A DNA stretch of 64,000 nt from an uncultured Thermoplasmata archaeon (GTDB lineage: Archaea > Thermoplasmatota > Thermoplasmata > Lutacidiplasmatales > UBA184): contig CAWJFK010000005.1 of assembly GCA_963842165.1 (NCBI GenBank), forward strand, positions 326,070-390,069, in the 5' to 3' direction. The notes beneath the pieces were generated by a model. The model worked only from the letters and a program-made list of their open reading frames with translations. It had not been told where the DNA came from and searched no databases. Below are positions 1 through 64,000 of the stretch, in pieces (position 1 is the first letter of the stretch; each line of letters opens with the position of its first letter). The translations under genes and the position numbers were made by a program.

Positions 1-395
1 CCTCGGGTCTCGGGCAGTACGGGGCGTACGCGCTCGGCGCCGGTCTCGTGGCCGCGGCGTTCCTCGCGCTCGTCGTGATCTCGCTCGGAAGTGCCTGGGG
101 AGTGACGGAGGCGTTCGGACTTTCTCCCAAGAGCACGATCTGGATCTACGTCGTGGAGAGTCTCCCCGCGGTCGTCGTGCCGCTGCTCTTCCCCCAGCTC
201 GTGACCCTCGTGCTCGCGCTCATGGTCGCGATGGTCTTCCTGCTCATCGTTCCCGGCACGTTCGTAGGCACCCTCGTGTCGGACCCCCGCGTGATGGGGC
301 CGGACGCCTCGCGCGGGTGGTGGCGTGCGGCGTTCTGGGTCAGTCTCGGGTTCGTGGTGGCGGTCGGGGTCGTGGCCGTGGTCGTCTACGCATGA
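1..395 (+). CDS. 3' part of a polytopic membrane transporter gene, Nramp/MntH-like (5' end outside window)
   Basis: The frame of ORF 48..395 stays open to the window edge. It has several hydrophobic helices and a '...SDPRVMGPDA...' segment resembling the Nramp C-terminus. Family call is from memory only. Confidence 0.5.
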   Translation, partial: SGLGQYGAYALGAGLVAAAFLALVVISLGSAWGVTEAFGLSPKSTIWIYVVESLPAVVVPLLFPQLVTLVLALMVAMVFLLIVPGTFVGTLVSDPRVMGPDASRGWWRAAFWVSLGFVVAVGVVAVVVYA

Positions 396-1072
396 GACCG
401 GCGGCCGGGGTGGCCCGTCCCGGGGACGGCTCTCGCCCGCCGCAGGAGAATCCCATAATGCCAAGGTCCGAACTCCCAACTCTCCACCGTCTCGAGGCCG
501 GCCCGCTTCAACCGCCGCGTCGCCTCGGCCGGGGAGAGCCGAATGGGGAGCGGTGGCCCTCCCGGAGTGTCCGTCTTCTTCCAGTCGACATTGACGAGGC
601 GCCCGTCGGGCTTCAGCAGCCGCACGGCCTCGGACACGGTCGCGGGCGGAACGTCGTGCAGCACGTTCGCGAGGAGCACCACGTCGGCCAGCCCGGATTC
701 CAGCGGGATCGAGTCGACGGTACTCTGGACCGGGTAGAGCTGCGGCATCGCCTCACGATCCCGCCGTTCGCGCAACAGATCGAGCATGTCGGTGGAAAGG
801 TCCACTGCGTAGACTCGGCCCTCGGGTCCGACCCTCCGGGCAGCCTCCGCTGCGAAATACCCCGTTCCCGCGCCGAGGTCAACCACCGTTTGCCCCGGGC
901 GGAGACCGACCCTGGTCCAAAGCTTCGCGGGGTCCTGGGTGGAGCGACGGTCCGGCGCCTCGAAGATCGCCAAGGCGTCCGCGCGGGTCCAGCCCCTTCC
1001 CCCGTGAGGGCCATGGTGATGGGAAGAGTGGCGCTGTAGGTCCGAACGCTCCGGAACGGTGGGCGGGCCCAT
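386..1072 (-). CDS. class I SAM-dependent methyltransferase
   Basis: 228-aa ORF with SAM-binding motif I 'VVDLGAGTGYF' and a later 'LLKPDGRLV' motif. It has a 10-nt convergent overlap with the preceding gene. Confidence 0.8.
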   Translation of the reverse strand: MGPPTVPERSDLQRHSSHHHGPHGGRGWTRADALAIFEAPDRRSTQDPAKLWTRVGLRPGQTVVDLGAGTGYFAAEAARRVGPEGRVYAVDLSTDMLDLLRERRDREAMPQLYPVQSTVDSIPLESGLADVVLLANVLHDVPPATVSEAVRLLKPDGRLVNVDWKKTDTPGGPPLPIRLSPAEATRRLKRAGLETVESWEFGPWHYGILLRRARAVPGTGHPGRRSHA

Positions 1073-1075
1073 CGG

Positions 1076-1507
1076 TCAGACCGCGACAGGTGGTGGGAGG
1101 GGAGTTTCGACCACGGCGCGGACTCGGACGGGGATATGCGCGCGCTCGTAGATGACGCCGGCTGGGCACGTCCGGAGGGTGATCCGGAGCGCCGTCTCGA
1201 CGTCCTCGACCGACGCGGACGTCGTCACCCGGAAGACCCCCTCGACCGACGTGATCGTCGGAGCACCCTCGGGCCGTTCCGCGTCCAGCTCCACCGTCAT
1301 CGCCTCGAACTTCAACCGCCGCTTCCTCGCGACGAGCGCGAAAATGGTCGTGATACAGCCGGCCAGCGATGGTACCGAGAGCTCCAGGGCCGACGTGCCG
1401 AGGTTGTCTCCGAGCTCGTCGTGCGGAAGGTCGACGGTCACGGCGTGCCCTCGCCCGTCGTCGACGATTGTCCGGAAACCTCCCTGCCACGTTCCGATCG
1501 CCTTCAT
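1076..1507 (-). CDS. OsmC/Ohr family peroxiredoxin-like protein
   Basis: 143-aa ORF with the two conserved Cys contexts ('LAGCITT', 'LRTCPAG') and a length typical of OsmC. Confidence 0.75.
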   Translation of the reverse strand: MKAIGTWQGGFRTIVDDGRGHAVTVDLPHDELGDNLGTSALELSVPSLAGCITTIFALVARKRRLKFEAMTVELDAERPEGAPTITSVEGVFRVTTSASVEDVETALRITLRTCPAGVIYERAHIPVRVRAVVETPLPPPVAV

Positions 1508-1771
1508 GAGCTGCGCTCAGCCTACGGTCGTCGACGCGGGTTATCCCTGTCGTCAACGGGGGTTGACCGCGAGGGTCCCACCGGCCTTCCGCCGACCCGA
1601 CCGGCCGGTGGGAACCCGGGCCGGCGTGCTACGACGTCTCATCGCCCGGGCGTGAGCCACTGACGGTGAATTCGAATTGACTGAGTCTATTAGCGTTCGA
1701 CCTCGGATGCTTCCAACATCCTGCAAGTGAGCAACTGCAGGAGGATGGAAAGCAACCAAGGGAGAGTGGAA

Positions 1772-2338
1772 ATGTCGAGCGCAACAGTCCACAACGACGT
1801 AGCGACCTTGCACAAGGACCTGGGGCTCGCCGCCGACGAGCCCGCCCTGGTCGAACCGGCCCCGAACGGGCTGTCGATGGTGGTCTTCTCGGGCGAGCTC
1901 GACAAGGTGCTCGCCGCGATGATCATCGCGAACGGCGCCGCCGCGATGGACATGCCCGTGAGTATTTTCTTCACGTTCTGGGGGCTCAACGTCCTCCGAA
2001 AGGGGGGGCCGGTCCACGTGGAGGGCAAGAAGACGATGGTCGAGGGGATGTTCGGCCGCATGATGCCACGCGGACCCGACCACCTCCAGATCTCGAAGAT
2101 GAAGATGGCCGGGCTCGGCACCCGAATGATCAAGCGGGAGATGGCGAAGAAGCATGTCTACCCGCTCACGAAGCTGATCGCGTCCGCGCAGGAGCAGGGC
2201 GTCCGGTTCATCGCGTGCACGATGTCGATGGACCTGATGGGGATCCACAAGGAGGAGCTCATTCCCGGCATCACGTACGGGAACGTCGGCTCGTTCATCG
2301 ACGCGGCCGACCACAGCCGGATCACCCTCTTCATCTAG
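1772..2338 (+). CDS. DsrE/DsrF-like (COG2210-type) sulfur-relay family protein
   Basis: ORF 1727..2338. Conserved core 'MVVFSGELDKVLAAMIIANGAAAMDMPVSIFFTFWGLN...GVRFIACTMSMDLMG'. The start at 1772 (GGAG-like RBS upstream) is preferred; alternative starts are at 1727 and 1745. Confidence 0.75.
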   Translation: MSSATVHNDVATLHKDLGLAADEPALVEPAPNGLSMVVFSGELDKVLAAMIIANGAAAMDMPVSIFFTFWGLNVLRKGGPVHVEGKKTMVEGMFGRMMPRGPDHLQISKMKMAGLGTRMIKREMAKKHVYPLTKLIASAQEQGVRFIACTMSMDLMGIHKEELIPGITYGNVGSFIDAADHSRITLFI

Positions 2339-2351
2339 GGAGAGGGCACCG

Positions 2352-2774
2352 ATGACCGCTCGCTCGGGGGGTTCGGCCCTCGGGCTCGACTCCGAGGGGT
2401 TCGAGCTCGAAGCCGACCTCATCCGCGTGCTGGCGAACCCGAAGCGGCTCATGATCGTGAGCCTGCTCGGGGCGGGACCGTGCACGGTCACCGAGATCGC
2501 CGACCGGCTCGACCTCTCGCTGCAGAACACGTCCCAGCATCTGCGGCTGATGCGGGACCAGAACATCGTCCGGGCCCGCCGCGACGGCCGCGAGGTGCGG
2601 TATGCCCTGACGAGCCCCGTCTTCTCGGAATGCTGCCAGCTGGTCCGTCGCGCCCTCCTCGCCGAGGCGAGGACGCGCCCGATCCATTTCGGCGGCGAGA
2701 GGGAAACCGCGGGAGGGGGTCGTCGGGGCGAGCCGTCGGGTCGGTCGCGCCCCTCGATCATCGTCCCGGCCTGA
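2352..2774 (+). CDS. ArsR/SmtB family transcriptional regulator
   Basis: wHTH signature 'LANPKRLMIVSLLGAGPCTVTEIADRLDLSLQNTSQHLRLMRDQNIVRARRDGREVRY'. Confidence 0.85.
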   Translation: MTARSGGSALGLDSEGFELEADLIRVLANPKRLMIVSLLGAGPCTVTEIADRLDLSLQNTSQHLRLMRDQNIVRARRDGREVRYALTSPVFSECCQLVRRALLAEARTRPIHFGGERETAGGGRRGEPSGRSRPSIIVPA

Positions 2775-2793
2775 ATCGCGGAGGAAGAGAACC

Positions 2794-3049
2794 ATGAACA
2801 TCGAAGAACTGAGGGCCCTCAAGGTCGACAAGGTCGTGGACGCGCGCGGCGTGGCCTGCCCCGGTCCGCTGCTGGAAGCGAAGCGCATGGTGCCGTCCGT
2901 GCCGATGCGGGGCGTGATGGAGGTGATCTCCTCGGACGAGGGGACCACGGAGGACGTCCCGCTCTGGGCCCGGAAGGTGGGGCACGAGTACCTCGGCACC
3001 GTCCCGGATGCTCGGGCTCTGGCACATCTACCTTCGACGGGGCAAGTGA
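2794..3049 (+). CDS. tusA: TusA/SirA-like sulfurtransferase (one frame change near 3012 as assembled)
   Basis: 'VDARGVACPGPLLEAKR' CPxP active-site motif. After about 3012 the typical C-terminus 'GLWHIYLRRGK*' is read in the +1 frame and ends at TGA 3047-3049. Confidence 0.75.
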
Positions 3050-3474
3050 TGCCCGAAGGGAGCGCGACCGGCCGTCGATCCCGCGTGCTGGTCTTCTCGA
3101 CGAACGCGATCTCCGACATGGGGATCGACCTCGCCGGCAGCTCCCACATGGACTACTCGCCGAACGTCCAGGTGATCGCCGTTCCCTGCTCGGGAGGGAT
3201 CAACCCCCAGTGGATCGTCCACGCGGTGCGGTCCGGGTTCGACGGGGTCTTCGTCGCGGCGGATGGGGCGGAGTGCGCCTACCTGTCCGACTGCGTCGCC
3301 CGGACCGCCCGCATCGTCGAACGATCTCAGGCCATCCTGCAGCACGAGGGCCTCGAACCCGGGCGGGTGAAGATGGCCGCGATCTGCTCGGTCTGCTCCG
3401 AGCCGTTCGTGAACCACATGAAGCAGTTCGGCAAGGCCCTCGCCGATCTCCGCCCCACCGCGGTAGAGGCCTAG
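3049..3474 (+). CDS. mvhD: MvhD-like (methyl-viologen-reducing hydrogenase delta / Hdr-associated) Fe-S protein
   Basis: ATG 3049 overlaps the reconstructed tusA stop (TGATG). 'VLVFSTNAISDMG...VIAVPCSGGINPQWIVHAVRSGFDGVFVAADGAECAY...GRVKMAAICS' matches the MvhD-family pattern. Confidence 0.7.
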   Translation: MPEGSATGRRSRVLVFSTNAISDMGIDLAGSSHMDYSPNVQVIAVPCSGGINPQWIVHAVRSGFDGVFVAADGAECAYLSDCVARTARIVERSQAILQHEGLEPGRVKMAAICSVCSEPFVNHMKQFGKALADLRPTAVEA

Positions 3475-6208
3475 ATGGCCGAGCCCGGCGCGAAGCCGCA
3501 GTACGACGCCCTCGTAGTTGGCGCCGGGGTCGGCGGCATGGAATCGGCCCTCACTCTCGGCGATATGGGGTTCAAGGTGCTCCTCGTCGAGAAGGAACCG
3601 AGCGTCGGCGGCCGGATGATCCTGCTCAGCAAGGTGTTCCCGACCCTCGACTGCGCGAGCTGCATCTCGACCCCGAAGATGGCGGCCGTCAACAACCATC
3701 CCAACGTCCGCCCGCTCGTCTACTCCGAGGTGGACGACATCACGCCTCGGCCCGAGGGCGGGTTCCTCGTCCATCTGACCCGAAAGCCGACGTTCGTCGA
3801 CTTCGCCAAATGCACCGGGTGCGCGATGTGCGAGGTGGCGTGCACCGTCGCCGTCCCGGACGAGTTCAACTACGACCTCGCGGCCCGCCACGCGGCCCAC
3901 ATCGCCTTCCCCCAGGCGGTCCCCAAGAAGGCCGTGATCACGCGCCGGGGGACCTCGCCCTGCTCGTTCACGTGTCCGGCGGGCGTGAAGCCCCACGGGT
4001 ACATCTCGCTCGTCCGAGCGGGGCAGCCCGACGCGGCGTTCCGCCAGCATCTCGAGGACGCCCCGCTCGTCGGTGTGCTCAGCCGAGCGTGCTACGCACC
4101 GTGCGAGGAGCAATGCTCCCGCTCCGAGCTCGAAGGGACCGTTCCCATCCGGGGTATCAAGCGGTTCATGGCCGACCGATACTATGCCGGCCACCCGGAG
4201 CCGGAGTACGGGCCGCCGTCCAACGCGAGCGGGAAAAAGGTCGCGATCGTCGGGTCGGGCCCCGCGGGGCTCGCGGCGTCCTTCTTCCTCGCCCGGGCCG
4301 GTCACGCGGTGACGGTCTTCGAGGCGGACACGGAGCCGGGCGGGATCATGCGCTGGGGGATCCCTTCCTATCGGCTGCCCAAGGACGTTCTCGCTCGAGA
4401 CCTGAAGAACATCTCCGCCCTCGGCGTCAAGATCGAGACCCGTCACCGGGTCGACTCCGTCTCCGCGCTCCAGCAGGCCGGGTTCGACGCCGTGTTCGTC
4501 GCGGCGGGAGATCGCGGCGGGCGCAAGCTGTCGGTCCCGGGGGAAGGATTCGCCGGGGTGGTCGACGCGATGGAGTTCCTCCATCGGATCAACGACGGGC
4601 ACCCCTCCGACCTCACCGGGAAGACCGTCGTGGTCATCGGTGGCGGCAACGTCGCCATCGACTCCGCGAGGAGCGCCCTCCGGCTCGGGGCGCGCTCGGT
4701 CAAGCTGTTCTGCCTCGAGTCCCGCGCGGAGATGCCCGCCCATCCCTGGGAGATTCAGGAGGCGGAGGACGAAGGGGTCCTCATCACCAACTCCTGGGGC
4801 GTGGGCAAGCTCCTCGGGGCCGAGGCGGCAGTCGAGGGCGTCGAGCTCATCCGGTGCACGTCGGTCTTCGACCGCGAGCACCGGTTCAACCCGACCTTCG
4901 ACCCGAACGTCTACGAGTCGGTGCCCGCCGAGGCGGTCATCACCGCGATCGGCCTCGCCCCGAACACCGCGCCGTTCGCCTCCGAACTGACGCTGAATCG
5001 CAACGGCACGATCCAGGTCGACCCGGAGACGCTCGCGACCTCCCTCGCCTGCGTCTTCGCCGGCGGAGATGCCGTCACCGGCCCCTCGATGATCGTGACC
5101 TCGATCGGTCAGGGGAAGCGGGCGGCGTTCCACATCGACCGTTTCCTCCGCGGGGAGACTTCCCCCGACGTTCGGTATGACGAGCGACTGCCGGTCGCGG
5201 ACCGTTCGGCGGTCGTGGCCCAGGCGCGGGAGGGAGCCTCGCGTCGCGAGCCCATCGCACTCGTCCGTACTCCGGTGGCCGAGCGGCTCACCTCCTTCGC
5301 CGAGTACCGAGGCCGCGCTCAGCGAAGCGGACGCCCGCGCGAGCGCCAACCGCTGCCTCGACTGCGGCGTCTGCTCGGAGTGCCGTCAGTGCGTGGCCGT
5401 CTGTCCCGCGAACGCGATCGACCTCGACATGAAGCCCCACCAGGAGACCGTGACGGTCGGCTCGGTGGCGATCGCGACCGGCTTCTCCCCCTTCGATGCG
5501 CGCCAGAAGCCCGCCTTCGGCTTCGGACGGTTCCCGAACGTGATCACCGGCGTGCAGATGGACCGCATCCTCGCGCCGACCCGTCCGTTCAACGCCGTCG
5601 TGCGCCCCTCCGACGGAAAGATGCCCACGAACGTCGCGTTCGTGCTCTGCACCGGATCGCGGGACGAGCAGGTCGGCAATCGCCTCTGCTCTCGCGTGTG
5701 CTGCATGTACTCGATGAAGCAGGCCCAGCTCCTCATGGGCGCCGTCCCGCTCGCGGACGTCACGATCTACTACATCGACATCCGAGCGTTCGGTAAGGGC
5801 TACGAGGAGTTCTTCCAGCAGACGAAGGGGATGAGCGTCTCCTTCACGAGGGGCAAGGTCGCCCGGATCGAGGAGACCGACTCGAACGACCTCATCGTCC
5901 ACTACGAGGACATCGAGGGCGACGGCGGCCCGAAGCAGGCCCGTCACGACATGGTCGTGCTGGCGGTCGGCCTCCTGCCGAACCAGGGCGCCTTCCGCCT
6001 CTTCCCGCAGGGAGCCCCCGCCAAGGACGCGTATTCCTACGTCCGCGAGACGGACGAGGAACTCGAGCCCGGCCAGACGAGCCTCCCCGGGGTCTTCGTC
6101 ATCGGCTCGGCGACCGCCGTGCGCGACATCCCGGACACGATCCTCCATTCCGAGGCCGCGTCCGCGCAGATCGCGGCCTACCTCAAGAAGGCGGAGGTGA
6201 AGGCATGA
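3475..6208 (+). CDS. hdrA: large HdrA-like flavoprotein with inserted GltD/NfnB-type NAD(P)H-binding module (one frame change near 5305)
   Basis: N-terminal FAD motif 'VVGAGVGGMESA' and 'FPTLDCASCI'. Fe-S motifs 'CTGCAMCEVAC' and 'CLDCGVCSECRQCVAVCP'. Internal 'KKVAIVGSGPAGLAA...GGIMRWGIPSYRLP...VVVIGGGNVAIDSAR...GGDAVTGPSMIVTSIGQGKRAA' typical of the glutamate synthase small subunit. The HdrA C-terminal part ('CSRVCCMYSMKQA') continues in ORF 5177..6208. Confidence 0.85.
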
Positions 6209-7929
6209 CCGCACGCCGGCTCGGAGTCGTCATCTGCCAGTGCGGCGGGAACATCTCGGACTACGTCGACACCGAGAAGGTCCGCGAGGCGGTCGGCCAG
6301 GACGGCACGGTTGTCTCGGCCCAGGTCCAGATGTTCGCCTGCTCCGACGCCGCGCAGCAGGCGATGATCCAGGAGATCCGGGAGAAGAAGCTGGACGGGG
6401 TCGTCGTCTGCTCCTGCTCGCCGAAGCTCCACCTGAACACATTCCGCGCGATGGCCCAGCGGGCCGGGCTCAACCCGTACGAGTACACCCAGGTCAACAT
6501 CCGCGAGCAGTGCTCGTGGGCGCACACCCACGACCGCCCGGCGGCGACCGAGAAGGCGCTCCGGCTCGTCCGGGCGGGCGTCGCCAAGACCGCGCTCTCC
6601 GTGCCGCTCGAGCGAATGCGTGTGGAGACCTTCCCGCAGACCCTCGTGGTGGGGGCGGGCGTGGCGGGGCTGCGGGCGGCGATCGCACTTTCCGACCTCG
6701 GCCTCTCGGTCCACCTCGTCGAAAAGGCGGAGAAGGCCGGCGGCCAGGTCGCCCGCTGGGGCACCCTGTTCCCGAACGACAAGGTCGGCGCGGAGCTGGT
6801 CGACGGGCTGCTCGGGGAGGTCCGGCGGCGCGACAACGTGACCCTCTACCTCTCGACCGAGCTCGTCGCGAAGGAGGGCCGCATCGGAGACTTTGCCGTC
6901 CAGCTCCGGACCAGGACCGGCGACACGATCTCGCTCAAAGTCGGGGCGATCGTCGTCGCGACCGGGTTCGACCCGTACACGCCGGCGACCGGGGAGTTCG
7001 GGTTCGGGCTCGAGGGCGTGGTCACGCTCCCGGAGTTCAAGGAGCTCCTCGCGAACCACGCGGGGCCGCTCGAGTACCGGGGCCGGGCGGTCCGCACCGT
7101 TGTCTACGTCTACTGCGTCGGCTCCCGGCAGGAGACGAAGGAGTCCGACCCCCACCTCTACTGCTCCCGCTACTGCTGCAGCGCCACGTCCCACATCGCG
7201 ACGGTCGCGAGCGCCCGCGACCCGACCCTCCACCAGTTCCACCTGTTCCGCGACGTGCGGACCTACGGCAAGTACGAGGCCCTCTACGAGCGCGCCCTGC
7301 GGTCGGGCTCGCTGTTCCTGCGCTACGGCGACGACGCCCCGCCCACCGTGACGCGCGACGACCGCGGGCTCGTCGTGAAGGTCAAGGACCGGCTCATGCG
7401 CGGCGAGGAGGTCGAGGTCCGTCCCGACCTCGTCGTGCTCGTCACGGGAATGGTCCCCCGGGAGAACGGCGCGCTCGCGAACGCCCTCAAGCTGCCGGTC
7501 GGCCAGGACGGGTTCTTCCACGAGATCCACGTGAAACTGCGGCCGGTCGAGACGGTCATCGACGGGGTTTTCATCGTCGGGGCTGCCCAGGGACCCAAGA
7601 ACGTCGCCGAGAGCGTCGCGAGCTCGCTGGCCGCGGTCTCGAAGACGGGCGCCCTGCTGATGAAGGGGTACGTCGACCTCGACCCGCTCGTCGCGAAGGT
7701 CGACCCGCTCCTCTGTACCTGGTGCGACGAGTGCACGAAGGCGTGCCCGTACGGCGCCGTCGAGCCGATGGGGTACGGCGACAAGCGGGTCGCCGTCATC
7801 AACGGGGTGCTCTGCAAGGGCGAAGGGGCGTGCGTTCCCGTCTGCCCGAAGCAGGCGGTCTCCGTCCAAGGCTACACCAACGATCAGATCACCGCGATGA
7901 TCGACGCGCTTGCGAAGGAGGCCGCATGA
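6205..7929 (+). CDS. hdrA: HdrA-like FAD/Fe-S oxidoreductase (second copy, intact)
   Basis: 574-aa ORF with an ATGA overlap with the upstream gene. Motifs 'VVICQCGGNI', 'LVVGAGVAGLRAA', 'CSRYCCSATSH', and a C-terminal ferredoxin pair 'CTWCDECTKACP...CKGEGACVPVCP'. Confidence 0.85.
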   Translation: MTARRLGVVICQCGGNISDYVDTEKVREAVGQDGTVVSAQVQMFACSDAAQQAMIQEIREKKLDGVVVCSCSPKLHLNTFRAMAQRAGLNPYEYTQVNIREQCSWAHTHDRPAATEKALRLVRAGVAKTALSVPLERMRVETFPQTLVVGAGVAGLRAAIALSDLGLSVHLVEKAEKAGGQVARWGTLFPNDKVGAELVDGLLGEVRRRDNVTLYLSTELVAKEGRIGDFAVQLRTRTGDTISLKVGAIVVATGFDPYTPATGEFGFGLEGVVTLPEFKELLANHAGPLEYRGRAVRTVVYVYCVGSRQETKESDPHLYCSRYCCSATSHIATVASARDPTLHQFHLFRDVRTYGKYEALYERALRSGSLFLRYGDDAPPTVTRDDRGLVVKVKDRLMRGEEVEVRPDLVVLVTGMVPRENGALANALKLPVGQDGFFHEIHVKLRPVETVIDGVFIVGAAQGPKNVAESVASSLAAVSKTGALLMKGYVDLDPLVAKVDPLLCTWCDECTKACPYGAVEPMGYGDKRVAVINGVLCKGEGACVPVCPKQAVSVQGYTNDQITAMIDALAKEAA

Positions 7930-8177
7930 TCGGAAAGGCGAGCCTGCGGAACCTCGGCGAGGTGTTGCGCGACGAGATGGTCGAGCGCGACCGCGTCGCG
8001 ACGATCCTCCGCGCGGGTCCCCAGACGATCCCCGAGCTCGCCGCGGCGCTCTCGGCCCCTCCCCACGAGGTGACGAAGTGGGTCATGGCGATGCGCCGGT
8101 ACGGACGGGTCCGCGACCTGCCCAAGGCGCGGGCGGACGACTACTACCGGTACGAGCTCGTGGAGGACCGTCGATGA
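7926..8177 (+). CDS. small winged-helix-like protein of unknown function
   Basis: 83-aa ORF (tail of track ORF 6240..8177) starting at ATG 7926. It overlaps the hdrA stop, and its own stop overlaps the hdrC start. The 'TIPELAAALSAPPHEVTKWVMAMRRYGRV' segment looks HTH-like. Confidence 0.55.
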   Translation: MIGKASLRNLGEVLRDEMVERDRVATILRAGPQTIPELAAALSAPPHEVTKWVMAMRRYGRVRDLPKARADDYYRYELVEDRR

Positions 8178-8482
8178 AGGTCGACCCCGAGTTCCTGGAC
8201 CGCCTCCACCTCAGCGGCGCGTTCGACGCGCGCCTGTGCATCAACTGCGGGACGTGCACCGCGCTCTGCCCGCTCGGCGTGGAGCTCCTTCCCCGTCGCC
8301 TCTTCCGGTACGCGCTCCTCGGCAATCGCGAGGAGGTCCTCGGGCAGACCGAGACGATCTTCAGCTGCCTGCTCTGCCGCATGTGCGAGGCCAACTGCCC
8401 CGCCGGGATCCACATCGCTGAGAACGTCCGCTCCTTACGCACCTACCTCAACCGCGAGATCCACGGCCTCTCGGAGGCCTGA
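8174..8482 (+). CDS. hdrC: HdrC-like 4Fe-4S dicluster protein
   Basis: Two ferredoxin motifs, 'CINCGTCTALCP' and 'CLLCRMCEANCP'. About 100 aa. Confidence 0.8.
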   Translation: MKVDPEFLDRLHLSGAFDARLCINCGTCTALCPLGVELLPRRLFRYALLGNREEVLGQTETIFSCLLCRMCEANCPAGIHIAENVRSLRTYLNREIHGLSEA

Positions 8483-8491
8483 GGGAGAGCG

Positions 8492-9467
8492 ATGCCGGTA
8501 CCGATCCAGAGCACGCTCGGCATCCTCGGCGACAACCTGCGCCAGCGCGGGAGCGCCCTCCCGCTCGGGCGACGGACGGCGAGCGCCTGGGCGAAGGGCC
8601 TCGACCTCCCGCACGGCGGCGCCACCGTCCTCTACACGGGTCAGATGTGGCAGATGGTCCCCGCGATCAACGCGATGAGCCGCCAGCTCGGGAAGTACGA
8701 GAACGCGCGCAGCGCCTGGCTGTTCGGGTTCGCTCGGTCGATGAACCGCCTCGTGAACCTCACCCCCCTTCTCGCCCGCACGACCGCGAAGGACCGGCGG
8801 GCGTACAACGAACGGCTGCGCAACATCGTCCGGCTCCTGCGCGCGGCCGGCGTCGATTTTGGCTACCTCTACGAGAAAGACCTCTACACCGGAGCGCTGG
8901 CCCACGACGAAGGACTGGACCGTGGGTTCGTCCGGCACGCACAATACGTCCAACGGACCCTCCGCGCGGCGGGCGTCCGGTCGCTGATCACGGTGGACCC
9001 CCACACCACCAACATGCTCCGGACCGTCTATCCGAAGGTGCTGCCCGGCTTCGACCTCGAGGTGCGCAGCTATCTCGAGGTTCTCGCGGGACGCACATTC
9101 CCGCCCCTCCAGCAACTCGGGGAGAAAGCCACGATCCATGACTCGTGCGTGTACGCCCGGAACGGAAGGCGTCCTCGAACAGCCGCGACGCCTGCTCGCC
9201 GGCGGGGGCGTGACCCTCGTGGAGCCCGAGCTCTCGGGGAAGCTCACGTTCTGTTGCGGCGGACCGCTCGAGACGCTGTTCCCGGGGAAGTCGGCCGAGA
9301 TCGCCCGCCGGAGGATGGCGCAGCTCACCGCGTGCAGCCCCAACGTGGTCACGGCGTGCCCGCTGTGCCTCGCGAACCTCAACCGGGTCGTCCCGGCGGG
9401 CGCGGAGGTCCGGGACATCTCGGACTACCTCGTGCGGGCGTACTGCCCGGCCGCGGCGACCGCCTGA
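8492..9467 (+). CDS. hdrB: HdrB-like CCG-domain protein (one frame change near 9165)
   Basis: 'IHDSCVYAR' in ORF 8492.. continues as 'EGVLEQPRRLL...LTFCCGGP...ACPLCLANL' in ORF 9138..9467. These cysteine-rich CCG motifs are typical of HdrB/GlpC. Confidence 0.8.
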
Positions 9468-9490
9468 CCTCGTCGCCGCTCGGCCCGGCG

Positions 9491-9871
9491 TTACCCCGAG
9501 AGGACCAGGTAGATCGCGAGCCCGACGCCGATGGCCACCATGAGCGCCGTCAGTCCCCACTCAAGCCCCGAGTGGATCCGGTAACGTCCCGCTTCGAGGT
9601 CGATCCTCGTCGCGTGGAACCGGGCGAAGGCCAGGACCAAGAGGACCGAGCCCGCCAGGACCAGGAGAACGCCGCTGACCTCGGAGACCGGCCCGGGCAC
9701 CACCGACGCACCGGAAGGGCCCGCGATCTCCTTGAGGAAGAGGCCGAACCGGGCGACGACGAAGCCGAAGGCCATGATGGTGATCGCGGTCCGGACCCAG
9801 GCGAGATAGGTCCGTTCGTTCGCGAGGTGGTCGGTCGGGGAGCCCGGCATGGTGGCTGGCCTCCTCCCCAC
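9491..9871 (-). CDS. YidH/DUF202 family membrane protein
   Basis: 'LANERTYLAWVRTAITIMAFGFVVARF' signature plus three TM helices. Confidence 0.7.
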   Translation of the reverse strand: MGRRPATMPGSPTDHLANERTYLAWVRTAITIMAFGFVVARFGLFLKEIAGPSGASVVPGPVSEVSGVLLVLAGSVLLVLAFARFHATRIDLEAGRYRIHSGLEWGLTALMVAIGVGLAIYLVLSG

Positions 9872-9960
9872 GACCTGGGAGGGCCTTTAGGACGCGCCGC
9901 CGGCGGTACCCCGCCGCAGCGAACCCGGCCGGAAGACCAGGATCCGGCGGCGAGCCGACG

Positions 9961-10425
9961 TCACCCCACCGGAGGGTAGGAGCTCGGTCCCTCCCCGAGC
10001 TGGCGAAGGATCTGGTCGAGCTGTTCCTTCGAGATCTCCCCTCGGGCGAACCGCTCGCGTGCGATGAGGACCGCCGAGTCCCCACCGAAAGGCCCCCCGG
10101 CGTACCCGTAACGGTAGCCGTGGCGGGCGTAGAAGCGGCGGTAGGGGGCCATCCCCAAGCCCCAGAAGATCACGCGAAGGACCCACACCGCGATGAAGAG
10201 CGTGAGGAGGACGATGATCAACGTCGGAAGCCAGCTCCAGGACGACCACAGCACCGGCCCGGTCGGCCATTGCCAGCTGAGGATCGCGGCGACGACCCCG
10301 ACGACAATGGCGAGCACGATCAGCGAGAAGATCACGGTGAGGCCAGCGACGATGTGCCGATGGGTCTCGTCGTCGAAATCCAGGTTGGTACTCGAGGTGG
10401 GAAGCGAAGGAGACGGTGCGCCCAT
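9961..10425 (-). CDS. membrane protein with C-terminal SHOCT-like domain
   Basis: Two or three TM helices, then 'LIARERFARGEISKEQLDQILRQL', a SHOCT-type short C-terminal motif. Confidence 0.65.
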   Translation of the reverse strand: MGAPSPSLPTSSTNLDFDDETHRHIVAGLTVIFSLIVLAIVVGVVAAILSWQWPTGPVLWSSWSWLPTLIIVLLTLFIAVWVLRVIFWGLGMAPYRRFYARHGYRYGYAGGPFGGDSAVLIARERFARGEISKEQLDQILRQLGEGPSSYPPVG

Positions 10426-10619
10426 GGACGACCCCTACCCCCATCGAGCGGGGAATAGTTACGAGGTCGGTGGAACCGGTTTTACCTCACCGGGAGGAGC
10501 GGCGGCATCCTGCCGCGAGGGCGTGTGCCGCCCCCGCACGTAGCGCGGAGGGGCGAGAGCGCCCTCCGTGAAACCGGTTTCACGGGGGGCTTAGTAGGCG
10601 GCCCGCCGTCCTCGTTCCC

Positions 10620-11156
10620 ATGTCCGCGGGTTACCCCACGCCGACGGCGGTTTTCTCGACCCCCCGACTCCGTCCCCCTTCGGCCGGATCGGCCGAGACC
10701 CTGGTCCTCGTTGCCCTGATACTGCAGTTGATTGCGGGATGCTTCCTGGTCGGCGGGATCCTCTTCCTCTTCGGCTGGGCCGCCTACCATCCCTTCCCCT
10801 TCGCCTGGATCGCCCTGATGGTGGGGGGCACGATCGGCGTGGTCGCCGTCCTGTTCCTGTACTTTGCCTACACCCTCTCCTACCAACGCATCCAGCGCGG
10901 GGACTACTCGGGGGCGCAGACGCCCACGCTCGTGATCGGGATCCTCTCGCTCTTCTTCGGGATCATCCCGGGGATCCTCTATCTCGTCGGGTACTCGAAG
11001 CTCTCCGACGCGATCCGGGAGCAGCAGACGCCGCCCGGGTACTTCGCCCCCGGAGCCCCGATGGCTACGCAGATCGCCTGCCGTGGCTGCGGGAGGGTCT
11101 ACTTCGCCGGTCAATTCCCGTTCTGTCCGAACTGCGGGCAGAAGATGGGCGCGTAG
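10620..11156 (+). CDS. membrane protein with C-terminal zinc-ribbon
   Basis: Four predicted TM helices followed by 'CRGCGRVY...FCPNCGQ'. Confidence 0.6.
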   Translation: MSAGYPTPTAVFSTPRLRPPSAGSAETLVLVALILQLIAGCFLVGGILFLFGWAAYHPFPFAWIALMVGGTIGVVAVLFLYFAYTLSYQRIQRGDYSGAQTPTLVIGILSLFFGIIPGILYLVGYSKLSDAIREQQTPPGYFAPGAPMATQIACRGCGRVYFAGQFPFCPNCGQKMGA

Positions 11157-11240
11157 CGCCGGTACCGGTCCGACGCCGCACGAGGTTCCAGAGTCGAAGT
11201 CCGGAACGCCCCGGGGGCGGGCCGTCCTAGTTCCGGTGAT

Positions 11241-11774
11241 TCAGTCGAGGTCCAACTCGGCCTCGCGACGGAGCAGCGAGGCCGATTCTTCACGGGTCGC
11301 GTCCGCGAGGTTCGTCTCGGCGCCGATCCGCTTGCGGTCGATCTGCTCGATGAGGCCGAAGAGCCACTCGAACTCATGCATGATCAGAGGGTCCCGGAGG
11401 GACGTGCGCGCCCGTCCGATCACGTCGACGGGGCTCCGAAGCGCGACGTAGTAGCCGCTGATCCAGGTGCCGAAGGCCTCCCAGACCAGTTCGCGGTTCA
11501 GTACCCGAGCATGGGTGAGCGAGCCGATCAGCTCGAAGAACGCCGCCACCTCGAGGTTCGTGATGTCGTCGTGGCGGCCCTCGAGGAGGCGTTGCGCCAG
11601 CAGCTTGCGTCGGCGCCGTAGGGCGGGGGAGTCGAATCGCTCGCGCAACGTCAGGACGGCGTTCGCGCTGTTCAGATGCTGGGCGACCCGGACCTGCCAC
11701 CAAAGTAGCACGACCGTGCCGATGGCCAGCGCCCAGGCGGCGATCGCCGTGAGCGTGGTCGTGTCGAGCGCCAT
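11241..11774 (-). CDS. hypothetical N-terminally membrane-anchored protein
   Basis: 177-aa ORF with a single N-terminal TM helix ('LTAIAAWALAIGTVVLLWW'). No family recognised. Confidence 0.5.
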   Translation of the reverse strand: MALDTTTLTAIAAWALAIGTVVLLWWQVRVAQHLNSANAVLTLRERFDSPALRRRRKLLAQRLLEGRHDDITNLEVAAFFELIGSLTHARVLNRELVWEAFGTWISGYYVALRSPVDVIGRARTSLRDPLIMHEFEWLFGLIEQIDRKRIGAETNLADATREESASLLRREAELDLD

Positions 11775-11868
11775 GCCGGACCAAGAGGTTCGGACGAACG
11801 TTTGGCTATAACTCGTCGGACCGTGAGACGGCTGCTGGAAGGCTCACCAGCATCCCCGATGAGGTCGA

Positions 11869-11953
11869 TGCGGGGAGAGGGATTTGAACCCACGAACCCC
11901 TACGGGACCAGACCCTGAATCTGGCGCCTTTGGCCAAGCTTGGCAATCCCCGC
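11869..11953 (-). tRNA. tRNA-Leu (anticodon CAG), class II with long variable arm
   Basis: The reverse complement reads GCGGGGATTGCCAAGCTTGGCCAAAGGCGCCAGATTCAGGGTCTGGTCCCGTAGGGGTTCGTGGGTTCAAATCCCTCTCCCCGCA. It has a 7-bp acceptor stem, anticodon arm CCAGA-TTCAGGG-TCTGG, a GTTCAAATC T-loop and no encoded CCA. Confidence 0.9.
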
Positions 11954-12021
11954 GCGCAGGCCCGTACCCACGGACCATTAAGAGCCTGAGGCTGCCGGGG
12001 GCCTCGCCGACTCGAAGGTAA

Positions 12022-13580
12022 ATGGCCCTCCGGGCTGGCGGCCCCATGGTGGCGCGGTCGGAGGGCCGTTCGCAGGCAATCCAACGCGTGAACGCCCTGG
12101 AGCGACGCCTCGCGCCGCTCGACCGGGCGATCCTAGGGGTGGAATGGCGGCAAGCGACCGGGCGGGCCACGCGGGGCGCCGCATCGTTGCAGCTTCGACG
12201 CCTCGCCGTCTTGGCGGAACCGGGCCTCACCGAGCAACTTCGCGCCGCGATGCACGAGCTCGCCCCAGGGTCCGACCGGCGCCGCGCGGAGCTGCTGCTC
12301 CGCACGACGCGGGAGGTCCAGATCGAGCAGGCGCCGGAAATCGTGCACCTACGGGATCCCCTCGTACGCCGTATCTCCGCGTTCCACCCGACGTGGAAGG
12401 GCCGTCGAAGCAGTCGGGGCGCGCTGTGGGAGATCCAGCGGTCGAACCCCGACCGCGCCCAACGGGAGGCCGCGTGGCGGGGGAAGAATCCCTCTTCCGA
12501 CCGATGGAGCCCGCATTGGCCGGGCTCGTCGCGCTCCGGAACTCTCGAGCCCGGGAGTTCGGGTTCCGGTCGTTTCCTGAGTACCGGCTCGCGGCGGAGG
12601 GCCTGTCGGTCGCCCGGTTGCGCGAGCTCATGGACGCCGCGGCCCGCTGGGTTCCGGACGAAATGGCCCGTGCGCGCGAGGAGTTCGAGGACGCGACGGG
12701 CGAACGCGGCTGGTACCCTTGGGACGCCCACTACGCCCAGCAGCTCCGGGCGCCGATGCCCAAGGCCTCGTTCCCTGGCGACCGCATGCTGCCGGCCGTC
12801 CTCCGCGGGGTTCGGGCGTGGGGAATTCCGCCCTCCCTCCTCCGGTTCCGCGTCGACTTCCACGACCTTCCTGCGGGCGGGATCTCGCTCGCTCCAGACC
12901 CTCCGCGGGACGTGCGGGTCGTCGTCCATCCCGAAGGGGGCTGGGAGTGGTATGGCATCCTCTTTCACGAGGTCGGGCACGCGGTCGCCTCCGGGGCGGT
13001 TCGCCAGCCCTCCCACCTCCTTCGTTGGCACGAACACGTACCCGGGTTCGCCGCGATGTCCGAAGGGGAGGGCGGGTTCTTCGAAGAGATCGCGGCGACC
13101 GAGGCGTGGCTGCGGACGCGGCCGGGGCTCTCCCGGGAGCAGGTCGCGGCCGCGGTCGCGTCGGTCCGACGCAGGGTTCTCTCCAACACCGCTTGGACCG
13201 TCATTTGGATCTCCCGTGAGCTCGCGCTCTACGAGGACGGTCCTCGCGGGCCGGAGGTGGTGGCGAAACGATTGGAGCGCCGCCTGTTCGGATACGAGTC
13301 CCATGAGCCGATCTCTTTCGCCGACGGGTTCTCGGTTGAGCTCCCGCTCTACTCGCCGAGCTACTTCCTCGCGACGCTGTTCGGGTCGTCCCTCCGACGC
13401 GCGGTGCTCTCGGAGGTAGGAGGCCCGCTCTGGCCGAACCGAAAAGTTGGCCCCTGGCTCCTCCGGCACTGGATGCGGGAGGGCACGTCGTTCGACTGGA
13501 CGACGCGGCTCCGAGAGCTCACGGGCGCGCCGTTCGACGCCCGGGCTTTCCTCGCGGAGACCCGCCCGGGGACGAAGTAG
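12022..13580 (+). CDS. zinc metallopeptidase, M3 (oligoendopeptidase)-like (one frame change near 12485)
   Basis: 'FHEVGHAV' HExxH motif with a downstream 'GFFEEIA'. The N-terminal third is in ORF 12022.. and the remainder in ORF 12144..13580. The switch is at a G5 run. Confidence 0.7.
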
Positions 13581-13592
13581 GTCGCCGCCGGG

Positions 13593-14414
13593 CTAGGCGA
13601 TCGCTGGGACGGTCGCCGTGTGGTGGCGGTTCTTCTCGGTCTGAAGGATATCGAGGGCCTCCGCGACCGTCGCCTTCTGATGGACGATCGCTCGTAACCC
13701 CTTCAGCATCGCGACCGGGTGGTCGGACTGCCAGATGTTCCGGCCCATGTCGATCCCGTGCGCTCCCTCGTCGATTGCGTGGCGCGCGAGCTCGAGCGCC
13801 GCGCGGTCGCTGTCGAGCTTCGGGCCCCCGGCGACCACGAGGGGCACCGGGCACCCTTCCACGACCTTCGAGAAGTTCTCGCAGTAGTAGGTCTTCACGA
13901 TGTGGGCCCCGAGCTCGGCCGAGACGCGACAGGCGAGGGCGAGGTAGCGGGCGTCCCGCTTCTCGAGCTCCTTGCCGACGGCCGTGATCGCCATCACCGG
14001 CATGCCGACCGCCTCTCCCTCGTTGACGAGGTCTCCGAGGTGGACGAGCGACTCGTGCTCGTGCGGAGCGCCGACGAAGACGCTCAGCGCGATCGCGCTC
14101 GCGTTCAGCCGGAGCGCCTCCGTCATCGACGTCGTGATCGCCTCGTGGGAGAGGTCCTCGTGGAGGACCGTGACGCCCCCCGAGACCCGAAGGACGATCG
14201 GGGTAGTGGCGGTGGGCGGCACCGCGCGTCGCAGGATCCCGCGGGTGAGGGCCAGGGCGTCGGCGTGGGGAAGGAGGGGCGCGATCGTGGCTCGCGCGTC
14301 CTCGAGATGGTGCGTCGGGCCCATGAAGTAGCCGTGGTCCACCGCGAGCATGACGGTGTTCCCGCTCGTCGAGGAGAACATCCGCCCGATCCGGTTCGCG
14401 AGTCCCCAGTCCAT
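13593..14414 (-). CDS. class I aldolase of the DhnA/LsrF/ADH-synthase family
   Basis: 273-aa ORF with 'MLAVDHGYFMGP...IVKTYY...VVAGGPK...GIDMGRNIWQ', typical of archaeal 2-amino-3,7-dideoxy-D-threo-hept-6-ulosonate synthase / fructose-bisphosphate aldolase class I. Confidence 0.75.
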   Translation of the reverse strand: MDWGLANRIGRMFSSTSGNTVMLAVDHGYFMGPTHHLEDARATIAPLLPHADALALTRGILRRAVPPTATTPIVLRVSGGVTVLHEDLSHEAITTSMTEALRLNASAIALSVFVGAPHEHESLVHLGDLVNEGEAVGMPVMAITAVGKELEKRDARYLALACRVSAELGAHIVKTYYCENFSKVVEGCPVPLVVAGGPKLDSDRAALELARHAIDEGAHGIDMGRNIWQSDHPVAMLKGLRAIVHQKATVAEALDILQTEKNRHHTATVPAIA

Positions 14415-14484
14415 GGTCCGACCTCGAGCCTCCGATGGGGCGGGCGCTTCTTATCGGTTGCCCCGGCCGAGAGGGTCCCGAAGC

Positions 14485-14976
14485 CTACGCGGAGGGCGGA
14501 ACGTCCGCTCCGCGCAGGGCGACCGGGACCCGTCGGTCCTCCTTCACCCGGTTGAGGACCACCTGGGTGTTCGACCGCTCGACGTAGGGGTCCTGGAGCA
14601 TGTGCTTCACAAACCGATCGAGGTCCCGCCGGTCCCGAAACCGCCCGATCAAGAGCGCGTCGTTATCGCCCGTGACGTCGTAGATGGCGTAGGCGTGCGG
14701 GTCGCGGGCGAGCCTCTCCTCCACTTCCCGCAATCGGCCCTTCGAGATCCAGATCCCGATCACCGCCCAGAGGTCCCATCCGAGCTGTTCGTCATCGAGC
14801 AGCGGGATGTACCCCCGGATCACGCCTTGCTCCTCCAGTCGACCGATTCGGGAGCTCACTGTCGTCGGCGAGATCTTGAGCCGGTGCGCGAGCTCCCGGT
14901 GGCTGCGTCGCGCATCGATGTTCAGCTCTACGAGGAGGTCGCGGTCGAGCTCGTCGAGGGTGGACGTTCGGCGCAT
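14485..14976 (-). CDS. Lrp/AsnC family transcriptional regulator
   Basis: 'LDELDRDLLVELNIDARRSHRELAHRLKISPTTVSSRIGRLEEQGVIRGY' plus a RAM domain. It is divergent from glnA. Confidence 0.9.
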   Translation of the reverse strand: MRRTSTLDELDRDLLVELNIDARRSHRELAHRLKISPTTVSSRIGRLEEQGVIRGYIPLLDDEQLGWDLWAVIGIWISKGRLREVEERLARDPHAYAIYDVTGDNDALLIGRFRDRRDLDRFVKHMLQDPYVERSNTQVVLNRVKEDRRVPVALRGADVPPSA

Positions 14977-15092
14977 GAAGTTGGATAAAACCGTTCAAAG
15001 CTAATGCCTTTGGGTTCCAAACTGGATGTTCGCTCGGTTCCCGACCCCACCGGTTGATGTACCCGGGTCGATACCCTCCCCGTCGAACCTCC

Positions 15093-16558
15093 ATGTCTCC
15101 AGCAAAGAAAGAAGCGGGCGCGCTCGACGGACCGGCGATCCTGGCGAAGCTGAGGGCCGACCACGTCCGATGGGTGCAGCTGTTCTACACCGACGTGTTC
15201 GGCGGCTACAACCAGGTGGACGTCCCGCTCCACACGCTGGACGCCGACTCGTTCGTCACGGGGGTTCCCAAGCTGGACGGCTCGTCCGTCCGCGGCTTCC
15301 GGGAGATCTTCGAGTCCGACATGCTCCTCGTCCCCGACCCGCGCACGCTCGCCTCGATCCCGTGGAACCCCGACGCGGGCGGCACGGTCCGCTTCATCTG
15401 CGACGTCCGGGTCGGCACGCACGTCCACCCCCTACGCCCACGACCCCCGGGGGGTCGCCCGGAGGGCCGAGCAGGTCCTCGCGGCCGCCGGGTACGATAC
15501 CTCCTACTGGGGGCCAGAGGTCGAGTACTTCGTCTTCGACTCGATCGAGCTCATCCCCTCCGCTCAGGGTGTGCGGGACCCCTGGGCCGGCGCCGGCTAC
15601 CTGCTCCACCAGTCGGAGGCCCCGTGGGAGACCGGACCCCAGGTCTCCACGATCCGGTTCAAGGAGGGGTACCACCGCACCCCGCCCTACGATTCGATGG
15701 TCGGGTTCCGGGCGGAGGTGTCGAACATCCTGGCCGACGACTTCCACGTCCGAATGGACGCCCACCACCACGAGGTCGCGACCAGCGGTCAGGCCGAGAT
15801 CAACATCCACTACGACGAGCTGGTCCCGACCGCGGACCACGTCCAGGACATCCGCTACGTGATCAAGAACGTGGCCCACCGCCACGGCAAGGTCGGCTGC
15901 TTCATGCCGAAGCCGATCTACGGCGACAACGCGATTGGCATGCACACCAACCAGTCGATCTGGTCGAAGGGAAAGAACGCGTTCTACGACGGGAACGACA
16001 AGTACGCCGAGATCAGCCAGACGTGCCGGTACTATGTCGGCGGCCTGATGGCCCACTCCCGCGCGATGTGCGCGATCACGAACCCGGTCACGAACTCCTA
16101 CCGGCGGCTGGTCCCCGGCGTACGAGGCGCCCGTCTTCATCGCGTGGAGCCGCGCCAACCGCTCCGCGAGCGTCCGCATCCCGTTCTACCTCAAGGGACG
16201 GCCGGAGGTCAAGCGAATCGAGTACCGGACGCCCGACCCCGCCGCCAACATCTATCTCACGGAGGCGGCGCTCGCGCTCGCCGGCCTCGACGGGATCAAG
16301 CGCAAGATCGAGCCCCCGCCCCCCGTCGACCAGGACATCTACAAGCTCACGCCGGCCCAGCGCAAGACGCTCGACATCCACGAGCTGCCAGGATCGCTCG
16401 GCGAGGCGCTCGACTGCCTCGAGTCGGACCGGGCGTTCCTCAAGCCCGCGTTCGCCGACTCGCTGCTGGACACGTACATCGAGCTCAAGCGCAAGGAGCA
16501 GCTCGAACTGAACCTGCGGCCCCATCCGTACGAGTTCTACCGGTACTTCGATGTCTAG
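15093..16558 (+). CDS. glnA: glutamine synthetase type I (two frame changes near 15428 and 16118)
   Basis: The sequence spans three frames: '...VQLFYTDVFGG...DGSSVRGF', then 'HHEVATSGQAEINIHYD...KPIYGDNAIGMHTNQS...NSYRRLVPG', then 'YEAPVFIAWSRANRSASVRIP...' ending at TAG 16556-16558. The first switch is at a C5 run; the second lies at the short runs 'ccccgg'. Confidence 0.9.
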
Positions 16559-16605
16559 GTAGGCCTTCGTCAAGTCGTTGCGCTCGCGCTTAGATAGGGC
16601 GCGCG

Positions 16606-18204
16606 ATGGCCCGCCCAGGGTCCATGACGGGCGCCCGCCGCTTCACGGGAGGCCACGTCTTCACCGGCCAACGGCTGGCCGAGGCCCTCCTGATCGAGAA
16701 CGGCCGCGTCGCCTCGGTCGGGAGCGAAGCGGAGGTCGCGCGCGCCGCCCCGACCGGTTGCGATGTGGAGGAGATTCACGGGCACCTCATCATTCCCGGT
16801 CTGGTGGACGCCCATCTGCACATCGCCGAGACCACCCGGGCGGAGCACGGGATGGCCGTCGCGGGGTTACGCTCCCGCGAGGAGCTCGTCGAGCGGCTCC
16901 GCCGGTGGACGAGGGACCACCCGACCGGGCCGATCGTCGGTCGGGGTTGGAACGTCGAAGGGTTCCCGGACAAGCGTGAGCCGACGCGCCATGACCTCGA
17001 GGCGGCGGTTTCCGACCGCCCGGTGATCCTCTACCACGCGAGCGGTCACGCGGCGGTCGTGAACGGGGCGGCCCTCGAGGCGGCCGGGTACTCCGACCAC
17101 TCTCCGGACCCCCCGGGAGGACGGCTCGGCCGGGAAGCGGACGGCTCTCCCAACGGACTGCTCTACGAACGCGCGGTCGATCCGGTCGCCCGGTTCACGA
17201 GCGGAGCATTCCCCTCAGACCGGGAGGAGGTCGCCCAGACGCTCCGGTCGATCGCTTCCCTCGGGGTCACGACGGTCGGTACCATGAGCACCGACCCGGA
17301 GGAGCTCGAGGTCCTCACGTCCCTGGGTCTCTCCGGAGAGCTCCCCGTCCGGGTCCGAGCCTACGTCCGTTTCTCGCGGCTGGCCCTCGTGAACATCGCC
17401 CGCCCGCTCGAGGTGGAAACGAACGACCTGCTCGTCGTGCGCGGGACCAAGGTGTACACCGATGGGGCGTTCGGCCCGCGGACCGCGTGGCTTTCCGAAC
17501 CCTACTCCGACCAACCGGGGAGCTCCGGCGACTCGACCCTCTCGACGAAGGCCCTCGCAGAAATGGTTCAGGTCACCGTCGACGCCAACCTCGTTCCCGC
17601 CCTGCATGCGATCGGCGACCGGGCCCTCCAGGTCGCTGTTCAGGCACTGGAGTCGGTCGAGCGCGTTCCGGGGGCGGCCCGGATCGAGCACGCGTCGCTC
17701 GTACCTCCGGACCTGTACCCGCTCCTCGATGGGGTCCGGCCCATGCTCGTCGTGCAACCGAGCTTCGTGTGGACCGACGCATGGCTCGGCGAACGGCTGG
17801 GCGCCCAGCGAGCCCGTCATGCCTACCCCTTCCGCACGTTGATCGAACGCGGGCACCTCCTTGTCGGGTCGAGCGACTCCCCCTACGACCTGCTGGACCC
17901 ATGGAGGGGGCTCGCCGCGGCAGTCCACCGTACGGACCCGGAGGGTCGCTCAGCCAACCCCAGTCCCGAGGAGAACCTCTCGCCGGAGCAGGCGATCCAG
18001 CTCTACACGGCCAACGCCGGGCCGGGCCTCGGGGAAGCGGACCTCGGTTCCCTCGAGGTAGGGGCCCGGGCCGACCTCGTCGTGGTGGACGCCCCCGACC
18101 TCTCCGCTGCGATTGCCCGCGGGGCGCCGGGCGTGCAGGCGACGTGGATGGCCGGCCGGTTGGACGTACCACCGGGCGGCCCGCAGGCGCCCGTAATCCC
18201 TTAA
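16606..18204 (+). CDS. amidohydrolase family protein (YtcJ-like, amidohydrolase 3)
   Basis: Intact 532-aa ORF with 'PGLVDAHLHI' metal-binding HxH, 'ALHAIGDRA', 'IEHASL' and 'GSSDSPY'. Confidence 0.8.
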   Translation: MARPGSMTGARRFTGGHVFTGQRLAEALLIENGRVASVGSEAEVARAAPTGCDVEEIHGHLIIPGLVDAHLHIAETTRAEHGMAVAGLRSREELVERLRRWTRDHPTGPIVGRGWNVEGFPDKREPTRHDLEAAVSDRPVILYHASGHAAVVNGAALEAAGYSDHSPDPPGGRLGREADGSPNGLLYERAVDPVARFTSGAFPSDREEVAQTLRSIASLGVTTVGTMSTDPEELEVLTSLGLSGELPVRVRAYVRFSRLALVNIARPLEVETNDLLVVRGTKVYTDGAFGPRTAWLSEPYSDQPGSSGDSTLSTKALAEMVQVTVDANLVPALHAIGDRALQVAVQALESVERVPGAARIEHASLVPPDLYPLLDGVRPMLVVQPSFVWTDAWLGERLGAQRARHAYPFRTLIERGHLLVGSSDSPYDLLDPWRGLAAAVHRTDPEGRSANPSPEENLSPEQAIQLYTANAGPGLGEADLGSLEVGARADLVVVDAPDLSAAIARGAPGVQATWMAGRLDVPPGGPQAPVIP

Positions 18205-18227
18205 GGCGCGGCCGGGCTCGACGGGCC

Positions 18228-18869
18228 ATGGCGGCTCCCTCCGGTCCTCCCCAAATGAAGGAGTTCTCTCCGTCGATGCGGACCGACCTCATGGTTGCGG
18301 ACTGGAGAGCTGCGCTTCCGGAAGAGCTCTCGGTCGAGGAGAAAGAGCGGCGGCTGTACGGGGCGGTGTGGGACGCCTACATGGAGGGCGACTACGGGTT
18401 CGGCCTCTGGCTCTGGCACGAATGCGACCGGCTCACGAACAACCTGAACGGGAACGTGCGCGAGGTGACCCGGATTTTGGGGCCTGGGCACTACTTCGGG
18501 TTCTCCCACCGCCGGGCGATCGCTGGGGCCGTACCGATCGAGCGGATCTACCGTCCCCGGAAGGGGGACATGAGCACCCCTCGGACGGACGCGTTTGTTC
18601 TCCCGCACTACCAGGTGCTCTGTGTGTACCTGGTGAAGTCGGAAGCCGGCGACACGAAGGCGAAAGCACTCCTCGAGATCTCGCTGGGGGAACTCGAGGA
18701 CCTCCGCCGGAACGATGCCTTCCTGAAGCATTTCGAGACGTTCCGGGACCTCGTCAATCGCACGAAGGCGGCGGGAGAGGCGCCCCCTCCTCCCCCGACG
18801 GTTCTCCGGGCGGCTCCCTCGTCGGCGCCGCCTGCCTCCAAGGCCCGCCGGGCCCGCGCGAAGAAGTAG
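18228..18869 (+). CDS. hypothetical protein with Pro/Ala/Lys-rich tail
   Basis: This is the last roughly 213 codons of track ORF 17487..18869. The upstream part of that ORF overlaps the amidohydrolase gene out of frame. No family recognised. Confidence 0.5.
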   Translation: MAAPSGPPQMKEFSPSMRTDLMVADWRAALPEELSVEEKERRLYGAVWDAYMEGDYGFGLWLWHECDRLTNNLNGNVREVTRILGPGHYFGFSHRRAIAGAVPIERIYRPRKGDMSTPRTDAFVLPHYQVLCVYLVKSEAGDTKAKALLEISLGELEDLRRNDAFLKHFETFRDLVNRTKAAGEAPPPPPTVLRAAPSSAPPASKARRARAKK

Positions 18870-18925
18870 GCCGGGGGCCCGAACCCCTCCTATATCCCGT
18901 CCGATTGCGCCCGCGGGGGCGTGCG

Positions 18926-20116
18926 ATGCGGGCGGTGGTAGTGGGAGGCGGCGGTCTCACCGGTCAGTGCTCGGTCCGGGACCTCGCGTCCTCGGGAGCG
19001 TTCGACCAGGTCGTAGCCGCGGACCTCGACCTTTCTCTCGCGGAGCGCGCGGCCCACGCGGCCGGGCCTCGGGCGACCGCGACCAAGCTCGACGTCCGGG
19101 ACCACGCCGCCCTCGTCCAGCTCCTCGTCGGGGCCGACGTCTGCGTCAACGCGGTCCAGTACGGGTTCAACCTCTCCGTCATGGAGGCGGCGTTCACCGC
19201 GCGGGTCCCGTACCTCGACTTCGGCGGCCTGTTCCACATGACCCGCCGGCAGCTCGCGCTGCACGAGCGGTTCCGCGCGGCCGGATTGATCGCGATCCCG
19301 GGACTGGGTCAGGTGCCCGGCATCTCGAACGTCCTCGCGATGGAGGCGTGCCAGGACTTGGAGCGCGTCGACTCCCTCCTCATCCGCGACGGATGGAAGG
19401 ACCTCACGGTGAACGGCCCCGAGATCTCCTTCACGTGGTCGCCGAGCACCTTCCTCGACGAGATGGTGATGCCGGCGGTCGTCTTCGAGAAGGGCGCCTA
19501 CCAGGATTACCCCGCGATGAGCGGGGCGGAGGAGTACGACTTCCTCCCGCCCGTGGGCCGCACCCGGCTCTACCGCACGCTCCACTCCGAGCCCGCCACC
19601 TTGCCCGAAAGCCTCCGCGACAAGGGGATCCAGCATTGTGAGTGGAAGGAGGGAGGTCCGGGGATCGAAGTGCTCCGGACGATGGCGTTGCTCGGCCTGG
19701 GGTCCGACAAGCCGCTCGACGTCCGAGGCCAGTCGATCTCGCCCCGCGACTTCGTTCTGGCGCTTTTGAAACGGGAGAAGCTCCTCGGAGCCCCCGAGGG
19801 GATCGTCGTCAACGATTGGGAGGTCTGCGACATCGAGGTGCACGGGACCCTCCACGGCCAACCCGTCGTCCGGCACGCCCTCGCCCGGTTCCCGCCTCGG
19901 CCGGACTGGCACCTCACCGCCACCGAGTACGCGGTGGGCGTCGCCGGCTCGGTCGGTGCCGAGCTATTGGCTACTGGGAAGGTGACCGCCCGCGGTGTCG
20001 TCCCCCCCGAGCGGTGCGTGCCGCCGGGGCCGTTCCGCGCCGCCCTCAAGGCCCGCGGGATCGAGACCGCGATCGTCCCGCCGGAACCCCCGCTGGCCCC
20101 TGCGCGAACGAGCTGA
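18926..20116 (+). CDS. saccharopine dehydrogenase-like NAD(P)-binding protein
   Basis: 'MRAVVVGGGGLTGQCSVRDL' Rossmann start and 'IPGLGQVPGISNVLA'. Length and pattern match saccharopine dehydrogenase family proteins. Confidence 0.7.
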   Translation: MRAVVVGGGGLTGQCSVRDLASSGAFDQVVAADLDLSLAERAAHAAGPRATATKLDVRDHAALVQLLVGADVCVNAVQYGFNLSVMEAAFTARVPYLDFGGLFHMTRRQLALHERFRAAGLIAIPGLGQVPGISNVLAMEACQDLERVDSLLIRDGWKDLTVNGPEISFTWSPSTFLDEMVMPAVVFEKGAYQDYPAMSGAEEYDFLPPVGRTRLYRTLHSEPATLPESLRDKGIQHCEWKEGGPGIEVLRTMALLGLGSDKPLDVRGQSISPRDFVLALLKREKLLGAPEGIVVNDWEVCDIEVHGTLHGQPVVRHALARFPPRPDWHLTATEYAVGVAGSVGAELLATGKVTARGVVPPERCVPPGPFRAALKARGIETAIVPPEPPLAPARTS

Positions 20117-20134
20117 AAACAGCCTCCAAGTGGC

Positions 20135-20160
20135 TATTTTGGCCATTTTTCGGTTGTTTG
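20135..20160 (+). terminator. oligo-T tracts downstream of the 18926..20116 gene (archaeal-type terminator candidates)
   Basis: 'ctattttggccatttttcggttgtttg' lies about 20 nt after the stop, in an otherwise GC-rich genome. Confidence 0.4.
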
Positions 20161-20270
20161 TAGGTAAAGTAAAGGGTATTTTGCGGGAAATACAATGGCG
20201 CAGTACTAGTTGAGTTTCGTTGCGTATTGTACTATATCAAGTCGAAACGAGATTCAGGTCCTTAGCCATC

Positions 20271-20278
20271 TATATATA
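20271..20278 (+). promoter_or_regulatory. TATA-box candidate for the aminotransferase gene at 20319
   Basis: 'TATATATA' inside a roughly 200-bp AT-rich intergenic island, about 41 nt upstream of the ATG. Confidence 0.5.
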
Positions 20279-20318
20279 GCGACCACCGGCTCGTAGGCTC
20301 GCCTCTGATGCATTATTT

Positions 20319-21944
20319 ATGGTGGACAAGCAACCCGCCCCGCCCAACGACCTCCCCGAGCGGGAGCACCGTCTCATGCTCCCGGCGCTCGGCGACGGTC
20401 TAACGCCGCGGCACGCCAGCGGAGACACCGAGGTCCATCCTCCCACCTCCCCCGAATCGGGGGCCGAGCCTCCCAAGGAGAAGAAGGAGGCGAAGGAGCC
20501 CAAGGAGTCAAAGGACGTCAAGGACGCGAAAGAGACCAGGGAGGCGCCTCCCGAGGCCGCTCCCTCGGCGGAGGTCGAGCCGCTCCCCATCTCGATCGCG
20601 CGGCTCGTTCCGAAGCTCAAGAAGAGCGCGAAGCTGTTCGCGGAAGGCAAGAAGCACATCCCGAACTCTTCGAGCTCGCTCATCCGGGTCGCCTCCTACG
20701 ACCCGTGCCCTCCGTTCATCGCGGCGGGCAAAGGCCCGCGGATCTGGGACGAGGACGGGAACGAGTACCTCGACTTCAACCTGGGGTACGGCTGCCTCAT
20801 CAACGGGCACGCTCCCCGCGAGCAGGTCAAGGCGATCCAGGAGCGCGCCGAGCTCGGGCTCCACTTCGCGGCGCCGACCGCGCTCGAGATCGACCTCGCG
20901 GTGATGTTCCAGAAGATGGTGCCCACCGCCGAGAAGGTCGCGTTCTGCTCCAACGGCTCCGACGCGACCATGAACGCCATCCGGATCGCCCGCGCCGTCA
21001 CGGGCAAGGATGCGATCCTGAAGTTCGAGGGCCACTACCACGGCCAGCATGACTACGCGCTGATCAGCGCGGAAGCGCCTCCGATCGTCGCGGGGCTGGA
21101 CGAGTTCCCCCGTCCGCTCCCGAACTCCGCCGGGATCCCGCCCGGGGTCACGGACTACGTAATGGTCGCCCAGTACAACTCGCTCCTCTCGTTCGAGCGG
21201 ATGGTCAAGCGCTACCGCGACCGCCTCGCGTGCGTCATCCTCGAGCCCATCATGGCGAACTCGGGGATCATCGCCCCCGTCCCGGACTACCTGAAGCACC
21301 TCATCGAGATCGCGCACCAGAACGACCTGCTCGTCATTTTTGACGAGGTGTTCACGGGGTTCCGGGTCGCGCCGGGCGGTGCGCAGGAGCTCTACGGGGT
21401 CGAGCCCGACATCTCCTGCTGGGCGAAGGCGCTCGGCGGCGGGGTGACGATCTCCGCGGTCTCGGGGAAGAGCGAGTACATGGACCTCATCGCCCCCGGG
21501 CGGATCTCGTTCGGCGGCACCTACTTCGCGAACAACATCTCCCTCGCCGGAGCCCTCGCGAACCTGAAGATCCTCCACCGGGGCGGCGCGGACCTCTACG
21601 CGCGCTTTGCCCGGATGACCTCCCGCCTCGAGCACGGGCTCGAGGAGGCCGCCCACGACGCGAAGATCAACGTCCTTGTCCAGTCGGTCAACGGGATGCT
21701 GCAGTTCTTCTTCACGCGGCGGAAGAAGATCCAGAACTACCGCGAGTCGCTCCAGATCGACTGGAACCTCTACCTGCGGCACCACCAGCTCCTGCTGGAC
21801 AAGGGGATCTACATCCACCCCGACAACTACGAGCGGCTCACGTTCTCGAGCGCCCACACCGACAAGGACATCGAGAAGTTCATCTCCATCGCCCACGAGA
21901 CGTTCACGGAGCTGAAGACGCTGCCCCGGGACTACCTCCCGTAG
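20319..21944 (+). CDS. class III (GSA-aminomutase-like) PLP aminotransferase with about 100-aa Lys/Glu/Pro-rich N-terminal extension
   Basis: Intact 541-aa ORF. The conserved core starts at 'KKSAKLFAEGKKHIPNSSSS' and includes 'FCSNGSDATMNAIRIARA', 'DEVFTGFR' and 'CWAKALGGG' (PLP lysine context). Confidence 0.85.
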   Translation: MVDKQPAPPNDLPEREHRLMLPALGDGLTPRHASGDTEVHPPTSPESGAEPPKEKKEAKEPKESKDVKDAKETREAPPEAAPSAEVEPLPISIARLVPKLKKSAKLFAEGKKHIPNSSSSLIRVASYDPCPPFIAAGKGPRIWDEDGNEYLDFNLGYGCLINGHAPREQVKAIQERAELGLHFAAPTALEIDLAVMFQKMVPTAEKVAFCSNGSDATMNAIRIARAVTGKDAILKFEGHYHGQHDYALISAEAPPIVAGLDEFPRPLPNSAGIPPGVTDYVMVAQYNSLLSFERMVKRYRDRLACVILEPIMANSGIIAPVPDYLKHLIEIAHQNDLLVIFDEVFTGFRVAPGGAQELYGVEPDISCWAKALGGGVTISAVSGKSEYMDLIAPGRISFGGTYFANNISLAGALANLKILHRGGADLYARFARMTSRLEHGLEEAAHDAKINVLVQSVNGMLQFFFTRRKKIQNYRESLQIDWNLYLRHHQLLLDKGIYIHPDNYERLTFSSAHTDKDIEKFISIAHETFTELKTLPRDYLP

Positions 21945-22052
21945 GTCCTCGGCCCCCTTTTGAGCCCGAACCCGCGGATTAATAGTCATCATCCCTTGGC
22001 CGCCGGGATGGCGGTGTCGGCAGGACGGCCGGCCCCCTAACGGAGCGTTGGG

Positions 22053-23079
22053 TTGGGCCGGAGTCCGAGCGACCTGATCGTCTTCGTAGGGAAGCGCCTC
22101 GTCCAGCTCATTCCCGTCCTGTTCGGGGTCATCGTCCTCACGTTCTTCTTCACCCACCTCCAGGCGGGCAACATCTGCAATGCGTGGTATCCGCACGCAT
22201 CGGCCTCGACTATCCGAAACTGCGAGGCGACCGCGAACCAACCAATCCTGACCCAGTTCGTCCACTACTTCGTCAGCCTCCTCCAAGGGAACTGGGGCGC
22301 CTCGAACACGGGCGTGCTGGTATTCCCGTACATCGCGGCCGCGGCGCCGGCCACTTTCGAACTGGTCATCGCCGCCCTCTTCCTGATGGTCGTCATCGGG
22401 ATCCCGCTCGGGGTCATCGCGGCCCAGTATAGCGGCCGGTGGGGCGACCACCTGGTCCGGATCTTCTACCTCAGCGGCTGGGCCACCCCGACCTACCTCG
22501 GCGCGGTGATCGCGGCGGTGTTCCTCGGGCCATACCTCGGCCTGCCGAACCACGGGGAGGTACTCGACCCTCGCGCCGCCGTTCCACCAGTACACTCACA
22601 TGTCGGTGGTCGACGCGATCATCGCGGGCAATCTCCCCTACACGGTCGATGCGACCTCCCACCTCATCCTGCCGGCGGCCGTCCTCGCGTTCATCAACAT
22701 GGGGATCGCGACGCGGATGACGCGCGCCTCGATGCTCGAAGTCCTCCCGCTCGACTACGTTCGCTCGGCGCGGATGAAGGGACTGACCGAGTTCTGGGTG
22801 ATGTACAAGCACGCCCTCCGGAACGCGCTCATCACGACGACCACGGTCCTCGGTGTGACCGCGGGGGGCTTGCTCTCTGGCACGGTCGTGGTCGAGGAAG
22901 TGTTCGACTGGCCCGGTATCGGGCAGTACGCCTACACCGCGATCGGCGGCGGTGGCACCGTCCCGAACTATGCCGGTGCGGTCGCGGTGGTCATCATCTT
23001 CGCGATAGGGGTCGTGGTCGCGAACCTCATCGCGGACATTCTGTACGGCGTGCTCGACCCGCGCGTCGATTGGAGGTAG
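22053..23079 (+). CDS. peptide/nickel ABC transporter permease, DppB/OppB-like (one frame change near 22548)
   Basis: The N-terminus 'KRLVQLIPVLFGVIVLTFFF' is in ORF 22053... The C-terminal part 'YSTLAPPFHQYTHMSVVDAII...SMLEVLPLDYVRSARMKGL...ILYGVLDPRV' is in the frame of ORF 22600..23079. Confidence 0.8.
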
Positions 23080-23084
23080 GCGGA

Positions 23085-24119
23085 GTGGCGTCGACCTCGG
23101 CACGGGCTCGCTCCGGCGTCGCGGAGTCGCTCGGCACCTTCTGGCGGGTCCTTCGGGCCAACCCCCTCTCGTTCCTCGGCTTCCTCATGGTGGCCGTCAT
23201 CTGCCTGACGGCCCTCGTCGTCGTGGTCGCCCCGCATCTTCTCGTCCCCTACGGAGCGCAGGTGAACGGCGGCGCCTACTCCCAGGCCCCCTCCGCGAAG
23301 CACCTCTTCGGGACCGACGCGAACGGCTTCGACATCTATTCCAACGTGATGCTTGCGCTGCCGCTCGACCTCGGGATCGGCGTCGCGATCGCGGGGGCCG
23401 CGCTCCTGGCCGGAGGCGCCCTCGGACTCATCGCCGGTTTCTACGACCGCCCCGGCACCGTCGGCGGCGTGGCCTCCGTCACGATCATGCGGCTCACCGA
23501 TATCTTCCTCTCCTTCCCGAGCCTCATCCTCGCGCTGGCGATCACCCGCGCCCTCGGGATCGGGGTCTGGGAGACCGTGCTGGCGATCGGGCTCACGTGG
23601 TGGCCTTACTACGTTCGGCTCGTCCGCGGCGAGGTGCTCGCGATCAAACACCTCCCCTACGTGACGGCCGCCCGGGCCGCTGGCGTCCGGGAGAACCGGA
23701 TCCTGCTCCGCCACGTCGTCCGCAACCTGCTCGAGCCGATCGTCGTCTACTTCACGCTCGACATCGGGACGGTGCTCGTCACCTACTCCACGATCGGCTT
23801 CATCGGCGTGGCCAGCAAGTATCCCGGCCCCCAACCGGAATGGGGCGCGATGCTCGCCTTCTACCAGAGCTCCGGCTCGATCAACACGTACCCCTGGGAG
23901 GTCTTCGCGCCGGGCCTGGCCATCTTCGTCACCGTGCTCGCGTTCAGCCTCCTCGGGGACGGGCTCCGCGACATTCTCGACCCGAGGACCCGCCGCGCGT
24001 TCGTACGGGGCACGGTCAGCCATGACCCACCCCCCGAGTTGCCGCCGCTCGCCTCCGCCGAGGTCGCGGGCGCCCCGGCCGCCGCGGCCGGCCCCGTCGA
24101 CTCGGGGGTGCCCACGTGA
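23085..24119 (+). CDS. peptide/nickel ABC transporter permease, DppC/OppC-like
   Basis: Tail of track ORF 22053..24119, starting at GTG 23085. 'HLFGTDANGFDIYSNV', 'RLTDIFLSFPSLILALAI' and 'YVTAARAAGVRENRILLRHVVRN'. Confidence 0.85.
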   Translation: MASTSARARSGVAESLGTFWRVLRANPLSFLGFLMVAVICLTALVVVVAPHLLVPYGAQVNGGAYSQAPSAKHLFGTDANGFDIYSNVMLALPLDLGIGVAIAGAALLAGGALGLIAGFYDRPGTVGGVASVTIMRLTDIFLSFPSLILALAITRALGIGVWETVLAIGLTWWPYYVRLVRGEVLAIKHLPYVTAARAAGVRENRILLRHVVRNLLEPIVVYFTLDIGTVLVTYSTIGFIGVASKYPGPQPEWGAMLAFYQSSGSINTYPWEVFAPGLAIFVTVLAFSLLGDGLRDILDPRTRRAFVRGTVSHDPPPELPPLASAEVAGAPAAAAGPVDSGVPT

Positions 24120-25270
24120 CCGAGCCCCTCCTTCGGATCCAGAACCTTTCGATCACCTACACGGTCGGCGCCGGCGTCTTTCAGGCGGTCTCGGACGTTT
24201 CGCTCGACATCTACCCCGGGCGGGTCGTCGGGATCGTCGGCGAGACCGGGTGCGGTAAGAGCACGCTCGCGCAGGCGATCCCCCGGCTGATGCCGGAGCC
24301 CCCGGCCTCCATCGGCTCTGGCCGGATCATCTTCCGGGGGACGGACCTGGTCCAGGTCCCGAAGAGCAAGATGCCGATGGTCCGCGGCACGGGGATCGGG
24401 ATGATCTTCCAAGAGCCGCTCAACTCCCTCAACCCTGCGTACCGGGTCTTCGACCAGATCGTCGAGTCCATCCAGATCCGTCACTTCCGCGAGATCGGGG
24501 TCGTGAAGTCGTTCCAGGGGGGGGAGGTCCCGTTCGACTACTCCAAGCGCCCGACGACGACGGTCGCGAGCGCCCTCACCCGCTCGGTGGTGCCCGACGG
24601 GGCGGTGGAGCAGGCCGTGAAGGAGCGGATACGGACCCGGTCGGACTACCGGAAGGAAGTCCTCGACTACCTCCGCCTCGTCCGGATCAACGACCCCGAG
24701 ACGATCATCGACCTCTATCCGCACGAGCTCTCGGGCGGGATGCGTCAGCGCATCATGATCGCGATGGCGCTCAGCGAGAAGCCGTCGCTCCTCATCGCGG
24801 ACGAACCGACCAGCGCGCTGGACGTCACGATCCAGGCCCAGGTCCTGACGCTCATGAAAGACCTCATCGACGAGGTCGACGCGTCCGTCCTCTTCATCAG
24901 CCACGACCTGGGCGTGATCGCCGAGACCGCGGACGAGATCGGCGTGATGTACGCCGGTCGGATCATCGAGTACGGGCCGGTGGACGAGGTGTTCCGCTCC
25001 CCGCGCCACCCCTACACGAAACTGCTGCTCGCGGCCGCGCCCCGGATCTACAAGTCGGACGGCCCTCTCCGCTCGATCCCCGGCAACGTGCCCAACCTCT
25101 CGCGCCCCCCGTCCGGCTGTCGGTTCCATCCCCGGTGCCCGCTCGCTCGTCCGGTCTGCAAGGGCGACCCGCCTCCGCTCGCGCCGGTGACCCCGTCCGA
25201 GCCCGGCACTCCCCCCGACGGGCACCGGAGCGCGTGCTACTTCCCCGAGGAGGTGCCCGGGCTCCCGTGA
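24116..25270 (+). CDS. ABC transporter ATP-binding protein, DppD/OppD-like
   Basis: Walker A 'GETGCGKST', signature 'LSGGMRQR', Walker B 'LLIADEPTSALD', and the C-terminal oligopeptide-ABC motif 'GCRFHPRCP'. Confidence 0.85.
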   Translation: MTEPLLRIQNLSITYTVGAGVFQAVSDVSLDIYPGRVVGIVGETGCGKSTLAQAIPRLMPEPPASIGSGRIIFRGTDLVQVPKSKMPMVRGTGIGMIFQEPLNSLNPAYRVFDQIVESIQIRHFREIGVVKSFQGGEVPFDYSKRPTTTVASALTRSVVPDGAVEQAVKERIRTRSDYRKEVLDYLRLVRINDPETIIDLYPHELSGGMRQRIMIAMALSEKPSLLIADEPTSALDVTIQAQVLTLMKDLIDEVDASVLFISHDLGVIAETADEIGVMYAGRIIEYGPVDEVFRSPRHPYTKLLLAAAPRIYKSDGPLRSIPGNVPNLSRPPSGCRFHPRCPLARPVCKGDPPPLAPVTPSEPGTPPDGHRSACYFPEEVPGLP

Positions 25271-26345
25271 ACGACGCCTCCCCCCTGCTCGAAGCCGTCG
25301 GCGTCCAGAAGCTGTTCCCGCTCACGCGCAGCCTCGGGGACGTGGTCGGGCGGGTCCCCCGACGCTCGGTCCACGCGGTGGACGGGGTCTCGATCACCGT
25401 CGGGCCCGGGGAGACGCTGGGGCTCATCGGCGAGTCGGGCTCCGGCAAGACCACGCTCGGCTGGCTCGTCTCCCGCCTCCACGAGCCGACGGAGGGTCAG
25501 ATCCGGTTCCAAGGGAAGGACGTGACCCACCTCGGCGGCGAGGAGCTGCGCCTGTGGCGGCGCAACGTCCAGGTGGTCTTCCAGGACCCGGTCGGTTCCC
25601 TCGACCCCCGATTGCGGGTCTGGCAGATCGTGGGGGAGCCGCTGCGCGCCCAGCTCGAGCTCTCGCGACGGGAGTCCCGGGCGCGGGTCGAGGCGCTCCT
25701 TCCGAGCGTCGGGTTGCCGCCGGACTGCCTGGACCAATACCCCCACGAGTTCTCGGGAGGCGGTCGGCAGCGGCTCTCGCTCGCGCGGGCGCTCTCCGTC
25801 AGCCCCCGCCTGATCGTGCTGGACGAACCGACCAGCGCGCTCGACGTGGCCGTCCAGGCCCAGATCCTGAACCGCCTCATCGAGCTCCAGCGCGAGCGGG
25901 GGATCGCCTACCTGCTCATCACGCACAACGTCGCCGCGGTGCGATTTGCCGCTGACCGGGTGGCGGTGATGTACCTCGGCCAGGTCGTCGAGTACGGCGG
26001 GGCCCGGGACGTGCTCGAGCACCCGGTCCACCCCTACACGAAGGCGCTCCTCGCCGCGGTCCCCCAGCCGGATCCCGGGCGACGCAAGAAGCGCTATCGG
26101 ATCGAGGGGGACATCCCATCACTCATCGACCCGAAACCGGGGTGCCGCTTTGCCCCCCGTTGCCCGTTCGTCGTAGACTCCTGTCGAACGGCGGACCCGC
26201 CCCTCGTGCCCCACCCCGGGGTCGAGGGCCGGGTCGTGGCGTGCTTCCGGGCGGAAGAGGTGGCGGACATCCCGCCCGAGTCGTTCCTGGTCTCCGCGGA
26301 GCCGACGGCGCCCGCGGCGGCTGCAGCGGAAACGACCCCATCTAG
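25267..26345 (+). CDS. ABC transporter ATP-binding protein, DppF/OppF-like (3' end uncertain)
   Basis: GTG 25267. Walker A 'GESGSGKTT', 'FSGGGRQR', 'LIVLDEPTSALD' and 'GCRFAPRCP'. As assembled the frame stays open to 26475, antisense to the conserved C-terminus of the convergent binding-protein gene, so the true stop is probably near 26345. Confidence 0.75.
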
Positions 26346-28254
26346 CTCAAGCCACTGCGTGTTGAACCCGATCGCGAACGGCTCGGCGCTCGCCATGGGG
26401 TTCTGGACGAACCCGTGGAGGTTCGCGGAGTACACGGCAAACGAGGTCGGGACGACCAGCCAGATCTCGGTGTAGTTGTCGTACATGAGCTGGGTCATGG
26501 TCGAGTAGTCCGCGGTGAGGTTGGCCGGGTTCGACTCTCCGGCGGCGGCGAAGGTATCGGCATCGACCGTCGAATTCGAGTAGCCGGCCATGCACCCGTT
26601 CGCGCTGCCGAGCGAGTAGGCGTCGTTCTGGGTCCAGTCGTCGGGCGAGATGTAGTCCGACGTGTAGAACTCCTGGCCCATGTAGAACGGTCCGTCGTTC
26701 GCCGAGGTGTCCGAGACGCACTGGCCGTTCGTGTCCCGCCCCTGCTCCTCGTAGAGCGCGGCCAGGCTCACGCCGACCGGGTTGATGTCGATCCCGATCG
26801 CCTTCAAGTCGGCCTCCAGGAACTGGGCGGTCTCGACCCAGTCGTTCCCCGTGTTGAGGTACATGTAGTTGATCGAGTCCCCCGCACACGCGTTGTTCGC
26901 GCACGGCGAGTCGGCGATCTCCTGCTGCGCCAGCGCGAGGTCGTACCGGTAGTACGGTTCGTGCGCCGTCACGTTGTTGTTGTACGGGTAGGCCGGCGGC
27001 ACGGGCCCGACCCACTGCTGGGCGTAGCCGCCGAACGCCTGCTGGATGATCTGTTGGTAGTCGATCGCGTGCGTGATCGCCTCCCGGACCGAGAGGTTGT
27101 TGAACGGGGCATGGCTCGAGTTCATGAAGATCCACCACGAACCGCTGGTCGCACCGTAGACGGTCGGGAGGGGCTGGACGACCAGGTTCGAGTGACCTTC
27201 GAGCTGCTGGATGGTCGACGGCCCGACGTAGGCGAACGAGGCCTCCTGGACCGCCCCCGTGGTGAGGTCGTTGCTCGTGATGTCGATGGCGTCCTGGAAG
27301 ATCACGTCGACCGTAGTGTTGGCGGCCGGCAGCTGGCTGTTCCAGGTCTCGGCCCGGGCGGCCGTCGCGCCCCAGTAGTGCGAGTTCGGGCTGAGCGTGT
27401 AGCCCCCTCCGCCCACCCCGTTGTAGTTCTGCAGGAGGTAAGGACCGGTTCCCAACGTGTTGGAGGCGAGGTAGGTGTTGACCTCGCCAACCTGGATGCC
27501 GCCGTTCGCATCGACCACCTGCGGGTCGACCGCGTACGAGTTCGGCGCCGAGATCGAGGCCAGGAGGTAGGTGTAGTTGCTGGCGAGGTAGCCGTACCCG
27601 AGGTTCAGGGCGATCGCGGAGGCGTTGATCACCTGGAACGACTGGTCAGCGATCTCCATCTGGGCGATCTCGGAGGAGGTGGGGTTGGCAAAGTTCCAGC
27701 TGTTGAGGTCCGCGACGAGGGTCGCGTTCGCCGCCTGGTCGCTCGCGTTGCTCGAGTAGTACCAGAGCGGGGAGGTCGTGCTGAAGTTCGTCGAGTAGAA
27801 GTTCTGCTCGAGGATGAACTGGGGGCCCTGGATGAGGAGCAGGCTGCGGTAGAGGCTGTACCACTGGACGTAGGCGTTGTACGGGTCCCCGTTCGAGAAC
27901 GTCACGCCCGTCCGAAGGGTGAAGGTGTAGGTCGAGAAGTTGGTGTTGGGGTTGTTGCTCACGGTCCAGTCGTGGGCGAGCACGCCCGAGAAGTTGGTCA
28001 CGCTCGAGCCGTTGTAATCCACGAGCCCCTGGTAGACCTGCTGGACGGCCGCCCAGCCCGGTGTCGAGAACGTCACGGCGGGGTCGAGCGAGTCCGGGAT
28101 CTCGGCCTGGTCGACGCAGATCGTCCCCGTTTCGTTCGGCCCGCAGCTCGACACCGCGGGGGAAGTCCGCAGGACGTAGTACGTCCCCGAGGCCCGCGAC
28201 CACTAGGACTACGACGATGACCACCACGATGATGTTCCGTCGCCTCGGATCCAT
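26343..28254 (-). CDS. ABC transporter substrate-binding protein, family 5 (peptide/nickel) with N-terminal membrane anchor (frame change near 28190; 3' end uncertain)
   Basis: The N-terminus 'MDPRRRNIIVVVIVVVLVV' (ORF 27646..28254) joins, at a G4 run, to 'TYYVLRTSPAVSSCGPNETG...' (ORF 26094..28154). The body is a typical SBP_bac_5-like pattern ('FTLRTGVTFSNGDPYNA'). There is no in-frame stop until 26094. Confidence 0.8.
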
Positions 28255-28398
28255 ACGAAAAACCCCCTCCAGAGGGCCGAGGTCGCCGATTCCCTGGCCC
28301 CTTGATAAGGTGTGCTAGGGTCCCTCACGGGGGGCCCGGGGACGCTCTCCGCGCCAGCCTCTTTACCGTCCCGCTCCTCGCGAGGTCGAGGTTCGGGG

Positions 28399-29894
28399 AT
28401 GACGGCGCGCATGCTGATCGCCGGCGAGTGGGTCGAATCCGGAAGCGGAGCGACGACCCCTGTAATGAGCCCGTTCGACGGAACCGTGCTGGGGTCGGTC
28501 CCGAAGGGGAACCGGGAGGATGCCCGCCGTGCGATCGACGCGGCGCGCGAGGCGTTCGACCGAGGCCCCTGGCCGAAGCTCCCGCCCCGGGCCCGCGGGG
28601 ATGTCTACCTCAAGGCCGCCGCGCTGCTCCAGGCCCGTCTCGGTGAGATCGCCGAGCTCGAGAGCCGCAACCAGGGCAAGACGATCAAGCAGGCCGCGGA
28701 CGCGGACTTGCCGTTCTCCGTCGACAACCTGGTCTTCTACGCCGGAGCGGGCCGCACGATGGAGGCAAAGAGCCCCGGTGAGTTCACGGGCGACGGGACG
28801 ACCTTCTTCCGACGGGAGCCGGTCGGGGTGGTCGCCTCGATCACGCCCTGGAACTACCCCATCATGATGGCGGTCTGGAAGCTCGGACCCGGCCCTCATC
28901 ACGGGCAACACAGTGGTCCTGAAGCCGGCGAGCTGGACCCCTCTCACGAGCCTCGAGCTCGGGAAGGTCTTCGCGGACGCCGGGCTCCCCAAGGGCGCGC
29001 TCAACGTGGTGACCGGCCCCGGCGCGGAGGTGGGCGACGAGCTGTCCCGCAACCCGAAGGTCGACCTCGTCTCCCTCACAGGCGACACCGCGACCGGCCG
29101 CACGATCATGGCCGCCGCGAGCGGGACGGTCAAGCGGGTCCAGCTCGAGCTCGGCGGCAAGGCGCCGTTCATCGTCTTCGAGGACGCCGACATCGCCGCG
29201 GCGGTCGAAGGGGCGGTCGTGGCGGGGTTCGTCAACGGCGGCCAGGACTGCACGGCCGCGACCCGGCTCATTCTGCACAAGAACGTCCGCGCCAAGTTCG
29301 TGAAGCACCTGCTCGAGCGCGTTGGGACAATCCGGGTCGGCGACCCGCTCTCCCGCTCGACCGACCTCGGACCGCTGGTCCACCCCACGCACCAGAAGCG
29401 CGTCCTCGAGTTCGTGGAGAAGGGGAAGGCGGAGGGGGCGAAGCTCCTGACGGGGGGGACAGATGCCCACGCGCAGCATCCCCACGGGGCGTTCGTCACG
29501 CCGACCGTGTTCGACGACGTGGCTCCCGACATGACGATCGCCCAGAAGGAGATCTTCGGGCCGGTGCTGGACGTGATCGAGTTCTCGACGTACGACGAGG
29601 CGATCGAGATCGCCAACGGCGTGGAGTACGGCCTCGCCGGGCAGCCTCTGGACGAACGACGTCCGGACGGCGATCCGGGCGGCCAACGCCCTCCGCTTCG
29701 GAGATGTCTGGGTGAACGACCACCTGCCGCTCGGGTCCGAGACCCCGCACGGTGGGTTCAAGCAATCCGGGTTCGGCAAGGACCTAGGAGCCGACTCGTT
29801 GCTCGACTTCACCATCCTGAAGACGATCTACGTCGACCTCACGGGCCAGGCGCGCAAGGGCTGGCACTACACCACATACGGGGACCCGGGTTAG
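28399..29894 (+). CDS. NAD(P)-dependent aldehyde dehydrogenase (two frame changes near 28888 and 29641)
   Basis: 'ITPWNYPIMMAVWKLGP' then 'ALITGNTVVLKPASWTP', 'LELGGKAPFIVF', 'NGGQDCTAATR', 'EIFGPVL', then 'SLWTNDVRTAIRAANALRFGDVWVNDH...PHGGFKQSGFG', ending at TAG 29892-29894. Confidence 0.8.
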
Positions 29895-29902
29895 GAGAGG
29901 GC

Positions 29903-31358
29903 ATGGTCGCAGGCATCCCGGCGAGCGGCAAAGGCTCGCTCTTCATCGGCGGCGAGTGGCGGGCGCCGAGCGGCGGGAAGTACCGCCCCGTGGTCGACCC
30001 CTCGACGGGTCGGCCGATCGGGGAAGCTCCGGTCGCGTCCGCGGACGAAGCGCGGGCGGCGATCGACGCCGCGGCAGCGGTCGAGGAGTCCTGGGGAAGC
30101 ATTCCCGGTCATGAACGGGCCCGCATCCTCCGGGCGGCGGCCGAGCGGATCCGGGCGGACCGGGACACTCTGGCGCTGCTGATCGCTCACGAGGTGGGAA
30201 AGCCGATCAAAGACGCTCGCGTCGAGGCCACCCGAGCGGCCGGGGTCTTCCAGCTCGCCGCGGAGGAGATCCGTCACCTGGGCGGAGAGAGCTATCCGGC
30301 GGACGCGTACCAGTACCCCGCCGGGAACGAGCACCGCTTCCTGTTCAGCGTCCGTGACCCCATCGGGGTGGTGGTGGCGATCGGGCCGTTCAACTTCCCG
30401 CTCAACCTGCTCTGCCACAAAGTCGCCCCGGCCCTCGCCGCGGGGAACCCGGTCGTCGCCAAACCTCCGAGCGCCGCTCCGTTCACGGCCCTTCGCCTGG
30501 CAGAGCACCTCGCCGCCGCGGGACTACCGCCGGGCGCCCTCAACGTGGTGGTCGGCTCCGGCGCCACCGTCGGGGACACGCTCGTAGAGCACCCGCGCAC
30601 GCGCCTCATCACCTTCACCGGGTCGACCGAGGTCGGCAAGGGGATCGCCGAGAAGGCGGGCCGCCACGCGAAGCGCGTCATCCTCGAGATGGGCGGGATG
30701 GACCCGTTCATCGTCCTGGACGACGCCCCCTGGCGTCGACCGTCGAAGCCGCCGCGCGCGGCGTGTTCAGCTACTCCGGCCAGGTCTGCACCGCCTCGAA
30801 GCGATTCCTCGTAGCGGACGGCATCGCCGACCGGTTCGCGGCCGCGCTCGCCGAGCGCGCCAAAACGCTGCGGGTCGGCCCGGCGGACCGAAGAGATCGA
30901 CCGAGGTCGGGCCGCTCATCGACGCCGGGGCCGTCGACCGCATGGAGACCCTGGTCGCGGACGCCCGCAACCGCTCGGCCAAGGTGCTCGCGGGGGGCGG
31001 GCGCCCGACGGACCGGACCGAGGGCACGTACTACCTTCCGACCGTGCTCGACGCCGTGCCCGAGGAGGCCCGGGTCGCGCACGAGGAACCGTTCGGCCCG
31101 ATCGCCCCCATCCTCCGCTTCGCCTCGACTCGACGACGCGGTCCGGATCGCGAACAGCACCCCGTACGGCCTCCAGGCCGCGGTCTACACGAAGGACCTC
31201 GCGAAGGGGTTCGCCCTCGCGAAGCGGATCCGCGCCGGCGGCGTGCATCTCGAACGACCCGACGAACCTCCGGTGGGACGCGCTCCCGTTCGGCGGGATC
31301 AAGGAGAGCGGGCTCGGCCGGGAGGGACTCCGCTACGCGATGGAAGAGATGACCGAGG

Positions 31359-31388
<30 letters not shown>
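29903..31388 (+). pseudogene. aldehyde dehydrogenase, second tandem copy, at least 4 frame changes (about 30727, 30885, 31122, 31248); 3' end uncertain
   Basis: 'GPFNFPLNLLCHKVAPALAAGNPVVAKP', 'ILEMGGMDPFIV', 'YSGQVCTASKR', '[11 protein letters not shown]', '[12 protein letters not shown]' and '[14 protein letters not shown]' are found successively in frames 2,1,0,1,2. Confidence 0.7.
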
Positions 31389-32926
<1,538 letters not shown>

Positions 32927-32988
32927 AGGTTTCCCTCCCTGACACGGACCGAAGTGATATCACTCCTCGGGCGCCCACCGGACGGGTT

Positions 32989-33871
32989 ATGGACCCGCGC
33001 CGGTTCGGTCCCGAGAGGAATCTCGTGGCCGAATCCGCCCGGCATTTCGACGTCCATCTCCACCTGTCGCAGTGGTGGCCCGACCTGCCGCGGACCGGGT
33101 ACAAGAAGGGGATGGACTACACCGTCCAAGGCCTCCTCGCCGAGATGGACGACAGCGATGTTGCCTCCGGACTCGCGATCCCGGTCTTCGAGGGGCCGAG
33201 CCCGGAGGAATCGCTCGCCGAGTCCGTGGCGAACGCCAGGGCGAGCGGGGGCCGGCTCCGTCCGGTCGCGACCGTGGACCCGACCCGTGGCCGGGAGGCC
33301 GTCGAGTCGGTCGTGCGGACCTGGGACTCGGTACCGGACCTCGCCGCGGTGAAGCTGTTCCCCGGGTACCAGGCCTTCTACCCGCACGACCCCGTGATGG
33401 CCCCGGTCTACGAGTACGCCGCCCGTCGACACCTTACCGTGATGGTCCACCAGGGCGACACGCTCTGGCCGGACGGACGGATCGAGTACGCCCGCCCGAT
33501 CGAGATGGACGAGGTCGCGGTGCAGGACCGCGAGGTCCGCTTCGTCCTGTGCCACTTGGGCAACCCGTGGGTCGAGGAGGCCGCCGAGGTCGTCTACAAG
33601 AACCGGAACGTCTACACCGACACGTCGGGCCTGCTCGCCCACCCTCAGACGCCCCACTTCGACCGGATGGTCGTCCGCGCCCGGGAGGTTCCTGCAGAAT
33701 CTGGTGGACACCATCGGTTCGCCCGAACGGATCCTCTACGGCTCGGACTGGCCGCTCGAGTCGCTGGCGATGGCCGTGTCGCTGGTCGAGGGGCTCGACC
33801 TCCCGCCGAGCGACCGGTTCGCGATCCTCGGGGGAAACGCCCGAAAGCTGTTCGGGGAGGGTCCGCCATGA
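32989..33871 (+). CDS. amidohydrolase-2 (PF04909-like) metal-dependent hydrolase (one frame change near 33690)
   Basis: 'FDVHLHL', 'VMVHQGD' and 'FVLCHLGNPW'. After the shift it reads 'ILYGSDWPLES...LGGNARKLF', ending at TGA 33869-33871, which overlaps the next ATG (ATGA). Confidence 0.7.
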
Positions 33872-35242
33872 CCGACCCAAAACGTCCCCCGCCCAAGTTC
33901 GACGGAGAAGGGATCCGGTCGATCGTTCAGGAGACGAACTACGTCACCTGGCGGCGTCAGGCGGGCTGGAATCCTCTCGTGGTGACCCGTGCCGAGGGCT
34001 CGACCTTCTGGGACGACCGGGGGAACGGGTACCTCGATTTCTCGTCCCAGCTGATGGCCACGAACCTCGGGCACTCCAACCCCGCCATCGTGGCGGCCAT
34101 CGCCGCCCAGGCCGCCCAGCTTGCGTACGCCGCCCCGGGGTTCGCGACCGAAGCGCGGGCCCGTCTCAGCTTCTCGCTCTTGGAGGTCCTCCCTTCTGGT
34201 CTGAACCGCTTCTTCTTCAGCACCTCCGGGACGGAGGCGAACGAGGCGGCGCTGAAGATCGCCCGCGCTGCGACCGGTCGGACGAAGGTCCTCTCGCGAT
34301 ACCGGTCCTACCACGGGGCCACCGCCGCCTCGATCTCGGTGACGGGGGACCCCCGCCGACGGCCGATCGAGCACCTCCAGAAGGTGCCGGGCACGGTCTT
34401 CGCGCCCGACTGCTACTGCTACCGCTGCCCGTTCGGCCTCTCGTATCCCGATTGCGGGATCGCCTGCGCGGAGTACGTGGACTACCAGATCGAGCGGGAG
34501 GGGGACGTCGCGGCGATGATCGTGGAACCGGTCGTCGGGACGAACGGGGTGATCGTCCCCGTGCCAGAATACCTCCCGATGATCCGCACGATCACGAAGA
34601 AGCACGATGTGGTGCTGATCGCCGACGAGGTGATGACCGGGTGGGGCCGCGTGGGCGAGTGGTTCGCGGTCGACCGCTGGAACGTGGTGCCGGACATCCT
34701 CACCACGGCGAAGGGGATCACCGGAGCCCACATCCCGCTCGGCCTCACGGCGACGACGGCCCGTCTGCACGACGTCTTCGCCGAGACGTACTTCCCGCAC
34801 GGCCACACCTACGAAGCCCATCCCCTCACCCTCGCTCCGGCCGTGGCCGCGATCGACGAGTACCGCCGCCTCGACCTGATCGTGAAGTCCCGGCGCGACG
34901 GAGAGGACCTTCTCGCCCGGCTTCGGGAGATCCAAGCGCGCCATCCGTCGGTCGGCGAGGTGCGGGGAATGGGACTGTTCGCGGCCATCGAGCTGGTCCG
35001 GGAATCGAGAGACCCGGACGCCGTTCAACAGCGAGGACGACAAGCTCGCCGGCCGTCTGCTCGTCGCCGAAAAGGTCGCTGCTGCGATGATGAAAGAAGG
35101 CGTGTTCTGCGTGGCGTGGATCTCCCATCTCGTGGTGGCGCCCCCGTTGATCATTACGCGCGAGGAGCTCGACCGGGGGATTGAGGCACTCGACCACGCG
35201 CTGATCGTGGCGGACCGGGAACTCCCGCCGTCGGCGCCCTAG
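33868..35242 (+). CDS. class III aminotransferase (one frame change near 35010)
   Basis: 'FSTSGTEANEAALKIAR', 'YHGAT', 'IVEPVVGTNGVIVP', 'LIADEVMTGWGRVG' and 'DILTTAKGITG' (PLP lysine). The C-terminus 'AWISHLVVAPPLIITREELD' is in the shifted frame and ends at TAG 35240-35242. Confidence 0.8.
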
Positions 35243-35250
35243 GCCCGAGA

Positions 35251-36700
35251 CTAGAACCAGCGGGTCGTTACGACCTTCTTGCGGGTGTAGAACTCCACCG
35301 CGTCCCGGCCCGTCGCGTGCAGGTCGCCGAAGAACGACCCCTTCCAGCCCGCGAACGGGAAGTAGGCCGCCGGTGCCGGGACCCCGATGTTCACTCCGAG
35401 CATCCCCGCCTCGATCGCGTGGACGAACTTCCGCGCCGCTCCCCCGTCCCGAGTGAAGATCGCCGCGGCGTTCCCGAACCGGGAGCGGTTCGCGATGCGG
35501 ATCGCCTCGTCGAGCGACGGAGCCCGGACCACGCAGAGCACAGGCCCGAAGATCTCCTCCTGGGCGATCGCCATCTCCGGGTAGGACCCGGTCGAAGAGG
35601 ACGGGTGCGACGAAGAACCCGTCCGACCCCGCCGGGATCGAGCCGCGGGCGGCCACGACCGCACCGCCCGCCTCCCCCTCCTGGATCCAGTGGAGGACCC
35701 GGTCCCGATGGTCGGCCCGGATGACGGGGCCCACGGCGGTGTCCGCCTCGGATACCGGACCTACCGCCAGCGAGCGCACGGCCTCGGCCAGCCGGTCGAC
35801 GAGGCGGTCGGCCCCCGGCTCGATGGCGAGCACGACGCTGCCGGCGAGGCAGCGTTCTCCGGACTGGCCAAAGGCGCTCGAGAGGATGGCCGGAACGGAG
35901 CGGTCGAGGTCCGCGTCCGGGATGACCAGGATGTGGTTCTTCGCGCCCGCGAGGGCCTGCACCCGCTTCCCGTGCGCGGCGGCGGTGGTGTAGACGTGGT
36001 GGGCGGTCGGGGCGGATCCGACGAAGGAAATCGCGTCGACCCCCGAGTGGGTGAGGAGCGCGTTGACCGCGGCCGAATCGCCGTGGACGAGGTTGAACGT
36101 TCCCGGCGGAAACCCCGCTTCCGCGACCAGCCGAGCGAGGAGGGTCGCGGAAAGCGGAACGCGCTCGGACGGCTTCAGGATGAAGCAGTTGCCGCAGACG
36201 AGGGCCAGTGGCCCCATCCAGAGCGGGATCATCACCGGGAAGTTGAAGGGGGTGATGCCGGCCACGACCCCTACCGCCTGGCGGAGGAGCGTCGTGTCCA
36301 CTCCGGGCGAGACGTCCTCGAGGAAGTAGCCCTGCATCGTCGTGGGGGCCGACGCGGCGAACTCCGTCGCCTCGATCCCCCGCCGGACCTCGCCCTCGGC
36401 CTCATCCCGCGTCTTGCCGTTCTCTCGGGATACCGAACGCGCGAGCTCGTCCGCATGCGCTTCGAGGAGGCCCCGAAGGGCTAAGATGCGCCGAGCGCGG
36501 TCCGCTACGGGGATCTCGCGCCAGGCCGGGAAGGCCCCTCGGGCCGCCCGGACCGCGGCGTCGACGTCTGCGGCCTCCGAGCGCGGTACCCGGGCCAGGA
36601 GCGAACCGTCCGAGGGGTCGGGCACGTCGAGTCGGCCCGAGGCGACGGGCGGAACCCAGCGACCGCCCACGAAGTTCTCGAGCTCGACGATCGCGCCCAC
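35251..36700 (-). CDS. mmsA: methylmalonate-semialdehyde dehydrogenase-type (CoA-acylating) aldehyde dehydrogenase (one frame change near 35590)
   Basis: 'NFVGGRWV', 'ITPFNFPVMIPLWM', 'GAKNHILV' and 'GQSGERCLA'. After the shift it reads 'EEIFGPVLCVV...NRSRFGNAAAIFT...PFAGWKGSFFGDLHATGRDAVEFYTRKKVVTTRW', the characteristic MMSDH C-terminus. Confidence 0.8.
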
Positions 36701-36850
36701 GAATCCTCTCGGACTGGGAGGCCGGTGGGTTCTTGACCCTCACGGAGAGGGTCCGAGTGCGAGCCGCGGTCCCCCGGTGGGCTTCTTGTAACCCCGCTGG
36801 CTCGGGCGCGCGACGGTCCGGAGGACCTCCCGGCCGTCGGAGATGGTATC

Positions 36851-38218
36851 GTGGACCCTCGGTTCGAAGCCGCCTACGCGGAGTACCAGCGCCGCACCCC
36901 CCACTCGAAGGAACTGTGGGAGCGCGCGCGCCGCTGGAGCCCGCTGGGGGTGCACTCCAACTACCGCTTCCTGGACCCGTATCCGTTCTACGTGCACCGG
37001 GCGAAGGGCGTCCACCTCTGGGACGCCGACGGGAACGAGCTCCTCGACTTCAACATGGGATTCGGGTCGCTCCAGAGCGGTCACGCCCACCCCAAGCTCG
37101 TGGAGGCGTTGACCCGCCAGCTCGAGAACGGGAGCGTCTACGGGTACGAGTGGGACCGAACCCCGGAAGTCGCAGAGCGGATCTGCCGCCGTTACGGCAT
37201 GGCCCAGGTCCGGTTCAGCACGACCGGCCTCGAGGCGACGCACCACTCGATCCGGTTCGCGCGCGCCTTCACGAAGAAGCGGTACGTCCTCAAGTTCGAG
37301 GGGTCGTACCATGGTTCCCACGACACCCTCCTGGTCGGAGTGAAACCCCGGAAGGAAGTGGCCGGCTCTCCCGAGCATCCGAACTCGGCTCCCGCTTCCC
37401 CCGGGATCCTACCGGAGGTCGTGGAAGGAACCCTGGTCGCCCCGTTCAATGACCTCGCGGCGACCGTCCGGATCGCGCGCGAGCACGCGAACGACTTGGC
37501 CGCCATCATCGCGGAACCCGTTCCCATGAACATGGGGTTCGTCCTCCCCGAGGACGGCTTTTTCCCTGGGCTCCGGACCCTATGCGACGAGATCGGCAGC
37601 CTCCTCATCTTCGACGAGATCAAGACCGGGGCGAAGTACCCCCACGGCGGGGCCGGACGGGTGGGCGTCCGCCCCGACATCCTCACCCTGGGAAAGTCGA
37701 TTGCGTGCGGCGTTCCGATGTCGGCGATCGCGGCACGACCCGGAATCCTCGATGAAGTAGGACCACGGAAAGTCGCGCACGCCGGAACGTACAATTCGAA
37801 TCCGCTCGCGATGGCCGCCTGCATCGCGTCGCTCGACCACATCCTCACCGACGAGGCTCTCGCCGAGTCCGCCCGGCTGAATGCTCGCCTCGCCAAGGGG
37901 TACACGAAAGTGTTCGAGGAGGCGGGGGTGACGGCCCACGTCGCCGCGGACGGGGTCTCGGGGACGGTGGTGTTCGCCGACCATCCGGTCCGGAATTGGC
38001 GCGAGTTCCTCACGGTCGACGGCGACCGGTCGATGCTGTACTACTACCTCTGCCTCAACCAGGGCCTCATCCCCTCGGGCACGGGCCCCGATGAGCAGTG
38101 GACCATCTCCGTCCAGCACACCGACCAGGACGTGGACCGGCATCTCGAGATCCTCGCCTCGATCGCGAAGGGGCTCGCCGGCGCTCCCCAGGCTGGGGAG
38201 ATCGAGGAGTCGGTCTAG
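36851..38218 (+). CDS. class III (GSA-aminomutase-like) aminotransferase, intact
   Basis: 455-aa ORF with 'WDADGNELLDFNMGFGSLQSGHAHP', 'STTGLEATHHSIRFARA', 'DEIKTG' and 'LTLGKSIACG'. Confidence 0.85.
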   Translation: MDPRFEAAYAEYQRRTPHSKELWERARRWSPLGVHSNYRFLDPYPFYVHRAKGVHLWDADGNELLDFNMGFGSLQSGHAHPKLVEALTRQLENGSVYGYEWDRTPEVAERICRRYGMAQVRFSTTGLEATHHSIRFARAFTKKRYVLKFEGSYHGSHDTLLVGVKPRKEVAGSPEHPNSAPASPGILPEVVEGTLVAPFNDLAATVRIAREHANDLAAIIAEPVPMNMGFVLPEDGFFPGLRTLCDEIGSLLIFDEIKTGAKYPHGGAGRVGVRPDILTLGKSIACGVPMSAIAARPGILDEVGPRKVAHAGTYNSNPLAMAACIASLDHILTDEALAESARLNARLAKGYTKVFEEAGVTAHVAADGVSGTVVFADHPVRNWREFLTVDGDRSMLYYYLCLNQGLIPSGTGPDEQWTISVQHTDQDVDRHLEILASIAKGLAGAPQAGEIEESV

Positions 38219-38336
38219 CCCTACCGATCGCGAGTACCACCCCAGACTCCCCCGTCCCCGCGGGCCGAAGGGGGTGGGGGGAGGCTAGATACGGCGGTAA
38301 CCCCTCTCACTCTCGCGCTGGCGGGGTATCAGCTCG

Positions 38337-40151
38337 ATGTCGCGGCACTCGTCCCCCGGGGGCCGGACCGGCCTTGCTCGATCGACCCCGAGCTTGCTGG
38401 CAGTGCTCGCGGCGATGGCCGTCGTGGGCGCGCTGATGCTGGTCGGCATCCATCCGGGATTCGCGAAATCCGTGGTCCCAGGCTCGGCCAAGGGCGCCCT
38501 CGCCTCCAATCTCGGGGCAACACCCGCCGGATGTAGCCCTCCGCCCACCGTGGGCCTCACCGGCGCCGGTTCGACCTTGGTGTACCCCCTGATGTCCCAG
38601 TGGGCCACGGTCTACGCGGGCGGGACGTCCGTGAATTATCTATCGGTCGGGAGCGGGACCGGAATCGCCGACATTACGGCCAAGACGGTCGACTTTGGTG
38701 CCACGGACGCCCCCCTCAACCCGGCGGAGCGCGGCGCCGCTCCCGGACTCCTCACGATGCCGGAGTCGGCGGGAGGAGTGGTACCCATCTACAACGTTCC
38801 CGGCGTCCCGATACTGAATTTCAGCGGGGCGGTCCTGGCGGGGATCTACCTCGGTACCATTACCAACTGGAACAACAGCGCGCTTCAGAGCCTGAATCCC
38901 GGCGTCGTTCTGCCGAACGACAGCATCGAGGTCGTCTACCGTTCGGATGCGAGCGGGACGACGTTCATCTGGTCGAGTTACCTTTCGGCCGAGAATACGA
39001 CGTGGAGCTCGATGATCGGCAAGGGAATCTCCGTCACCTTCCCGACGGGTACGGGCGAGCCGAAGGAGAGCGGGATGGCGAGCTACGTGCAGGCCACGCC
39101 GTACACGATCGGTTACGTCGACCTGAACGCCGCACTTGACGGCGTCATCTCCTTCGGAGCGGTCCAGAATCCGGCCGGCCACTTCATCCTCGCCACCGTC
39201 AATAGCACTGCGTCGGCCCTCAAGGATGCCAACCCCACGCTCCCCTCGGGGGACGGGGACTGGTACAACGTTTCCGTTCTGAACGCGCCGGGGACGTACG
39301 ATTACCCGATCACGTCGCTCACCTATGTGCTGGTGTATCAGGACCTTAGTGCGGCGTACCCGATGTACAATCTCACCAAGGCCGAGAATCTCGCCACCTT
39401 CCTCTGGTGGATGGTGACGACCGGGCAGAACTACTCGGCCCCGCTCTACTTCGTGCCGCTGCCGCAGTCGGTCGTTCTTCACGACGAGGCGATGATCGAG
39501 TCGATGACGTTCAACGGTTCCACTATACCGGTCTGCGGAGAACCGACGCCCCCTCCGACGTACGCGGTGACTTTCGTCGAATCCGGACTGGCCTCGGGGG
39601 CGAACTGGTCGGTCACCCTCAGGGAGGCCACCAACTCGTCGACCACCGACCGAGTGTCGTTCCAGTTTCCCAACGGATCGGTGACCTACACTGTGCACCC
39701 GGTGCGCGGCTACGCGGTCAACCAGTCTACCGGTTCGGTCGACGTTCATGGAGCTCCTCGGAACGTCATCGTCGGGTTCGCTGTGGTCCCGGCGCTCTAC
39801 CCCCTGACCTTTTCCGAGAGCGGTCTCCCCGGCGGGACCAACTGGTCGGTCACTGTCGGGGGGGCGACTCACACCTCAGCCAACAGCAGCATCACATTCC
39901 AGGAATCCAACGGGTCGTACTCCTACCAGGTCGGGGCCATCACCGGGTACACCGTCTCCCCGTCCGGCGGGCCGTTGACCGTCGCCGGGGCACCAGTCCA
40001 AGTGTATCTGGAGTTCAACACCACGGGGAGTACCTCCCACGGCGCGGCCGGCGGACTTTCCGCCCTCGACTACGCGGTCATCGGGTTGGTCGTTGCCGTC
40101 TTCGCGATATTGGCGATTCTCGTCATGATGCGAAGGAAGCGGAGCGCCTGA
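38337..40151 (+). CDS. pstS: membrane-anchored PstS-like phosphate-binding protein with two C-terminal 79-aa surface repeats and C-terminal TM helix
   Basis: Intact 604-aa ORF with an N-terminal TM. PstS core 'LTGAGSTLVYPLMSQWATVY...SVGSGTGIADITAKTVDFGATDAPL...VVYRSDASGTTF...IGYVDLN'. This is followed by two 'TF.ESGL..G.NWSV' repeats and 'YAVIGLVVAVFAILAILVMM'. Confidence 0.8.
   Translation: MSRHSSPGGRTGLARSTPSLLAVLAAMAVVGALMLVGIHPGFAKSVVPGSAKGALASNLGATPAGCSPPPTVGLTGAGSTLVYPLMSQWATVYAGGTSVNYLSVGSGTGIADITAKTVDFGATDAPLNPAERGAAPGLLTMPESAGGVVPIYNVPGVPILNFSGAVLAGIYLGTITNWNNSALQSLNPGVVLPNDSIEVVYRSDASGTTFIWSSYLSAENTTWSSMIGKGISVTFPTGTGEPKESGMASYVQATPYTIGYVDLNAALDGVISFGAVQNPAGHFILATVNSTASALKDANPTLPSGDGDWYNVSVLNAPGTYDYPITSLTYVLVYQDLSAAYPMYNLTKAENLATFLWWMVTTGQNYSAPLYFVPLPQSVVLHDEAMIESMTFNGSTIPVCGEPTPPPTYAVTFVESGLASGANWSVTLREATNSSTTDRVSFQFPNGSVTYTVHPVRGYAVNQSTGSVDVHGAPRNVIVGFAVVPALYPLTFSESGLPGGTNWSVTVGGATHTSANSSITFQESNGSYSYQVGAITGYTVSPSGGPLTVAGAPVQVYLEFNTTGSTSHGAAGGLSALDYAVIGLVVAVFAILAILVMMRRKRSA
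39561..40025 (+). repeat. tandem duplication of a roughly 79-codon extracellular domain inside the PstS-like gene
   Basis: Unit 1 (39561-39797) is 'YAVTFVESGLASGANWSVTLREATNSS...GYAVNQSTGSVDVHGAP'. Unit 2 (39798-about 40025) is 'YPLTFSESGLPGGTNWSVTVGGATHTS...GYTVSPSGGPLTVAGAP'. Confidence 0.65.
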
Positions 40152-40213
40152 CCCGGTTCCTGCTTCGGCAACAACAGCCACGGTTGTAGCCGATTTCCGG
40201 TCGAGGTCACGCC

Positions 40214-41173
40214 CTATCGTGCTTTCGACGGACCTGGCTCATGGGATTCGGACGTGGGGTGGGTTGGGGGGCCCGGCTTGCGCCAGTAGAGGAGGTAGGT
40301 TGCCGCCACGATGACGACCACGAGGGCCACCGCACCCCCCACCACGATCTCGAGGGTGGTCGTGCTGACCCCGGTCCCCCCCGACGGGTTCGTCATCGCC
40401 GTCCCCGTGACGTTGAAGAAGAGGTAGGTCTGGCTGAACTGAGCGAACCCGTCGGTCACCCGGACCCAGACCTGGTATTTTCCGGGCTCGTTGGGGATGC
40501 AGGTCAAGTTCGTTTGATTGAACGTCGCGCACCCTGAGGGCAGCCCAAGGAAGGCGTACCCGAGCAGCGAGGTCGGGGTGGCACTCTCCGAAACTGCATC
40601 GACCACGAAAAAGGTGATCTTACCTACCGCGCCAGGAGAAGGGGAAGCGGTGAACGACTGGATCTCGGGCGGGGGCCCGAATCCGGAAGTGACGGTCAAG
40701 TTGGTCGTCGCGTTGACCCGGTCCCCCACCGAGTCGTTCACCATCCCTTCGAGGAGGTAGTGCTCGGAATCGCTGGGGTAGCAAAGCAGGCTCGGCGCGT
40801 TCGCCGTGAGGCAATTCGGCGGCAGGCCGCGGTACCAGTAGCTGTACGGGGGAGTACCACCTTGCGCCGTTACGTTGATGTAGACCGCCTCGCCCGCGAA
40901 GATCGTCGAGGGACTTGCCGTGAACGAGGTGATGTTGAGGGGGGAGGCGGCGCCAACCCGGGCGAGCGATCCTCGGGAGGCCGGGGAACTGACGGCCGTC
41001 GCTCCCGCGTGGGGAAACCAGAGAGTTCCGAAGAGCAGGAGGGCCGCTAGGAACAAAGGGGTGAGGGAAGGCCGAGGTGGCGGACGTTGCCGGGTGGATC
41101 GACCGACGAACATGACCCGTCCGGCGAGGTGGCCCTTCGTCGGCACGGGAGCGAGGATTCGGGGGCCCTCCAT
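40214..41173 (-). CDS. surface protein with two Ig/PKD-like repeats and C-terminal TM anchor
   Basis: Signal/TM 'LTPLFLAALLLFGTLWF'. Repeats are 'ITSFTASPS...GGTPPYSYWYRGLPPNC...LLCYP' and 'IQSFTASPS...YAFLGLPSGC...LTCIP'. C-terminal anchor 'VVGGAVALVVVIVAATYLLYW'. The likely start is the internal Met at 41113. Confidence 0.65.
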   Translation of the reverse strand: MEGPRILAPVPTKGHLAGRVMFVGRSTRQRPPPRPSLTPLFLAALLLFGTLWFPHAGATAVSSPASRGSLARVGAASPLNITSFTASPSTIFAGEAVYINVTAQGGTPPYSYWYRGLPPNCLTANAPSLLCYPSDSEHYLLEGMVNDSVGDRVNATTNLTVTSGFGPPPEIQSFTASPSPGAVGKITFFVVDAVSESATPTSLLGYAFLGLPSGCATFNQTNLTCIPNEPGKYQVWVRVTDGFAQFSQTYLFFNVTGTAMTNPSGGTGVSTTTLEIVVGGAVALVVVIVAATYLLYWRKPGPPTHPTSESHEPGPSKAR

Positions 41174-41240
41174 TAAGCCTCGCTACCGAATCTTCGTAAA
41201 CATCGTGAGCCCAGGGCCAGGTCGGTACGACCCCCCGGCT

Positions 41241-41296
41241 CGCGCGGTGGCGCAGGGCCAGAGTCAGGGTCTGGATTCTGGGGGGCAAGCCGCGCG
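41241..41296 (+). other. 56-nt GC-clamped stem-loop containing a look-alike of the tRNA-Leu(CAG) anticodon arm
   Basis: CGCGCGG...CCGCGCG is a 7-bp closing stem. The inner CCAGA-GTCAGGG-TCTGG resembles CCAGA-TTCAGGG-TCTGG of the tRNA at 11869-11953. No D or T arms. Confidence 0.3.
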
Positions 41297-41328
41297 TGTT
41301 CTTCTTTGGGTATGCCTTTCTTTCCCGA

Positions 41329-42525
41329 CTAGACGGAGGATCCGCAACTGTTGGGGACGGTCGCCCCGTCAAACGTGATCGTCCCGATTGTCGTCTCATC
41401 GGCCGAGACGATGTACGCCGGCAGTGGGACATAGTAGAGGGCCGCGGAGTAGTTCTGGCCGGTCGTAACGGCCCAGTAGAGGAAGTCGACCAGCCCCTCC
41501 GCCTGGTTCAGGGTGTACGACCCGCCGTACGCTCCACTCAGGTCCTGGTACACCAGCACGTAGGTGAGGGACGTGATGGGGTAGTCGTCCGCGCCGGGTG
41601 CGTTCAGGTACCGGAGACGTTGTACCAGTCGCCGTTGCCCGCGGGGAGCGTAGGGTGGACGTCGGTGAGTGCCGAAAGGGAGTTGGTCACGTTCGCTAGG
41701 ATGTAGGTACCGGCGGGGTTCTGCACCTTCCCATAGGAGATTCCCCCACTCAGGGCGTAGTTCAGGTCGACGTAGCCGAGAGTGTACTGGGTGATCTGAA
41801 CGTACCCGGCCACGCCCGCGTTCTTGGGCTCGCCCGATCCCACCGGGAAGTCCACTTCGGTGCCCTTCCCGATGTTCTTGGCCCACGTAGTGCTCTCGAG
41901 TGAGAAATAGCTGGTCCAGATGAACGTCGTGCCGCTCCCATCGGACCGGTAGACCACCTGGATGGTCTGGTCGGGGAGGCTGGCGCCCGGGTTCAGGGCT
42001 TCGAGCACGGATCGTTCCAGTGCGTGATCGTGCCCAGGTAGATCTCGGCGAGGACGGTGCCGTTGAAGTTGAGGAGTCCTGCGCCCGGAACGTTGTAGAT
42101 GGGCACTACGCCTCCGGCCGATTCCGGGACAGTGAGAGCGCCCGGTGCGGTCAGCCGCTGTGCTGGGTTCAACGGGGCATCGCTTGCGCCATAATCCACC
42201 GTCTTCCCCGAGATATCGGTGATCCCCGAGGAACTCCCCACCGAAGCGTAGTTGACGGTCGTTCCGCCCCCGTAGATGGACTCCCATTGAAACATTAGGG
42301 GGTACACGGAGAGGAACCGGCTCCCTTGAGGCTGACCCCGGCGGGCGGCTCGCAATTGGTGAGAGTTCCACCCCCAGGGGACGAGCCCTTGAACCAACCT
42401 AGGGAGTACCCCGCGAGCAATATCACGACCACGATCACCACCGCGATCGCTGCGTAGATCGGGGTCGGAGCGCGTCGTCGATCAATCGTCTCGGTTGGAG
42501 CTGATGGCGTTCCCGGAGTGGCCAT
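41329..42525 (-). CDS. pstS: second membrane-anchored PstS-like phosphate-binding protein (about 3 frame changes near 42300, 42010, 41620)
   Basis: N-terminal TM 'IYAAIAVVIVVVILLAGY'. Then 'LKGAGS', 'FLSVYPLMFQWESIY...SVGSSSGITDISGKTVDYGASDAPL', 'VVYRSDGSGTTF...LGYVDLN' and 'DDYPITSLTYVLVYQD...', spread over ORFs 42295..42525, 41993..42397, 41604..42371 and 41329..41886. Confidence 0.75.
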
Positions 42526-43747
42526 AGATTCTGTATCAGCGCAGTGGATGACGTGCGAGAAGTGACATCCGATGGACGACGGCGCCCCGCGCTTTTAAGC
42601 CGGACAGGGGGAAAGTCTCGGGCCGACAATAGTTCCCGTGAGGTTTCGTAGAATGACGGGATTTACGGAGTTCTTGGGCGAACGGTCGGCCGACGAATAT
42701 GCCGGGTTGGTGTCCCTTGGCCCTTGAACACAACGTGTCGTCCACTCGCCTCGCGCGGATCGTTCCCAGGCCCGCTCCCCACCCAGATCGGCCGCGCCCT
42801 CGCGCTGAATGGTGATCGACGGCCGCATCCTCGAAGCGTGCAGGAGCACAGGGGCCCTCGTGACACCCTGGAGTGGGTTGAGACTCCGCAGCCGGTTGGA
42901 AGAGGCGGTCGATTTGTTCCCGTTCAGGACGTGCGCATGAACGTCGTGCTTCCGCAGGCGCAGGCCGCGGGCAACACGGATTCACTCCGGAAGGGGCCGT
43001 AGATTCGGCCGCAATGAGCGCATCTCATCCGGAAGTGGTGGGTGGATCGGTGGGGGACCGACCACGAAACATCGACAATCTTCTTGTGGGTCATTCCCCT
43101 GGAACCTTAGGGCCCCCCGGGCTTCGGAGAGGGTGACCGATTCGCCCCCTCGGGTTGACAGTACGTTCGGTCGCGGTAATGAACGTGTCGAGCGAACCCA
43201 AGAATCGGAACAGAAGGGGCCCCGACCGGAGTGAGCCGCGTCTCCAATGGCCACTTGGTTCCCCAAAGACTGACGCTTGATGGCAGGGTGGGAGCATTGA
43301 GACGAGCGTCCGTCGCAGAATCCGGGAGATGGATTGGTGAGACTGCAGCCTCTCCCTTCCAAGACCCGTCCGTGGGTTATCACTCGTCGAGCGAGAGGTT
43401 TGGGGCCAACGGTGCGAGAAGGGCCGACTCCCCGAAGGAAATCTCGACGGGCTGGATGGGCCGGCCGCCGCACCGGAGGGATTACCGGCCGCCGATCCTC
43501 GCATGAAGCTTCTGTTCGCACACTCGGGGGCGATGCCGGCCGCCAGAGTTGGAGGACCTGCCATCGATTTCCGTTTCGAGTAGTTCCAACTAGCTGGGAT
43601 AAACGGGAGGTGATAACGCGCCCACACTCCTTGGCCGGCACCAAAGCTATGTGAAATCTCCGGAGCGCTCTGATACCACGTAGTGAGGCGGTACGTGGAG
43701 GGTTCTTGCGAGCACGTGAGGTCGTGGTACGGGGGAATGAAGGAGAA

Positions 43748-43769
43748 CCCCGGGGCTCTTGCCCCGGGG
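43748..43769 (-). terminator. 9-bp perfect GC hairpin just downstream of the pilin-PstS gene
   Basis: CCCCGGGGC-tctt-GCCCCGGGG lies 31-52 nt after the stop at 43800. On the coding (minus) strand it is followed by 'TTCTCCTTCATT'. Confidence 0.35.
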
Positions 43770-43799
43770 GAAGAGGTTGGAATCGTACTCGTCGCCCAC

Positions 43800-45227
43800 T
43801 TAGATCTGATAGATGCTGATCTCGTTAGCCTCGGAGGCGAAGTTCTGGTTGTTGTAGGGGTCGATGGTGAACTGCAGCAGGCGCTGAACTTCACCGGTGG
43901 GTGCGCCGAGGGTGACCCACTGGAACGGCCGCCAGCCAACGTATCCCGTCGTCGCGGTCATTGGGACCTTGATCGCCGCCGCTATGGTCCCGCTCGCTCC
44001 GAGAGACGGCTGAATGGCCACTGACTGGCCCAGCCCCTCGACTCCGATGCCGCAGGCCGCCGTCGAGACGCCCGCGCAGGAGACTCCCGAGGTCGAAACT
44101 CGGGCGAGCCCGTCCGACGCGAAGCCGAGAGCGTCGGGGTGGGACGCGACGTAGGAGATCACTCCCGGGTTGCCGAGCTGAGCGGTGGTCGTAGCGATTC
44201 CGCAGCTCCCGAGCTGACCGTCCGAGCCGCAGCCGCCCCAGTTGTTCAACATCGCGGACAGGCCAGAGACCGGGGAGTTCCCCGATCCGATGCCGAGAAT
44301 CCGCGCCGTGAAGCTCTGGACCGTCCCGCCGGGGTCGCTCCGGGTAACCGTCTGGATGTTATCAGTGGCAGCATGCCCGGCGCCTCCGCCAGCGCAGACC
44401 GTCCAGCCGCAGGTTGACGTCCCAAGTACGGTCGCCGGGGCCGCGACGATGAGGTTACCGGTCGCGGTTCCAGAGGCCGGTGTGGCCGTGAAGGTTGTGA
44501 GCGGCGCCTCGGTGACGGCCGTGCCACCGCAAGCGGTGGCGCCGTTAACGCACGCCGGAATCTGGTCCCACGCGATCGGGGTGTTCGTCGCGATGGTGAT
44601 GCCGCTGGCCGGCGCCATACCGTTGATAGTCGCGGTCCAGATACCGGTGTAGGCGCTCGTGCTGGTCGTGATGTAGATCGAGAGCACCGTGTCCCAGCTG
44701 ATGCTGTACAACCCGTGGGGGCTGGCAGCGGGGGTCGCGCCCTGGGTGATCATGTCGACGCCGTCGTAGGCCACGGTCGTGATGACCGGGACACTGTTGC
44801 CACCCAAGGGGCACGCGTAGTTCGTCTGGAGGTTCGTGATGGTCTGGAGCGCTGACGTGGCTCCGATGTCCACCGCACCCGAACAGACCGCGATCATCCC
44901 TGCCCCAGATCCGCCCTGGTTGTCGCTAATCGCGATGTCCGAGTTGTTCTGCTCGAACTGAGCCACAGCGAGCTGGTCAAACGGGTAGACGGAGGTGCTC
45001 CCCCCGATGGTCACCGTGGTCTGGGCCGACTGGCCACCGATGCCACCGGTGACACTTCCCTGCCAGGCGACCAGCCAAAGGTAGAGCGCCGCCGCGGCCG
45101 CGACCGCGATGAGAATCAAGATCAACGTCGCCACGACGGGCGAAACTGCCTTGTTGTGGTTCTCACCACGGAGGCCCCGGAGGTACCTCATCTTTCGTTC
45201 TTTCTTCGTCGCATTCATTCCGCTCAT
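43800..45227 (-). CDS. PstS/PBP-like substrate-binding protein carrying an archaeal class III (type IV prepilin-like) signal peptide
   Basis: Intact 475-aa ORF. N-terminus '...RGENHNKAVSPVVATLILILIAVAAAAALYLWLV' has the DUF361/archaeal pilin-type charged-then-hydrophobic pattern. PBP_like_2-type core 'IGGSTSVYPFDQLAVAQFEQNN...NQGGSGAGMIAVCSGAVDIGATSA...VAYDGVDMI...RSDPGGTVQSF...GVISYVASHPDALGFAS', with Cys/Thr/Gly-rich insertions. Confidence 0.75.
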   Translation of the reverse strand: MSGMNATKKERKMRYLRGLRGENHNKAVSPVVATLILILIAVAAAAALYLWLVAWQGSVTGGIGGQSAQTTVTIGGSTSVYPFDQLAVAQFEQNNSDIAISDNQGGSGAGMIAVCSGAVDIGATSALQTITNLQTNYACPLGGNSVPVITTVAYDGVDMITQGATPAASPHGLYSISWDTVLSIYITTSTSAYTGIWTATINGMAPASGITIATNTPIAWDQIPACVNGATACGGTAVTEAPLTTFTATPASGTATGNLIVAAPATVLGTSTCGWTVCAGGGAGHAATDNIQTVTRSDPGGTVQSFTARILGIGSGNSPVSGLSAMLNNWGGCGSDGQLGSCGIATTTAQLGNPGVISYVASHPDALGFASDGLARVSTSGVSCAGVSTAACGIGVEGLGQSVAIQPSLGASGTIAAAIKVPMTATTGYVGWRPFQWVTLGAPTGEVQRLLQFTIDPYNNQNFASEANEISIYQI

Positions 45228-45267
45228 CTCTCTCGTTTTTCCCCCTTGTTGGTTGTTGTTGCGAGGC

Positions 45268-45287
45268 GGTCCCCGGTTGCGGGGACC
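45268..45287. promoter_or_regulatory. perfect 8-bp-stem inverted repeat in the divergent pilin-PstS / ATPase intergenic region
   Basis: GGTCCCCG-gttg-CGGGGACC lies between the divergent starts at 45227 (-) and 45471 (+). Confidence 0.3.
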
Positions 45288-45438
45288 ACGTTGCAGCTCG
45301 GGGACGGGTCCGGGCGTTCATATTCCGGGCCAAACGAGAAGCCGTAACGCGGCGAGGATTTCGGGCCCCACGGTGGCCGGAAGAATCGTGTTGTCAAACT
45401 CGGAGGTCTACGGTAACTACGGCTTCTCCGTGCGCAGT

Positions 45439-45446
45439 CCTTTATC
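45439..45446 (+). promoter_or_regulatory. TATA-like element upstream of the secretion ATPase gene (would give a leaderless mRNA)
   Basis: 'CCTTTATC' is centred about 28 nt upstream of ATG 45471. Confidence 0.35.
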
Positions 45447-45470
45447 GCGCTTCTACGAGTTCGGGACCGA

Positions 45471-47246
45471 ATGAACACCTCCGGGGCCGCCGGCCGCTCG
45501 GCCGTGTCGACGGAGGAGCGCTCCACCTCCTCTACGACCCGGGGAAGGGGCGCTCCTCCCGCACCCAAGGACCGCGCCAGCCTCCAGAGGGCCGCACGGG
45601 CGCTCGAGGCGCGGCTGATCACACGCGCGTCGATCCCGGAGAAGGTGCTCATCCAGGCCGAGCTGGGCTACATGCGGCGCCAGCTCCTTCAAGACCGGAA
45701 ATCGGTGGATGTCACCTACCCGGTCAACCCACCGTTCGCTTTCATCCGAATCTACTTCAGCGCCAAGGATAGCGAACTCCGCTACCAAGCCCTGGAGCCG
45801 ACGCTCAAGCCACACGAGGCCGAGCAGATCGTCCAGATACGGACGAAAATGGAATCGGTGATGTCCCAGGAGGAGCTGCCCGTACACGACGGACAATCGC
45901 TCGAGGAGTCACCGGCGCTGCGGGAGTACCTTCACAAGCGTTTCCTTACGGTCCTCGACCTCTACGACATCGCCGTTCCACCGAAGCGTCAGCCGGTGCT
46001 CCTCTACTACCTCCAACGCGAGTTTGTGGGCCTCGGGCGAACGGACTGCGTGCTACGGGACCCGTTCCTGGAGGACATCAGCTGCCTGGGCCCGGAGATC
46101 CCGCTGTACGTGTTCCATCGTGTCTACGGGTCGATGAAGACCAACGTGGCCTATGGGGGCGAGATCGAGCTGAACAAGTACATCTTCCGGCTCGCCCAGA
46201 TCGCGGGCAAGCACATCTCGATCTATCAGCCCATTCTCGACGCGACGCTGCAGGATGGGAGCCGCATCAACCTCACGCTCGGCACCGAGGTTACCCGCAA
46301 GGGGTCGACGTTCTCCGTCCGGAAATTCTCCCACGACCCGGTCTCGCCGATCGACCTGCTCAAGTTCGGCTCGGTGTCCGCGTTCGAGCTCGCCTACTTC
46401 TGGACCCTGGTCGAGAACCATCGTTCGCTGCTCATCTCGGGAGGGACCGCGGCCGGGAAGACGACGTTCCTCAACGCGATCTGCATGTTCGTCCGCCCCG
46501 AGGACAAGATCGTCTCGATCGAAGACACGCCCGAGATCCAGATCGACCACCAGAACTGGATCCAATCAGTTGCCCGGACGGGCTACGGCATGGCGAGCGG
46601 GATCAGCGGCGCTTCCGGGGTTTCTGGGCTGAGCGGAAACGTCCACCGTTCGGCCGGCACCGTCACCCTCTTCGACCTCCTCGTCGCAGCGCTACGGCAA
46701 CGTCCCGAGTACGTGATCGTGGGAGAGGTCCGGGGGACCGAGTCGTTTACGCTCTTCCAGGCGATCTCGGTCGGTCACGCGTCCATGTCGACGATCCACG
46801 CCGGTTCCATCGCGGAGCTTCTTCACCGCGTCGAGAACGAGCCGATGAACATCCCCCGCGTACTCTTCCAAGCCCTGGACGCCGTCGCCTTCCCGGCGCA
46901 GGTCGTGGTGCGGAACTCCCGCGTCCGACGGATCATGGGAGTGACTGAGATCCTCGAGGTCGACAGCGTCACGAACGAGATGCTGACGAACGACGTCTTC
47001 CACTGGGAACCGGCCACGGATTCGTTCGCCTACCTGGGACGGAGCTTCGTGCTCGAGCACATCGCCGAGCGGGGCGGGAAGGACATCGACTCCCTGTTGG
47101 CGGAGATGAGGCGAAAAGAACAGTACCTCCAACTGATGGATCGCCTCAACATGACGTACTACCGCGACGTGAGCCGCACGATCGCCGCCTACTACGTCGA
47201 CCCGAAGGAAGCGGTGGCGACCCTCGAAAAACGCATCGCCGGCTGA
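45471..47246 (+). CDS. type II/IV secretion-system ATPase of the archaeal FlaI/ArlI-TadA family
   Basis: Intact 591-aa ORF with Walker A 'ISGGTAAGKTTFLNA', 'IVSIEDTPEI', Walker B/Asp box 'RQRPEYVIVGEVRG' and His box 'GHASMSTIHA'. Confidence 0.9.
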   Translation: MNTSGAAGRSAVSTEERSTSSTTRGRGAPPAPKDRASLQRAARALEARLITRASIPEKVLIQAELGYMRRQLLQDRKSVDVTYPVNPPFAFIRIYFSAKDSELRYQALEPTLKPHEAEQIVQIRTKMESVMSQEELPVHDGQSLEESPALREYLHKRFLTVLDLYDIAVPPKRQPVLLYYLQREFVGLGRTDCVLRDPFLEDISCLGPEIPLYVFHRVYGSMKTNVAYGGEIELNKYIFRLAQIAGKHISIYQPILDATLQDGSRINLTLGTEVTRKGSTFSVRKFSHDPVSPIDLLKFGSVSAFELAYFWTLVENHRSLLISGGTAAGKTTFLNAICMFVRPEDKIVSIEDTPEIQIDHQNWIQSVARTGYGMASGISGASGVSGLSGNVHRSAGTVTLFDLLVAALRQRPEYVIVGEVRGTESFTLFQAISVGHASMSTIHAGSIAELLHRVENEPMNIPRVLFQALDAVAFPAQVVVRNSRVRRIMGVTEILEVDSVTNEMLTNDVFHWEPATDSFAYLGRSFVLEHIAERGGKDIDSLLAEMRRKEQYLQLMDRLNMTYYRDVSRTIAAYYVDPKEAVATLEKRIAG

Positions 47247-47252
47247 GGCAGC

Positions 47253-48202
47253 ATGTCGACCCCGGTGAAGAGCGCCGTCGGGACCCCGACCGGGGCGGGC
47301 GAGGAGACGCCTCCCAAGCCCGCAACGCCGCTCGTCTCGAGGTATCGCACCTTCTGTTACCGGCTCTTCGGCGAACGACTCGACACGGGGGAGGGGCAGG
47401 AAGCGATCACCGAACAGCTGCAGCGGGCGGGGATGAGCGTCACGCCCGGGATGCACTACTCGGTCGAGATCGTGACCTCGGCCATCGCCGCGGCGACCGG
47501 ATTCGTCATCAGCTTGTTGCTGTTCGACCTGGTCCTCCACAGCCCGCTCTGGTACCTATTCGTCCTCGTGATCACGGTGGTCGCCGCGGGGCGACGGTCG
47601 GCGGCTTCAGTTTCCTCCTGACGTCGCGCATCGCCAATCGGAAGGACGAGTTGGAGCGGGAGCTCCCGTTCACGCTCAGTGAGTTGTCGGTGCTCGCCAG
47701 CACCGGAACCTCCCCGATCCGGCTCGTTCGTCGAATGGCCGGGCGCGACCATGACCCGGCGATGACCGCCGAGTTCAAGCGGGTGGTCTACAAGACGGAC
47801 ATCCAGGGCAAGGACCTGATCACGGCCCTCGCCGAGACGGCCAAAGAATCCGCCTCAACCTCGGTGCGGGAGTCGTTCTGGGACCTTGCCAACATGATCC
47901 ACCAGGGGGGCAACCTCGACGAGTACCTTCGAGCCAAGTCGGACGACGTGATGAAGCTCCGCCGAGGCGTGCAGGAAGAGTTCATCGAGCGCCTCACAAC
48001 CTTCCTCGACATGTACGTCAGCCTCGTCCTCACCGGCATTCTGCTGCTCGCGGTGGCCGCGTTCCTGATCAACGCCCTGGGAAGCACGGCCGCCGGGCTG
48101 AATGCGAACGAACTCCTCTTGCTCCTGACGTTCGGCCTGGTTCCCGTTTCGGTCGCCATGACGATCATTCTGATCTCGATCGCGTACGCGAGGGCCGAAT
48201 GA
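47253..48202 (+). CDS. FlaJ/TadC-type platform protein, first T2SSF-like half (one frame change near 47588)
   Basis: ORF 47253..47621 (cytoplasmic N-terminus plus TM helices) joins at a G4 run to ORF 47651..48202 ('ELPFTLSELSVLASTGTSPIRLVRRMA...' followed by TM helices). Confidence 0.75.
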
Positions 48203-49647
48203 GGGCGCGGTCCCGGTTCCTCGGTCTTCTCGGGGTGCTGCTGATTTCCGCCTTGGCCCTTCTGGCGCCGCTGGGAAACGCGCGACCCGCCCCGTCCGCC
48301 GCCGGTCCCATCCTTATCTCGGTAGTCTCCCCCACGCCGAACAGCACCGTCTATTCCAGCACCCCCACGATCGTGGCGACCTACAACGACCTCGGCCCGG
48401 GGTCGATCAATCCGTCCGCCGTGTACATGCTCGTCGACGGGCAGAACATCACCGGGATCCAAGGATTCAATGTGAGCACCACCCAGGTCAGTTACACGCC
48501 CCCGACGATCATCGCACTGAACAACAGCAATCACTCGGTCACGGTCTTGGTCTCCGATACGGCCGGACGGTCGGCGTCCCTGACGTGGAACTTTACGGTC
48601 AACACGAACGCCGCTCCCGCGCCGAACCCCCTCGCCGGACTCAAGATCACGACGGTCCTGGTCTACATGGGGGTCGGTGCGGCCATCGCGCTCGGCGCCG
48701 TGGGCGGATACATCCTCTTCCTGAGGCAGACGGCCCGATTCACGTTCCGGAGATACTTCGCGACGCATCCGGTCGAGAGGAACTATCTCGTGATCTACAT
48801 TCCCTTCGCCGTCGCCTTCGCGTTCGTCCTCGTCGGGTTGCTCTACGTGTACTCGACCCCGGGTCTGCCCAGTAACGCCGTGGATTACGTCTTCATCATC
48901 GCCGTTTTCATCGCCCTCACGCTCTGGGGCATCGATTCGCGCCGTGAGATGATGCGGATCCGCGCCTACGAGCGGGCCTTTGCCCAGCTCCTCTTCGAGA
49001 TGGCCGACGCGATGCGGGGCGGCATCGACCCCGCCAAGGCGATCGTCGAATTGTCCAAGACGCACACTAACATCCTGCGGAAGAACCTCCGAATCGCCGC
49101 CGACGGCGTTCGCCTGGGTCGCCCCTTCGACGAGGTACTCCGGGATATGGTCGCCCCGATGAGGAGCAGGCTCATCACGCGATACGCGGGGTTGATCGCC
49201 GATGCGACATCCATCGGAGGCGAAACAGCGACCGTCGTCTACCGCGCGGCCAAGGACATGGACGACTTCGTCAAGATCGAAGAAGAGCGGGAGAAGAAGC
49301 TCTACCTACCGGTCGCGGTCATCTACATCGCCTTCGGCGTGCTGACGGCCGTTCTCGTGGCGCTCCTCTTCATCGCTCCCGAGCTCGGCAGCATCAACAT
49401 CAATTTCCTCAGCTCCAGCCATCCGCTTTCCTCGGCGGGATCGGCGTCGTCGTCGTCGGTCGCACCGGTCCCCCACCTCGCGTTCTCGGCCCTGAAGGAG
49501 CGGTTCTTCGAGCTCATGCTCATCAACGCCTTGGGTACCGGCGCCATCATTGGGGCCTTCACCGAAGGGCGCGCCCGCTACGGGATCCTCCATTCCCTCG
49601 CGCTCGTGGCGGGCACGGCCATGGTCTTCGCGATCCTGTTTCCGTGA
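48199..49647 (+). CDS. FlaJ/TadC-type platform protein, second T2SSF-like half, with N-terminal signal peptide and extracellular Ig-like domain
   Basis: ATGA overlap with the upstream gene. Signal 'FLGLLGVLLISALALLAPLG'. Ig-like segment 'ILISVVSPTPNSTVYSSTPTIVATY...VDGQNITG...HSVTVLVSDTAGRSASLTWNFTVN'. Then TM helices and 'LLFEMADAMRGGIDPAKAIVELS...'. Confidence 0.75.
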   Translation: MRARSRFLGLLGVLLISALALLAPLGNARPAPSAAGPILISVVSPTPNSTVYSSTPTIVATYNDLGPGSINPSAVYMLVDGQNITGIQGFNVSTTQVSYTPPTIIALNNSNHSVTVLVSDTAGRSASLTWNFTVNTNAAPAPNPLAGLKITTVLVYMGVGAAIALGAVGGYILFLRQTARFTFRRYFATHPVERNYLVIYIPFAVAFAFVLVGLLYVYSTPGLPSNAVDYVFIIAVFIALTLWGIDSRREMMRIRAYERAFAQLLFEMADAMRGGIDPAKAIVELSKTHTNILRKNLRIAADGVRLGRPFDEVLRDMVAPMRSRLITRYAGLIADATSIGGETATVVYRAAKDMDDFVKIEEEREKKLYLPVAVIYIAFGVLTAVLVALLFIAPELGSININFLSSSHPLSSAGSASSSSVAPVPHLAFSALKERFFELMLINALGTGAIIGAFTEGRARYGILHSLALVAGTAMVFAILFP

Positions 49648-49765
49648 TCGAGGTCCGCGACGCTGGCCGTCCCCCAGTGGTAGGCCTATCGTGCCTCGCG
49701 TCAGACCCAGATGTACTGAGAGCCTGCGAAGGAGGTTTCCGCCGAGCGACAGGGACCCGCCCGAC

Positions 49766-50671
49766 CTAGGGGGTGGTGTAAACTTCGGACGCCGAGCCCG
49801 TCAGCCCTAGAGTGTTCGTCACGTTGAGGAAGATGGTGTACATCGTCAGCCGGGGTGGTCACGAACGGATGAGCCAACTGGGCCTGTTGACCGTAGTACG
49901 TGCCTCGATCGGGGTCGCTGAGCAGCGGGGTGATTACGGTCCAGACCCATTGGACGATGGCAGCATTGGGGGATGACCCCGAGTGGGGTTGGTAGGATTG
50001 GGAGCCGTCGAGGATGGGGTAACCTGTGAGGAAATTGAGTCCGATCTCCGGGACTGGGGGGAACAGGGTCTCGACAAACGTGTTCCCGAGTGTGGTGCCC
50101 AGTTGGACCTGGACGGACGTGGAGGAATACAGGAAGGGCTGGAGATAGAACGAGCTGTCGTTGATCGTGACGGCGGTGACGGAGAAGGGCGCGAGGTTCA
50201 GATAGGACGTGCCCCCGGCCACGGGAAACTCGTGGAAGTTCGCCGCGTCGCCTAGCAGCGAAACGTTACACCCGGGGTCTTCACAATAGGACTCGGCCGG
50301 ATCCCCCCCCACAGCGATGTCGGTGAGTGAAATGTTGTAGATGTCGGCAGAGGAGAGAATCAGAGTGATGTTCCCCGGGTACGTGCCGGGAACCGCCGGG
50401 GGGCCGGGGGAGGAATGACGTAGCCCGGGACGTTGGCCACACTTTGAATGGTGACGTTCTCGAGATTCTTGAGATGGAGTTGATTCTGTTCCCTGAGGTT
50501 GGTCTGCTCCTCCGACGCGACGAAGAAGGAGAATGCGGTGGCCGCGGCCACCACGATGAGGACGAGCATGAGGGTGCCGACGATCTCCGCAAGGCCGCGG
50601 CGATCCGGTCGTAGCCCTTTCCGGTCGCGCATCGGCTGTCGAGGGGGGCCTCGCGTCATAGGCCTGCCCAC
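49766..50671 (-). CDS. pilin-like protein with class III signal peptide (two frame changes near 50385 and 49855)
   Basis: N-terminus 'RKGLRPDRRGLAEIVGTLMLVLIVVAAATAFSFFV'. The body is reconstructed across ORFs 50360..50671 and 49701..50312 and ends '...RLTMYTIFLNVTNTLGLTGSASEVYTTP*' at 49766-49768. The switches are at C-runs. Confidence 0.6.
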
Positions 50672-50758
50672 CGGAGATTCCGTAGTTGGAAGGCTACTCC
50701 GTAGACTACCGGACTCTACACGCCACGTTGTTAAACGACCTAGCCTCCTGTCGAGCGC

Positions 50759-51388
50759 GTGAACATCCCCGTCGAGGTACCGGGCCTCGACACCATCATC
50801 CCGGAGATCGAGGAGGGGCGGCTGCTCGTCGTCGAGAGCGGCGCCGACTCGGCCAAGAGCTACTTCGTCCGGAGGCTGAGCCTGAGCGCCGGCCGGGTCG
50901 GATCCCCGGTGACGTTCGTAACCTCCCGGGACGAGGCGGAGGTCCGGGCGCTCCTCGCCAGCGAGGCGGACGAGGGCCAGCGCTCCGAGGGCTGGGTCCG
51001 CATCATGGAACGGGACGGGATCGAGAGCTTCGAGGAGTTCGAACCGGCGGGGGGTCTACTGACGGTCGATTCGTTCTCCTACCTGACGCTCAACCTCCCA
51101 CCGGCCGAACTGGCCTCGTCCCTCCGGCGGCTCCGGACCGCGTGTCGAACCCGGAACATGACGGCCATTCTGGCGACCGATCGAGGGATGCTGGATACCC
51201 GGTCGGAAGCGGTCGTGACCCACCTCTCCGATGGGTTCTTGCAGTTCCACGCCCGAGAAGGTCCGGAAGGGGTGCTGCGATTCCTCCGCATTCCCAAGTG
51301 GATGGATGGGAAGTTTGTCGACCGGAATATCTATTATGAGTTCGACGGCAAACGTATCATGATCGACCTGCGGCGACGGGTGCTCTAG
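50759..51388 (+). CDS. KaiC/RecA-fold FlaH(ArlH)-like protein with degenerate Walker A
   Basis: 209-aa ORF with a GTG start. 'GLDTIIPEIEEGRLLVVESGADSAKSYF' aligns to the KaiC/FlaH 'GxxGxGKS' region, but the second Gly is Ala. Confidence 0.6.
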   Translation: MNIPVEVPGLDTIIPEIEEGRLLVVESGADSAKSYFVRRLSLSAGRVGSPVTFVTSRDEAEVRALLASEADEGQRSEGWVRIMERDGIESFEEFEPAGGLLTVDSFSYLTLNLPPAELASSLRRLRTACRTRNMTAILATDRGMLDTRSEAVVTHLSDGFLQFHAREGPEGVLRFLRIPKWMDGKFVDRNIYYEFDGKRIMIDLRRRVL

Positions 51389-51401
51389 GCGGGGTGGAGG
51401 C

Positions 51402-52472
51402 GTGCCGACCGGGTCCTACGAGCGCTACGGTCTCACCAGCAACCCGTTCCGGGATCTGGCGAGCGAGAGCCTCGAGGACGTGAGCCTCTACCACGTCAAC
51501 CAGGAAGTGGACGAGACCCTTCGGACGATCAAGGACGAAGTCTACGACAAAGAGAACCGGGCCGTCGTGGCCATCGTCGGCCCTCACGGGGCCGGAAAGA
51601 CCGAACGGCTCCTGGTCACCGCGGCGGAGGCCAAAGAGCATGGCGCGTTCGCGGTGTACTACGACGTGCCCGCCAAGACGGCCAAGGTCCTCCGGGGCGT
51701 GGCCACCCAGTTCCAGGCGGCGGCCGCCGCCCGGACCAAGGGTAAGCTGTTCGCTTCCCAACCCCCTTGGGTCAAGGCGATGGCGTCGCTCGCCAAGATC
51801 GGCGACGAGAAGTACGACCCCAAGGACGCCGGCAGAATCGTCGGACAAGCGCTCAACGGCACCGCCCCCTCCTTCCTGCTGCTAAACGACCTGAACAACC
51901 TCATCGCGTCGAAGGAGGTCGACGCGTTCGCGAAGGTGATCCAGGAGATCACCGACACGATCAAGCCCGGCGTCCTCCTCATGTTCACCTGCTATCCGAG
52001 CTATCTCGCGTGGCTCACCGTCAACCATCCGGCCCTCTCCTCTCGCATCAACCGCTCGCTCACGTTGGCCGGGTTCAGCGACGAGGAGGCCGCCCTCCTC
52101 CTCGCGAAGAAGCTCTTGGTCAAGCGCCTGGTCGAGGACCTCGACCCGATCTACCCGTTCGACCGGGAAGCGATCCACCTGCTCAACCAGGCGGCCTTGT
52201 CGAACCCGCGACGACTGCTCGAATTGGCCGACCTCGCCGTCGAGTATGGCGCTGCTCACCGGTCCTATCGGGTGGACGCGGAGGTCGCGAACGCGGTGAT
52301 CGGCCAACGAGCCGCGAGCGTGGCCGCGAACACCGCATCGGCCAAGGCGAGCGCCGGGATCGGTCCCCCCCGCGGCCCCCGCCCTGCGGACGAAGGCGAT
52401 GGGCGCGCCGGCAGCCCCAGACACGAAGGGTGGCTGGGCCGAGAGCTAGCACCTACGCCGGCGCGGGCGTGA
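51402..52472 (+). CDS. AAA+/P-loop ATPase, ExeA(GspA)/AAA_22-like
   Basis: N-terminal 'YGLTSNPF' motif and Walker A 'IVGPHGAGKTE'. 356 aa, GTG start, with a disordered Gly/Pro/Arg-rich tail. Confidence 0.6.
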   Translation: MPTGSYERYGLTSNPFRDLASESLEDVSLYHVNQEVDETLRTIKDEVYDKENRAVVAIVGPHGAGKTERLLVTAAEAKEHGAFAVYYDVPAKTAKVLRGVATQFQAAAAARTKGKLFASQPPWVKAMASLAKIGDEKYDPKDAGRIVGQALNGTAPSFLLLNDLNNLIASKEVDAFAKVIQEITDTIKPGVLLMFTCYPSYLAWLTVNHPALSSRINRSLTLAGFSDEEAALLLAKKLLVKRLVEDLDPIYPFDREAIHLLNQAALSNPRRLLELADLAVEYGAAHRSYRVDAEVANAVIGQRAASVAANTASAKASAGIGPPRGPRPADEGDGRAGSPRHEGWLGRELAPTPARA

Positions 52473-53469
52473 GCAGGACCGAGAGGTCGATCGCCTGCTC
52501 GGCGATCTCGGAGGCGTAGCCCGCGGTCCGGCCGAGGCTGTCCACGATCGTGCCCAGGGCCAGGAGTTCCTCACCCCGCTTGGTCGACACCCGGTGCGAG
52601 AGGGAATCGATCAGCTTCTTGTGCTCGCCTTCCGCGTCGATCGCCTGATTCGCGGCGTCGATGTCCCGCGTGATGAGGGCCGTGAACGCTCGATCGAGGA
52701 GGTTGACCGCCGACGCGCGCGCTTCGTCGATCTCCTTCGCGAGCTTGGGGTCGAGCGGCTTTCCGCCGCTCAGTGCTGGGTAGGTCGCGGCGATGCGTTT
52801 CGCGTGGTCGCCGATGCGCTCGATGAGCTTCGCGATGAGCCGGTGCGCGTGGATCGCCAGCGAGTTTCCTCCGTTGCCCTGCGGCTGGGGGGAGGAATGC
52901 GCGAGGTGGTACTGCTTCGAGATCATCCAGAAGAGCCGGCTGACGTCCTGGCTGCGGAGCGCGACATCGTTGGCGAGGCTCTCGTTCCCCGTTTCGATCG
53001 CGGTCACGGCGTCCTCCAGCATCGCGCGCACGGTGAGGTGCATCCGACGCAGACACTTGTCCGAACTCAGCTCCGACGGGTCGGAGAGGTCCTGGATCAC
53101 GATGGAGTTCTTCGCCTCTTCGATCACCTCCGGTCCGATCACGAGCCGACAGAATTCCCGGGAGACCCGACGGACGAAGGGCGCGCGGTCCGGCGAGAAC
53201 CGGATCTCGATGAGGCCGAATCCGGAGGTGTAGGCGCCGATGAGCTTGCGCAGGAGATGGTCCCGCTCCTCCTCGCCTCGCTCCTGGAAGAGCATCCGCC
53301 GGTCGGCGGGCTTCTCCCCCGCCCGAGGCCGCACCGAAACCGAGCCGTCCGTCTCGGTTTCGACGAAGAGCGTGTCCCCGGCCTTGAGGCCAGCGTGGAT
53401 CACCCAACGTTTCGGCAGGGAGACAAGATAGGTCGACTTGCCGGCGAGCTGGAGTTTCCGTCCCTCCAT
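52453..53469 (-). CDS. phoU: AbrB/SpoVT-domain plus PhoU-domain phosphate-uptake regulator (archaeal type)
   Basis: Intact 338-aa ORF. It has an N-terminal swapped-hairpin 'KSTYLVSLPKRWVIHAGLKAGDTLFVETETDGSVSV' and two PhoU repeats ('IERIGDHAKRIA', 'LGRTAGYASEIAEQA'). Confidence 0.85.
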   Translation of the reverse strand: MEGRKLQLAGKSTYLVSLPKRWVIHAGLKAGDTLFVETETDGSVSVRPRAGEKPADRRMLFQERGEEERDHLLRKLIGAYTSGFGLIEIRFSPDRAPFVRRVSREFCRLVIGPEVIEEAKNSIVIQDLSDPSELSSDKCLRRMHLTVRAMLEDAVTAIETGNESLANDVALRSQDVSRLFWMISKQYHLAHSSPQPQGNGGNSLAIHAHRLIAKLIERIGDHAKRIAATYPALSGGKPLDPKLAKEIDEARASAVNLLDRAFTALITRDIDAANQAIDAEGEHKKLIDSLSHRVSTKRGEELLALGTIVDSLGRTAGYASEIAEQAIDLSVLLTPAPA

Positions 53470-53516
53470 GCAACGGCCTTCGACAACTCAGAGCTTGTCG
53501 GCAGATAAGCGAAATA

Positions 53517-53531
53517 TACATAGGCTATGTA
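53517..53531. promoter_or_regulatory. 15-bp perfect palindrome abutting a TATA-like element in the phoU-like / trxR-like divergent region
   Basis: TACATAG-G-CTATGTA. The adjacent 'AAATATA' (53512-53518) reads as TATATTT on the phoU strand, about 45 nt upstream of its ATG. Confidence 0.4.
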
Positions 53532-53611
53532 CAAAGTGGGAGCAAGCCGTACTATTGCGCTCCATAGGGTCGGTGCGGTCCGCGGCGACGCCCATCAAAT
53601 CCTGAGCCGCG

Positions 53612-54619
53612 GTGGACCGGACCGTGCCGGGATTCCCGCGGCTCCGCGAGTCGTACGATGTGGTCGTCGTCGGGGGCGGCCACGCCGGACTCCAGGCGGC
53701 CCTCAAGACCGCCCTGTTTCGGTACCAGGCCGCTCTCATCGACCGGGGTCCGAAGTACAGTCGCTCGTTCTACGCTCCCCTCCTTGAAAACATTCCGGGG
53801 TTCCCGAACGGGGTGTCGGGGCACGCGCTCCTCGACCTTCAGGTCGAGTCGGTCCGGAAGGTCAGCGAGTGGGTGAGCTACTTCAGCCCCGCGACCGCTC
53901 GGACGGTGGAGCGGACCGACGCCGGGTTTGCCGTCCGCTTCGACTGGCTGAAGCAGGACCTCACCGCCCGGGGCCGCGCCGTGGTGCTCGCCATGGGGGT
54001 GGTCGACCGGATCCTCGAGGTCGGAGGGGAGATCAAGACGATCTTTCCGTGGGCCAACCAGGCGCTGGTCGATTTCTGCATCTTTTGCGACGGTCACCTG
54101 ATGGGGGCGAAGTCCATCGCTGTCCTCGGCCACGATGCGTTTGCGGTGCGAACGGCCCTCGACCTACTGCACTTCCAACCGTCGTCGGTCGAGATCCTGA
54201 CGCACGGGAGACCGCTTCTCGCGGGGTCTCCGCCTACCGAGGCTGAGGAGCTGCGAGCCGCGCTCGTCGAGAAGGGAATCACCCACTTCGAATCGGAGAT
54301 CACGGGGTTCGACGAGATCCGGGAGAAACGCTTCGGGGTCCAGTTCGCCGACGGGAGCCACCGGAGCTACGCCAAAGGGTTCAGCGCCCTCGGCTGGTAC
54401 GACATGCACCAGGAGATCCCGCGCTCGCTCGGCTGCCGTTTCGATCCGGAGGGGTATGTGGTCACCGACGAAGACAGCCGCGCGATATCGGACGCCACCG
54501 GCGAGCCGATCCCAGGCCTCTACTGCGTGGGGGACCAGCGGAACGGGTGGAATCAGATCCCCGAGGCGTGGGCGACGGCCGAGCGGGCCATCATCCACGC
54601 GTACGCAGCGTATCTCTAA
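53612..54619 (+). CDS. thioredoxin-reductase-like FAD/NAD(P)-dependent oxidoreductase
   Basis: 'YDVVVVGGGHAGLQAA', 'CIFCDGH' (CxxC in TrxR position), 'IAVLGHDAFA' and 'GLYCVGDQ'. GTG start. Confidence 0.7.
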   Translation: MDRTVPGFPRLRESYDVVVVGGGHAGLQAALKTALFRYQAALIDRGPKYSRSFYAPLLENIPGFPNGVSGHALLDLQVESVRKVSEWVSYFSPATARTVERTDAGFAVRFDWLKQDLTARGRAVVLAMGVVDRILEVGGEIKTIFPWANQALVDFCIFCDGHLMGAKSIAVLGHDAFAVRTALDLLHFQPSSVEILTHGRPLLAGSPPTEAEELRAALVEKGITHFESEITGFDEIREKRFGVQFADGSHRSYAKGFSALGWYDMHQEIPRSLGCRFDPEGYVVTDEDSRAISDATGEPIPGLYCVGDQRNGWNQIPEAWATAERAIIHAYAAYL

Positions 54620-54630
54620 CCGGTACCGGG

Positions 54631-55405
54631 CTACGCGGCCATCGCCGGGTTGGTGACCGACACGCCGAGCTGGCGGGCGAGGTGCGGTAGGTCGGGCGCG
54701 ACGGCGGCCGCGCCTCCGGCCAGGAATCGGGCCTCGCTCTGGGTGGAACCGGCGGCCTCCGAGGGGTCGGGCAGTACCTGCATAGAAACGCACCCGCGCC
54801 GCGACGGCGCATTCCGCGTCGATGAGGTGGTCCCCGACGAAGACGGCGCGGTCGATCGGGACCTCCATCTCCTGAAGGAGCCCGAGCAGCGCCTCGGGGG
54901 AGGGCTTGGAAGGTCCGGAGAAGCTCCGACTCCGCAGGTAGGGGAAGTACTTCGCGAGGCCGGTTCGGTTGAGAGCACCGCGCGCGAACTCCTCCGAGCT
55001 GCGGGTCAGGATCCCGAGGCGGAAGCCGCGCTCGGTCAACCCCTTCAGCAGTGGATCCGCGCCAGGCCGCGCGACCGTGCGCGGGAGCGCCTCCATCTCG
55101 ATCGCGTCGATCGCACGGTGGAACTCCGTCTCGAACCGGTACAGGACCCCGTCGCTCGCACCGGAATTGTGGATCGCTTCGCGCGCCTGTTCCAAGATCC
55201 GGTGGATGGGGTCGTTCACGGAGAGATGGCCCGGGGTCACCCCGGACTTTTCCGCGATACGGATCGCGGTGGCGCGCATTCGGCCGAAATCGTGGTGGGA
55301 GAGGACGAGCGTCCCATCGAGGTCGAAGCCGACTCCGAGGAGAGGTTCGAGGTACTTGGGGTCCGGGTCTCGAGGCGGCATGTAAGCACCGGCGCCACCA
55401 GACAC
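54631..55405 (-). CDS. HAD-superfamily phosphatase (one frame change near 54785)
   Basis: Motif I 'GFDLDGTLV', 'ILTRS' and 'FVGDHLIDAECA'. The C-terminal roughly 50 aa continue in ORF 54631..54978. Confidence 0.65.
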
Positions 55406-55554
55406 GCCGCCGGGCTCCCGTTAAGGGTTTCCATCCAAAGGAACCCCGCCTCCGGCGACATCGTTCCTCGGCCCCGCGGCTTCGGGGCATTCATCGAGGG
55501 AACTATGGAAAAACCGTGGCCAAGATTCAAGCCCCTCTCCGGGGTCGGGACGGT

Positions 55555-56124
55555 GTGACGAACATCTACCTCAATCCCTACTTCCTCGCCGGGGCGGCCC
55601 TCTGGGTGTTCGTGGGCTGCGTGGCCTACTTCTGGCTGGTCTCGTTCCTCTTCGGAGCCGGCTATCAGGGGGCCCCACGGAAGTCGGTCGACACGATGTT
55701 CCGCTTCGCTCGGGTGGCTCCTGAAGACACCTTGTTCGAGCTCGGGGCAGGGGTCGGGGCGATCGCGTTCCCCGCCGCGCGCGAGTACGGTGCCCACGTG
55801 GTGGCCGTCGAGATCGAACCCCTCCGCATCGGGATCATGCGGCTTCGCCGGGCGATGGGTCCGGCCGCGGACCGAATTGAGCTCCTTCGGACCAACATGT
55901 ATGGGATGGACTTCCGGCCCGCGACGGTCGTGACCGCCTTCCTCTGGCCCGGGGCGATGGCCCGGCTCAAACCGAAGTTCGAAAGGGAACTTCGAACGGG
56001 AACACGAGTGGTCAGTCGGTGCCACCCGATCATCGGATGGACCCCGACCCTCTATGACCGGGAGTCCGACGTGTACCTCTACCGATGGCCAGAGGCGCTG
56101 GCCCCCCCACCGCCCCCTGCCTGA
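55555..56124 (+). CDS. membrane-anchored class I SAM-dependent methyltransferase
   Basis: Tail of track ORF 55051..56124, from GTG 55555. N-terminal TM 'LAGAALWVFVGCVAYFWLVSFLF', then 'LFELGAGVGAIAF' (motif I). Confidence 0.6.
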   Translation: MTNIYLNPYFLAGAALWVFVGCVAYFWLVSFLFGAGYQGAPRKSVDTMFRFARVAPEDTLFELGAGVGAIAFPAAREYGAHVVAVEIEPLRIGIMRLRRAMGPAADRIELLRTNMYGMDFRPATVVTAFLWPGAMARLKPKFERELRTGTRVVSRCHPIIGWTPTLYDRESDVYLYRWPEALAPPPPPA

Positions 56125-56196
56125 GGGACCGCCCTGGGGCGACGAGAACCACCTTCGTCGGGCCGAGAATCGGGCTTCGCTCGAGTGCGCGGCGAA

Positions 56197-56691
56197 TCAC
56201 TTCTTCCGAAGCGACGCCTGGATCTCGTCGATCTCCCGCTGGAAGTCGTCGGTGGGCGGCCTCTCGGAGCGCGTTCCCCTCCCCGGGACGGGGTGTTGGT
56301 CTCGGTCGCCACCGAGTTCGGTCACGCCGGCATCGCCACGAGCTCGGGAGACCGGCTTGCCCGTCCGCCCCGCGGGGTACACGGGGGGCACGTCGCCCGC
56401 CAACGCGGCCTGGGTTTCAGCCGCCCACCCGTTCAACGTGCTGAGTTCGAGGCGGGTCGGTCCAGTATAGTCCTTTGAGCCCTTGCGGGAAGTCGGCGGT
56501 GCCGGTGGGATCGGAGTCGGGCGAAGGTCGGGGTCGCGAGTCCCTACGCTGGGCCAGGAGTCGACCGCGCTTCCCCCATCCGGAAGGCCCTCGAGTTCCT
56601 GACGCTCGGGGCCGGCATAGGTTTCAGAACGCGCGCCGCGGAGTGGAGAGCTCGCCATGACAAGGATCGGGAGATGAACAAGAATGCGCAC
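56197..56691 (-). CDS. hypothetical, predicted disordered protein (weak call)
   Basis: 164-aa ORF. Only the C-terminal part ('ERPPTDDFQREIDEIQASLRKK') has convincing GC3-biased codon usage. No family recognised. Confidence 0.25.
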   Translation of the reverse strand: MRILVHLPILVMASSPLRGARSETYAGPERQELEGLPDGGSAVDSWPSVGTRDPDLRPTPIPPAPPTSRKGSKDYTGPTRLELSTLNGWAAETQAALAGDVPPVYPAGRTGKPVSRARGDAGVTELGGDRDQHPVPGRGTRSERPPTDDFQREIDEIQASLRKK

Positions 56692-56876
56692 TCATGCGTA
56701 TTAAACCCGTACGCCGCCGTCTGAACGACGCCCTTGGGACCATGATCCCGTGTCCTGCGGCAACCGGGGGCCCGACCGCACCAACGGACGAAGAGTCCGT
56801 GGGGAGAACGGAGTTTCTGAATTCTCCTTCGACTCCGTGGGTCCCGCTCAAATGCTCCCCTCGGTCTGAATACGCC

Positions 56877-57047
56877 ATGAAACAGATCCACGTCTGGCCG
56901 AACCACATCCGCGTCGCGCACCTCGACCTCGTCCTCTTCCGCCGCTCGGAAGAGCCGCTCGCCCACACGTTGACCCGCCTCACCCGGCTCGGCTTCGACA
57001 CCCAGCCGGGAAACGTGGTGGTGCACGAAGGCGTCTCGGCCATCTGA
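56877..57047 (+). CDS. small hypothetical protein (56 aa)
   Basis: ATG 56877 inside track ORF 56694..57047. Strongly G/C-biased third positions, 'MKQIHVWPNHIRVAHLDLVLF...'. No family recognised. Confidence 0.4.
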   Translation: MKQIHVWPNHIRVAHLDLVLFRRSEEPLAHTLTRLTRLGFDTQPGNVVVHEGVSAI

Positions 57048-57134
57048 CGGGCCGCCTCCGAAAGGACCCACCAGTCTCAAGTGGCCGACAGCCGCCATCC
57101 GAAGATATGTCGGATTCTGGTCCCCTCGGGAGCC

Positions 57135-58692
57135 TTAGCCAGAAGTCGGGGGTCGCTCGAGAGTGACGACCGACTCCCGCAAGAGAAAGCTCCGCCGCTG
57201 GCCGCTCCGGCGCGTCCGGGCGATCTCGACGCCCCGGAGCCGGTACCCGAGGCGCTCGCCCATCCGTGCGAGAATGAGGTCCCCCGGCACGTACGCTCCC
57301 GCCAGGAGGGAATCCCCGACCACGATCACGAACTTCCCGCCCGGGCGTAGGGAACGATAGACCCCGGCCAGGACGGGGTGGAGGTCCGCGAAGTACCGGT
57401 GCACGACGGCGTGCATGTCGTCGCGTCGGTACGAGCCCTTCCGGGCGACGTTGTCCCGAATCCGCGGCAGCAGCTCGTCGAGCCATGGGTCGAACGCCTG
57501 ACCGACCCCGAGGTAGGCGTTCGTTTCGGAACGGGGAAGGTTGTCGCACGCCACTTCGGCCGCTCGAAGCGCGGCCAGGTCTCCGTAGGAGCGAGCGTAC
57601 CCGAGCCAAGCGAGGTCGACCTTGTAGTTCATCACGTAGTCCATCCCGTTGACGTAGGGCGGACTCGTGATCGCGAGGTCGACGGAGTCGGCCGGCCTGG
57701 GCGCGGTCCGCGCGTCACGCTGCTCGATGACCGCCGGTGGTCCCCATCGCTCGCGTTCCGCCCCCATCTCCTCGAGGTCGACCCGCATCTCGGCCAGCGC
57801 GTTCTTGAATCGCACGAAGGGCGGGTCACCTCCCTCCTCGACGGGACCCCGGCGGTAGCCGAGGCACGGGGAGCGATGGAGCCGGCTCGAGGGGATCAGC
57901 ACCCGTCCGAAGGCGACCCGAAGGGCATCGGCCTCGGGGGTCCCCTCCGGCGGCAGAGCGTCCCGGAGCCGGGTCAGGTCGCGGAGCGCTCGGGAAGTGA
58001 ACTGGCGCCGAGTCTCGCGCAAGAACGGTAGGGGGCCGGACGGCGTTCGCTCGGCGCGGGCCACGACCCGCCGCCCGGCCGCTTCGAGCTTCTGTCCATC
58101 GAGCTCGAAATGGGTCTTTACGCGGGCCGCAAGCACGGCCGGAGCGAGGATCTCCGTCCCCCACGCGCGGAACCCGGCACGGCGGGCCTCGACCAGCGTA
58201 GTCACCGCTCCCCGCGAAAGGGTCCAGGACCGTGGCGCCCGGCCGCAACTCCGCCGCCGAGAGCACTCCCGCGACGAACTCGGCCGAGTACCCCTGCACG
58301 TACGGCCACCAGCGATGGACCGGGCGGGCTTCGTTCGAGCGGAACGTGATCGGTCCCGTGTACTCCCCGAGGGAGACCCCGTTCTCCCGCTGGAATCGGT
58401 CGACGAACATCTGAGGGTCGGCGAAATCCGCCCCACCGGTCAGCTCCGTGAAGTCGTGCCAGACCCAAAGGCCCCGGCCCATCCGGGTCACCGTGCCGGC
58501 GGCGGAGAGCCGGTCCAACTCGGTCGCTACGGCCCCGGCGTCTCGCTGGACTCGGTTCGACAGCTGCTTCACCGTGGCCCCGAGGGCCCCGGATTCGCCC
58601 AGCGCGTGCTCGAGGGCGTTCGTGAGGTTCCGATTGGAGGACGGGGCCGCATCGGGGCCCGGGGCTTTGGGGGCGGTCGGCCGGACGCTCAC
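57135..58692 (-). CDS. DNA (N6-adenine or N4-cytosine) methyltransferase with N-terminal winged-helix domain (one frame change near 58200)
   Basis: ORF 57826..58692 gives 'ATVKQLSNRV...LSAAGTVTRMGRGLW' and motif I 'VLDPFAGSG'. After the shift ORF 57135..58436 gives 'TTLVEARRAGF...' and motif IV 'DLAITSPPYVNG'. Confidence 0.7.
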
Positions 58693-59560
58693 GCCGCCGC
58701 TTCCAGGGGCGGCACAATCTCCCGGGGACGGTTGGCCCGGAGTTGCTGGACGATGCGACGGCGCTGACGACGCTGTTCCTCCTCGAGGGATCGCGCCCAG
58801 CGCGTCCCTCGGGCCGGTCGAGCGAGGTTCTCCGCGACCTCGAGGTCATGGAGCCGGCCGAGCCGCCGTTGGAGCGCACGAAGGGGAGCCGGCGGGGGGA
58901 CGGGCTTCACCGGGTCGAGCGTGACCGAGAGGTCGGAGAGGTGACGCCAGTTCCGCATCCGGATCCGGAGGCGGTGGAGCCGCCGGGGGGACGGCTTGCG
59001 GCGAGCCCGGCGGTGCGCATCTCGGACTTCTTCGCGGCCTTCGTCGCGGATCCGGTTGAGGTACCCGTCGAGGTGCTGGACCCGTTCCGCGGGGGGTGGG
59101 CATGAAGTCCGGTGCGGATCCCCTCGAACAGCCCCGCGTCCCGTTCGGCGCGCAGGAACACCCGGAGGAGCTCCCGCCCGACCCGGGCGTCATCACCGAG
59201 CCGCCGTCGGACCTGCGTGAGGCGGGCGCGCTCCCGCGGGCCCCCCGGCAACGATCGGTCCGCGAGGAGGCTCAGCGTGACGTCGCGGTCCCGGACCCCT
59301 CCGACCAAGCGCGCGAGGCGCTTCAGCCGCCGGTCGTACCCCTCGAGCTCGCTCCGCGGGGCTTTTGGGAGGAGCCGGGCCCAGACGGCGATCCCGACCC
59401 GCAGGCGCCGGAGGTCGCGGTGCAGCCGGTGGAGCGCCGAGGCGGCCGGCCGGGGCGCTACGACCAGCCGGTCCAGCTCGTGGAGCGTCAGGTCCAAGCG
59501 GTGCTCGAGCTCCTTCACGAACTCGGTGACGGCGCGCGGTGGGGAGCGTGGACGAGGCAT
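58689..59560 (-). CDS. CHAD-domain protein (one frame change near 59093 in a G6/C6 run)
   Basis: Helical Arg/Leu-rich repeats 'ALHRLHRDLRRLRVGIAVW...YDRRLKRLARLVGGVRDRDV'. After the shift it reads 'RRLHRLRIRMRNWRHLSDL...LQRRLGRLHDLEV', the histidine/arginine pattern typical of CHAD (polyphosphate-binding) domains. Confidence 0.65.
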
Positions 59561-59666
59561 AGAAACTCTGGGAACGACAGCAAACCCAGCGGGGGGAAAA
59601 CCGTTTCCCAGCCGTTTTCCGGCGATTCCGCACTAGTTGTATTAGTAGCTCGGAGCATGCGTAGGC

Positions 59667-61228
59667 GTGGAGCGCTCCCGGTCGGCAGAGGCCGGCGGTC
59701 GGGAGGAGCGCTCGCCTCCTCGGGCGGCCCACCGGTTGGGGGTCATCGACATCGGTTCGAACACGGCCCGGTTCGTCATCTTTGATACGTCCCCGGTGGG
59801 GGCGGTCCGGGCCACCTACGAAGACAAGGAGGTCCCTCGGCTCGGCGCGGGGACCGGACCCGACGGCCAGCTCTCGGACGAAGCGATCCGCCGAGGAACG
59901 GTGGCGGTCAAGCGGTTCGCGAAGCTCGTGCGCTCGCTCGACGTGCCGCGCACGCTGGCCGTCGCGACGAGCGCGGTCCGCGACGCGCCGAACGGCGGCG
60001 AGTTCGTCCGAGCCGTCGAGCGCGGCACGGGGCTCTTATTGCGAATCCTCTCCGGGGCGGAGGAAGCTCGCTACGGGTACCTCGGCGTCGCGAGCGCCTG
60101 GGAGCTCGAGAACGATGTCGTCCTCGACTTGGGGGGCGGCTCGCTCCAGCTGGCCGAGGTGCGCCGGGGCGAACTCCGCAGCACCGTCAGCCTCCCGCTG
60201 GGAGCGCTGCGGCTCTCCGAACGATTCTTCGAGCACGACCCTCCCAAGAAGCGCGAGATGGACCAACTGCGGGAACACATCCGAGACGCCCTCGACCCCG
60301 TGTTCGAGACGTTCGGGGAGCGGTCCCGCCGGTTGTTCGGGATCGGCGGCACCGTGCGGTCGCTCGCTCGGGCGGCGATCGAGTTCCGAAGCTGGCCGAT
60401 CGGCCGGGTCCATGGCTACCCGCTCTGGGATTACGACATCGAGGCCCTCGAGGAGCTCCTGTGGGAGATGCCGTCGGAGAAGCGCCGGGCCGTTCCGGGG
60501 ATCGGGTCCGATCGGGCGGACGTCGTGCTCGCCGGCGTCGTGGTGTTCCAGGAACTGCTCCGCGCCGCGAAGGCGGACCACATCGTCGTCTCCGGACCGG
60601 GATCCGGGAAGGGATCGCCCTTGAAGCCGTGGGGGCGAAGCTGCCGGCGCCGGCCGTGACGCTCGCGGAGCGCTCGGTGATCGCCGCGTCCGAGTCCTTC
60701 TCCTTCCGGCTCGACCACGGCCGCGCGGTGACCTCGACCGCGCTCGACCTCTTCGAGGTCCTGGCGGAACGCCACCAGTGGGGCCGCAGCGAGGGGCTCG
60801 CGCTCCGGGTCGCCGGATGGATGCACGACTCGGGGGTCGCCATCGACCTGTGGCGGCACGCGCACCACTCGTCCTACCTCATCCGCAACTACCCGCTTAT
60901 GGGGCTCGACCAGCGGGAAGCGCTGCTCGCCTCGATGGCGGCGTACGTCCATGAGGGAGGCCCGCTCCCTTCGGAGTGGAAGAAGGGCTTCCAACCGATC
61001 TTGGGCGGGGACGACCTCGACACGGCCCGGCGTCTCGGTGCGATCCTCGAGGTCGCCGAGATCACCGAGCCCTTCCACCCGAGATTTTCAAGTTCCGGCG
61101 ACGGCCGAACCCTTACGGTATCCTTTTCAACCTCATCCAGTACCGCCCCTCCCAGCCGGGTCGGGGAGAAAGTGGCGAAGACGATCCCCCGGGTGTTCGA
61201 CGTCGAGGTGAAGATCCGTGATTCGTGA
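59667..61228 (+). CDS. ppx: Ppx/GppA-family exopolyphosphatase (one frame change near 60598)
   Basis: 'LGVIDIGSNTARFVIF', 'AVATSAVRDAPNG', 'EEARYGYLG', 'VLDLGGGSLQL' and 'GIGGTVRSLA'. After the shift it reads 'GIREGIALE...', followed by an HD-like C-terminal domain ('GWMHDSGVAIDLWRHAHHSSYLI'). Confidence 0.85.
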
Positions 61229-61920
61229 GAACCCCTCCCCGAAGCACGGGTACCCCGGTCGACTCTTCGTCTTCGAGGGTCTCGACGGGAGCGGGAAGTC
61301 GACCCAGGCCGCCCTGCTCGGCAAGTGGCTCGCCGCGTCCGGCTACCGCGTCTTCAGCACGGAGTGGAACTCCTCCGAGCTGGTCTCGAGCACGATCCGC
61401 CGCGGCAAGAAGAAGGGCCTGCTCACGCCCACAACATTCTCCCTCATGCACGCCGTCGACTTCGCCGACCGGTTCGAGCGGACGATCCTGCCGCCGCCCG
61501 GGCCGGGTACATCGTCGTCTGCGACCGCTACTCCTACACCGCCTTCGTCCGTGACGCGGCCCGCGGGTGCGACCCGGACTGGGTGCGGACGATCTACTCG
61601 TTCGCCCCGACGCCCGGACGTCGCGTTCTACTTCCGCGTGCCGGTGCGGGTCACGCTCGAACGCAAGATCGCCTCGCGCCTCAAGATCAACTACTACGAG
61701 GCCGGCATGGACCTCGGGCTCTCGGAGGATCTGCACGACAGCTACGAGCGGTTCCAGGGGCGGATCAAGAAGGAGTACCGACCGGATCGCGGTCACCGAC
61801 CGGATGACGATCGTCGACTCGACCCGCGCGGTGGAGCCGATCCAGGCCGAGCTGCGGAGCGCGGTCCGGCCGATCCTGCAGGGATTCCCGAAGGGGGAGG
61901 CGTTGCTCCATGACGAATAG
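61218..61920 (+). pseudogene. thymidylate-kinase-like P-loop kinase, copy 1 (3 frame changes near 61495, 61615, 61775); candidate polyphosphate-kinase subunit
   Basis: P-loop 'FVFEGLDGSGKSTQ', 'VVCDRYSYTAF' (in ORF 61325..), 'DVAFYFRVPV', 'NYYEAGMDLGLS', and tail 'DRIAVTDRMTIVDSTRAVEPIQAEL' (in ORF 61567..61920). Confidence 0.65.
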
Positions 61921-62632
61921 CACGTACGGGACGCGCCTCCCTGGACTCCCGCACGGGGAGCTCACCGGCAAGCTCGTCGTGATCGAAGGCGCCGACGGGT
62001 CCGGACGGAGCACCGAGGTCGCCCTCTTGAAGCAGCATCTCGAGATCGCGGGCCACGCGGTCGTCGACACCGGGCTGCGCCGCTCGAACCTCGTGAGCGA
62101 GGAGATCGACCGGGCGAAGCAGGGCCACACGCTCGGCGCGACGGCGCTCGCCCTCCTCTACGCCGCCGACTTCGGCGACCAGCTCGAGAACAAGATCGTC
62201 CCGGCGCTCTCCGCGGGGAGCACGGTGCTGGCCGACCGGTACATCTACACGCTCATGGCCCGCGCGATCGTCCGGGGGGCCTCCCGCGACTGGGCGCGCC
62301 ACCTGTACAGCTTCGCGTTCCGGCCGGACCTGGTCGTCTTCCTCGACGCGCGACCCGAGATCGTCCTCCACCGGTCGATCGGGAAGTACGGGAGCCTCGA
62401 CTACTGGGAGTCCGGGATGGACCTCTGCCTCTCGCGCGACCTGTTCGAGAGCTTCTTCCTCTACCAGGACCGGATCGCGCGGGAGTTCGAGTGGATGACC
62501 CGCGAGAACCGACTTCCACACGGTCGACGCGAACCGCCGACCCGAGGAGGTCCACGCCTCCGTCCGGGACCTCGTGATGCCGCTGTATGGGGGCGCCCCC
62601 AAGGCGCGCCTCCGGCGCCGGGGCCCGGCCTA
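61910..62632 (+). CDS. thymidylate-kinase-like protein, copy 2, with P-loop Lys replaced by Arg (at least 1 frame change near 62505; 3' end uncertain)
   Basis: 'VVIEGADGSGRSTE', 'VLADRYIYTLMA', 'DLVVFLDARPE' and 'DYWESGMDLCLS'. After the shift it reads 'DFHTVDANRRPEEVHASVRDLV'. As assembled no stop occurs before it runs antisense into sixA. Confidence 0.6.
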
Positions 62633-63153
62633 CGCCGCCCGGGCCAGCTGCTTCCTCGTAAGGAGCCAGCGCAGACGCGCCGCCCCCGGGCGGACCGTCG
62701 CCGGGAATTCGAGGCAGGCCGCGGACGGCTTCCCGAGCCGCGCGAACGGCGTGCCCTCCCCCGTGAGCGCGAGCCCGACGAACTCGGCGAGGGTCGGTTC
62801 GTGGCCGATGATGACGACCGCCTGGCCGGACCGGGCCGCCGCACTCAGGCGATCGAAGATGGGGGGCGCGAGCGCGCCGGGGCGAGCTCCTCCCAGAAGT
62901 CGAGCCGCGGGGTCGGCTCGAGGGCCGAGCGCAGGAGCTCGGCGGTCACCCGGCAGCGCACGGCAGGGCTCGACGCGAGGCGGACCCGCGAGCCCAGGTA
63001 GCGGACGAGGCCCCGGGCCGCCGTCCGGGTTTGCTCGGCTCCTTTCGGCGTGAGGGGCCGGACGGAGTCGTCGGGCCAGCGGCCCGGGTCCCGCAACGCC
63101 GCAGGCCCGTGACGAACGACCACGACTCGGACGGATCGGGTAGGGCGAACCAT
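62630..63153 (-). CDS. sixA: SixA-type phosphohistidine phosphatase (one frame change near 62880)
   Basis: 'VVVVRHGPA' (RHG motif) in ORF 62845..63585. After the shift it reads 'AVVIIGHEPTLAEFV' (second catalytic His) and ends at TAG (complement of 62630-62632). Confidence 0.65.
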
Positions 63154-63169
63154 CAGCGACCGCTCGCTC

Positions 63170-64000
63170 CTAGCGAGCTGCCGTGGGGAGAAAACGCTCT
63201 CGCCGAGTCCCTCCGGGGGATGCTCGGAGGGGTCGGGGCGGGTCGAGAGGAACGACCGGGATCGAGCGGTCGAGCGCCACCTGCACAATGTCCTGCGCGT
63301 AGGCGACCGTGCGGCCGATCGACTCGATGATACGGGCGACGGCGGCCGCCGTGGCCGGTGGCATGACACCCCCGCCCACCCCCGGAAGGAGGCGGTCGGC
63401 GAGCGCCTCGCCCGACGCGGCGAGCGCGTTCCCGGTATCCAAGAGCTCGTTGGCTCGGTCGCCGTTCCGCGCCGCGAGGGCCCCCTCCAGGTGGTCCATC
63501 GACTGGGTGTGGAACTGCCGGAGAGGATCATGGGGCCCTGACCCTGGGGCAGCGCGACCAGTCGGGGGCCGGTGGTTCCGAGCACGACCGCATGGTCGGC
63601 GATCCGCTCGAGGCTGCGGGCGACGGTCCAGGAACCGAGCAGCTCCGAGGCCGGGCCCTGGATCCCGAGTCGGAGCGTCGCGATGCGCTGGATGTACCAG
63701 GCCTCGCGGTCGACCTCATCGTCCCGGCGCTCCCAGTAGCCGTCTGTCCCCGAGCGGCAGGTGCGACCAGGCGTCCACCGCTTCGCGGTGGAAATTGAGG
63801 ACCAGCCGCCCCATGCGCTGGACCCGCTGGTCGAGCGAGACCGGGCTCTCGAACGAGAGGTCGTGGAGGCGGATCGAGTCCCGTTCCTCGGAGACGATCT
63901 CGGGCTGCCGCGTCCGCCGGCAGAACGTCCGGACCACCTCGCGGGTGCCGGTCGAGAGGGTCGGGCGCTCTCGGACCACGAACTTGGGAGCCCCGGCGAG
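63170..64000 (-). pseudogene. second AbrB-PhoU-like regulator paralogue, several frame changes, 5' end outside window
   Basis: Fragments are 'TREVVRTFCRRTRQPEIVSEERDSIRLHDLS...' (ORF 63716..63979), 'SLERIADHAVVLG' and 'VARIIESIGRTVAYAQDIVQVAL' (ORF 63170..63499). They parallel the 52453..53469 protein. Confidence 0.5.

Follow-up and report, generated by a model that had tools for sequence, protein, structure and literature searches.

Organization of the locus and assembly frameshifts

Within a 64-kb stretch of DNA from an uncultured Thermoplasmata archaeon (hereafter the window), nine genes are located on the + strand at positions 1772-9467, in the order dsrE2-like, arsR, tusA, mvhD, hdrL, hdrA, an 83-aa winged-helix gene (hyp83), hdrC and a gene for an HdrB-like CCG protein (hdrB') (Table 1). 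Neighbouring stop and start codons overlap or are 0-19 nt apart, an operon-like spacing, and the tusA stop and the mvhD start share 1 nt. The GC3 frame profile tracks the nine genes, the Pfam domains of the cluster comprise DrsE_2, HTH_20/HTH_5, TusA, FlpD/MvhD, Pyr_redox_2 with Fer4_20, a Fer4 dicluster and CCG, and public data hold homologues at 97-100% identity. Together with the codon overlaps, this confirmed the series of nine co-directional, mostly overlapping genes that had been read from the sequence in the original prediction.

Table 1. Features of the operon and of its upstream region (window coordinates).
Feature	Coordinates	Strand	Evidence
Conserved non-coding block with TATA-like TCTATTAG (1686-1693); candidate archaeal operon promoter	1667..1695	+	Conservation
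Inverted repeat TTCCAACATCCTGCA-N10-TGCAGGAGGATGGAA, core CCTGCA-N10-TGCAGG; candidate ArsR operator	1711..1750	.	Co-occurrence with arsR
DsrE2-like sulfur-carrier protein, 188 aa, active-site Cys149	1772..2338	+	Pfam DrsE_2 5.7e-56
ArsR/SmtB-family regulator, 140 aa	2352..2774	+	Pfam HTH_20, HTH_5
TusA sulfur carrier, 84 aa once the extra base at ~3013 is removed; Cys22 in CPGP	2794..3049	+	Pfam TusA 3.8e-14
MvhD-like [2Fe-2S] electron-transfer protein, 141 aa	3049..3474	+	Pfam FlpD 8.6e-28
HdrL, 910 aa once one C at 5307-5308 is removed	3475..6208	+	PDB matches to HdrA and NfnB types
HdrA, 574 aa	6205..7929	+	5ODC_A 1e-102
Small winged-helix protein hyp83, 83 aa, Cys-free	7926..8177	+	AF2 model, Foldseek
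HdrC-like 2x[4Fe-4S] ferredoxin, 102 aa, shorter than canonical HdrC	8174..8482	+	Pfam Fer4_17, Fer4_8
HdrB-like CCG-fold protein HdrB', 324 aa once one A at 9161-9162 is removed	8492..9467	+	Pfam CCG

The tusA, hdrL and hdrB' genes each carry one extra base in the present assembly, a point that the original prediction had missed; in tusA it fuses the N-terminal part of TusA and MvhD into a single 226-aa ORF, and in hdrL and hdrB' it lies in a CC and an AA run, respectively. Over the stretches that align, the window shares 95-97% identity with two independent contigs, L086 and L084; the hdrL frameshift base is missing in L086 and the hdrB' frameshift base in L084, each gene being intact there. 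The TusA C-terminus, GLWHIYLRRGK followed by the stop and read in the +1 frame, agrees with that of L001, an 87% relative in which all nine genes are intact (TusA 84, MvhD 140, HdrL 910, HdrA 574, winged-helix protein 83, HdrC 102 and HdrB' 322 aa). Stop-free frame switches are widespread in the window, with glnA and an aldehyde dehydrogenase gene each broken over three frames. Because two of the bases are absent from the 95-97% identical contigs and housekeeping genes are broken too, the three operon frameshifts are assembly artefacts, not pseudogenization. The presence of three frameshifts inside 7.7 kb could suggest that they are real and that the cluster is decaying and non-functional in its source genome, but this is hardly credible: the contigs differ by exactly one base at the two sites, and the coding-frame GC3 signal is undiminished past each shift.

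Sulfur carrier proteins and Hdr-like subunits

The DsrE2-like protein scores 189 bits with Pfam DrsE_2 (cut-off 25) and 85 bits with the NCBIfam DsrE2 equivalog (cut-off 210), and matches PDB entries 3PNX (3e-29) and 2QS7 (DsrE2B, 3e-14). TusA possesses the fold and the Cys-Pro-x-Pro signature of PF01206 (52.7 bits, cut-off 28.6) and misses the cut-off of the E. coli TusA equivalog (37 vs 78). The active-site cysteines are kept in 32/32 DsrE2 sequences (Cys149) and in 72 of the 73 TusA sequences (Cys22, in ACPGP), so that the claim of a DsrE-like protein accompanied by a TusA with a CPxP cysteine is borne out by both the Pfam matches and the conservation.

HdrL combines the two parts that define this protein type, an HdrA-type FAD/thioredoxin-reductase core and an NfnB/GltD-like FAD and NAD(P)H module, the latter splitting the inserted ferredoxin domain. 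Residues 628-909 resemble HdrA (8RVU/5ODC, 1e-98 to 1e-101), residues 161-650 resemble NfnB-type proteins (e.g. 4YLF_B, 2.8e-61), and Pfam detects Fer4_20 and Pyr_redox_2. The MvhD-like protein, whose five cysteines are invariant (72/72 sequences), and the NAD(P)H-binding module of HdrL are both as originally described. HdrL is devoid of the N-terminal and C-terminal HdrA domains and keeps a DCxSC motif (Cys60/Cys63), which is found in 70/70 HdrL sequences; all its FeS cysteines are likewise invariant. HdrA is composed of an N-terminal FeS domain, the FAD core and a C-terminal 2x[4Fe-4S] ferredoxin domain, without the inserted ferredoxin domain and the Cys197 equivalent: the 5ODC_A alignment falls into two blocks that skip methanogen residues 236-314, and none of 79 HdrA sequences has a cysteine at the C194/C197 columns, the remaining ligand cysteines being conserved. 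A Cys197 donated by a partner subunit ligates the N-terminal cluster of HdrA, and tandem HdrAs show such complementarity (PMC9012536). Based on the domain content in the PDB alignments and on the cysteine columns, HdrL and HdrA are complementary halves, one having the Cys197-type cysteine and the other the N-terminal FeS domain, a new feature from which a heterodimer is predicted. The "two HdrA" of the original prediction therefore stand as two HdrA-type proteins, but not as two full HdrAs. The best curated NCBIfam model for HdrA, HdrL and MvhD is HdrA2 (for MvhD, its MvhD part), with scores of 447 and 428 bits against a cut-off of 1100; overall, the HdrA models give 343-447 bits against cut-offs of 1100-1400.

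The hyp83 gene is always located between hdrA and hdrC and is part of the colinear core described below. Its product has no match in Pfam or NCBIfam, but its AF2 model (pLDDT 83.6) displays an H-H-H-beta-beta layout for which Foldseek returned only generic MarR/ArsR winged-helix matches (~1e-3); the family comprises ~125 clusters among 1.8 billion representatives. HdrC has eight cysteines that are invariant in 73/73 sequences, and scores 46 bits with the HdrC model TIGR03290 (cut-off 160), covering only model positions 2-74 of 144.

In HdrB', Pfam CCG matches the C-terminal part only. This part holds a single intact CCG motif, composed of Cys219, Cys254, Cys255, Cys289 and Cys292, all five of which are invariant, while the N-terminal half is a pseudo-CCG domain with no cysteine in 69 sequences and with the invariant non-Cys residues Q54, Y132, D139 and D169-P170-H171-T173. 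Its PDB matches include EtfD (9OJN, 5.7e-19), canonical HdrB being reached only at a profile E of ~1e-5, and the AF2 model (pLDDT 81.5) retains the two-domain CCG fold, with Foldseek matches to EtfD, LutA and HdrB. As judged from these cysteines, HdrB' keeps one of the two noncubane-cluster (CCG) motifs, which is a new feature. With all cysteines of the other motif lost and canonical HdrB so distant, the operon does not encode the complete Hdr set that had been proposed, and the window proteins miss every equivalog cut-off in NCBIfam, all those for HdrA, HdrB and HdrC included.

Upstream region and regulation

The promoter-like block upstream of the operon, a candidate by virtue of its conservation, is kept in six Thermoplasmata loci, in which the rest of the intergenic region is unalignable. 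The palindrome that follows ends ~22 nt upstream of the dsrE2 ATG, and its core is unique in the window (chance expectation 0.04). Of the Thermoplasmata loci, 13/13 that have arsR carry it, at a constant spacing upstream of dsrE2, against 0/10 that lack arsR; this strict co-occurrence is a new feature, and the proposed ArsR control gains support from it, with the palindrome as candidate operator. The repeat could also form an RNA hairpin (folding energy -25.6 kcal/mol, z -3.8); an Rfam search with it yielded no family match.

ArsR, whose gene adjoins the module in 36 loci, is a general member of the ArsR/SmtB family (78.8 bits with the NCBIfam metalloregulator subfamily, cut-off 55). Its alpha-5 cysteine (Cys95) is kept in most cluster-linked homologues across phyla, and its second cysteine is not conserved in relatives. 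The persulfide sensors SqrR and BigR have two conserved cysteines (C41 and C107 in SqrR) that become linked by a di- to tetrasulfide; the window ArsR cysteines (C44, C94/95) align off these positions, and the BigR equivalog gives 51 bits against a cut-off of 155. CsoR/CstR-like regulators are associated with the module in four loci, and both the ArsR and the CsoR/CstR families include persulfide sensors. ArsR would repress the operon at the palindrome, which overlies the predicted transcription start, and thiol modification of the conserved alpha-5 cysteine would release it.

Conservation across archaea and bacteria

Eighty-three loci were fetched for comparison, of which 64 carry all seven core genes (tusA to hdrB'). 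The core is colinear in 63 of these 64 loci, the identities of the seven proteins are correlated (r = 0.79-0.97), and the DsrE2-like gene adjoins the core in 70 loci. The cluster is hence conserved as a unit, and not the fortuitous assemblage whose discovery would have spoken against the original prediction. Core loci span the Thermoplasmata, Chloroflexota, Bacillota, Kiritimatiellota, Actinomycetota and others, in total well over a dozen lineages of archaea and bacteria, and for this reason the block probably encodes an uncharacterised enzyme of anaerobic sulfur metabolism rather than of methanogenesis. No hydrogenase, FDH, Flx, MetF or LbpA gene recurs in the regions flanking the related loci; metF-metV lies beside the module in one Chloroflexi MAG. 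Since there is no other recurrent partner, NAD(P)H and TusA/DsrE2-bound sulfur are the only conserved candidate substrates. The spread over lineages without common low-molecular-weight thiols likewise speaks for a thiol substrate that is carried along with the module.

Comparison with known systems and alternative functions

The operon shares with methanogen MvhADG-HdrABC (5ODC) the HdrA-type FAD and FeS chemistry (HdrA 1e-102 and HdrL core ~1e-98 vs 5ODC), MvhD, a 2x[4Fe-4S] HdrC and a CCG-fold terminal subunit. In contrast, genes for MvhA/MvhG hydrogenase or FdhAB are neither present in the window nor recurrent in the related flanks, two complementary proteins divide the functions of the four-domain HdrA between them, the inserted ferredoxin domain of HdrL is interrupted by an NfnB-like NAD(P)H module, HdrC is half-length, HdrB' has one motif where methanogen HdrB has two CCG motifs and two noncubane [4Fe-4S] clusters, and TusA, DsrE2 and the winged-helix protein are added. 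An ordinary methanogen CoM-S-S-CoB heterodisulfide reductase could be suspected, as the HdrA homologues bear the label heterodisulfide reductase subunit A/A2 in their source annotations and the Methanomassiliicoccales belong to the class Thermoplasmata. This reading is close to refuted, not only by the incomplete HdrB' and the missed equivalog cut-offs but also by the lack of any hydrogenase or methanogenesis gene within the 64 kb and by close whole-module homologues in the bacterial phyla listed above; moreover, non-methanogenic Thermoplasmata orders are known to retain hdr genes. The module is present in many bacteria, and bacteria of this kind have no known synthesis of CoM or CoB. The distinction from the methanogen complex made in the original prediction thus holds, as does that from sHdr.

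Systems of the sHdr type never lack accompanying TusA and DsrE-type transferases (PMC11094781), and in their operons hdrA and hdrC2B2 are separated by a small "hyp" gene (PMC6067878). Both traits recur here, where TusA belongs to the core, a DsrE-family carrier adjoins it and the order hdrA-hyp83-hdrC-hdrB' parallels the position of hyp. They favour an sHdr-like oxidation of TusA/DsrE-delivered sulfane sulfur with electrons passing to NAD(P)+, which we nevertheless consider distinctly unlikely. Each module has a single hdrC and a single hdrB', the latter with one CCG motif, instead of the two pairs of hdrC1B1A-hyp-hdrC2B2; lbpA and lipoate ligase genes are absent from the 64-kb window and not recurrent in related flanks; and HdrA, which has both an N- and a C-terminal domain, belongs to the long methanogen type (1e-102) and not to the short sHdrA type (6TJR, 8e-31). 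The operon differs further by having HdrL and MvhD and a DsrE2-type carrier in place of DsrE3.

A large NAD(P)H-binding HdrA with MvhD and HdrABC, and without hydrogenase, also occurs in sulfate reducers (Sfum_0819-0824; HdrL of Desulfobacterium autotrophicum). The Syntrophobacter fumaroxidans HdrABC/HdrL with MvhD, whose published description includes an additional FeS protein but no gene for TusA, DsrE2 or a winged-helix protein, was detected only with sulfate and linked to DsrC (PMC5947623). In the ANME-1 HdrA-NfnB fusions (HdrA9-11), the inserted ferredoxin domain carries the same NfnB-like insertion of ~500 aa, and the ANME tandem pairs HdrA5/6 and HdrA12/13 show the same Cys197/N-terminal-domain complementarity implying a heterodimer; here, however, both are found in one operon, with TusA/DsrE2, a single-CCG HdrB' and ArsR, and in non-methane-metabolising archaea and bacteria. 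Methanosarcina HdrA2B2C2, FlxABCD-HdrABC and MetFV-HdrABC-MvhD are comparable hydrogenase-independent bifurcating systems of the HdrABC type with MvhD or an MvhD-like domain, but in this operon MvhD is unfused, no Flx or MetFV genes are conserved and HdrA2 scores are far below the cut-off. DsrK of DsrMK(JOP) acts with a single CCG-type noncubane-cluster site on DsrC-bound sulfur (trisulfide). HdrB' resembles it as a functional analogy only, in combining a single CCG site with sulfur bound to a small protein: the sequence relationship is negligible (NCBIfam DsrK model, 20 bits vs cut-off 400), HdrB' is soluble and linked to HdrC and not to a membrane complex, and the carrier is TusA/DsrE2 in place of DsrC.

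A rival reading is a general electron-bifurcating or transhydrogenase-like HdrL/HdrABC module that uses as its high-potential substrate either a small-molecule disulfide or an enzyme not linked to the operon (e.g. a DsrC-like protein, methylene-THF reductase or another thiol), with TusA/DsrE2 only assisting cofactor assembly, sensing or sulfur salvage. We regard it as plausible although unlikely. It is favoured by the S. fumaroxidans system and the ANME-1 fusions, which do without sulfur carriers, by the single metF-metV neighbourhood, and by an MvhD that is encoded without a partner and so suggests an external one; it is opposed by the tight linkage of TusA and DsrE2 to the module, down to the tusA-mvhD overlap, by their nearly invariant active cysteines, by the want of another recurrent partner and by hosts of many lineages that share no special thiol. 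The carriers might also deliver selenium, a TusA/YedF-like and a DsrE-like protein holding Se that is reduced for selenide supply. Selenoproteins exist in the DsrE-like, MvhD and HdrA families, TusA weakly matches selenium-associated YedF models, and NCBIfam "diclust_near_Sec" and YgfK are weak matches for HdrL and HdrB'; yet none of these matches comes near its cut-off, and selD, yedE and other Se genes are absent from the window and not recurrent in the flanks, making this very improbable.

Proposed function

The reading that we prefer, at about even confidence, is that the operon encodes a self-contained cytoplasmic Hdr-like FeS flavoprotein complex whose own carrier proteins would supply the thiol or sulfur substrate; it is most likely an NAD(P)H- and possibly ferredoxin-linked complex acting on the sulfane sulfur of TusA/DsrE2. 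HdrL and HdrA would form an obligate heterodimer, in which Cys63 of HdrL would take the role that Cys197 has in the methanogen enzyme and supply the missing ligand to the N-terminal [4Fe-4S] cluster of HdrA. The electron path would connect NAD(P)H at the NfnB-like module, and possibly ferredoxin as well, with the HdrA-type flavins, MvhD and HdrC, and end at the single noncubane cluster of HdrB', where the sulfane sulfur of a TusA/DsrE2 persulfide (or mixed di- or trisulfide) would be converted to sulfide, the site working as the single CCG site of DsrK does on DsrC-bound sulfur. Reduction, and not oxidation, is the direction assumed here.

The sulfane/sulfide couple, calculated from E0' = -270 mV, lies at ~-150 mV at 0.1 mM sulfide. 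At low sulfide its potential would thus be high enough to let NAD(P)H drive flavin-based bifurcation to ferredoxin, which becomes thermodynamically marginal at high sulfide. The NfnB-like module is positioned on the branch that normally leads to ferredoxin in methanogens, so NAD(P)H may not be a simple donor; MvhD has no feeding partner encoded with the module, and TusA/DsrE2 could be accessory rather than substrates. The chemistry of the original prediction, an NAD(P)H-linked reaction with a TusA/DsrE persulfide and electron bifurcation, is an inference that fits all of the evidence. The cluster ligands are all kept in MvhD, HdrC and HdrB', as are the active cysteines of TusA and DsrE2.

Gene organization and assembly quality

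The window has a G+C content of 68%, and its coding frame is sharply marked by the G+C content of third codon positions. Nine genes, all in one direction on the plus strand, occupy positions 1772 to 9467, with stop/start junctions that overlap or lie 0-19 nt apart, so that the gene list and coordinates of the original prediction are correct. The observation as such is thereby confirmed, and its interpretation is partly supported.

Features of the Hdr-like gene cluster and its upstream region (positions in the window)
Feature	Position	Strand	Evidence or description
Conserved block		1667-1695		TATA-like, promoter-like element upstream of dsrE2
Inverted repeat arms	1711-1725 and 1736-1750		palindrome upstream of dsrE2
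DsrE2-like	1772-2338	+	Pfam DrsE_2, 5.7e-56
ArsR-family regulator	2352-2774	+	Pfam HTH_20/HTH_5
TusA	2794-3049	+	Pfam TusA, 3.8e-14
MvhD	3049-3474	+	Pfam FlpD, 8.6e-28
HdrL	3475-6208	+	large HdrA-type protein including a GltD/NfnB-like part
HdrA	6205-7929	+	second HdrA-type protein
hyp83	7926-8177	+	winged-helix (wHTH) protein, 83 aa; no Pfam family match
HdrC	8174-8482	+	2x[4Fe-4S] protein
HdrB'	8492-9467	+	CCG-domain protein

Three of these genes are frame-broken in this assembly. The frame of tusA changes about 11 codons ahead of the gene end, which produces a seeming TusA-MvhD ORF of 226 aa (2794-3474), and those of hdrL and hdrB' change at positions ~5308 and ~9162, respectively. In L001, an intact related locus with 87% identity, all nine genes are unbroken, and TusA (84 aa) and MvhD (140 aa) are encoded by separate genes with a 1-base overlap; the fusion ORF was thus dismissed as a product of the frameshift. 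Two independent contigs, with 95-97% identity over the aligned stretches, possess exactly one C fewer in the CC run at 5307-5308 and exactly one A fewer in the AA run at 9161-9162, and have both genes intact. Frame-aware segmentation also revealed numerous frame switches without stop codons over all 64 kb, the genes for glutamine synthetase and for an aldehyde dehydrogenase each being scattered over three frames. Since the genes are intact in L001 and the near-identical contigs, and housekeeping genes are broken likewise, the frame breaks are, judging from these comparisons, assembly errors and not gene decay. Single-base frameshifts are many across positions 1-64000 (for example at 12022-13580, 15105-16588 and 28117-29894), and an M3-type peptidase gene is split as well; any gene call on this contig needs frame correction.

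Conservation and distribution of the module

A scanned collection with a single genome for each species yielded 232 confirmed sites with HdrA relatives, covering many archaeal and bacterial lineages; 80 loci were kept, and the fetched loci were all searched using the nine L001 proteins as queries. Of the 64 loci in which all seven genes are present, 63 have them colinear in the order TusA-MvhD-HdrL-HdrA-hyp83-HdrC-HdrB', and the identities of the seven core proteins to the reference are correlated (r = 0.79-0.97). The comparison of gene order in relatives that had been proposed for this cluster therefore shows a seven-gene core conserved as a unit. Its hosts comprise Thermoplasmata, Dehalococcoidia and other Chloroflexota, Caldisericota, Zixibacteria, Kiritimatiellota (including the isolate Pontiella sulfatireligans F21), Bacillota (including Desulfofundulus australicus DSM 11792 and Desulfallas sp. 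Bu1-1), Acidimicrobiia, Deltaproteobacteria and others. HdrA copies from archaea and bacteria are 54-66% identical to one another, suggesting that the block was moved by horizontal transfer. A plasmid search with HdrB' returned only remote LutA-like proteins (26-34% identity), and plasmid carriage is thus unsupported.

Clustering of all flanking ORFs placed a DsrE2-like gene beside the core in 70 loci and an ArsR gene in 36; beyond these two it revealed no recurrent flank genes, neither hydrogenase, formate dehydrogenase, Flx, MetFV nor LbpA. A CsoR/CstR-like regulator was found in four loci. One Chloroflexi MAG has metF and a metV-like gene (PF12225) in convergent orientation to the module, beside a CsoR/CstR-family regulator (loci L002, 13348-15444, and L003, 6465-8560), and in loci L026, L054 and L055 the module likewise has CsoR-like genes at its flank. 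Directly downstream of hdrB', four bacterial loci (L050, L051, L052 and L061) carry NuoE/NuoF/NuoG-like genes, which may represent an alternative electron-input module; one of them encodes a C-terminal GcvH-like domain, seemingly without the lipoyl-lysine motif. Two MAGs each possess two module copies on different contigs (L011 and L012; L023 and L027, the last with no detectable hdrC or hdrB'), which may be paralogous variants or strain mixtures.

Protein anatomy

The alignment of HdrA to methanogen HdrA skips the inserted ferredoxin domain, and the short sHdrA of the sulfur-oxidising system (6TJR) is matched at 8e-31 only. HdrL, 910 aa long after frame correction, has an HdrA FAD core formed by residues 1-160 and 628-909; an NfnB/GltD-like FAD and NAD(P)H module of ~490 aa interrupts the inserted ferredoxin domain, and both the N-terminal and the C-terminal HdrA domains are lacking. 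The motif DCSIC of methanogen HdrA contains Cys197, a ligand to the partner subunit's N-terminal cluster (PMC9012536). The Cys197-type motif is present in all 70 HdrL sequences (Cys60/Cys63) and missing from all 79 HdrA sequences. In the same paper, complementarity of exactly this kind is the basis on which heterodimeric HdrAs were postulated for ANME archaea and Moorella, and HdrL and HdrA would be expected to heterodimerise. The remaining FeS-ligand cysteines of HdrL, HdrA, MvhD (five) and HdrC (eight) are invariant.

HdrB' is the most divergent part of the module. Canonical HdrB was not matched by sequence search and was reached by a 42-member HdrB' profile at ~1e-5 only; the best solved relative is the mycobacterial EtfD (9OJN). 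Only five cysteines are invariant (C219, C254/C255, C289 and C292), corresponding to one CCG motif. In the N-terminal half the fold is preserved (AF2 pLDDT 81.5, with Foldseek matches to EtfD, LutA and HdrB); this half contains no cysteines, and its other invariant residues include D169-P170-H171-T173. The set is thus not the complete Hdr set with two HdrA copies of the original prediction: HdrB' has one CCG motif, and HdrA and HdrL are complementary halves. The protein hyp83 is a minimal winged helix (AF2 pLDDT 83.6) with generic MarR/ArsR-type structural matches only; a profile search of the PDB returned designed repeat/coiled-coil noise and weak HTH matches, and the family is small (~125 clusters among 1.8 billion representatives). 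The AF2 predictions were run on database proteins. Among the sulfur carriers, the CPxP cysteine is found in 72 of 73 TusA sequences and the active cysteine in all 32 DsrE2 sequences, whose relatives include 3PNX and DsrE2B (2QS7). NCBIfam equivalog cut-offs were reached by none of the nine proteins.

Candidate promoter region and probable regulation by ArsR

The intergenic region upstream of dsrE2 is unalignable except for two conserved elements, the promoter-like block and the palindrome, whose core CCTGCA-N10-TGCAGG occurs once in the window versus 0.04 times expected by chance. Among the Thermoplasmata loci, the palindrome is present in 13/13 with arsR and in 0/10 without it; its distance to the dsrE2 start is fixed at 52-57 nt in 12 of the 13, and is 33 nt in L031, the most divergent arsR locus. 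This strict co-occurrence at a fixed distance is good comparative evidence for a candidate ArsR operator across the predicted transcription start. The palindrome could alternatively form an RNA hairpin in the 5'-UTR, and such a hairpin is predicted to be stable (-25.6 kcal/mol, z -3.8), but its outer stem is not kept in relatives and Rfam gives no meaningful family match. Read as an operator, the palindrome lends support to the ArsR control of the original prediction. By comparison across loci, the module in this lineage comes under an ArsR regulator of its own. In helix alpha-5 of ArsR, a single cysteine is kept in most cluster-linked homologues. Assignment of ArsR as a SqrR/BigR-type sensor was rejected, the cysteine positions being different and the SqrR/BigR pair absent.

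Comparison with known Hdr systems

The module differs from methanogen HdrABC-MvhADG in having neither two CCG motifs nor a four-domain HdrA nor a hydrogenase, and the host metabolism which that system needs is not seen in the 64-kb window. The window contains no hydrogenase gene and no genes of methanogenesis or the Wood-Ljungdahl pathway, nor any dsr or lipoate genes. The two HdrBC pairs and the short sHdrA needed by sHdr are likewise lacking, as is LbpA in the window and among recurrent flank genes, and both distinctions drawn at the outset, from the methanogen and from the sHdr type, hold. The module fits the definition of HdrL, as well as that of complementary tandem HdrAs. Nearest to it among described systems are the HdrABC/HdrL of Syntrophobacter fumaroxidans, which was detected with sulfate only and has been tentatively tied to DsrC (PMC5947623), and the HdrA-NfnB fusions of ANME-1; TusA/DsrE2 and the wHTH gene are not reported for these, and a single-CCG HdrB is unmentioned in either source. 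No prior description of the gene set was found in the literature searched; an earlier mention elsewhere is possible. The cluster is an apparently new and widespread variant among Hdr-like bifurcating complexes.

Proposed function

The comparative sequence data establish a conserved, self-contained module that unites an asymmetric pair of HdrA-type flavoproteins, which carries an NAD(P)H module, with MvhD, HdrC, a CCG protein of a single site, a winged-helix protein and two sulfur carriers. The noncubane cluster of HdrB' would exchange electrons with NAD(P)H and perhaps, as NfnB does, with ferredoxin; the substrate at this cluster would be sulfane sulfur on TusA/DsrE2, analogous to DsrK, whose single CCG site acts on protein-bound DsrC sulfur; the sequence link between DsrK and HdrB' is negligible (NCBIfam). 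We give this model of a sulfur-carrier-linked Hdr-like complex an even chance of being correct. Homology with the methanogen wiring puts the NfnB-like module on the branch normally leading to ferredoxin, and no partner for MvhD is encoded with the module. Textbook potentials are -270 mV for S0/H2S, -320 mV for NAD(P)H and -140 mV for CoM-S-S-CoB; the sulfane/sulfide potential calculated from these is ~-150 mV at 0.1 mM sulfide, so that only low sulfide would make bifurcation to ferredoxin feasible. A more far-reaching proposal, which we consider less likely than not, sees in the module an energy-conserving sulfane-sulfur reductase of anaerobes that is self-sufficient and horizontally mobile. 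Its asymmetric HdrL-HdrA heterodimer would pass electrons from NAD(P)H by bifurcation both to ferredoxin and to a persulfide on TusA/DsrE2, which would be cleaved at the single noncubane [4Fe-4S] cluster.

To our knowledge, Hdr-type complexes are one of only four flavin-based electron-bifurcation scaffolds, and most of the non-methanogenic ones are without a known substrate; this module brings its own candidate substrate carriers. An energy-conserving sulfane-sulfur reductase would give the cryptic sulfur cycle a further, overlooked route in the cytoplasm, by which fermenters of sediment, peat and soil would gain energy from zero-valent sulfur in a quinone-independent manner, and one CCG cluster would be enough for protein-persulfide chemistry, defining a minimal CCG active site. 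Because the module is carried by cultured strains (P. sulfatireligans F21, D. australicus DSM 11792 and Desulfallas sp. Bu1-1), the role of Hdr genes in non-methanogenic Thermoplasmata and other anaerobes is directly testable; the Pontiella strains reportedly reduce elemental sulfur during fermentation.

Host and genomic context

The nearest proteins belong to MAGs labelled 'Thermoplasmata archaeon', and published work describes non-methanogenic Thermoplasmata orders that keep hdr genes with unknown substrates. Divergent upstream of the operon are genes for an OsmC-like thiol peroxidase-family protein (1076-1507, minus strand) and a class-I methyltransferase (386-1072, minus strand), an arrangement not kept in L001. 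Elsewhere in the window are genes for glutamine synthetase, amidohydrolases, several class-III aminotransferases and aldehyde dehydrogenases, a peptide ABC transporter, and phosphate-related and archaellum/pilus genes. The aminotransferases, aldehyde dehydrogenases, amidohydrolases and peptide transporter are densely grouped at 20319-36860, which suggests a heterotroph degrading amino acids or polyamines. In region 38397-52424, genes for three PstS-like PBP-domain surface proteins precede those for archaellum/pilus assembly (a FlaI-like ATPase, a FlaJ-like membrane protein and a KaiC-like ATPase). The sole RNA gene detected in the window with Rfam is a tRNA-Leu (CAG) at 11869-11953 on the minus strand.

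Follow-up and report, generated by a model that had tools for sequence, protein, structure and literature searches.

A PstS-like class III pilin encoded with a conserved type IV pilus gene cluster in Thermoplasmata and other archaea, a putative phosphate-specific counterpart of the bindosome

A 475-aa protein that joins a class III presequence and a pilin helix to a PstS-fold head, in which the phosphate pocket is largely preserved, is encoded beside its likely assembly genes in the window analyzed here, a 64,000-nt stretch of the genome of an uncultured soil Thermoplasmata archaeon. The fusion is shown, and phosphate binding by it is inferred. On balance we favor interpreting the locus as a phosphate-specific, bindosome-like type IV pilus (T4P) system, by a modest margin, with cleavage, assembly, co-expression and phosphate binding inferred from sequence alone. 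An earlier note had proposed a phosphate-binding protein using the T4P pathway; this is supported, and of the observations that would refute it (an ATPase in relatives lacking an adjacent binding-protein gene, a product lacking the class III site or the PBP fold, absence of co-expression) none was made where it could be checked.

The PstS-like pilin gene (43800–45227, minus strand; matches to TIGR02537 and Pfam PBP_like_2) is separated by a divergent control region (45228–45470, not assigned to a strand; conserved columns, hairpin and motifs) from the gene of a type IV pilus-type assembly ATPase (45471–47246, plus strand; Pfam T2SSE, E = 2e-33). Further on the plus strand are platform protein 1 with one T2SSF domain (47253–48202; 1e-11 on 47651–48202) and platform protein 2 (48199–49647; T2SSF at 4e-10, residues 267–390), whose gene start overlaps the preceding gene by 4 nt. 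Then come a second class III pilin (49766–50671, minus strand), whose intact orthologue matches TIGR02537, a KaiC/ArlH-like RecA-fold protein of 209 aa (50759–51388, plus strand; PF06745, 33.2 bits with cutoff 26.6), and a P-loop NTPase (51402–52472, plus strand; Walker A GPHGAGKT, sub-threshold AAA_22). These are all seven genes listed in the earlier note, found at the coordinates given there. The AbrB/MazE–PhoU regulator gene (52453–53469, minus strand; PhoU 4.7e-22, MazE_antitoxin 3.2e-7) converges on the P-loop NTPase gene, their 3' ends overlapping. The organism also has two canonical PstS genes, a paralogue with an N-terminal TM anchor, downstream of the pilin gene and on its strand (41329–42534, minus strand; PBP_like_2 on a fragment, tblastn), and a PstS with two additional beta-rich repeats and a C-terminal TM anchor (38337–40151, plus strand; TIGR00975, 286.7 bits with cutoff 205; PBP_like_2, 5.8e-34). 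The window contains no pstC, pstA or pstB. CHAD and Ppx genes are present downstream.

Platform 1 consists here of two ORFs (47253–47621 and 47651–48202) with a single frameshift near 47590; in tblastn, intact orthologues of 316–320 aa align in two frames joining at 47588–47591, and in relatives the gene of this length is undivided. The earlier claim of a platform encoded by two genes at 47253–49647 holds, the first of them being frameshifted in the assembly. The claim of a second class III gene holds in part: the gene is present and comprises more than one ORF, requiring two frameshifts (~50430–50540 and ~49847), while it is unbroken in relatives (279–294 aa, TIGR02537 match). The PstS paralogue at 41329–42534 holds three frameshifts, its intact orthologues aligning by tblastn in four frames at 61–81% identity. 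As the frameshifts lie at or beside short G/C runs, they are probably assembly errors rather than signs of pseudogenes, albeit this is not proven; if the shifts in the two machinery genes were real, the system would be dead in this particular genome. Further ORFs of the window also appear broken or fused.

The head of the PstS-like pilin (residues 70–475) has a Cys-rich insertion in which three Cys pairs are invariant. The protein matches Pfam PBP_like_2 at 27.8 bits (cutoff 27) and is far under the PstS equivalog cutoffs (50.8 bits vs. 206.6). The PBP fold is supported by an AlphaFold model (pLDDT 80.4) and by Foldseek, in which PstS and other phosphate-binding proteins account for every one of the top 42 PDB matches, with TM reaching 0.80 on the target. 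The nine phosphate ligands known for Clostridium perfringens PBP-1 (PMC5381212) map to S77, T78, S79, S107, S125, R296, G300, G301 and T302, all except G300 being listed as conserved ligand positions; in 121 sequences they are conserved, in the same order, in 121, 121, 121, 121 (S or T), 119, 121, 111, 121 and 120. Eight of nine ligands are kept in the window protein, where one position is Gly instead of Ser, and all nine in the family consensus.

These data bear on an alternative that we consider unlikely, namely, a pilus serving adhesion or structure, whose main subunit derives from the PstS fold and has no uptake role, with a head that binds phosphate held on minerals, attaches to a surface or a partner cell, or simply forms the outer layer of the filament. 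It is favored by the scores well under the PstS family cutoffs, the large Cys-rich insertion with its invariant Cys pairs, the presence of two canonical PstS genes, and our own estimate that the 42–45 kDa head, although large, physically fits a filament of ~11–12 nm. However, the nine buried orthophosphate-pocket positions are under strong purifying selection in the 121 sequences, which is hard to explain without ligand binding; moreover, in relatives the gene comes first in the pstSCAB operon.

The N-terminal part of the protein comprises a basic class III presequence (residues 1–27) with predicted cleavage at A27|V28, a hydrophobic pilin helix (28–60) and a Gly-rich linker (61–69). The N-terminal domain of archaellins and pilins, TIGR02537, is matched at 34 bits (cutoff 20). 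Alignment with mature Iho670 pairs V28 with its residue 1, and V28–L52 and residues 1–25 are identical at 21 of 25 positions. Both properties ascribed earlier to this product, the class III site and the PBP fold, are supported. Mean identity to 120 homologues is 97.1% in the helix (residues 28–56), 51.4% in the head and 41% in the presequence; by inspection, the A/G-V-S-P-V-V-A-T-L motif is present in all 120, or a miscalled start falls inside it. The helix is conserved to the same degree as those of filament-forming pilins. As no prepilin peptidase gene was found in the window or in any of the relatives' loci examined, the processing enzyme is merely assumed.

The pilin gene is head-to-head with the same ATPase gene in 39 of 45 species genomes, the other six loci having no upstream divergent ATPase, and in 38 of 38 metagenome contigs (ATPases of at least 70% identity, at least 1.7 kb of upstream sequence). 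The order of eight genes, the pilin and all seven partners, is identical in 29 of the 31 species-representative loci with enough flank, AbrB–PhoU standing at the cluster end in the same proportion (29/31); recurrence at this level makes the arrangement far beyond chance. For most of the more distant ATPases examined (42–61% identity), the cluster likewise retains a PBP_like_2 protein whose N-terminus is of the class III type. The synteny of the PstS-like pilin with the ATPase and platform genes, suggested for checking in the earlier note, is therefore confirmed, and the refuting case of an ATPase without an adjacent binding-protein gene does not occur in any of the 38 contigs. The module is seen in more than 100 genomes, cultured methanogens among them, and it is not restricted to a single lineage, as Methanomicrobia and Nitrososphaerales also have it.

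In close relatives the pilin gene heads pstS–pstC–pstA–pstB: the order is pilin, PstS, PstC, PstA in locus L068, with PstB added in L025 and L069. The orthologue of the 41329–42534 paralogue is followed in relatives by pstC, pstA and sometimes pstB, and pstB is directly upstream of AbrB–PhoU in L020, L034 and L049. In Methanolobus tindarius the orthologous ATPase (47% identity) is encoded inside a pstS(class III)–pstC–pstA operon together with the split platform, an ArlH-like protein, a class III pilin and AbrB–PhoU; by Pfam domains, the layout in Methanosarcina siciliae is the same. In Methanolacinia petrolearia and a Methanoculleus assembly the ATPase gene comes straight after pstA and the platform genes are upstream of pstS, with no AbrB–PhoU seen within 10 kb. 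The Pho neighborhood described earlier is likewise supported, with AbrB–PhoU in the conserved cluster and CHAD and Ppx genes downstream in the window.

It remains possible that the genes are co-localized without assembly, the class III N-terminus being merely a membrane anchor after prepilin-peptidase cleavage; the machine would then make an ordinary pilus from the second pilin, e.g., for mineral adhesion under phosphate starvation, and the genes would be together only through a common Pho-type regulator. For this alternative speak the conventional class III pilin gene always present in the cluster, the frequent use by archaeal pilus machines of pilins encoded elsewhere (PMC4858521), and the pilin genes of L017, L023, L031 and L050, which lack a neighboring machine. 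On the other hand, a mere anchor is not expected to be 97% identical while the head falls to 51%, or to share 21 of 25 positions with the core of the Iho670 filament; the head-to-head arrangement with the ATPase gene in all 38 contigs, at near-constant spacing, and the overlap of the methanogen ATPase gene with the pstA stop codon also argue against it.

The ATPase resembles FlaI and Archaeoglobus fulgidus GspE2 (PDB matches: 2OAP, 377 bits; FlaI, 270 bits), with faint Pfam matches to PilB3_N/C. Its assignment as a Bas or archaellum orthologue was rejected, the scores being 165 bits with the BasE model (cutoff 1000) and 386 bits with the NCBIfam FlaI model (cutoff 550). The latter score, and the absence of archaellin and ArlF/G/CDE/X genes from the conserved cluster, uphold the earlier statement that this is not an archaellum; several related MAGs belong to Lutacidiplasmatales, reported to have no archaellum genes (PMC9287336). 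Platform 2 starts with a signal or TM segment, followed by a stretch of ~130 aa, TM segments and the T2SSF domain; the stretch, read by eye, may be an extracytoplasmic beta-rich (Ig-like) domain, and methanogen orthologues carry Big_1. The second pilin, a separate conventional class III pilin of 279–294 aa encoded in every cluster, has the N-terminus ..RRG|LAEIVGTLMLVLIVVAAATAF.., and its intact orthologue (L001:4668–5507) matches TIGR02537 at 28.6 bits (cutoff 20). The earlier KaiC/FlaH-like call for 50759–51388 holds as a KaiC domain: orthologues match KaiC/DUF7125, the Methanolobus one scores 53 bits with the ArlH model (cutoff 215), and the Walker A region, considered by eye in the window protein only, looks degenerate (GADSAKS). 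The ExeA-like call for 51402–52472 rests on no more than sub-threshold AAA_22 scores (20–26 bits, cutoff 27), obtained with the window protein and with four of the five orthologues checked; the most distant one, L143, has no match. This conserved partner has no sequence relative in the PDB and is assigned simply as a P-loop NTPase.

The length of the pilin–ATPase intergenic region is near constant (93 of 98 loci), with columns conserved across loci. On the pilin-gene side (minus strand) there are a TATA-like box (45317–45323), a 5'UTR hairpin (45260–45295) and a Shine-Dalgarno sequence GGGGG (45241–45245). The hairpin is found in 72 of 73 loci (mean z = –2.4, 62 distinct stems), the sense strand being more stable in 52 loci vs. 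the antisense strand in 18. The strong Shine-Dalgarno sequence and structured leader could indicate a highly expressed structural protein. On the ATPase-gene side, the TATA-like CTTTATC (45440–45446) is only 25–31 nt ahead of the ATG, and hence the mRNA may be leaderless. An inverted pair of TACGGnnnCTC motifs (45336–45346, reverse; 45418–45428, forward) is observed, the motif occurring in 24 and 42 of 88 loci, with less than one expected.

A third alternative, a phosphate sensor rather than a scavenger, with ligand-dependent assembly or retraction of the pilin controlling the Pho regulon and the ArlH-like and P-loop ATPases and AbrB–PhoU reading it out, seems very unlikely. In its favor, the fixed members of the cluster include two further cytoplasmic NTPases and a regulator with a PhoU domain, and KaiC-family proteins are switches in other pilus-type systems (PMC4858521). 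However, direct evidence is lacking, bacterial PhoU signaling runs via PstB and PhoR without a pilus, and the Shine-Dalgarno sequence and leader suggest a structural protein.

Under the favored scavenging model, a prepilin peptidase encoded in another part of the genome would cut the pilin after A27, and the adjacent ATPase and two-part platform would lift it out of the membrane, a step probably modulated by the ArlH-like and P-loop proteins. Through its helix the pilin would be built, alone or with the second pilin, into a surface filament or short pseudopilus, displaying the phosphate-binding heads away from the membrane. The heads would supply the Pst ABC importer themselves or pass phosphate on to the two PstS paralogues of the neighboring genes, which are anchored in the membrane. 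This delivery step is speculative, since docking on PstCA is not open to a head held in a filament; given two canonical PstS genes, the pilin form should be dispensable for basic Pst function. Expression would be tied to the phosphate status through AbrB–PhoU of the conserved cluster, with the inverted motif pair flanking the divergent promoters as a candidate regulatory site. As the machinery is unrelated to Sulfolobus BasEF, we infer that a solute-binding protein has convergently come to use a euryarchaeal pilus machine.

Among known systems, the ATPase is most similar, judging by scores and not by phylogeny, to that of the euryarchaeal clade 2 ("system 2") adhesion pili of Makarova, exemplified by Haloferax volcanii PilB3/PilC3 with PilA1-6 and A. 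fulgidus GspE2 (PDB 2OAP), and the locus fits the description of this clade, with two tadC-like platform genes and KaiC-family neighbors (PMC4858521); here, by contrast, a binding protein forms the pilin head and the cluster is linked to pst and phoU genes. The mature helix is nearly the same as that of Iho670 from Ignicoccus hospitalis, VSPV[IV]ATL[LI]LILIAVAAA, whose adhesion filament has been solved as pilus-like (PDB 5KYH, 3J1R), whereas the head domains are unrelated and no ligand-binding role is known for Iho670. The archaellum (ArlI/ArlJ/ArlH) shares a FlaI-like ATPase, a FlaJ-like platform and an ArlH-like KaiC-fold protein, and differs in the unsplit platform and the archaellin and accessory genes missing here. 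With canonical PstSCAB–PhoU the system shares the PstS fold and ligand set, the PhoU-domain regulator and, in relatives, adjoining pstS, pstC, pstA and pstB genes. Unlike it, the protein has a pilin N-terminus in place of the expected Sec signal or lipobox, equivalog scores under the cutoffs and a Cys-rich insertion, and four methanogen loci have no pstB within 10 kb and the pilus ATPase directly after pstA; Ser replaces E. coli Asp56, as in C. perfringens PBP-1.

The closest functional parallel is the bindosome of Saccharolobus/Sulfolobus solfataricus, where the sugar-binding proteins GlcS, AraS and TreS carry class III signals, and the system further comprises the BasEF ATPase and membrane protein and the pilin-like BasABC. 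In both cases the solute-binding protein of an ABC importer bears a class III signal peptide, a pilus-type ATPase and a membrane protein dedicated to the system are implicated in bringing it to the surface, and small pilin-like partners are encoded alongside the machine. They differ in the ligand (phosphate here, sugars there), in the non-orthologous machinery (closest to FlaI and GspE2), in the split platform and the ArlH-like, P-loop and AbrB–PhoU partners seen here, in lineage (Thermoplasmata, Methanomicrobia and Nitrososphaerales here), and in the position of the binding-protein gene, inside the machinery locus here and with the ABC transporter, far from bas, in Sulfolobus (April 2026 preprint). 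The earlier claim that the bindosome is the only precedent is out of date, as the same preprint suggests that binding proteins carrying class III signals are widespread, and states that they are often co-localized with ABC transporters rather than pilus clusters. In common with our model, it proposes that euryarchaeal ones functionalize pilus-type machines to scavenge nutrients. Phosphate and PstS are both absent from its text, as is any binding-protein gene within a pilus-machinery locus; supplementary tables, outside our search, may list family members. As the machinery is not a Bas orthologue, the system may be regarded as a counterpart of the Sulfolobus bindosome that is independent of it and specific for phosphate, its function being inferred, and a phosphate-binding pilin with its own machine and regulator would point to an undescribed mode of phosphate capture.

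Residues 25-53 of the PstS-like pilin (475 aa, encoded at 43800-45227 on the minus strand) match TIGR02537 with 34 bits at a cutoff of 20, and the N-terminus reads ..RGENHNKA/VSPVVATLILILIAVAAAAALYLWLVAW, with a basic start, Ala at position -1, and the PBP_like_2 domain further on. In a PDB sequence search, V28 pairs with mature residue 1 of Iho670, the Ignicoccus adhesion filament of solved structure, and as residues 28-52 align with mature residues 1-25 (21 identical positions out of 25), cleavage is predicted between A27 and V28. In the AlphaFold model, residues 30-60 form a free long helix, followed by a short low-confidence linker and then by a bilobed head. In an alignment with 120 homologues, mean identity to the window protein is 97.1% for the helix (28-56), compared to 51.4% for the head and 41% for the presequence; this difference between helix and head is what one would expect of packing in a filament core, and not of a simple membrane anchor. 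From sequence alone, the protein meets the criteria of an archaeal type IV pilin with a class III signal, its cleavage and polymerization remaining inferences. No prepilin peptidase gene was found by a GxGDxK motif scan of hydrophobic ORFs in the window and in 152 loci.

The AlphaFold model (mean pLDDT 80.4, built on 28 homologues) predicts for the head a type II periplasmic-binding-protein fold of the PstS kind. In a Foldseek search of the PDB, every one of the top 42 matches is a phosphate-binding protein, with E-values down to 9e-13 and TM(target) of 0.50-0.80 at an identity of merely 10-16%. The phosphate ligands of C. perfringens PBP-1, S11, T12, S13, S41, S59, R125, S129, G130, and T131 (PMC5381212), map in a profile alignment to S77, T78, S79, S107, S125, R296, G300, G301, and T302; eight out of nine are retained in the window protein, S129 being replaced by G300, and among 121 sequences these positions are conserved in 121, 121, 121, 121 (S or T), 119, 121, 111, 121, and 120, respectively. 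The position of E. coli Asp56 is occupied by Ser, the same substitution as in PBP-1, a protein less selective in its phosphate binding (PMC5381212). The protein scores far under the curated PstS cutoffs (TIGR02136, 50.8 vs 206.6 bits; TIGR00975, 28.3 vs 205) and barely passes Pfam PBP_like_2 (27.8 bits, cutoff 27). It is a divergent PstS paralogue, not an equivalog, in which a pilin N-terminus is fused to a PstS head whose pocket is conserved. The Cys-rich insertion carries three invariant or nearly invariant Cys pairs: the six residues of C115/C139, C273/C278, and C333/C342 are kept in 116-121 of the 121 sequences, and the distances between them make three disulfides in the head and insertion probable, again an inference from the sequence only. 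Two more Cys pairs are variable.

The other members of the conserved eight-gene cluster are a T2SSE ATPase (45471-47246, plus strand), two platform proteins with one T2SSF domain each (platform 1, 47253-48202, plus, with one frameshift near 47590; platform 2, 48199-49647, plus), a second class III protein (49766-50671, minus, with two frameshifts), whose orthologue scores 28.6 bits against TIGR02537, a KaiC-fold protein (50759-51388, plus), a P-loop protein (51402-52472, plus), and an AbrB-PhoU regulator (52453-53469, minus). PDB sequence searches with the KaiC-like and P-loop proteins yielded nothing usable. The earlier note had listed this set of genes at 43800-53469, and all of them are present; their intactness is confirmed only in part, platform 1 and the second pilin being frameshifted, and the label "ExeA-like" for the P-loop protein is not supported, as this protein in the window and in four out of five orthologues tested matches AAA_22 at sub-threshold scores only. 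The N-terminal part of platform 2 (48199-48700), judged by eye, looks like an Ig-like extracytoplasmic domain; in the Nitrososphaerales locus L062 and in the methanogen loci L149, L151, and L152 the extra domain is located at the opposite, C-terminal, end, and Big_1 is detected in the methanogen versions. T2SSF platform proteins do not usually carry an Ig-like domain, which could conceivably touch the pilins.

Two canonical PstS genes are also encoded in the window, one just downstream of the pilin gene (41329-42534, minus strand), with three frameshifts and an N-terminal anchor, and one at 38337-40151 (plus strand), with two extra beta-rich repeats followed by a C-terminal TM segment. Together with 43800-45227, three PstS-type genes are found in 7 kb with three anchoring modes, that is, C-terminal TM, N-terminal TM, and class III pilin helix. 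The gap that separates the pilin gene from the neighbouring PstS gene (42535-43799, 1.27 kb) contains no convincing ORF, and its equivalent in relatives is just 300-500 nt long. It has no match in related loci (blastn, tblastx), in itself, or in plasmids; Rfam searches of the whole window at the gathering threshold and of 42400-43900 at E <= 1 yielded one tRNA-Leu only, and nothing in 42535-43799.

At least six frameshifts are observed in the phosphate and pilus genes of the window (41329-42534, 47253-48202, 49766-50671). They are located at or beside short G/C runs in DNA with a G+C content of 62-72%, the orthologues of the affected genes are intact in relatives, and apparently fused or truncated ORFs, among them an aldehyde dehydrogenase and an amidohydrolase-aminotransferase, are present elsewhere in the window (28913-30814, 32989-35184, 35251-35664). 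For these reasons we consider the frameshifts most likely to be indel errors of long-read assembly and not marks of pseudogenes, without having proof of it.

The PstS-like pilin is consistently linked to a full pilus-type machine and to a regulator with a PhoU domain. A species scan, with one genome per species, returned 66 loci, mostly labelled as Thermoplasmata MAGs; the other labels are five Nitrososphaerales or Thaumarchaeota, two bacterial bins, and one Methanobacteriota. Sample names suggest soil and peat, and several related MAGs come from the study that named the Lutacidiplasmatales, a label borne by locus L042. By its relatives, the organism of the window falls in the Thermoplasmata, near soil and peat MAGs of which the nearest bear no label finer than Thermoplasmata. 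The ATPase gene is head-to-head with the pilin gene within 1.5 kb in 39 out of 45 loci (counting only those with at least 2.3 kb upstream), and all seven partners, including AbrB-PhoU, are found in the same order in 29 of the 31 loci that extend 9 kb or more upstream. In the converse, ATPase-anchored scan of metagenome contigs, the PstS-like pilin gene was found upstream on the opposite strand in 38 contigs out of 38 (ATPases of at least 70% identity with enough upstream sequence). Moreover, the pilin and ATPase genes keep an almost uniform separation, fixed codons of the two lying 462-503 nt apart in 93 of 98 loci.

Read in the direction of the pilin mRNA, this intergenic region contains, in order, a conserved TATA-like box, ATAT(C/G)AA, a single GC-rich hairpin, an A-rich linker, and a strong Shine-Dalgarno sequence. 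When non-identical loci are folded one by one, 72 of 73 form the hairpin (45260-45295, minus strand; equivalent positions in the related loci L001-L140); its stem comes in 62 variants, and the mean z relative to shuffled sequences is -2.4; the sense strand is stabler in 52 loci, and the antisense strand in 18. As the hairpin is kept with differing stems and sense-strand stability, the pilin mRNA leader probably holds an RNA structure, a conclusion that rests on per-sequence folding, without a covariance model. RNAalifold run on a MAFFT alignment of the 73 leader regions gave no consensus structure, because indels misalign the stem, and the stem-loop has no match in Rfam. On the ATPase side, a TATA-like box lies 25-31 nt ahead of the ATG, suggesting a leaderless mRNA. 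Two inverted copies of an 11-bp element, TACGGnnnCTC, at 45336-45346 (reverse) and 45418-45428 (forward), each lie beside one of the divergent promoters; they are spaced by 81-83 nt and occur at fixed positions in 24 (one copy) and 42 (the other) out of 88 loci, with fewer than one expected. This pair might be the operator of a shared regulator, perhaps AbrB-PhoU.

The pilus cluster sits within a pst-phoU neighbourhood, since AbrB-PhoU is a fixed member and pst genes adjoin in relatives. In the related locus L068, pstS, pstC, and pstA follow the pilin gene on the same strand; the pilin gene is encoded with pst genes in L004/L068, L005, L012, L025, and L069, with PstB in L025 and L069 only, the ATPase of L069 being 86% identical to that of the window. 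In three further loci (L020, L034, L049), pstB is directly upstream of AbrB-PhoU. The genes pstC, pstA, and pstB are absent from the window itself, and CHAD and Ppx genes are present 5-7 kb downstream of the cluster. Genes identified on this side encode a CHAD-domain protein (58907-59560, minus), Ppx/GppA (59667-60659, plus), a thymidylate-kinase-like protein (61910-63001, plus), and a HAD hydrolase (54164-55405, minus). These genes agree with the polyphosphate/phosphate neighbourhood named in the earlier note.

The module is present in more than 100 genomes from three archaeal lineages. In lower-GC metagenome contigs with ATPases of 42-61% identity, a class III-type PBP_like_2 protein is mostly kept in the cluster (five out of six such upstream proteins tested match PBP_like_2), and AbrB-PhoU is retained in some contigs. 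The same module is observed in another phylum, at L062:2209-12341 (Nitrososphaerales MAG JOPF037) and also in L061. The L062 set comprises a class III PBP_like_2 protein, the ATPase, two platforms, a KaiC-like protein, a 474-aa class III pilin, and a canonical PstS. A mis-binned Thermoplasmata contig is rejected as the explanation, given the identity of only 28-47% to the window proteins and the differing gene order, which point to old inheritance or to transfer between soil archaea.

One lower-GC contig pointed the way to the PhoT-type PstS in Methanomicrobia, of which 119 out of 120 homologues start with ..AVSPIVATLVLIVVAV.., the last differing by one residue; they include proteins from Methanolobus tindarius, M. 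vulcani, Methanolacinia petrolearia, Methanoculleus marisnigri, Methanosarcina siciliae, and ANME-2c. Four methanogen loci, from M. petrolearia (L149, CP002117), M. tindarius (L150, AZAJ01000001), Methanoculleus (L151), and M. siciliae (L152, CP009508), share the order class III pstS, pstC, pstA, and then a pilus ATPase overlapping the pstA stop codon. The platform genes are located after the ATPase in M. tindarius and M. siciliae, and upstream of pstS in M. petrolearia and Methanoculleus. In all four, a KaiC-fold gene and a neighbour encoding 369-379 aa are close by, and in M. tindarius the former matches the ArlH model, while the neighbour matches the pilin N-terminal model; only M. tindarius and M. 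siciliae have AbrB-PhoU within 10 kb. PstC and PstA exceed the equivalog cutoffs, and the ATPase is 47% identical to that of the window. The PstS-like pilin module is placed within pst operons in both relatives and methanogens. The methanogen ATPase, of 621-750 aa with a long N-terminal extension, takes the position that pstB ordinarily has, and within 10 kb pstB itself was found in none of these four loci. A pilus ATPase substituting for PstB as the motor of the permease was considered and is rejected, because the protein lacks ABC features and Thermoplasmata relatives do possess pstB; the arrangement is retained merely as a curiosity of the methanogen operons.

We propose that a prepilin peptidase encoded elsewhere would cleave the PstS-like pilin, and that the ATPase and the split platform would extract it and assemble it into a filament or a short pseudopilus, the second pilin being optional, so as to display the phosphate-binding heads away from the membrane; phosphate would then be delivered to PstCA directly or via the anchored PstS paralogues, and phosphate status would control expression. 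By our own estimate, from the head mass at the rise typical of archaeal pili, a homopolymer might be about 11-12 nm thick. Delivery is the weakest step, as a head locked into a filament is unable to dock on a permease; it may be limited to membrane-proximal subunits, proceed by hand-over of phosphate, or depend on a dynamic structure. A bolder possibility is that the pilus machine takes an active part in phosphate uptake instead of merely serving display. A dynamic filament or pseudopilus of PstS-like subunits would extend, load phosphate, and retract into the membrane, where loaded subunits would dock on PstCA, and the methanogen operons would encode a composite importer "fishing" for phosphate. 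The composite-importer idea rests on the overlap of the ATPase gene with pstA, its location in place of pstB, and the lack of pstB nearby.

The main reading of the earlier note, a bindosome-like phosphate appendage, is supported by sequence, with assembly, cleavage, control, and delivery being inferred. It was to be refuted if the ATPase occurred in relatives without an adjoining binding-protein gene, which is not the case, as all 38 ATPase-anchored contigs carry the PstS-like pilin. Nor is a class III site missing, given the TIGR02537 match and the Iho670 alignment, or a binding-protein fold, given the AlphaFold/Foldseek result and the PBP_like_2 score. The claimed polyphosphate/Pho neighbourhood is supported by CHAD, Ppx, AbrB-PhoU, and the pst genes of relatives. 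The system is broader than the single lineage considered in that note, extending to Methanomicrobia and Nitrososphaerales. The claim that it is undescribed holds for searchable text. An April 2026 preprint has proposed class III binding proteins as a widespread way of functionalising pilus machines, which is a recent precedent for the general idea; it finds such proteins mostly adjoining ABC transporters rather than pilus clusters, and its text mentions neither phosphate, nor PstS, nor a binding-protein gene within a pilus-machinery locus. The main text of Makarova et al., 2016 (PMC4858521) does not mention phosphate or ABC transporters, and the Lutacidiplasmatales genome paper does not mention pili or pst. 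Literature searches on class III PstS, FlaFind and phosphate, pst and type IV pili in methanogens, and Methanosarcina pstS and secretion proteins returned nothing relevant.

Current annotation scatters this gene set among "flagellin-like protein", "substrate-binding protein", and "type II secretion protein". The locus joins a binding protein, a pilus machine, ABC permeases, and a PhoU-type regulator, and cultured carriers are available (Methanosarcina siciliae, Methanolobus tindarius, and Methanolacinia petrolearia), so the question of what a pilus machine does for a solute-binding protein becomes directly testable. Genetic tools exist for some Methanosarcina species, which does not imply that the usual model strains carry the module. 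The module also suggests how abundant archaea of acid soil and peat manage scarce, mineral-bound phosphate.

An archaellum was considered and rejected, in line with the earlier note: the window ATPase scores best with the FlaI model, yet its 386 bits are below the cutoff of 550, and archaellins, ArlF/G, ArlCDE, and ArlX are absent from the conserved eight-gene cluster. In the PDB, the ATPase is closest to A. fulgidus GspE2 (2OAP, 377 bits), ahead of FlaI (270); in the overall ranking by similarity, CpaF and Bas come far behind. The machine is not a Bas orthologue, failing the criteria of both BasE (165 bits, cutoff 1000) and BasF (19 bits, cutoff 1300). The euryarchaeal clade 2 of Makarova et al., which adjoins the archaellum clade, often has two tadC genes and KaiC-family neighbours (PMC4858521), and the two tadC-like platform genes and the KaiC-like gene of the window agree with this system 2, a tentative assignment based on similarity ranking and not on a tree. 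The bindosome has stood since 2007 as a little-understood oddity of the Sulfolobales. In the window a class III binding protein is present, its dependence on the machine being inferred from synteny only. The window system would be alike in working and still not a member, its ATPase and platform being assigned by similarity to a different clade and its gene layout being different. The bindosome's logic turns up here independently, with another kind of pilus machine and for another nutrient.

Follow-up and report, generated by a model that had tools for sequence, protein, structure and literature searches.

The window, as we call the whole 64-kb stretch of DNA analysed here, contains a gene that joins a pilin-type N-terminus to a PstS-type binding domain (the PBP-pilin gene), which lies between two PstS paralogues and a set of type IV filament (TFF) genes. 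The best reading of the host is an acid-soil Thermoplasmata archaeon, Lutacidiplasmatales-like. The genes and the regions between the divergent ones are as follows.

38337..40151 (+), canonical D-type PstS (GATDAP) with a C-terminal TM anchor; TIGR00975 287 bits against a cutoff of 205
41341..42525 (-), second PstS paralogue with an N-terminal TM; three frameshifts, tblastn pieces in frames -2/-1/-3/-2
43800..45227 (-), PBP-pilin gene, 475 aa; S-type PstS domain preceded by a class III signal peptide and an N-terminal helix; matches to TIGR02537 and PF12849
45228..45470 (.), divergent promoter region between the PBP-pilin and ATPase genes, 243 bp, with conserved boxes
45471..47246 (+), type IV filament assembly ATPase, FlaI/PilB3-like, 591 aa; Walker A GGTAAGKTT; PF00437 116 bits
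47253..48202 (+), platform protein a, T2SSF/FlaJ-like; PF00482; broken near 47588 by a frameshift at a G-run
48199..49647 (+), platform protein b, T2SSF/FlaJ-like, 482 aa; PF00482 at residues 267-390; hydrophobic N-terminus
49701..50671 (-), pilin2, a second class III signal peptide protein (DRRG, cleavage site, LAEIVGTLMLVLIVVAAATAF...), frameshifted into 50360-50671 and 49701-50312
50672..50758 (.), second divergent promoter region, between pilin2 and the KaiC-like gene; CCGTAG repeats at 50680-50704
50759..51388 (+), KaiC/RecA-like small ATPase-fold protein, DUF7125-type, 209 aa; PF06745 33 bits, DUF7125 in homologous loci
51402..52472 (+), AAA_22-like P-loop protein, 356 aa; weak match to PF13401
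52453..53469 (-), AbrB/MazE-type DNA-binding domain plus PhoU domain, 338 aa; PF01895 78.6 and PF04014 30.6 bits; candidate regulator

A sequence-only reading of this DNA had proposed an ORF with PstS-like blocks at 43800..45227 (-), and this was borne out exactly: the ORF encodes 475 aa, and every block quoted was found in it (GGSTSVYPF at residues 75-83, GGSGAGMIAVCSGAVDIGATS at 105-125, RSDPGGTVQSF at 296-306 and ISYVASHPDALGFAS at 357-371). That reading had also named three things that would speak against it, namely an alternative start, a non-PBP fold and homologues without the pilin N-terminus, and none of the three was found. A Shine-Dalgarno-like AAGGGGGAAAAA stands upstream of the start, at 45236-45247. 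The first Met beyond M13 is M111, which lies within a conserved PBP block, so no downstream start can delete the N-terminal helix; such a start is ruled out also by the conservation of the helix at the protein level. The 1.27 kb at 42526-43799 gave nothing by Rfam (at gathering and E-value thresholds), by tRNA search or by blastn and tblastx against related loci. Of the two neighbouring PstS paralogues, which that reading had given ordinary TM anchors, the gene at 38337-40151 is intact and has an N-terminal hydrophobic segment as well as its C-terminal TM (its repeats look by eye like two putative beta-sandwich domains), and the gene at 41341-42525 (-) is broken by its three frameshifts.

The PBP-pilin has three parts, in which a K/R-rich leader of 27 aa leads into a class III (prepilin) motif and helix and these into a complete PstS-type domain with large insertions.

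45147..45227 (-), leader peptide, residues 1-27, K/R-rich; predicted prepilin-peptidase cleavage after A27 (K26-A27/V28)
45036..45146 (-), hydrophobic pilin-type helix, residues 28-64 (VSPVVATLILILIAVAAAAALYLWLVAWQG...); invariant in the alignment, helix 30-64 in the AF2 model
43803..45032 (-), S-type PstS-like domain, residues 66-475; contains insertions and five Cys pairs; identified by Foldseek, profile alignment and residue conservation

The prepilin-type N-terminus predicted from the letters alone was confirmed by profile. TIGR02537 (the NCBIfam archaellin/type IV pilin N-terminal domain), whose cutoff is 20 bits, scores 34 bits (E 1.5e-8) over residues 25-53, and the pattern of a cleavage site is present, with K at -2, A at -1 and a hydrophobic stretch directly after the predicted site; class III signal peptides are usually shorter than this leader of 27 aa. 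The search for homologues found 320. The motif, KA followed after the cleavage site by VSPVVATLILILIAVAAAAALYLWL, is invariant in 117 homologues that are otherwise 45-70% identical, as is the helix, and S29-L52 are invariant in a 30-sequence alignment whose members are 49-71% identical overall. In a wider set the residues at -2/-1 are KA, RA, KG or RG in 140 of 224 homologues, with KA, RA or KG the commonest. The pilin-like helix, whose retention by homologues had been put forward as a check, was kept in all 120 of the close ones (four are only start-truncated gene calls). Because the helix is kept throughout this set, and S29-L52 are invariant in the alignment, the fusion of a pilin helix to PstS is not a product of chance. 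In the mature Iho670 filament subunit, whose structure has been solved, residue 1 is the counterpart of V28 in the alignment, and the N-terminus of that mature subunit, which makes up the filament core, shares 20 of 25 residues with the helix. The leader would probably be removed by a prepilin peptidase between A27 and V28, and the invariance of the helix together with its 80% identity to the Iho670 core helix points to possible polymerisation through it. No GxGD-type prepilin peptidase motif was found in an open frame within the 64-kb window, where the motif matched in junk frames only.

A simpler account of this N-terminus is that, cleaved or not, it merely tethers an ordinary ABC binding protein, and that the pilus genes make an unrelated adhesion pilus from pilin2. 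Archaea often tether binding proteins by TM segments, as both PstS paralogues in the window do, and in some distant homologues the pilin helix is replaced, with the same binding domain carried on an ordinary TM segment and a repeat stalk, so that display rather than polymerisation may be what matters. Orphan copies of the PBP-pilin away from TFF genes also exist (one, for example, amid unrelated housekeeping genes), and the locus has a conventional pilin of its own in pilin2. Against this, about 25 residues are invariant in a protein whose remainder diverges to 45%, whereas there is free variation in the plain TM anchors of D-type PstS paralogues taken from the same related loci. Invariance over such a length amid such divergence is not what a mere anchor would show, and this, with the gene neighbourhood described below, makes us regard simple tethering as unlikely.

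The remainder of the protein proved to be PstS/PBP-like, as had been proposed. The AlphaFold2 model is of moderate quality (pLDDT 73.6, pTM 0.72), with pLDDT below 50 in precisely the two loops, 105-113 and 117-123, that hold the ligands S107 and S125 or lie next to them. The top 48 PDB matches found with this model by Foldseek were all phosphate-binding proteins (probability 1.0, TM to target 0.55-0.65), and the family profile aligns to four PstS blocks over both lobes (4q8r/4gd5/9l8j). The Pfam PBP_like_2 match is marginal (27.8 bits against a cutoff of 27), PstS-family models match the N-lobe, and the curated PstS thresholds are not reached (TIGR02136 50.8 against 206.6 bits, TIGR00975 28.3 against 205). 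Since these curated cutoffs are missed and only the broad PBP_like_2 is passed, we class the binding domain as a divergent relative of PstS and not as an equivalog.

The phosphate ligands of Clostridium perfringens PBP-1 are S11, T12, S13, S41, S59, R125, S129, G130 and T131 (PMC5381212). These map, in order, to the predicted ligands S77, T78, S79, S107, S125, R296, G300, G301 and T302 of the window protein, in which eight of the nine are present, position 300 being Gly. Among the homologues, 115-117 of 117 keep the mapped positions, and 109 of 117 have Ser at position 300, which gives them the full set of nine. The Asp-Arg-Thr/Ser triad of S-type PstS (PMC13614923) corresponds to D155 and R433, both invariant, and to the invariant GGSTS block (S77-T78-S79). 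The structure prediction suggested with the original reading gave a PBP fold, and the mapping of residues puts the phosphate-coordinating ones in place, with the Asp replaced by the Ser of S-type proteins. Judged by its sequence, this Asp-to-Ser change marks the protein as S-type PstS, by a signature already known, and does not mean that the site is lost: loss through replacement of Asp56 was considered and ruled out, as Ser at that position defines phosphate-binding S-type PstS proteins. S-type proteins are less selective than Asp-containing PstS, and one of them, SphX, binds phosphate with micromolar affinity. The PBP-pilin is predicted to bind phosphate.

Long insertions interrupt the domain; they are large, variable and Thr/Gly/Ala-rich. 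They are Cys-paired, and the earlier count of about 12 Cys is corrected to 10, in co-varying pairs; among homologues the Cys co-occur pairwise and their number is even in 111 of 117. The mature protein contains only six Lys and Arg in all. These features, with insertions that are probably disulfide-bonded and a charge as expected of an exposed surface protein in acid soil, would also suit a pilin whose PstS fold serves as a head for attachment to phosphate-bearing minerals or anionic polymers instead of feeding a transporter. The near identity of its helix to that of an adhesion filament, Iho670, lends itself to such a role, as do the lack of adjacent pstCAB in most loci and the precedent of bacterial modular pilins with adhesive modules (PilB/PilC of Streptococcus sanguinis). 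What is conserved, however, are the ligands of a buried, dehydrated phosphate site, which the capture of free phosphate fits better than surface adhesion, and the locus carries a PhoU-domain regulator in 32 of 33 cases and has pstS(-CA) neighbours in several genomes and in Nitrososphaerales. We consider an adhesive or structural role improbable.

Divergently from the PBP-pilin gene runs the assembly ATPase, which gives weak PilB3_N/PilB3_C-like matches and scores 386 bits with the FlaI model (cutoff 550). An intact homologue of platform protein a, of 316 aa, aligns across two frames in the window, and the long stretch before the T2SSF domain of platform protein b looks by eye like a putative extracellular Ig-like domain. 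Pilin2 passes the TIGR02537 cutoff of 20 with 23 bits, and its AF2 model (pLDDT 91.4) is a long helix followed by two beta-sandwich (Ig-like) domains, with the Pyrobaculum archaeal type IV pilus 8fk7 as the best match (TM 0.66). The frameshifts of platform gene a and pilin2 in the window reflect either assembly errors or a decaying system. Membership of an archaellum was considered and is ruled out by the FlaI score below its cutoff and by the scan of the locus proteins, in which no other archaellum-specific family appeared; Lutacidiplasmatales have been reported to be without archaellum genes (PMC9287336).

Comparison across genomes establishes that the PBP-pilin gene belongs to a conserved locus with dedicated type IV filament machinery, pilin2 and a PhoU-type regulator, and that this conservation spans two archaeal phyla. 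A divergent FlaI/PilB-type ATPase lies within 1.5 kb of the PBP-pilin gene in 45 of 53 distinct related loci, and the spacer between the two is a constant ~230-255 bp in most of ~45 loci. The genes for both T2SSF proteins (a and b), the KaiC-like protein and the AAA_22 protein are each found in 33 of 33 full loci and the PhoU gene in all except one of them, while intact pilin2 homologues of 260-300 aa occupy the same position in 41 loci. A Nitrososphaerales locus has the same genes in collinear order, with a D-type PstS at its end. No pstC, pstA or pstB lies in the 64-kb window, and an adjacent transporter is absent from most related loci; pstS-pstC-pstA stands directly downstream of related loci in four distinct genomes, and pstS alone in several more. 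The adjacency to the ATPase, which recurs in a different gene order in Nitrososphaerales, is a further point against simple tethering.

The two divergent promoter regions add to this picture. Within the first, at 45228..45470, we find the following elements.

45440-45446, TATA-like box for the ATPase gene
45408-45432, CACGGAGAAGCCGTAGTTACCGTAG, conserved box
45330-45346, TACGGCTTCTCGTTTGG, conserved box
45317-45324, TATA-like AATATGAA
45268-45287, 5'UTR hairpin, from single-sequence folding z-scores

The pattern CCGTAG-N3-20-CCGTAG has only two matches in the 64-kb window (0.09 expected), one in each divergent promoter region of the locus, and the CCGTAG repeats are conserved in other related loci. 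Long operator patterns elsewhere in the window gave chance-level matches only, and RNAalifold on unaligned 5'UTRs, with an alignment that was not structure-aware, gave no consensus structure. That operator-like repeats are common to the promoters of the binding-protein, ATPase, pilin2 and KaiC-like genes again argues against a binding protein that is merely anchored beside an unrelated pilus.

The conserved KaiC-like, AAA_22 and AbrB-PhoU genes raise another way to view the locus, in which the surface PstS domain reports outside phosphate through the platform, KaiC-like, AAA or PhoU proteins and does not supply phosphate at all. Bacterial PstS and PhoU do take part in Pho signalling. A signalling domain or two-component gene is nevertheless absent from the locus, and sensing would call for neither a dedicated ATPase for secretion nor a pair of platform proteins nor another pilin, so that we give this sensor role very little credence.

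In Sulfolobus, binding proteins whose signal peptides are of class III make up the bindosome, with a FlaI/FlaJ-type ATPase, membrane protein and pilin-like helpers implicated in their placement in the envelope (PMC2910488; 2026 preprint); it has never been seen as a filament (PMC2910488). The 2026 preprint counts 4364 binding proteins of this kind across archaea and proposes a 'functionalised pilus / bindosome' hypothesis. We think it reasonably probable that the protein of 43800-45227 binds phosphate and has the build of a type IV pilin, serving as dedicated cargo or subunit of the adjoining TFF machine in just such a bindosome or functionalised pilus. Counted against a phosphate-binding pilin is its head of 45 kDa, which is large for a major pilin.

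From the anatomy of the locus we infer how filament or oligomer assembly, hand-off to a transporter and regulation could proceed. Sec would insert the precursor, and a PibD/FlaK-type prepilin peptidase would cut between A27 and V28, removing the K/R-rich leader. The helix so exposed (VSPVVATLILILIAVAAAAALYLWL) would then be pulled from the membrane by the FlaI/PilB-type ATPase and the two-part platform, to pack with like helices, alone or with pilin2, into a filament or a short oligomer associated with the envelope (a 'bindosome'). Held outside the cell by this structure, the low-charge S-type PstS domains, presumably stabilised by disulfides, may capture phosphate via the Ser/Thr/Arg site typical of their type and pass it to the membrane-anchored D-type PstS or to a PstCA(B) transporter. 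With CCGTAG/TACGG repeats common to all four transcription units, these would probably be turned on and off as one, the AbrB-PhoU protein being a possible switch that responds to phosphate.

A bolder version, which we offer as a tentative possibility, is a phosphate-regulated nutrient-harvesting pilus in which the subunits, or a regular fraction of them, are functional S-type PstS domains, acting as an extracellular phosphate antenna or phosphate-mineral adhesin in acid soils and built by a dedicated TFF machine, the module being common to Thermoplasmata and Nitrososphaerales. If true, it would be the first TFF that serves mainly to capture an inorganic nutrient, and the still hypothetical bindosome would gain a model that is genetically compact.

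Prepilin signal peptides on Sulfolobus binding proteins have been known for twenty years, and the PBP-pilin locus addresses the question of whether other archaea apply prepilin-type binding proteins to other nutrients. It hard-wires a binding protein, an ATPase, a platform, a companion pilin and a PhoU-type regulator into one locus with common operator-like repeats, and the PBP-pilin module recurs in ~45 soil Thermoplasmata genomes and in Nitrososphaerales. The position of the PBP-pilin beside its own pilus-assembly genes suggests a surface structure that harvests phosphate, which would extend the Sulfolobus sugar 'bindosome' idea. The locus thus offers a compact, testable system for the hypothesis of the functionalised pilus, widening it from sugars to phosphate, and hints at a way in which the abundant and uncultured archaea of acid soils may compete for phosphate where it is scarce. 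Our literature searches (PstS with class III signal peptides; bindosome with phosphate) found no description of such a fusion, and the Lutacidiplasmatales genome paper (PMC9287336) makes no mention of pili or PstS.

The nearest parallel among known systems is the bindosome of Sulfolobus (Saccharolobus) solfataricus (GlcS/AraS/TreS with BasABC and BasEF), in which transporter-type binding proteins likewise carry a prepilin-type signal peptide and helix. There the binders are for sugar, whereas the domain here is PstS-type (phosphate); the host here is a soil Thermoplasmata and not a member of the Sulfolobales; and the PBP-pilin gene lies within a TFF locus instead of beside its ABC transporter. 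Neither ATPase nor platform is orthologous to its Bas counterpart (BasE, 165 bits against a cutoff of 1000; BasF, 18.6 against 1300), with which it has only the superfamily (T2SSE or T2SSF) in common, and the platform is here two genes. In place of the three small BasABC proteins stands one non-homologous pilin of 260-300 aa with two Ig-like domains, and the KaiC-like, AAA and AbrB-PhoU genes are extra.

For the binding domain, the best structure and sequence matches are S-type PstS proteins (C. perfringens PBP-1, 4q8r/4gd5; Synechocystis SphX and Sll0540, 9l8j; V. cholerae 1twy), which have the same fold and the same Ser for the low-barrier-hydrogen-bond Asp, with the GSTS, G(S/T)xAG, RxDxSGT, AYD and RPF residues kept. 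The PBP-pilin differs from them in ~160-200 extra residues in Cys-paired insertions, in a pilin N-terminus where their lipoprotein or Sec signal stands, and in scores far under the curated PstS cutoffs, its phosphate binding being a prediction.

The N-terminus finds its match in the Iho670 adhesion filament of Ignicoccus hospitalis (5kyh, 3j1r), whose first 25 mature residues, VSPV(I/V)ATL(L/I)LILIAVAAA..LY.W, are 80% identical and form the filament core; the head of Iho670 is unrelated to PBPs, its role is adhesion and its phylum is different. The Pyrobaculum calidifontis pilus (8fk7) and the Haloferax PilB3/PilC3 pili resemble the locus in the weak PilB3-like matches of the ATPase and in the layout of pilin2, a helix with Ig-like domains, though these pili have no known transporter-type binding domain on a pilin. 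Finally, PilB and PilC of Streptococcus sanguinis are bacterial modular type IV pilins, in which, as in the PBP-pilin, the pilin N-terminus bears a grafted globular module with a function. In these class III pilins of bacteria the modules (vWA, lectin) are adhesive and not nutrient binders.

We hold as moderately probable, and as the best-supported reading of this locus, that it encodes a phosphate system resembling the Sulfolobus bindosome, in which a pilin-PstS protein (PBP-pilin) is assembled by an adjacent type IV filament (TFF) machine, feeds a PstS/Pst transporter and shares common regulation. The sequence blocks quoted in the sequence-only reading were all found in the PBP-pilin ORF (43800-45227, minus strand, 475 aa), and the prepilin-type N-terminus proposed there is borne out. 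The archaellin/type IV pilin N-terminal model TIGR02537 matches residues 25-53 (34 bits; cutoff 20), S29-L52 are invariant in an alignment of 30 homologues (overall identity 49-71%) in which the leader is variable in sequence yet K/R-rich, and in a search against the PDB V28 aligns to residue 1 of mature Iho670, with 20 of 25 residues identical. Iho670 forms the Ignicoccus adhesion filament, whose core is its N-terminal segment, the counterpart of the PBP-pilin helix. A database search returned 320 homologues, those named all being 'Thermoplasmata archaeon' MAGs, often annotated at source as 'flagellin-like protein' or 'phosphate ABC substrate-binding protein'. No downstream start that would remove the helix is possible, and the helix is present in 120/120 close homologues, four seeming exceptions being gene calls that begin at 'MSPVVATL' or 'VSPVVATL'; the residues preceding the motif are in most cases KA, RA or KG.

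We consider unlikely the alternative in which the helix does no more than anchor the protein and has no connection with the pilus genes. The control was the canonical PstS paralogues of the same related-loci set, whose N-terminal TM anchors vary freely. The PBP-pilin helix is invariant and Iho670-like, so that its N-terminus is constrained well beyond a membrane anchor, a pattern to be expected if a peptidase cuts the protein and the helix is packed into a polymer. Against the filament reading stand distant homologues (P0132, P0135, P0140, P0142, P0144, P0147) in which the same Cys-rich PstS-like domain is mounted on an ordinary TM segment followed by one to six 'FxESGLPxGTxWxV' repeats, a stalk that is a weak point of our preferred interpretation. 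A wider set (P0174-P0265) comprises shorter pilin-PstS fusions (~330-420 aa) without the large insertions, with related but different pilin helices (e.g. KA followed by VSPIIATLMLVLIAV), and because this set exists the fusion must be older and broader than the PBP-pilin family.

Structure prediction and comparison supported the proposed PstS/PBP-like fold. The part following the helix matches Pfam PBP_like_2 marginally above its cutoff, with PstS-family models far below theirs. An AlphaFold2 model computed from the 30-sequence alignment reaches moderate quality (pLDDT 73.6, pTM 0.72) and consists of a 35-residue N-terminal helix and an alpha/beta domain. Every one of the 48 best PDB matches that Foldseek gives for the model is a phosphate-binding protein (target-normalised TM 0.55-0.65), and the family profile aligns to four distinct PstS blocks, which together span both lobes. 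Two weak points of the preferred reading belong here: confidence in the model is lowest in two loops of the binding site, and for a pilin the head domain is very large. In another reading, which we regard as improbable, the PstS fold forms the head in a pilus that serves adhesion, to phosphate minerals for instance; a sensing role for PBP-pilin seems more improbable still. At the phosphate site, profile alignment places the nine ligands of C. perfringens PBP-1 at S77, T78, S79, S107, S125, R296, G300, G301 and T302, and the Asp and Arg of the S-type triad at D155 (AYD) and R433 (WRPF). These positions are conserved in 115-117 of 117 homologues; position 300, Ser in 109/117 homologues, is Gly in the window's protein. 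The classical PstS Asp (E. coli D56) is Ser in PBP-pilin. We rejected the view of this substitution as a defect, as Ser defines 'S-type' PstS (PMC13614923, PMC5381212). Such proteins bind phosphate without a low-barrier hydrogen bond and less selectively, and the affinity of SphX is micromolar (PMC13614923; PMC5381212).

The sequence-only reading counted about 12 Cys where there are ten, but its suggestion of extracellular disulfides is supported. Cys 115/139 and 333/342 occur in 117/117 homologues and 273/278 in 113, the pairs 226/233 and 384/392 are each both present or both absent, and the number of Cys is even in 111/117; gain and loss in neighbouring pairs, together with even counts, thus supports disulfide formation. 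The mature protein is rich in Ala, Gly, Thr and Ser, with only 1 Lys and 5 Arg.

The adjacent genes, none of which enters the sequence-only reading, are as follows.

45471-47246, divergent from PBP-pilin: FlaI/PilB-type ATPase
47253-48202, plus strand: platform a, T2SSF/FlaJ-type, frameshifted
48199-49647, plus strand: platform b, T2SSF/FlaJ-type
49701-50671, minus strand: pilin2, a second class III signal peptide protein, split by a frameshift (50360-50671 and 49701-50312)
50759-51388: KaiC-like protein
51402-52472: AAA_22-like protein
52453-53469: AbrB/MazE-PhoU fusion

The ATPase gene is divergent and within 1.5 kb in 45/53 distinct loci with enough upstream sequence, and among loci with 9 kb upstream both platform genes, the KaiC-like and the AAA genes occur in 33/33 and the PhoU gene in 32/33. 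Departures from this layout are extra orphan copies (e.g. locus L026, from the same MAG as L013) and Nitrososphaerales loci, where L065 is collinear (PBP-pilin, ATPase, platform a, platform b, one gene, KaiC-like, pilin2, D-type PstS). The low-GC Nitrososphaerales version of the whole module (L065, 2209-12341; also L064, L066, L067, L069) suggests that the module is ancient or was transferred horizontally between acid-soil archaea living side by side. The N-terminal fragment of pilin2 (50360-50671; DRRG followed by LAEIVGTLMLVLIVVAAATAF, also given as RRG followed by LAEIVGTLMLVLIVV) passes TIGR02537, the C-terminal part is 49701-50312, and intact homologues of 260-300 aa hold this position in 41 loci. 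Its model is confident (pLDDT 91.4), with a 44-residue helix and two beta-sandwich domains, and the archaeal type IV pilin 8fk7 is its best TM match. Intact homologues have a helix and two Ig-like domains, and in some loci (L004) pilin2 is enlarged to ~900 aa with PKD-like repeats. The N-terminus of platform b is hydrophobic, and its T2SSF domain is preceded by a long stretch that looks by eye like an extracellular Ig-like domain; the Nitrososphaerales counterpart has, again by eye, an extra C-terminal stretch instead.

A single-base frameshift at a G-run near 47588 interrupts platform a, whose homologues are single ORFs of 316-317 aa; since the gene is likewise split in one long-read assembly (L003) and whole in the JGI copy (L002), the comparison suggests an assembly indel. 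More generally, the frameshifts in platform a, pilin2 and the second PstS may be assembly errors or decay. Elsewhere in the window, an ORF at 32989-35184 (plus strand) joins Amidohydro_2 and Aminotran_3 domains, found in two adjacent genes in the related genome L004, and may represent either a gene fusion or one more indel artefact; the aminotransferase/aldehyde dehydrogenase cluster at ~31-38 kb is syntenic with L004, and a tRNA-Leu (CAG) at 11869-11953 (minus strand) is the sole RNA gene detected in the 64 kb.

Downstream, pstS-pstC-pstA directly follows the PBP-pilin gene in four distinct Thermoplasmata genomes and pstS in several others, the window included; no phosphate transporter is encoded within the 64-kb window, a further weak point of the bindosome-like reading. 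The intact neighbour (38337-40151) is a genuine D-type PstS (TIGR00975, 287 bits; 'GATDAP'), and its C-terminal stalk carries the 'FxESGLPxGTxWxV' repeat of the distant PBP-pilin homologues. The other paralogue (41341-42525, minus strand) has an N-terminal TM anchor and three frameshifts, and is either a pseudogene or the product of successive assembly errors; upstream of it, at ~42640-42670, lie TCGTAG/TTACGG-like sequences resembling the locus operator repeats. Between it and the PBP-pilin stop (42526-43799, ~1.27 kb) there was no convincing ORF, Rfam/tRNA match or similarity to related loci.

The PBP-pilin/ATPase intergenic region is of near-constant length (~230-255 bp) in most of ~45 loci. 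Its elements, and the repeats of the second divergent promoter region, are listed below.

45268-45287: 5'UTR stem-loop of the PBP-pilin gene, GGTCCCCG-CAAC-CGGGGACC
45330-45346: conserved box TACGGCTTCTCGTTTGG, immediately upstream of a second TATA-like box
45408-45432: conserved triple repeat CACGGAG-N-CCGTAG-N-CCGTAG
~26-31 nt before the ATPase start: conserved TATA-like element
PBP-pilin/ATPase intergenic region: conserved purine-rich Shine-Dalgarno-like box
50680-50704: CCGTAG/TACGG repeats, pilin2/KaiC-like divergent promoter region

The pattern CCGTAG-N3-20-CCGTAG matches twice in the 64-kb window (0.09 expected), once in each of these two regions, and the pilin2/KaiC-like region keeps TACGG/CCGTAG repeats in other loci. 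With the repeats in both divergent promoter regions, the transcription units of the binding protein, ATPase, pilin2 and KaiC-like gene look co-regulated; the repeats probably serve as operator for a regulator specific to the locus, the AbrB-PhoU protein being the obvious candidate. The region upstream of the AbrB-PhoU gene (53490-53560) contains the perfect inverted repeat TACATAG-G-CTATGTA, which may be an autoregulatory site. Across the window and 36 related loci, the 5'UTR stem-loop is fixed in position and differs in sequence (mean folding z-score -1.9; z < -2 in 15/37).

In the mechanism that we propose, the S-type PstS domain on its pilin helix would be processed and assembled by the adjacent TFF machine, PBP-pilin alone or with pilin2 would form a surface filament or oligomer, this structure would supply captured phosphate to the D-type PstS/Pst transporter anchored in the membrane, and a common regulator would switch the whole locus. 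The GC content (~68%) and the names of related MAGs (AcS acid-soil bins, UBA184, 'Candidatus Lutacidiplasmatales') place the window in the Lutacidiplasmatales/TMEG lineage, whose genome paper reports ~69% GC and no archaellum, and makes no mention of pili or PstS (PMC9287336).

Binding proteins that carry class III signal peptides are already known as a general phenomenon. Those of Sulfolobus bind sugars, undergo processing by PibD and depend on BasEF to function (PMC2910488), and a 2026 preprint counts 4364 across archaea and proposes 'functionalised TFF machineries', with the genes usually beside ABC transporters rather than in TFF loci; it does not mention phosphate or PstS, and our literature search found no paper joining PstS to a class III signal peptide. 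The present case differs from the Sulfolobus bindosome in its predicted phosphate-class ligand and its phylum, and the Sulfolobus binding proteins, unlike PBP-pilin, are not embedded in a dedicated co-regulated TFF locus. What is new relative to known systems is therefore the ligand class, the phylum and the placing of the binding protein inside such a locus, whose co-regulation is predicted here.
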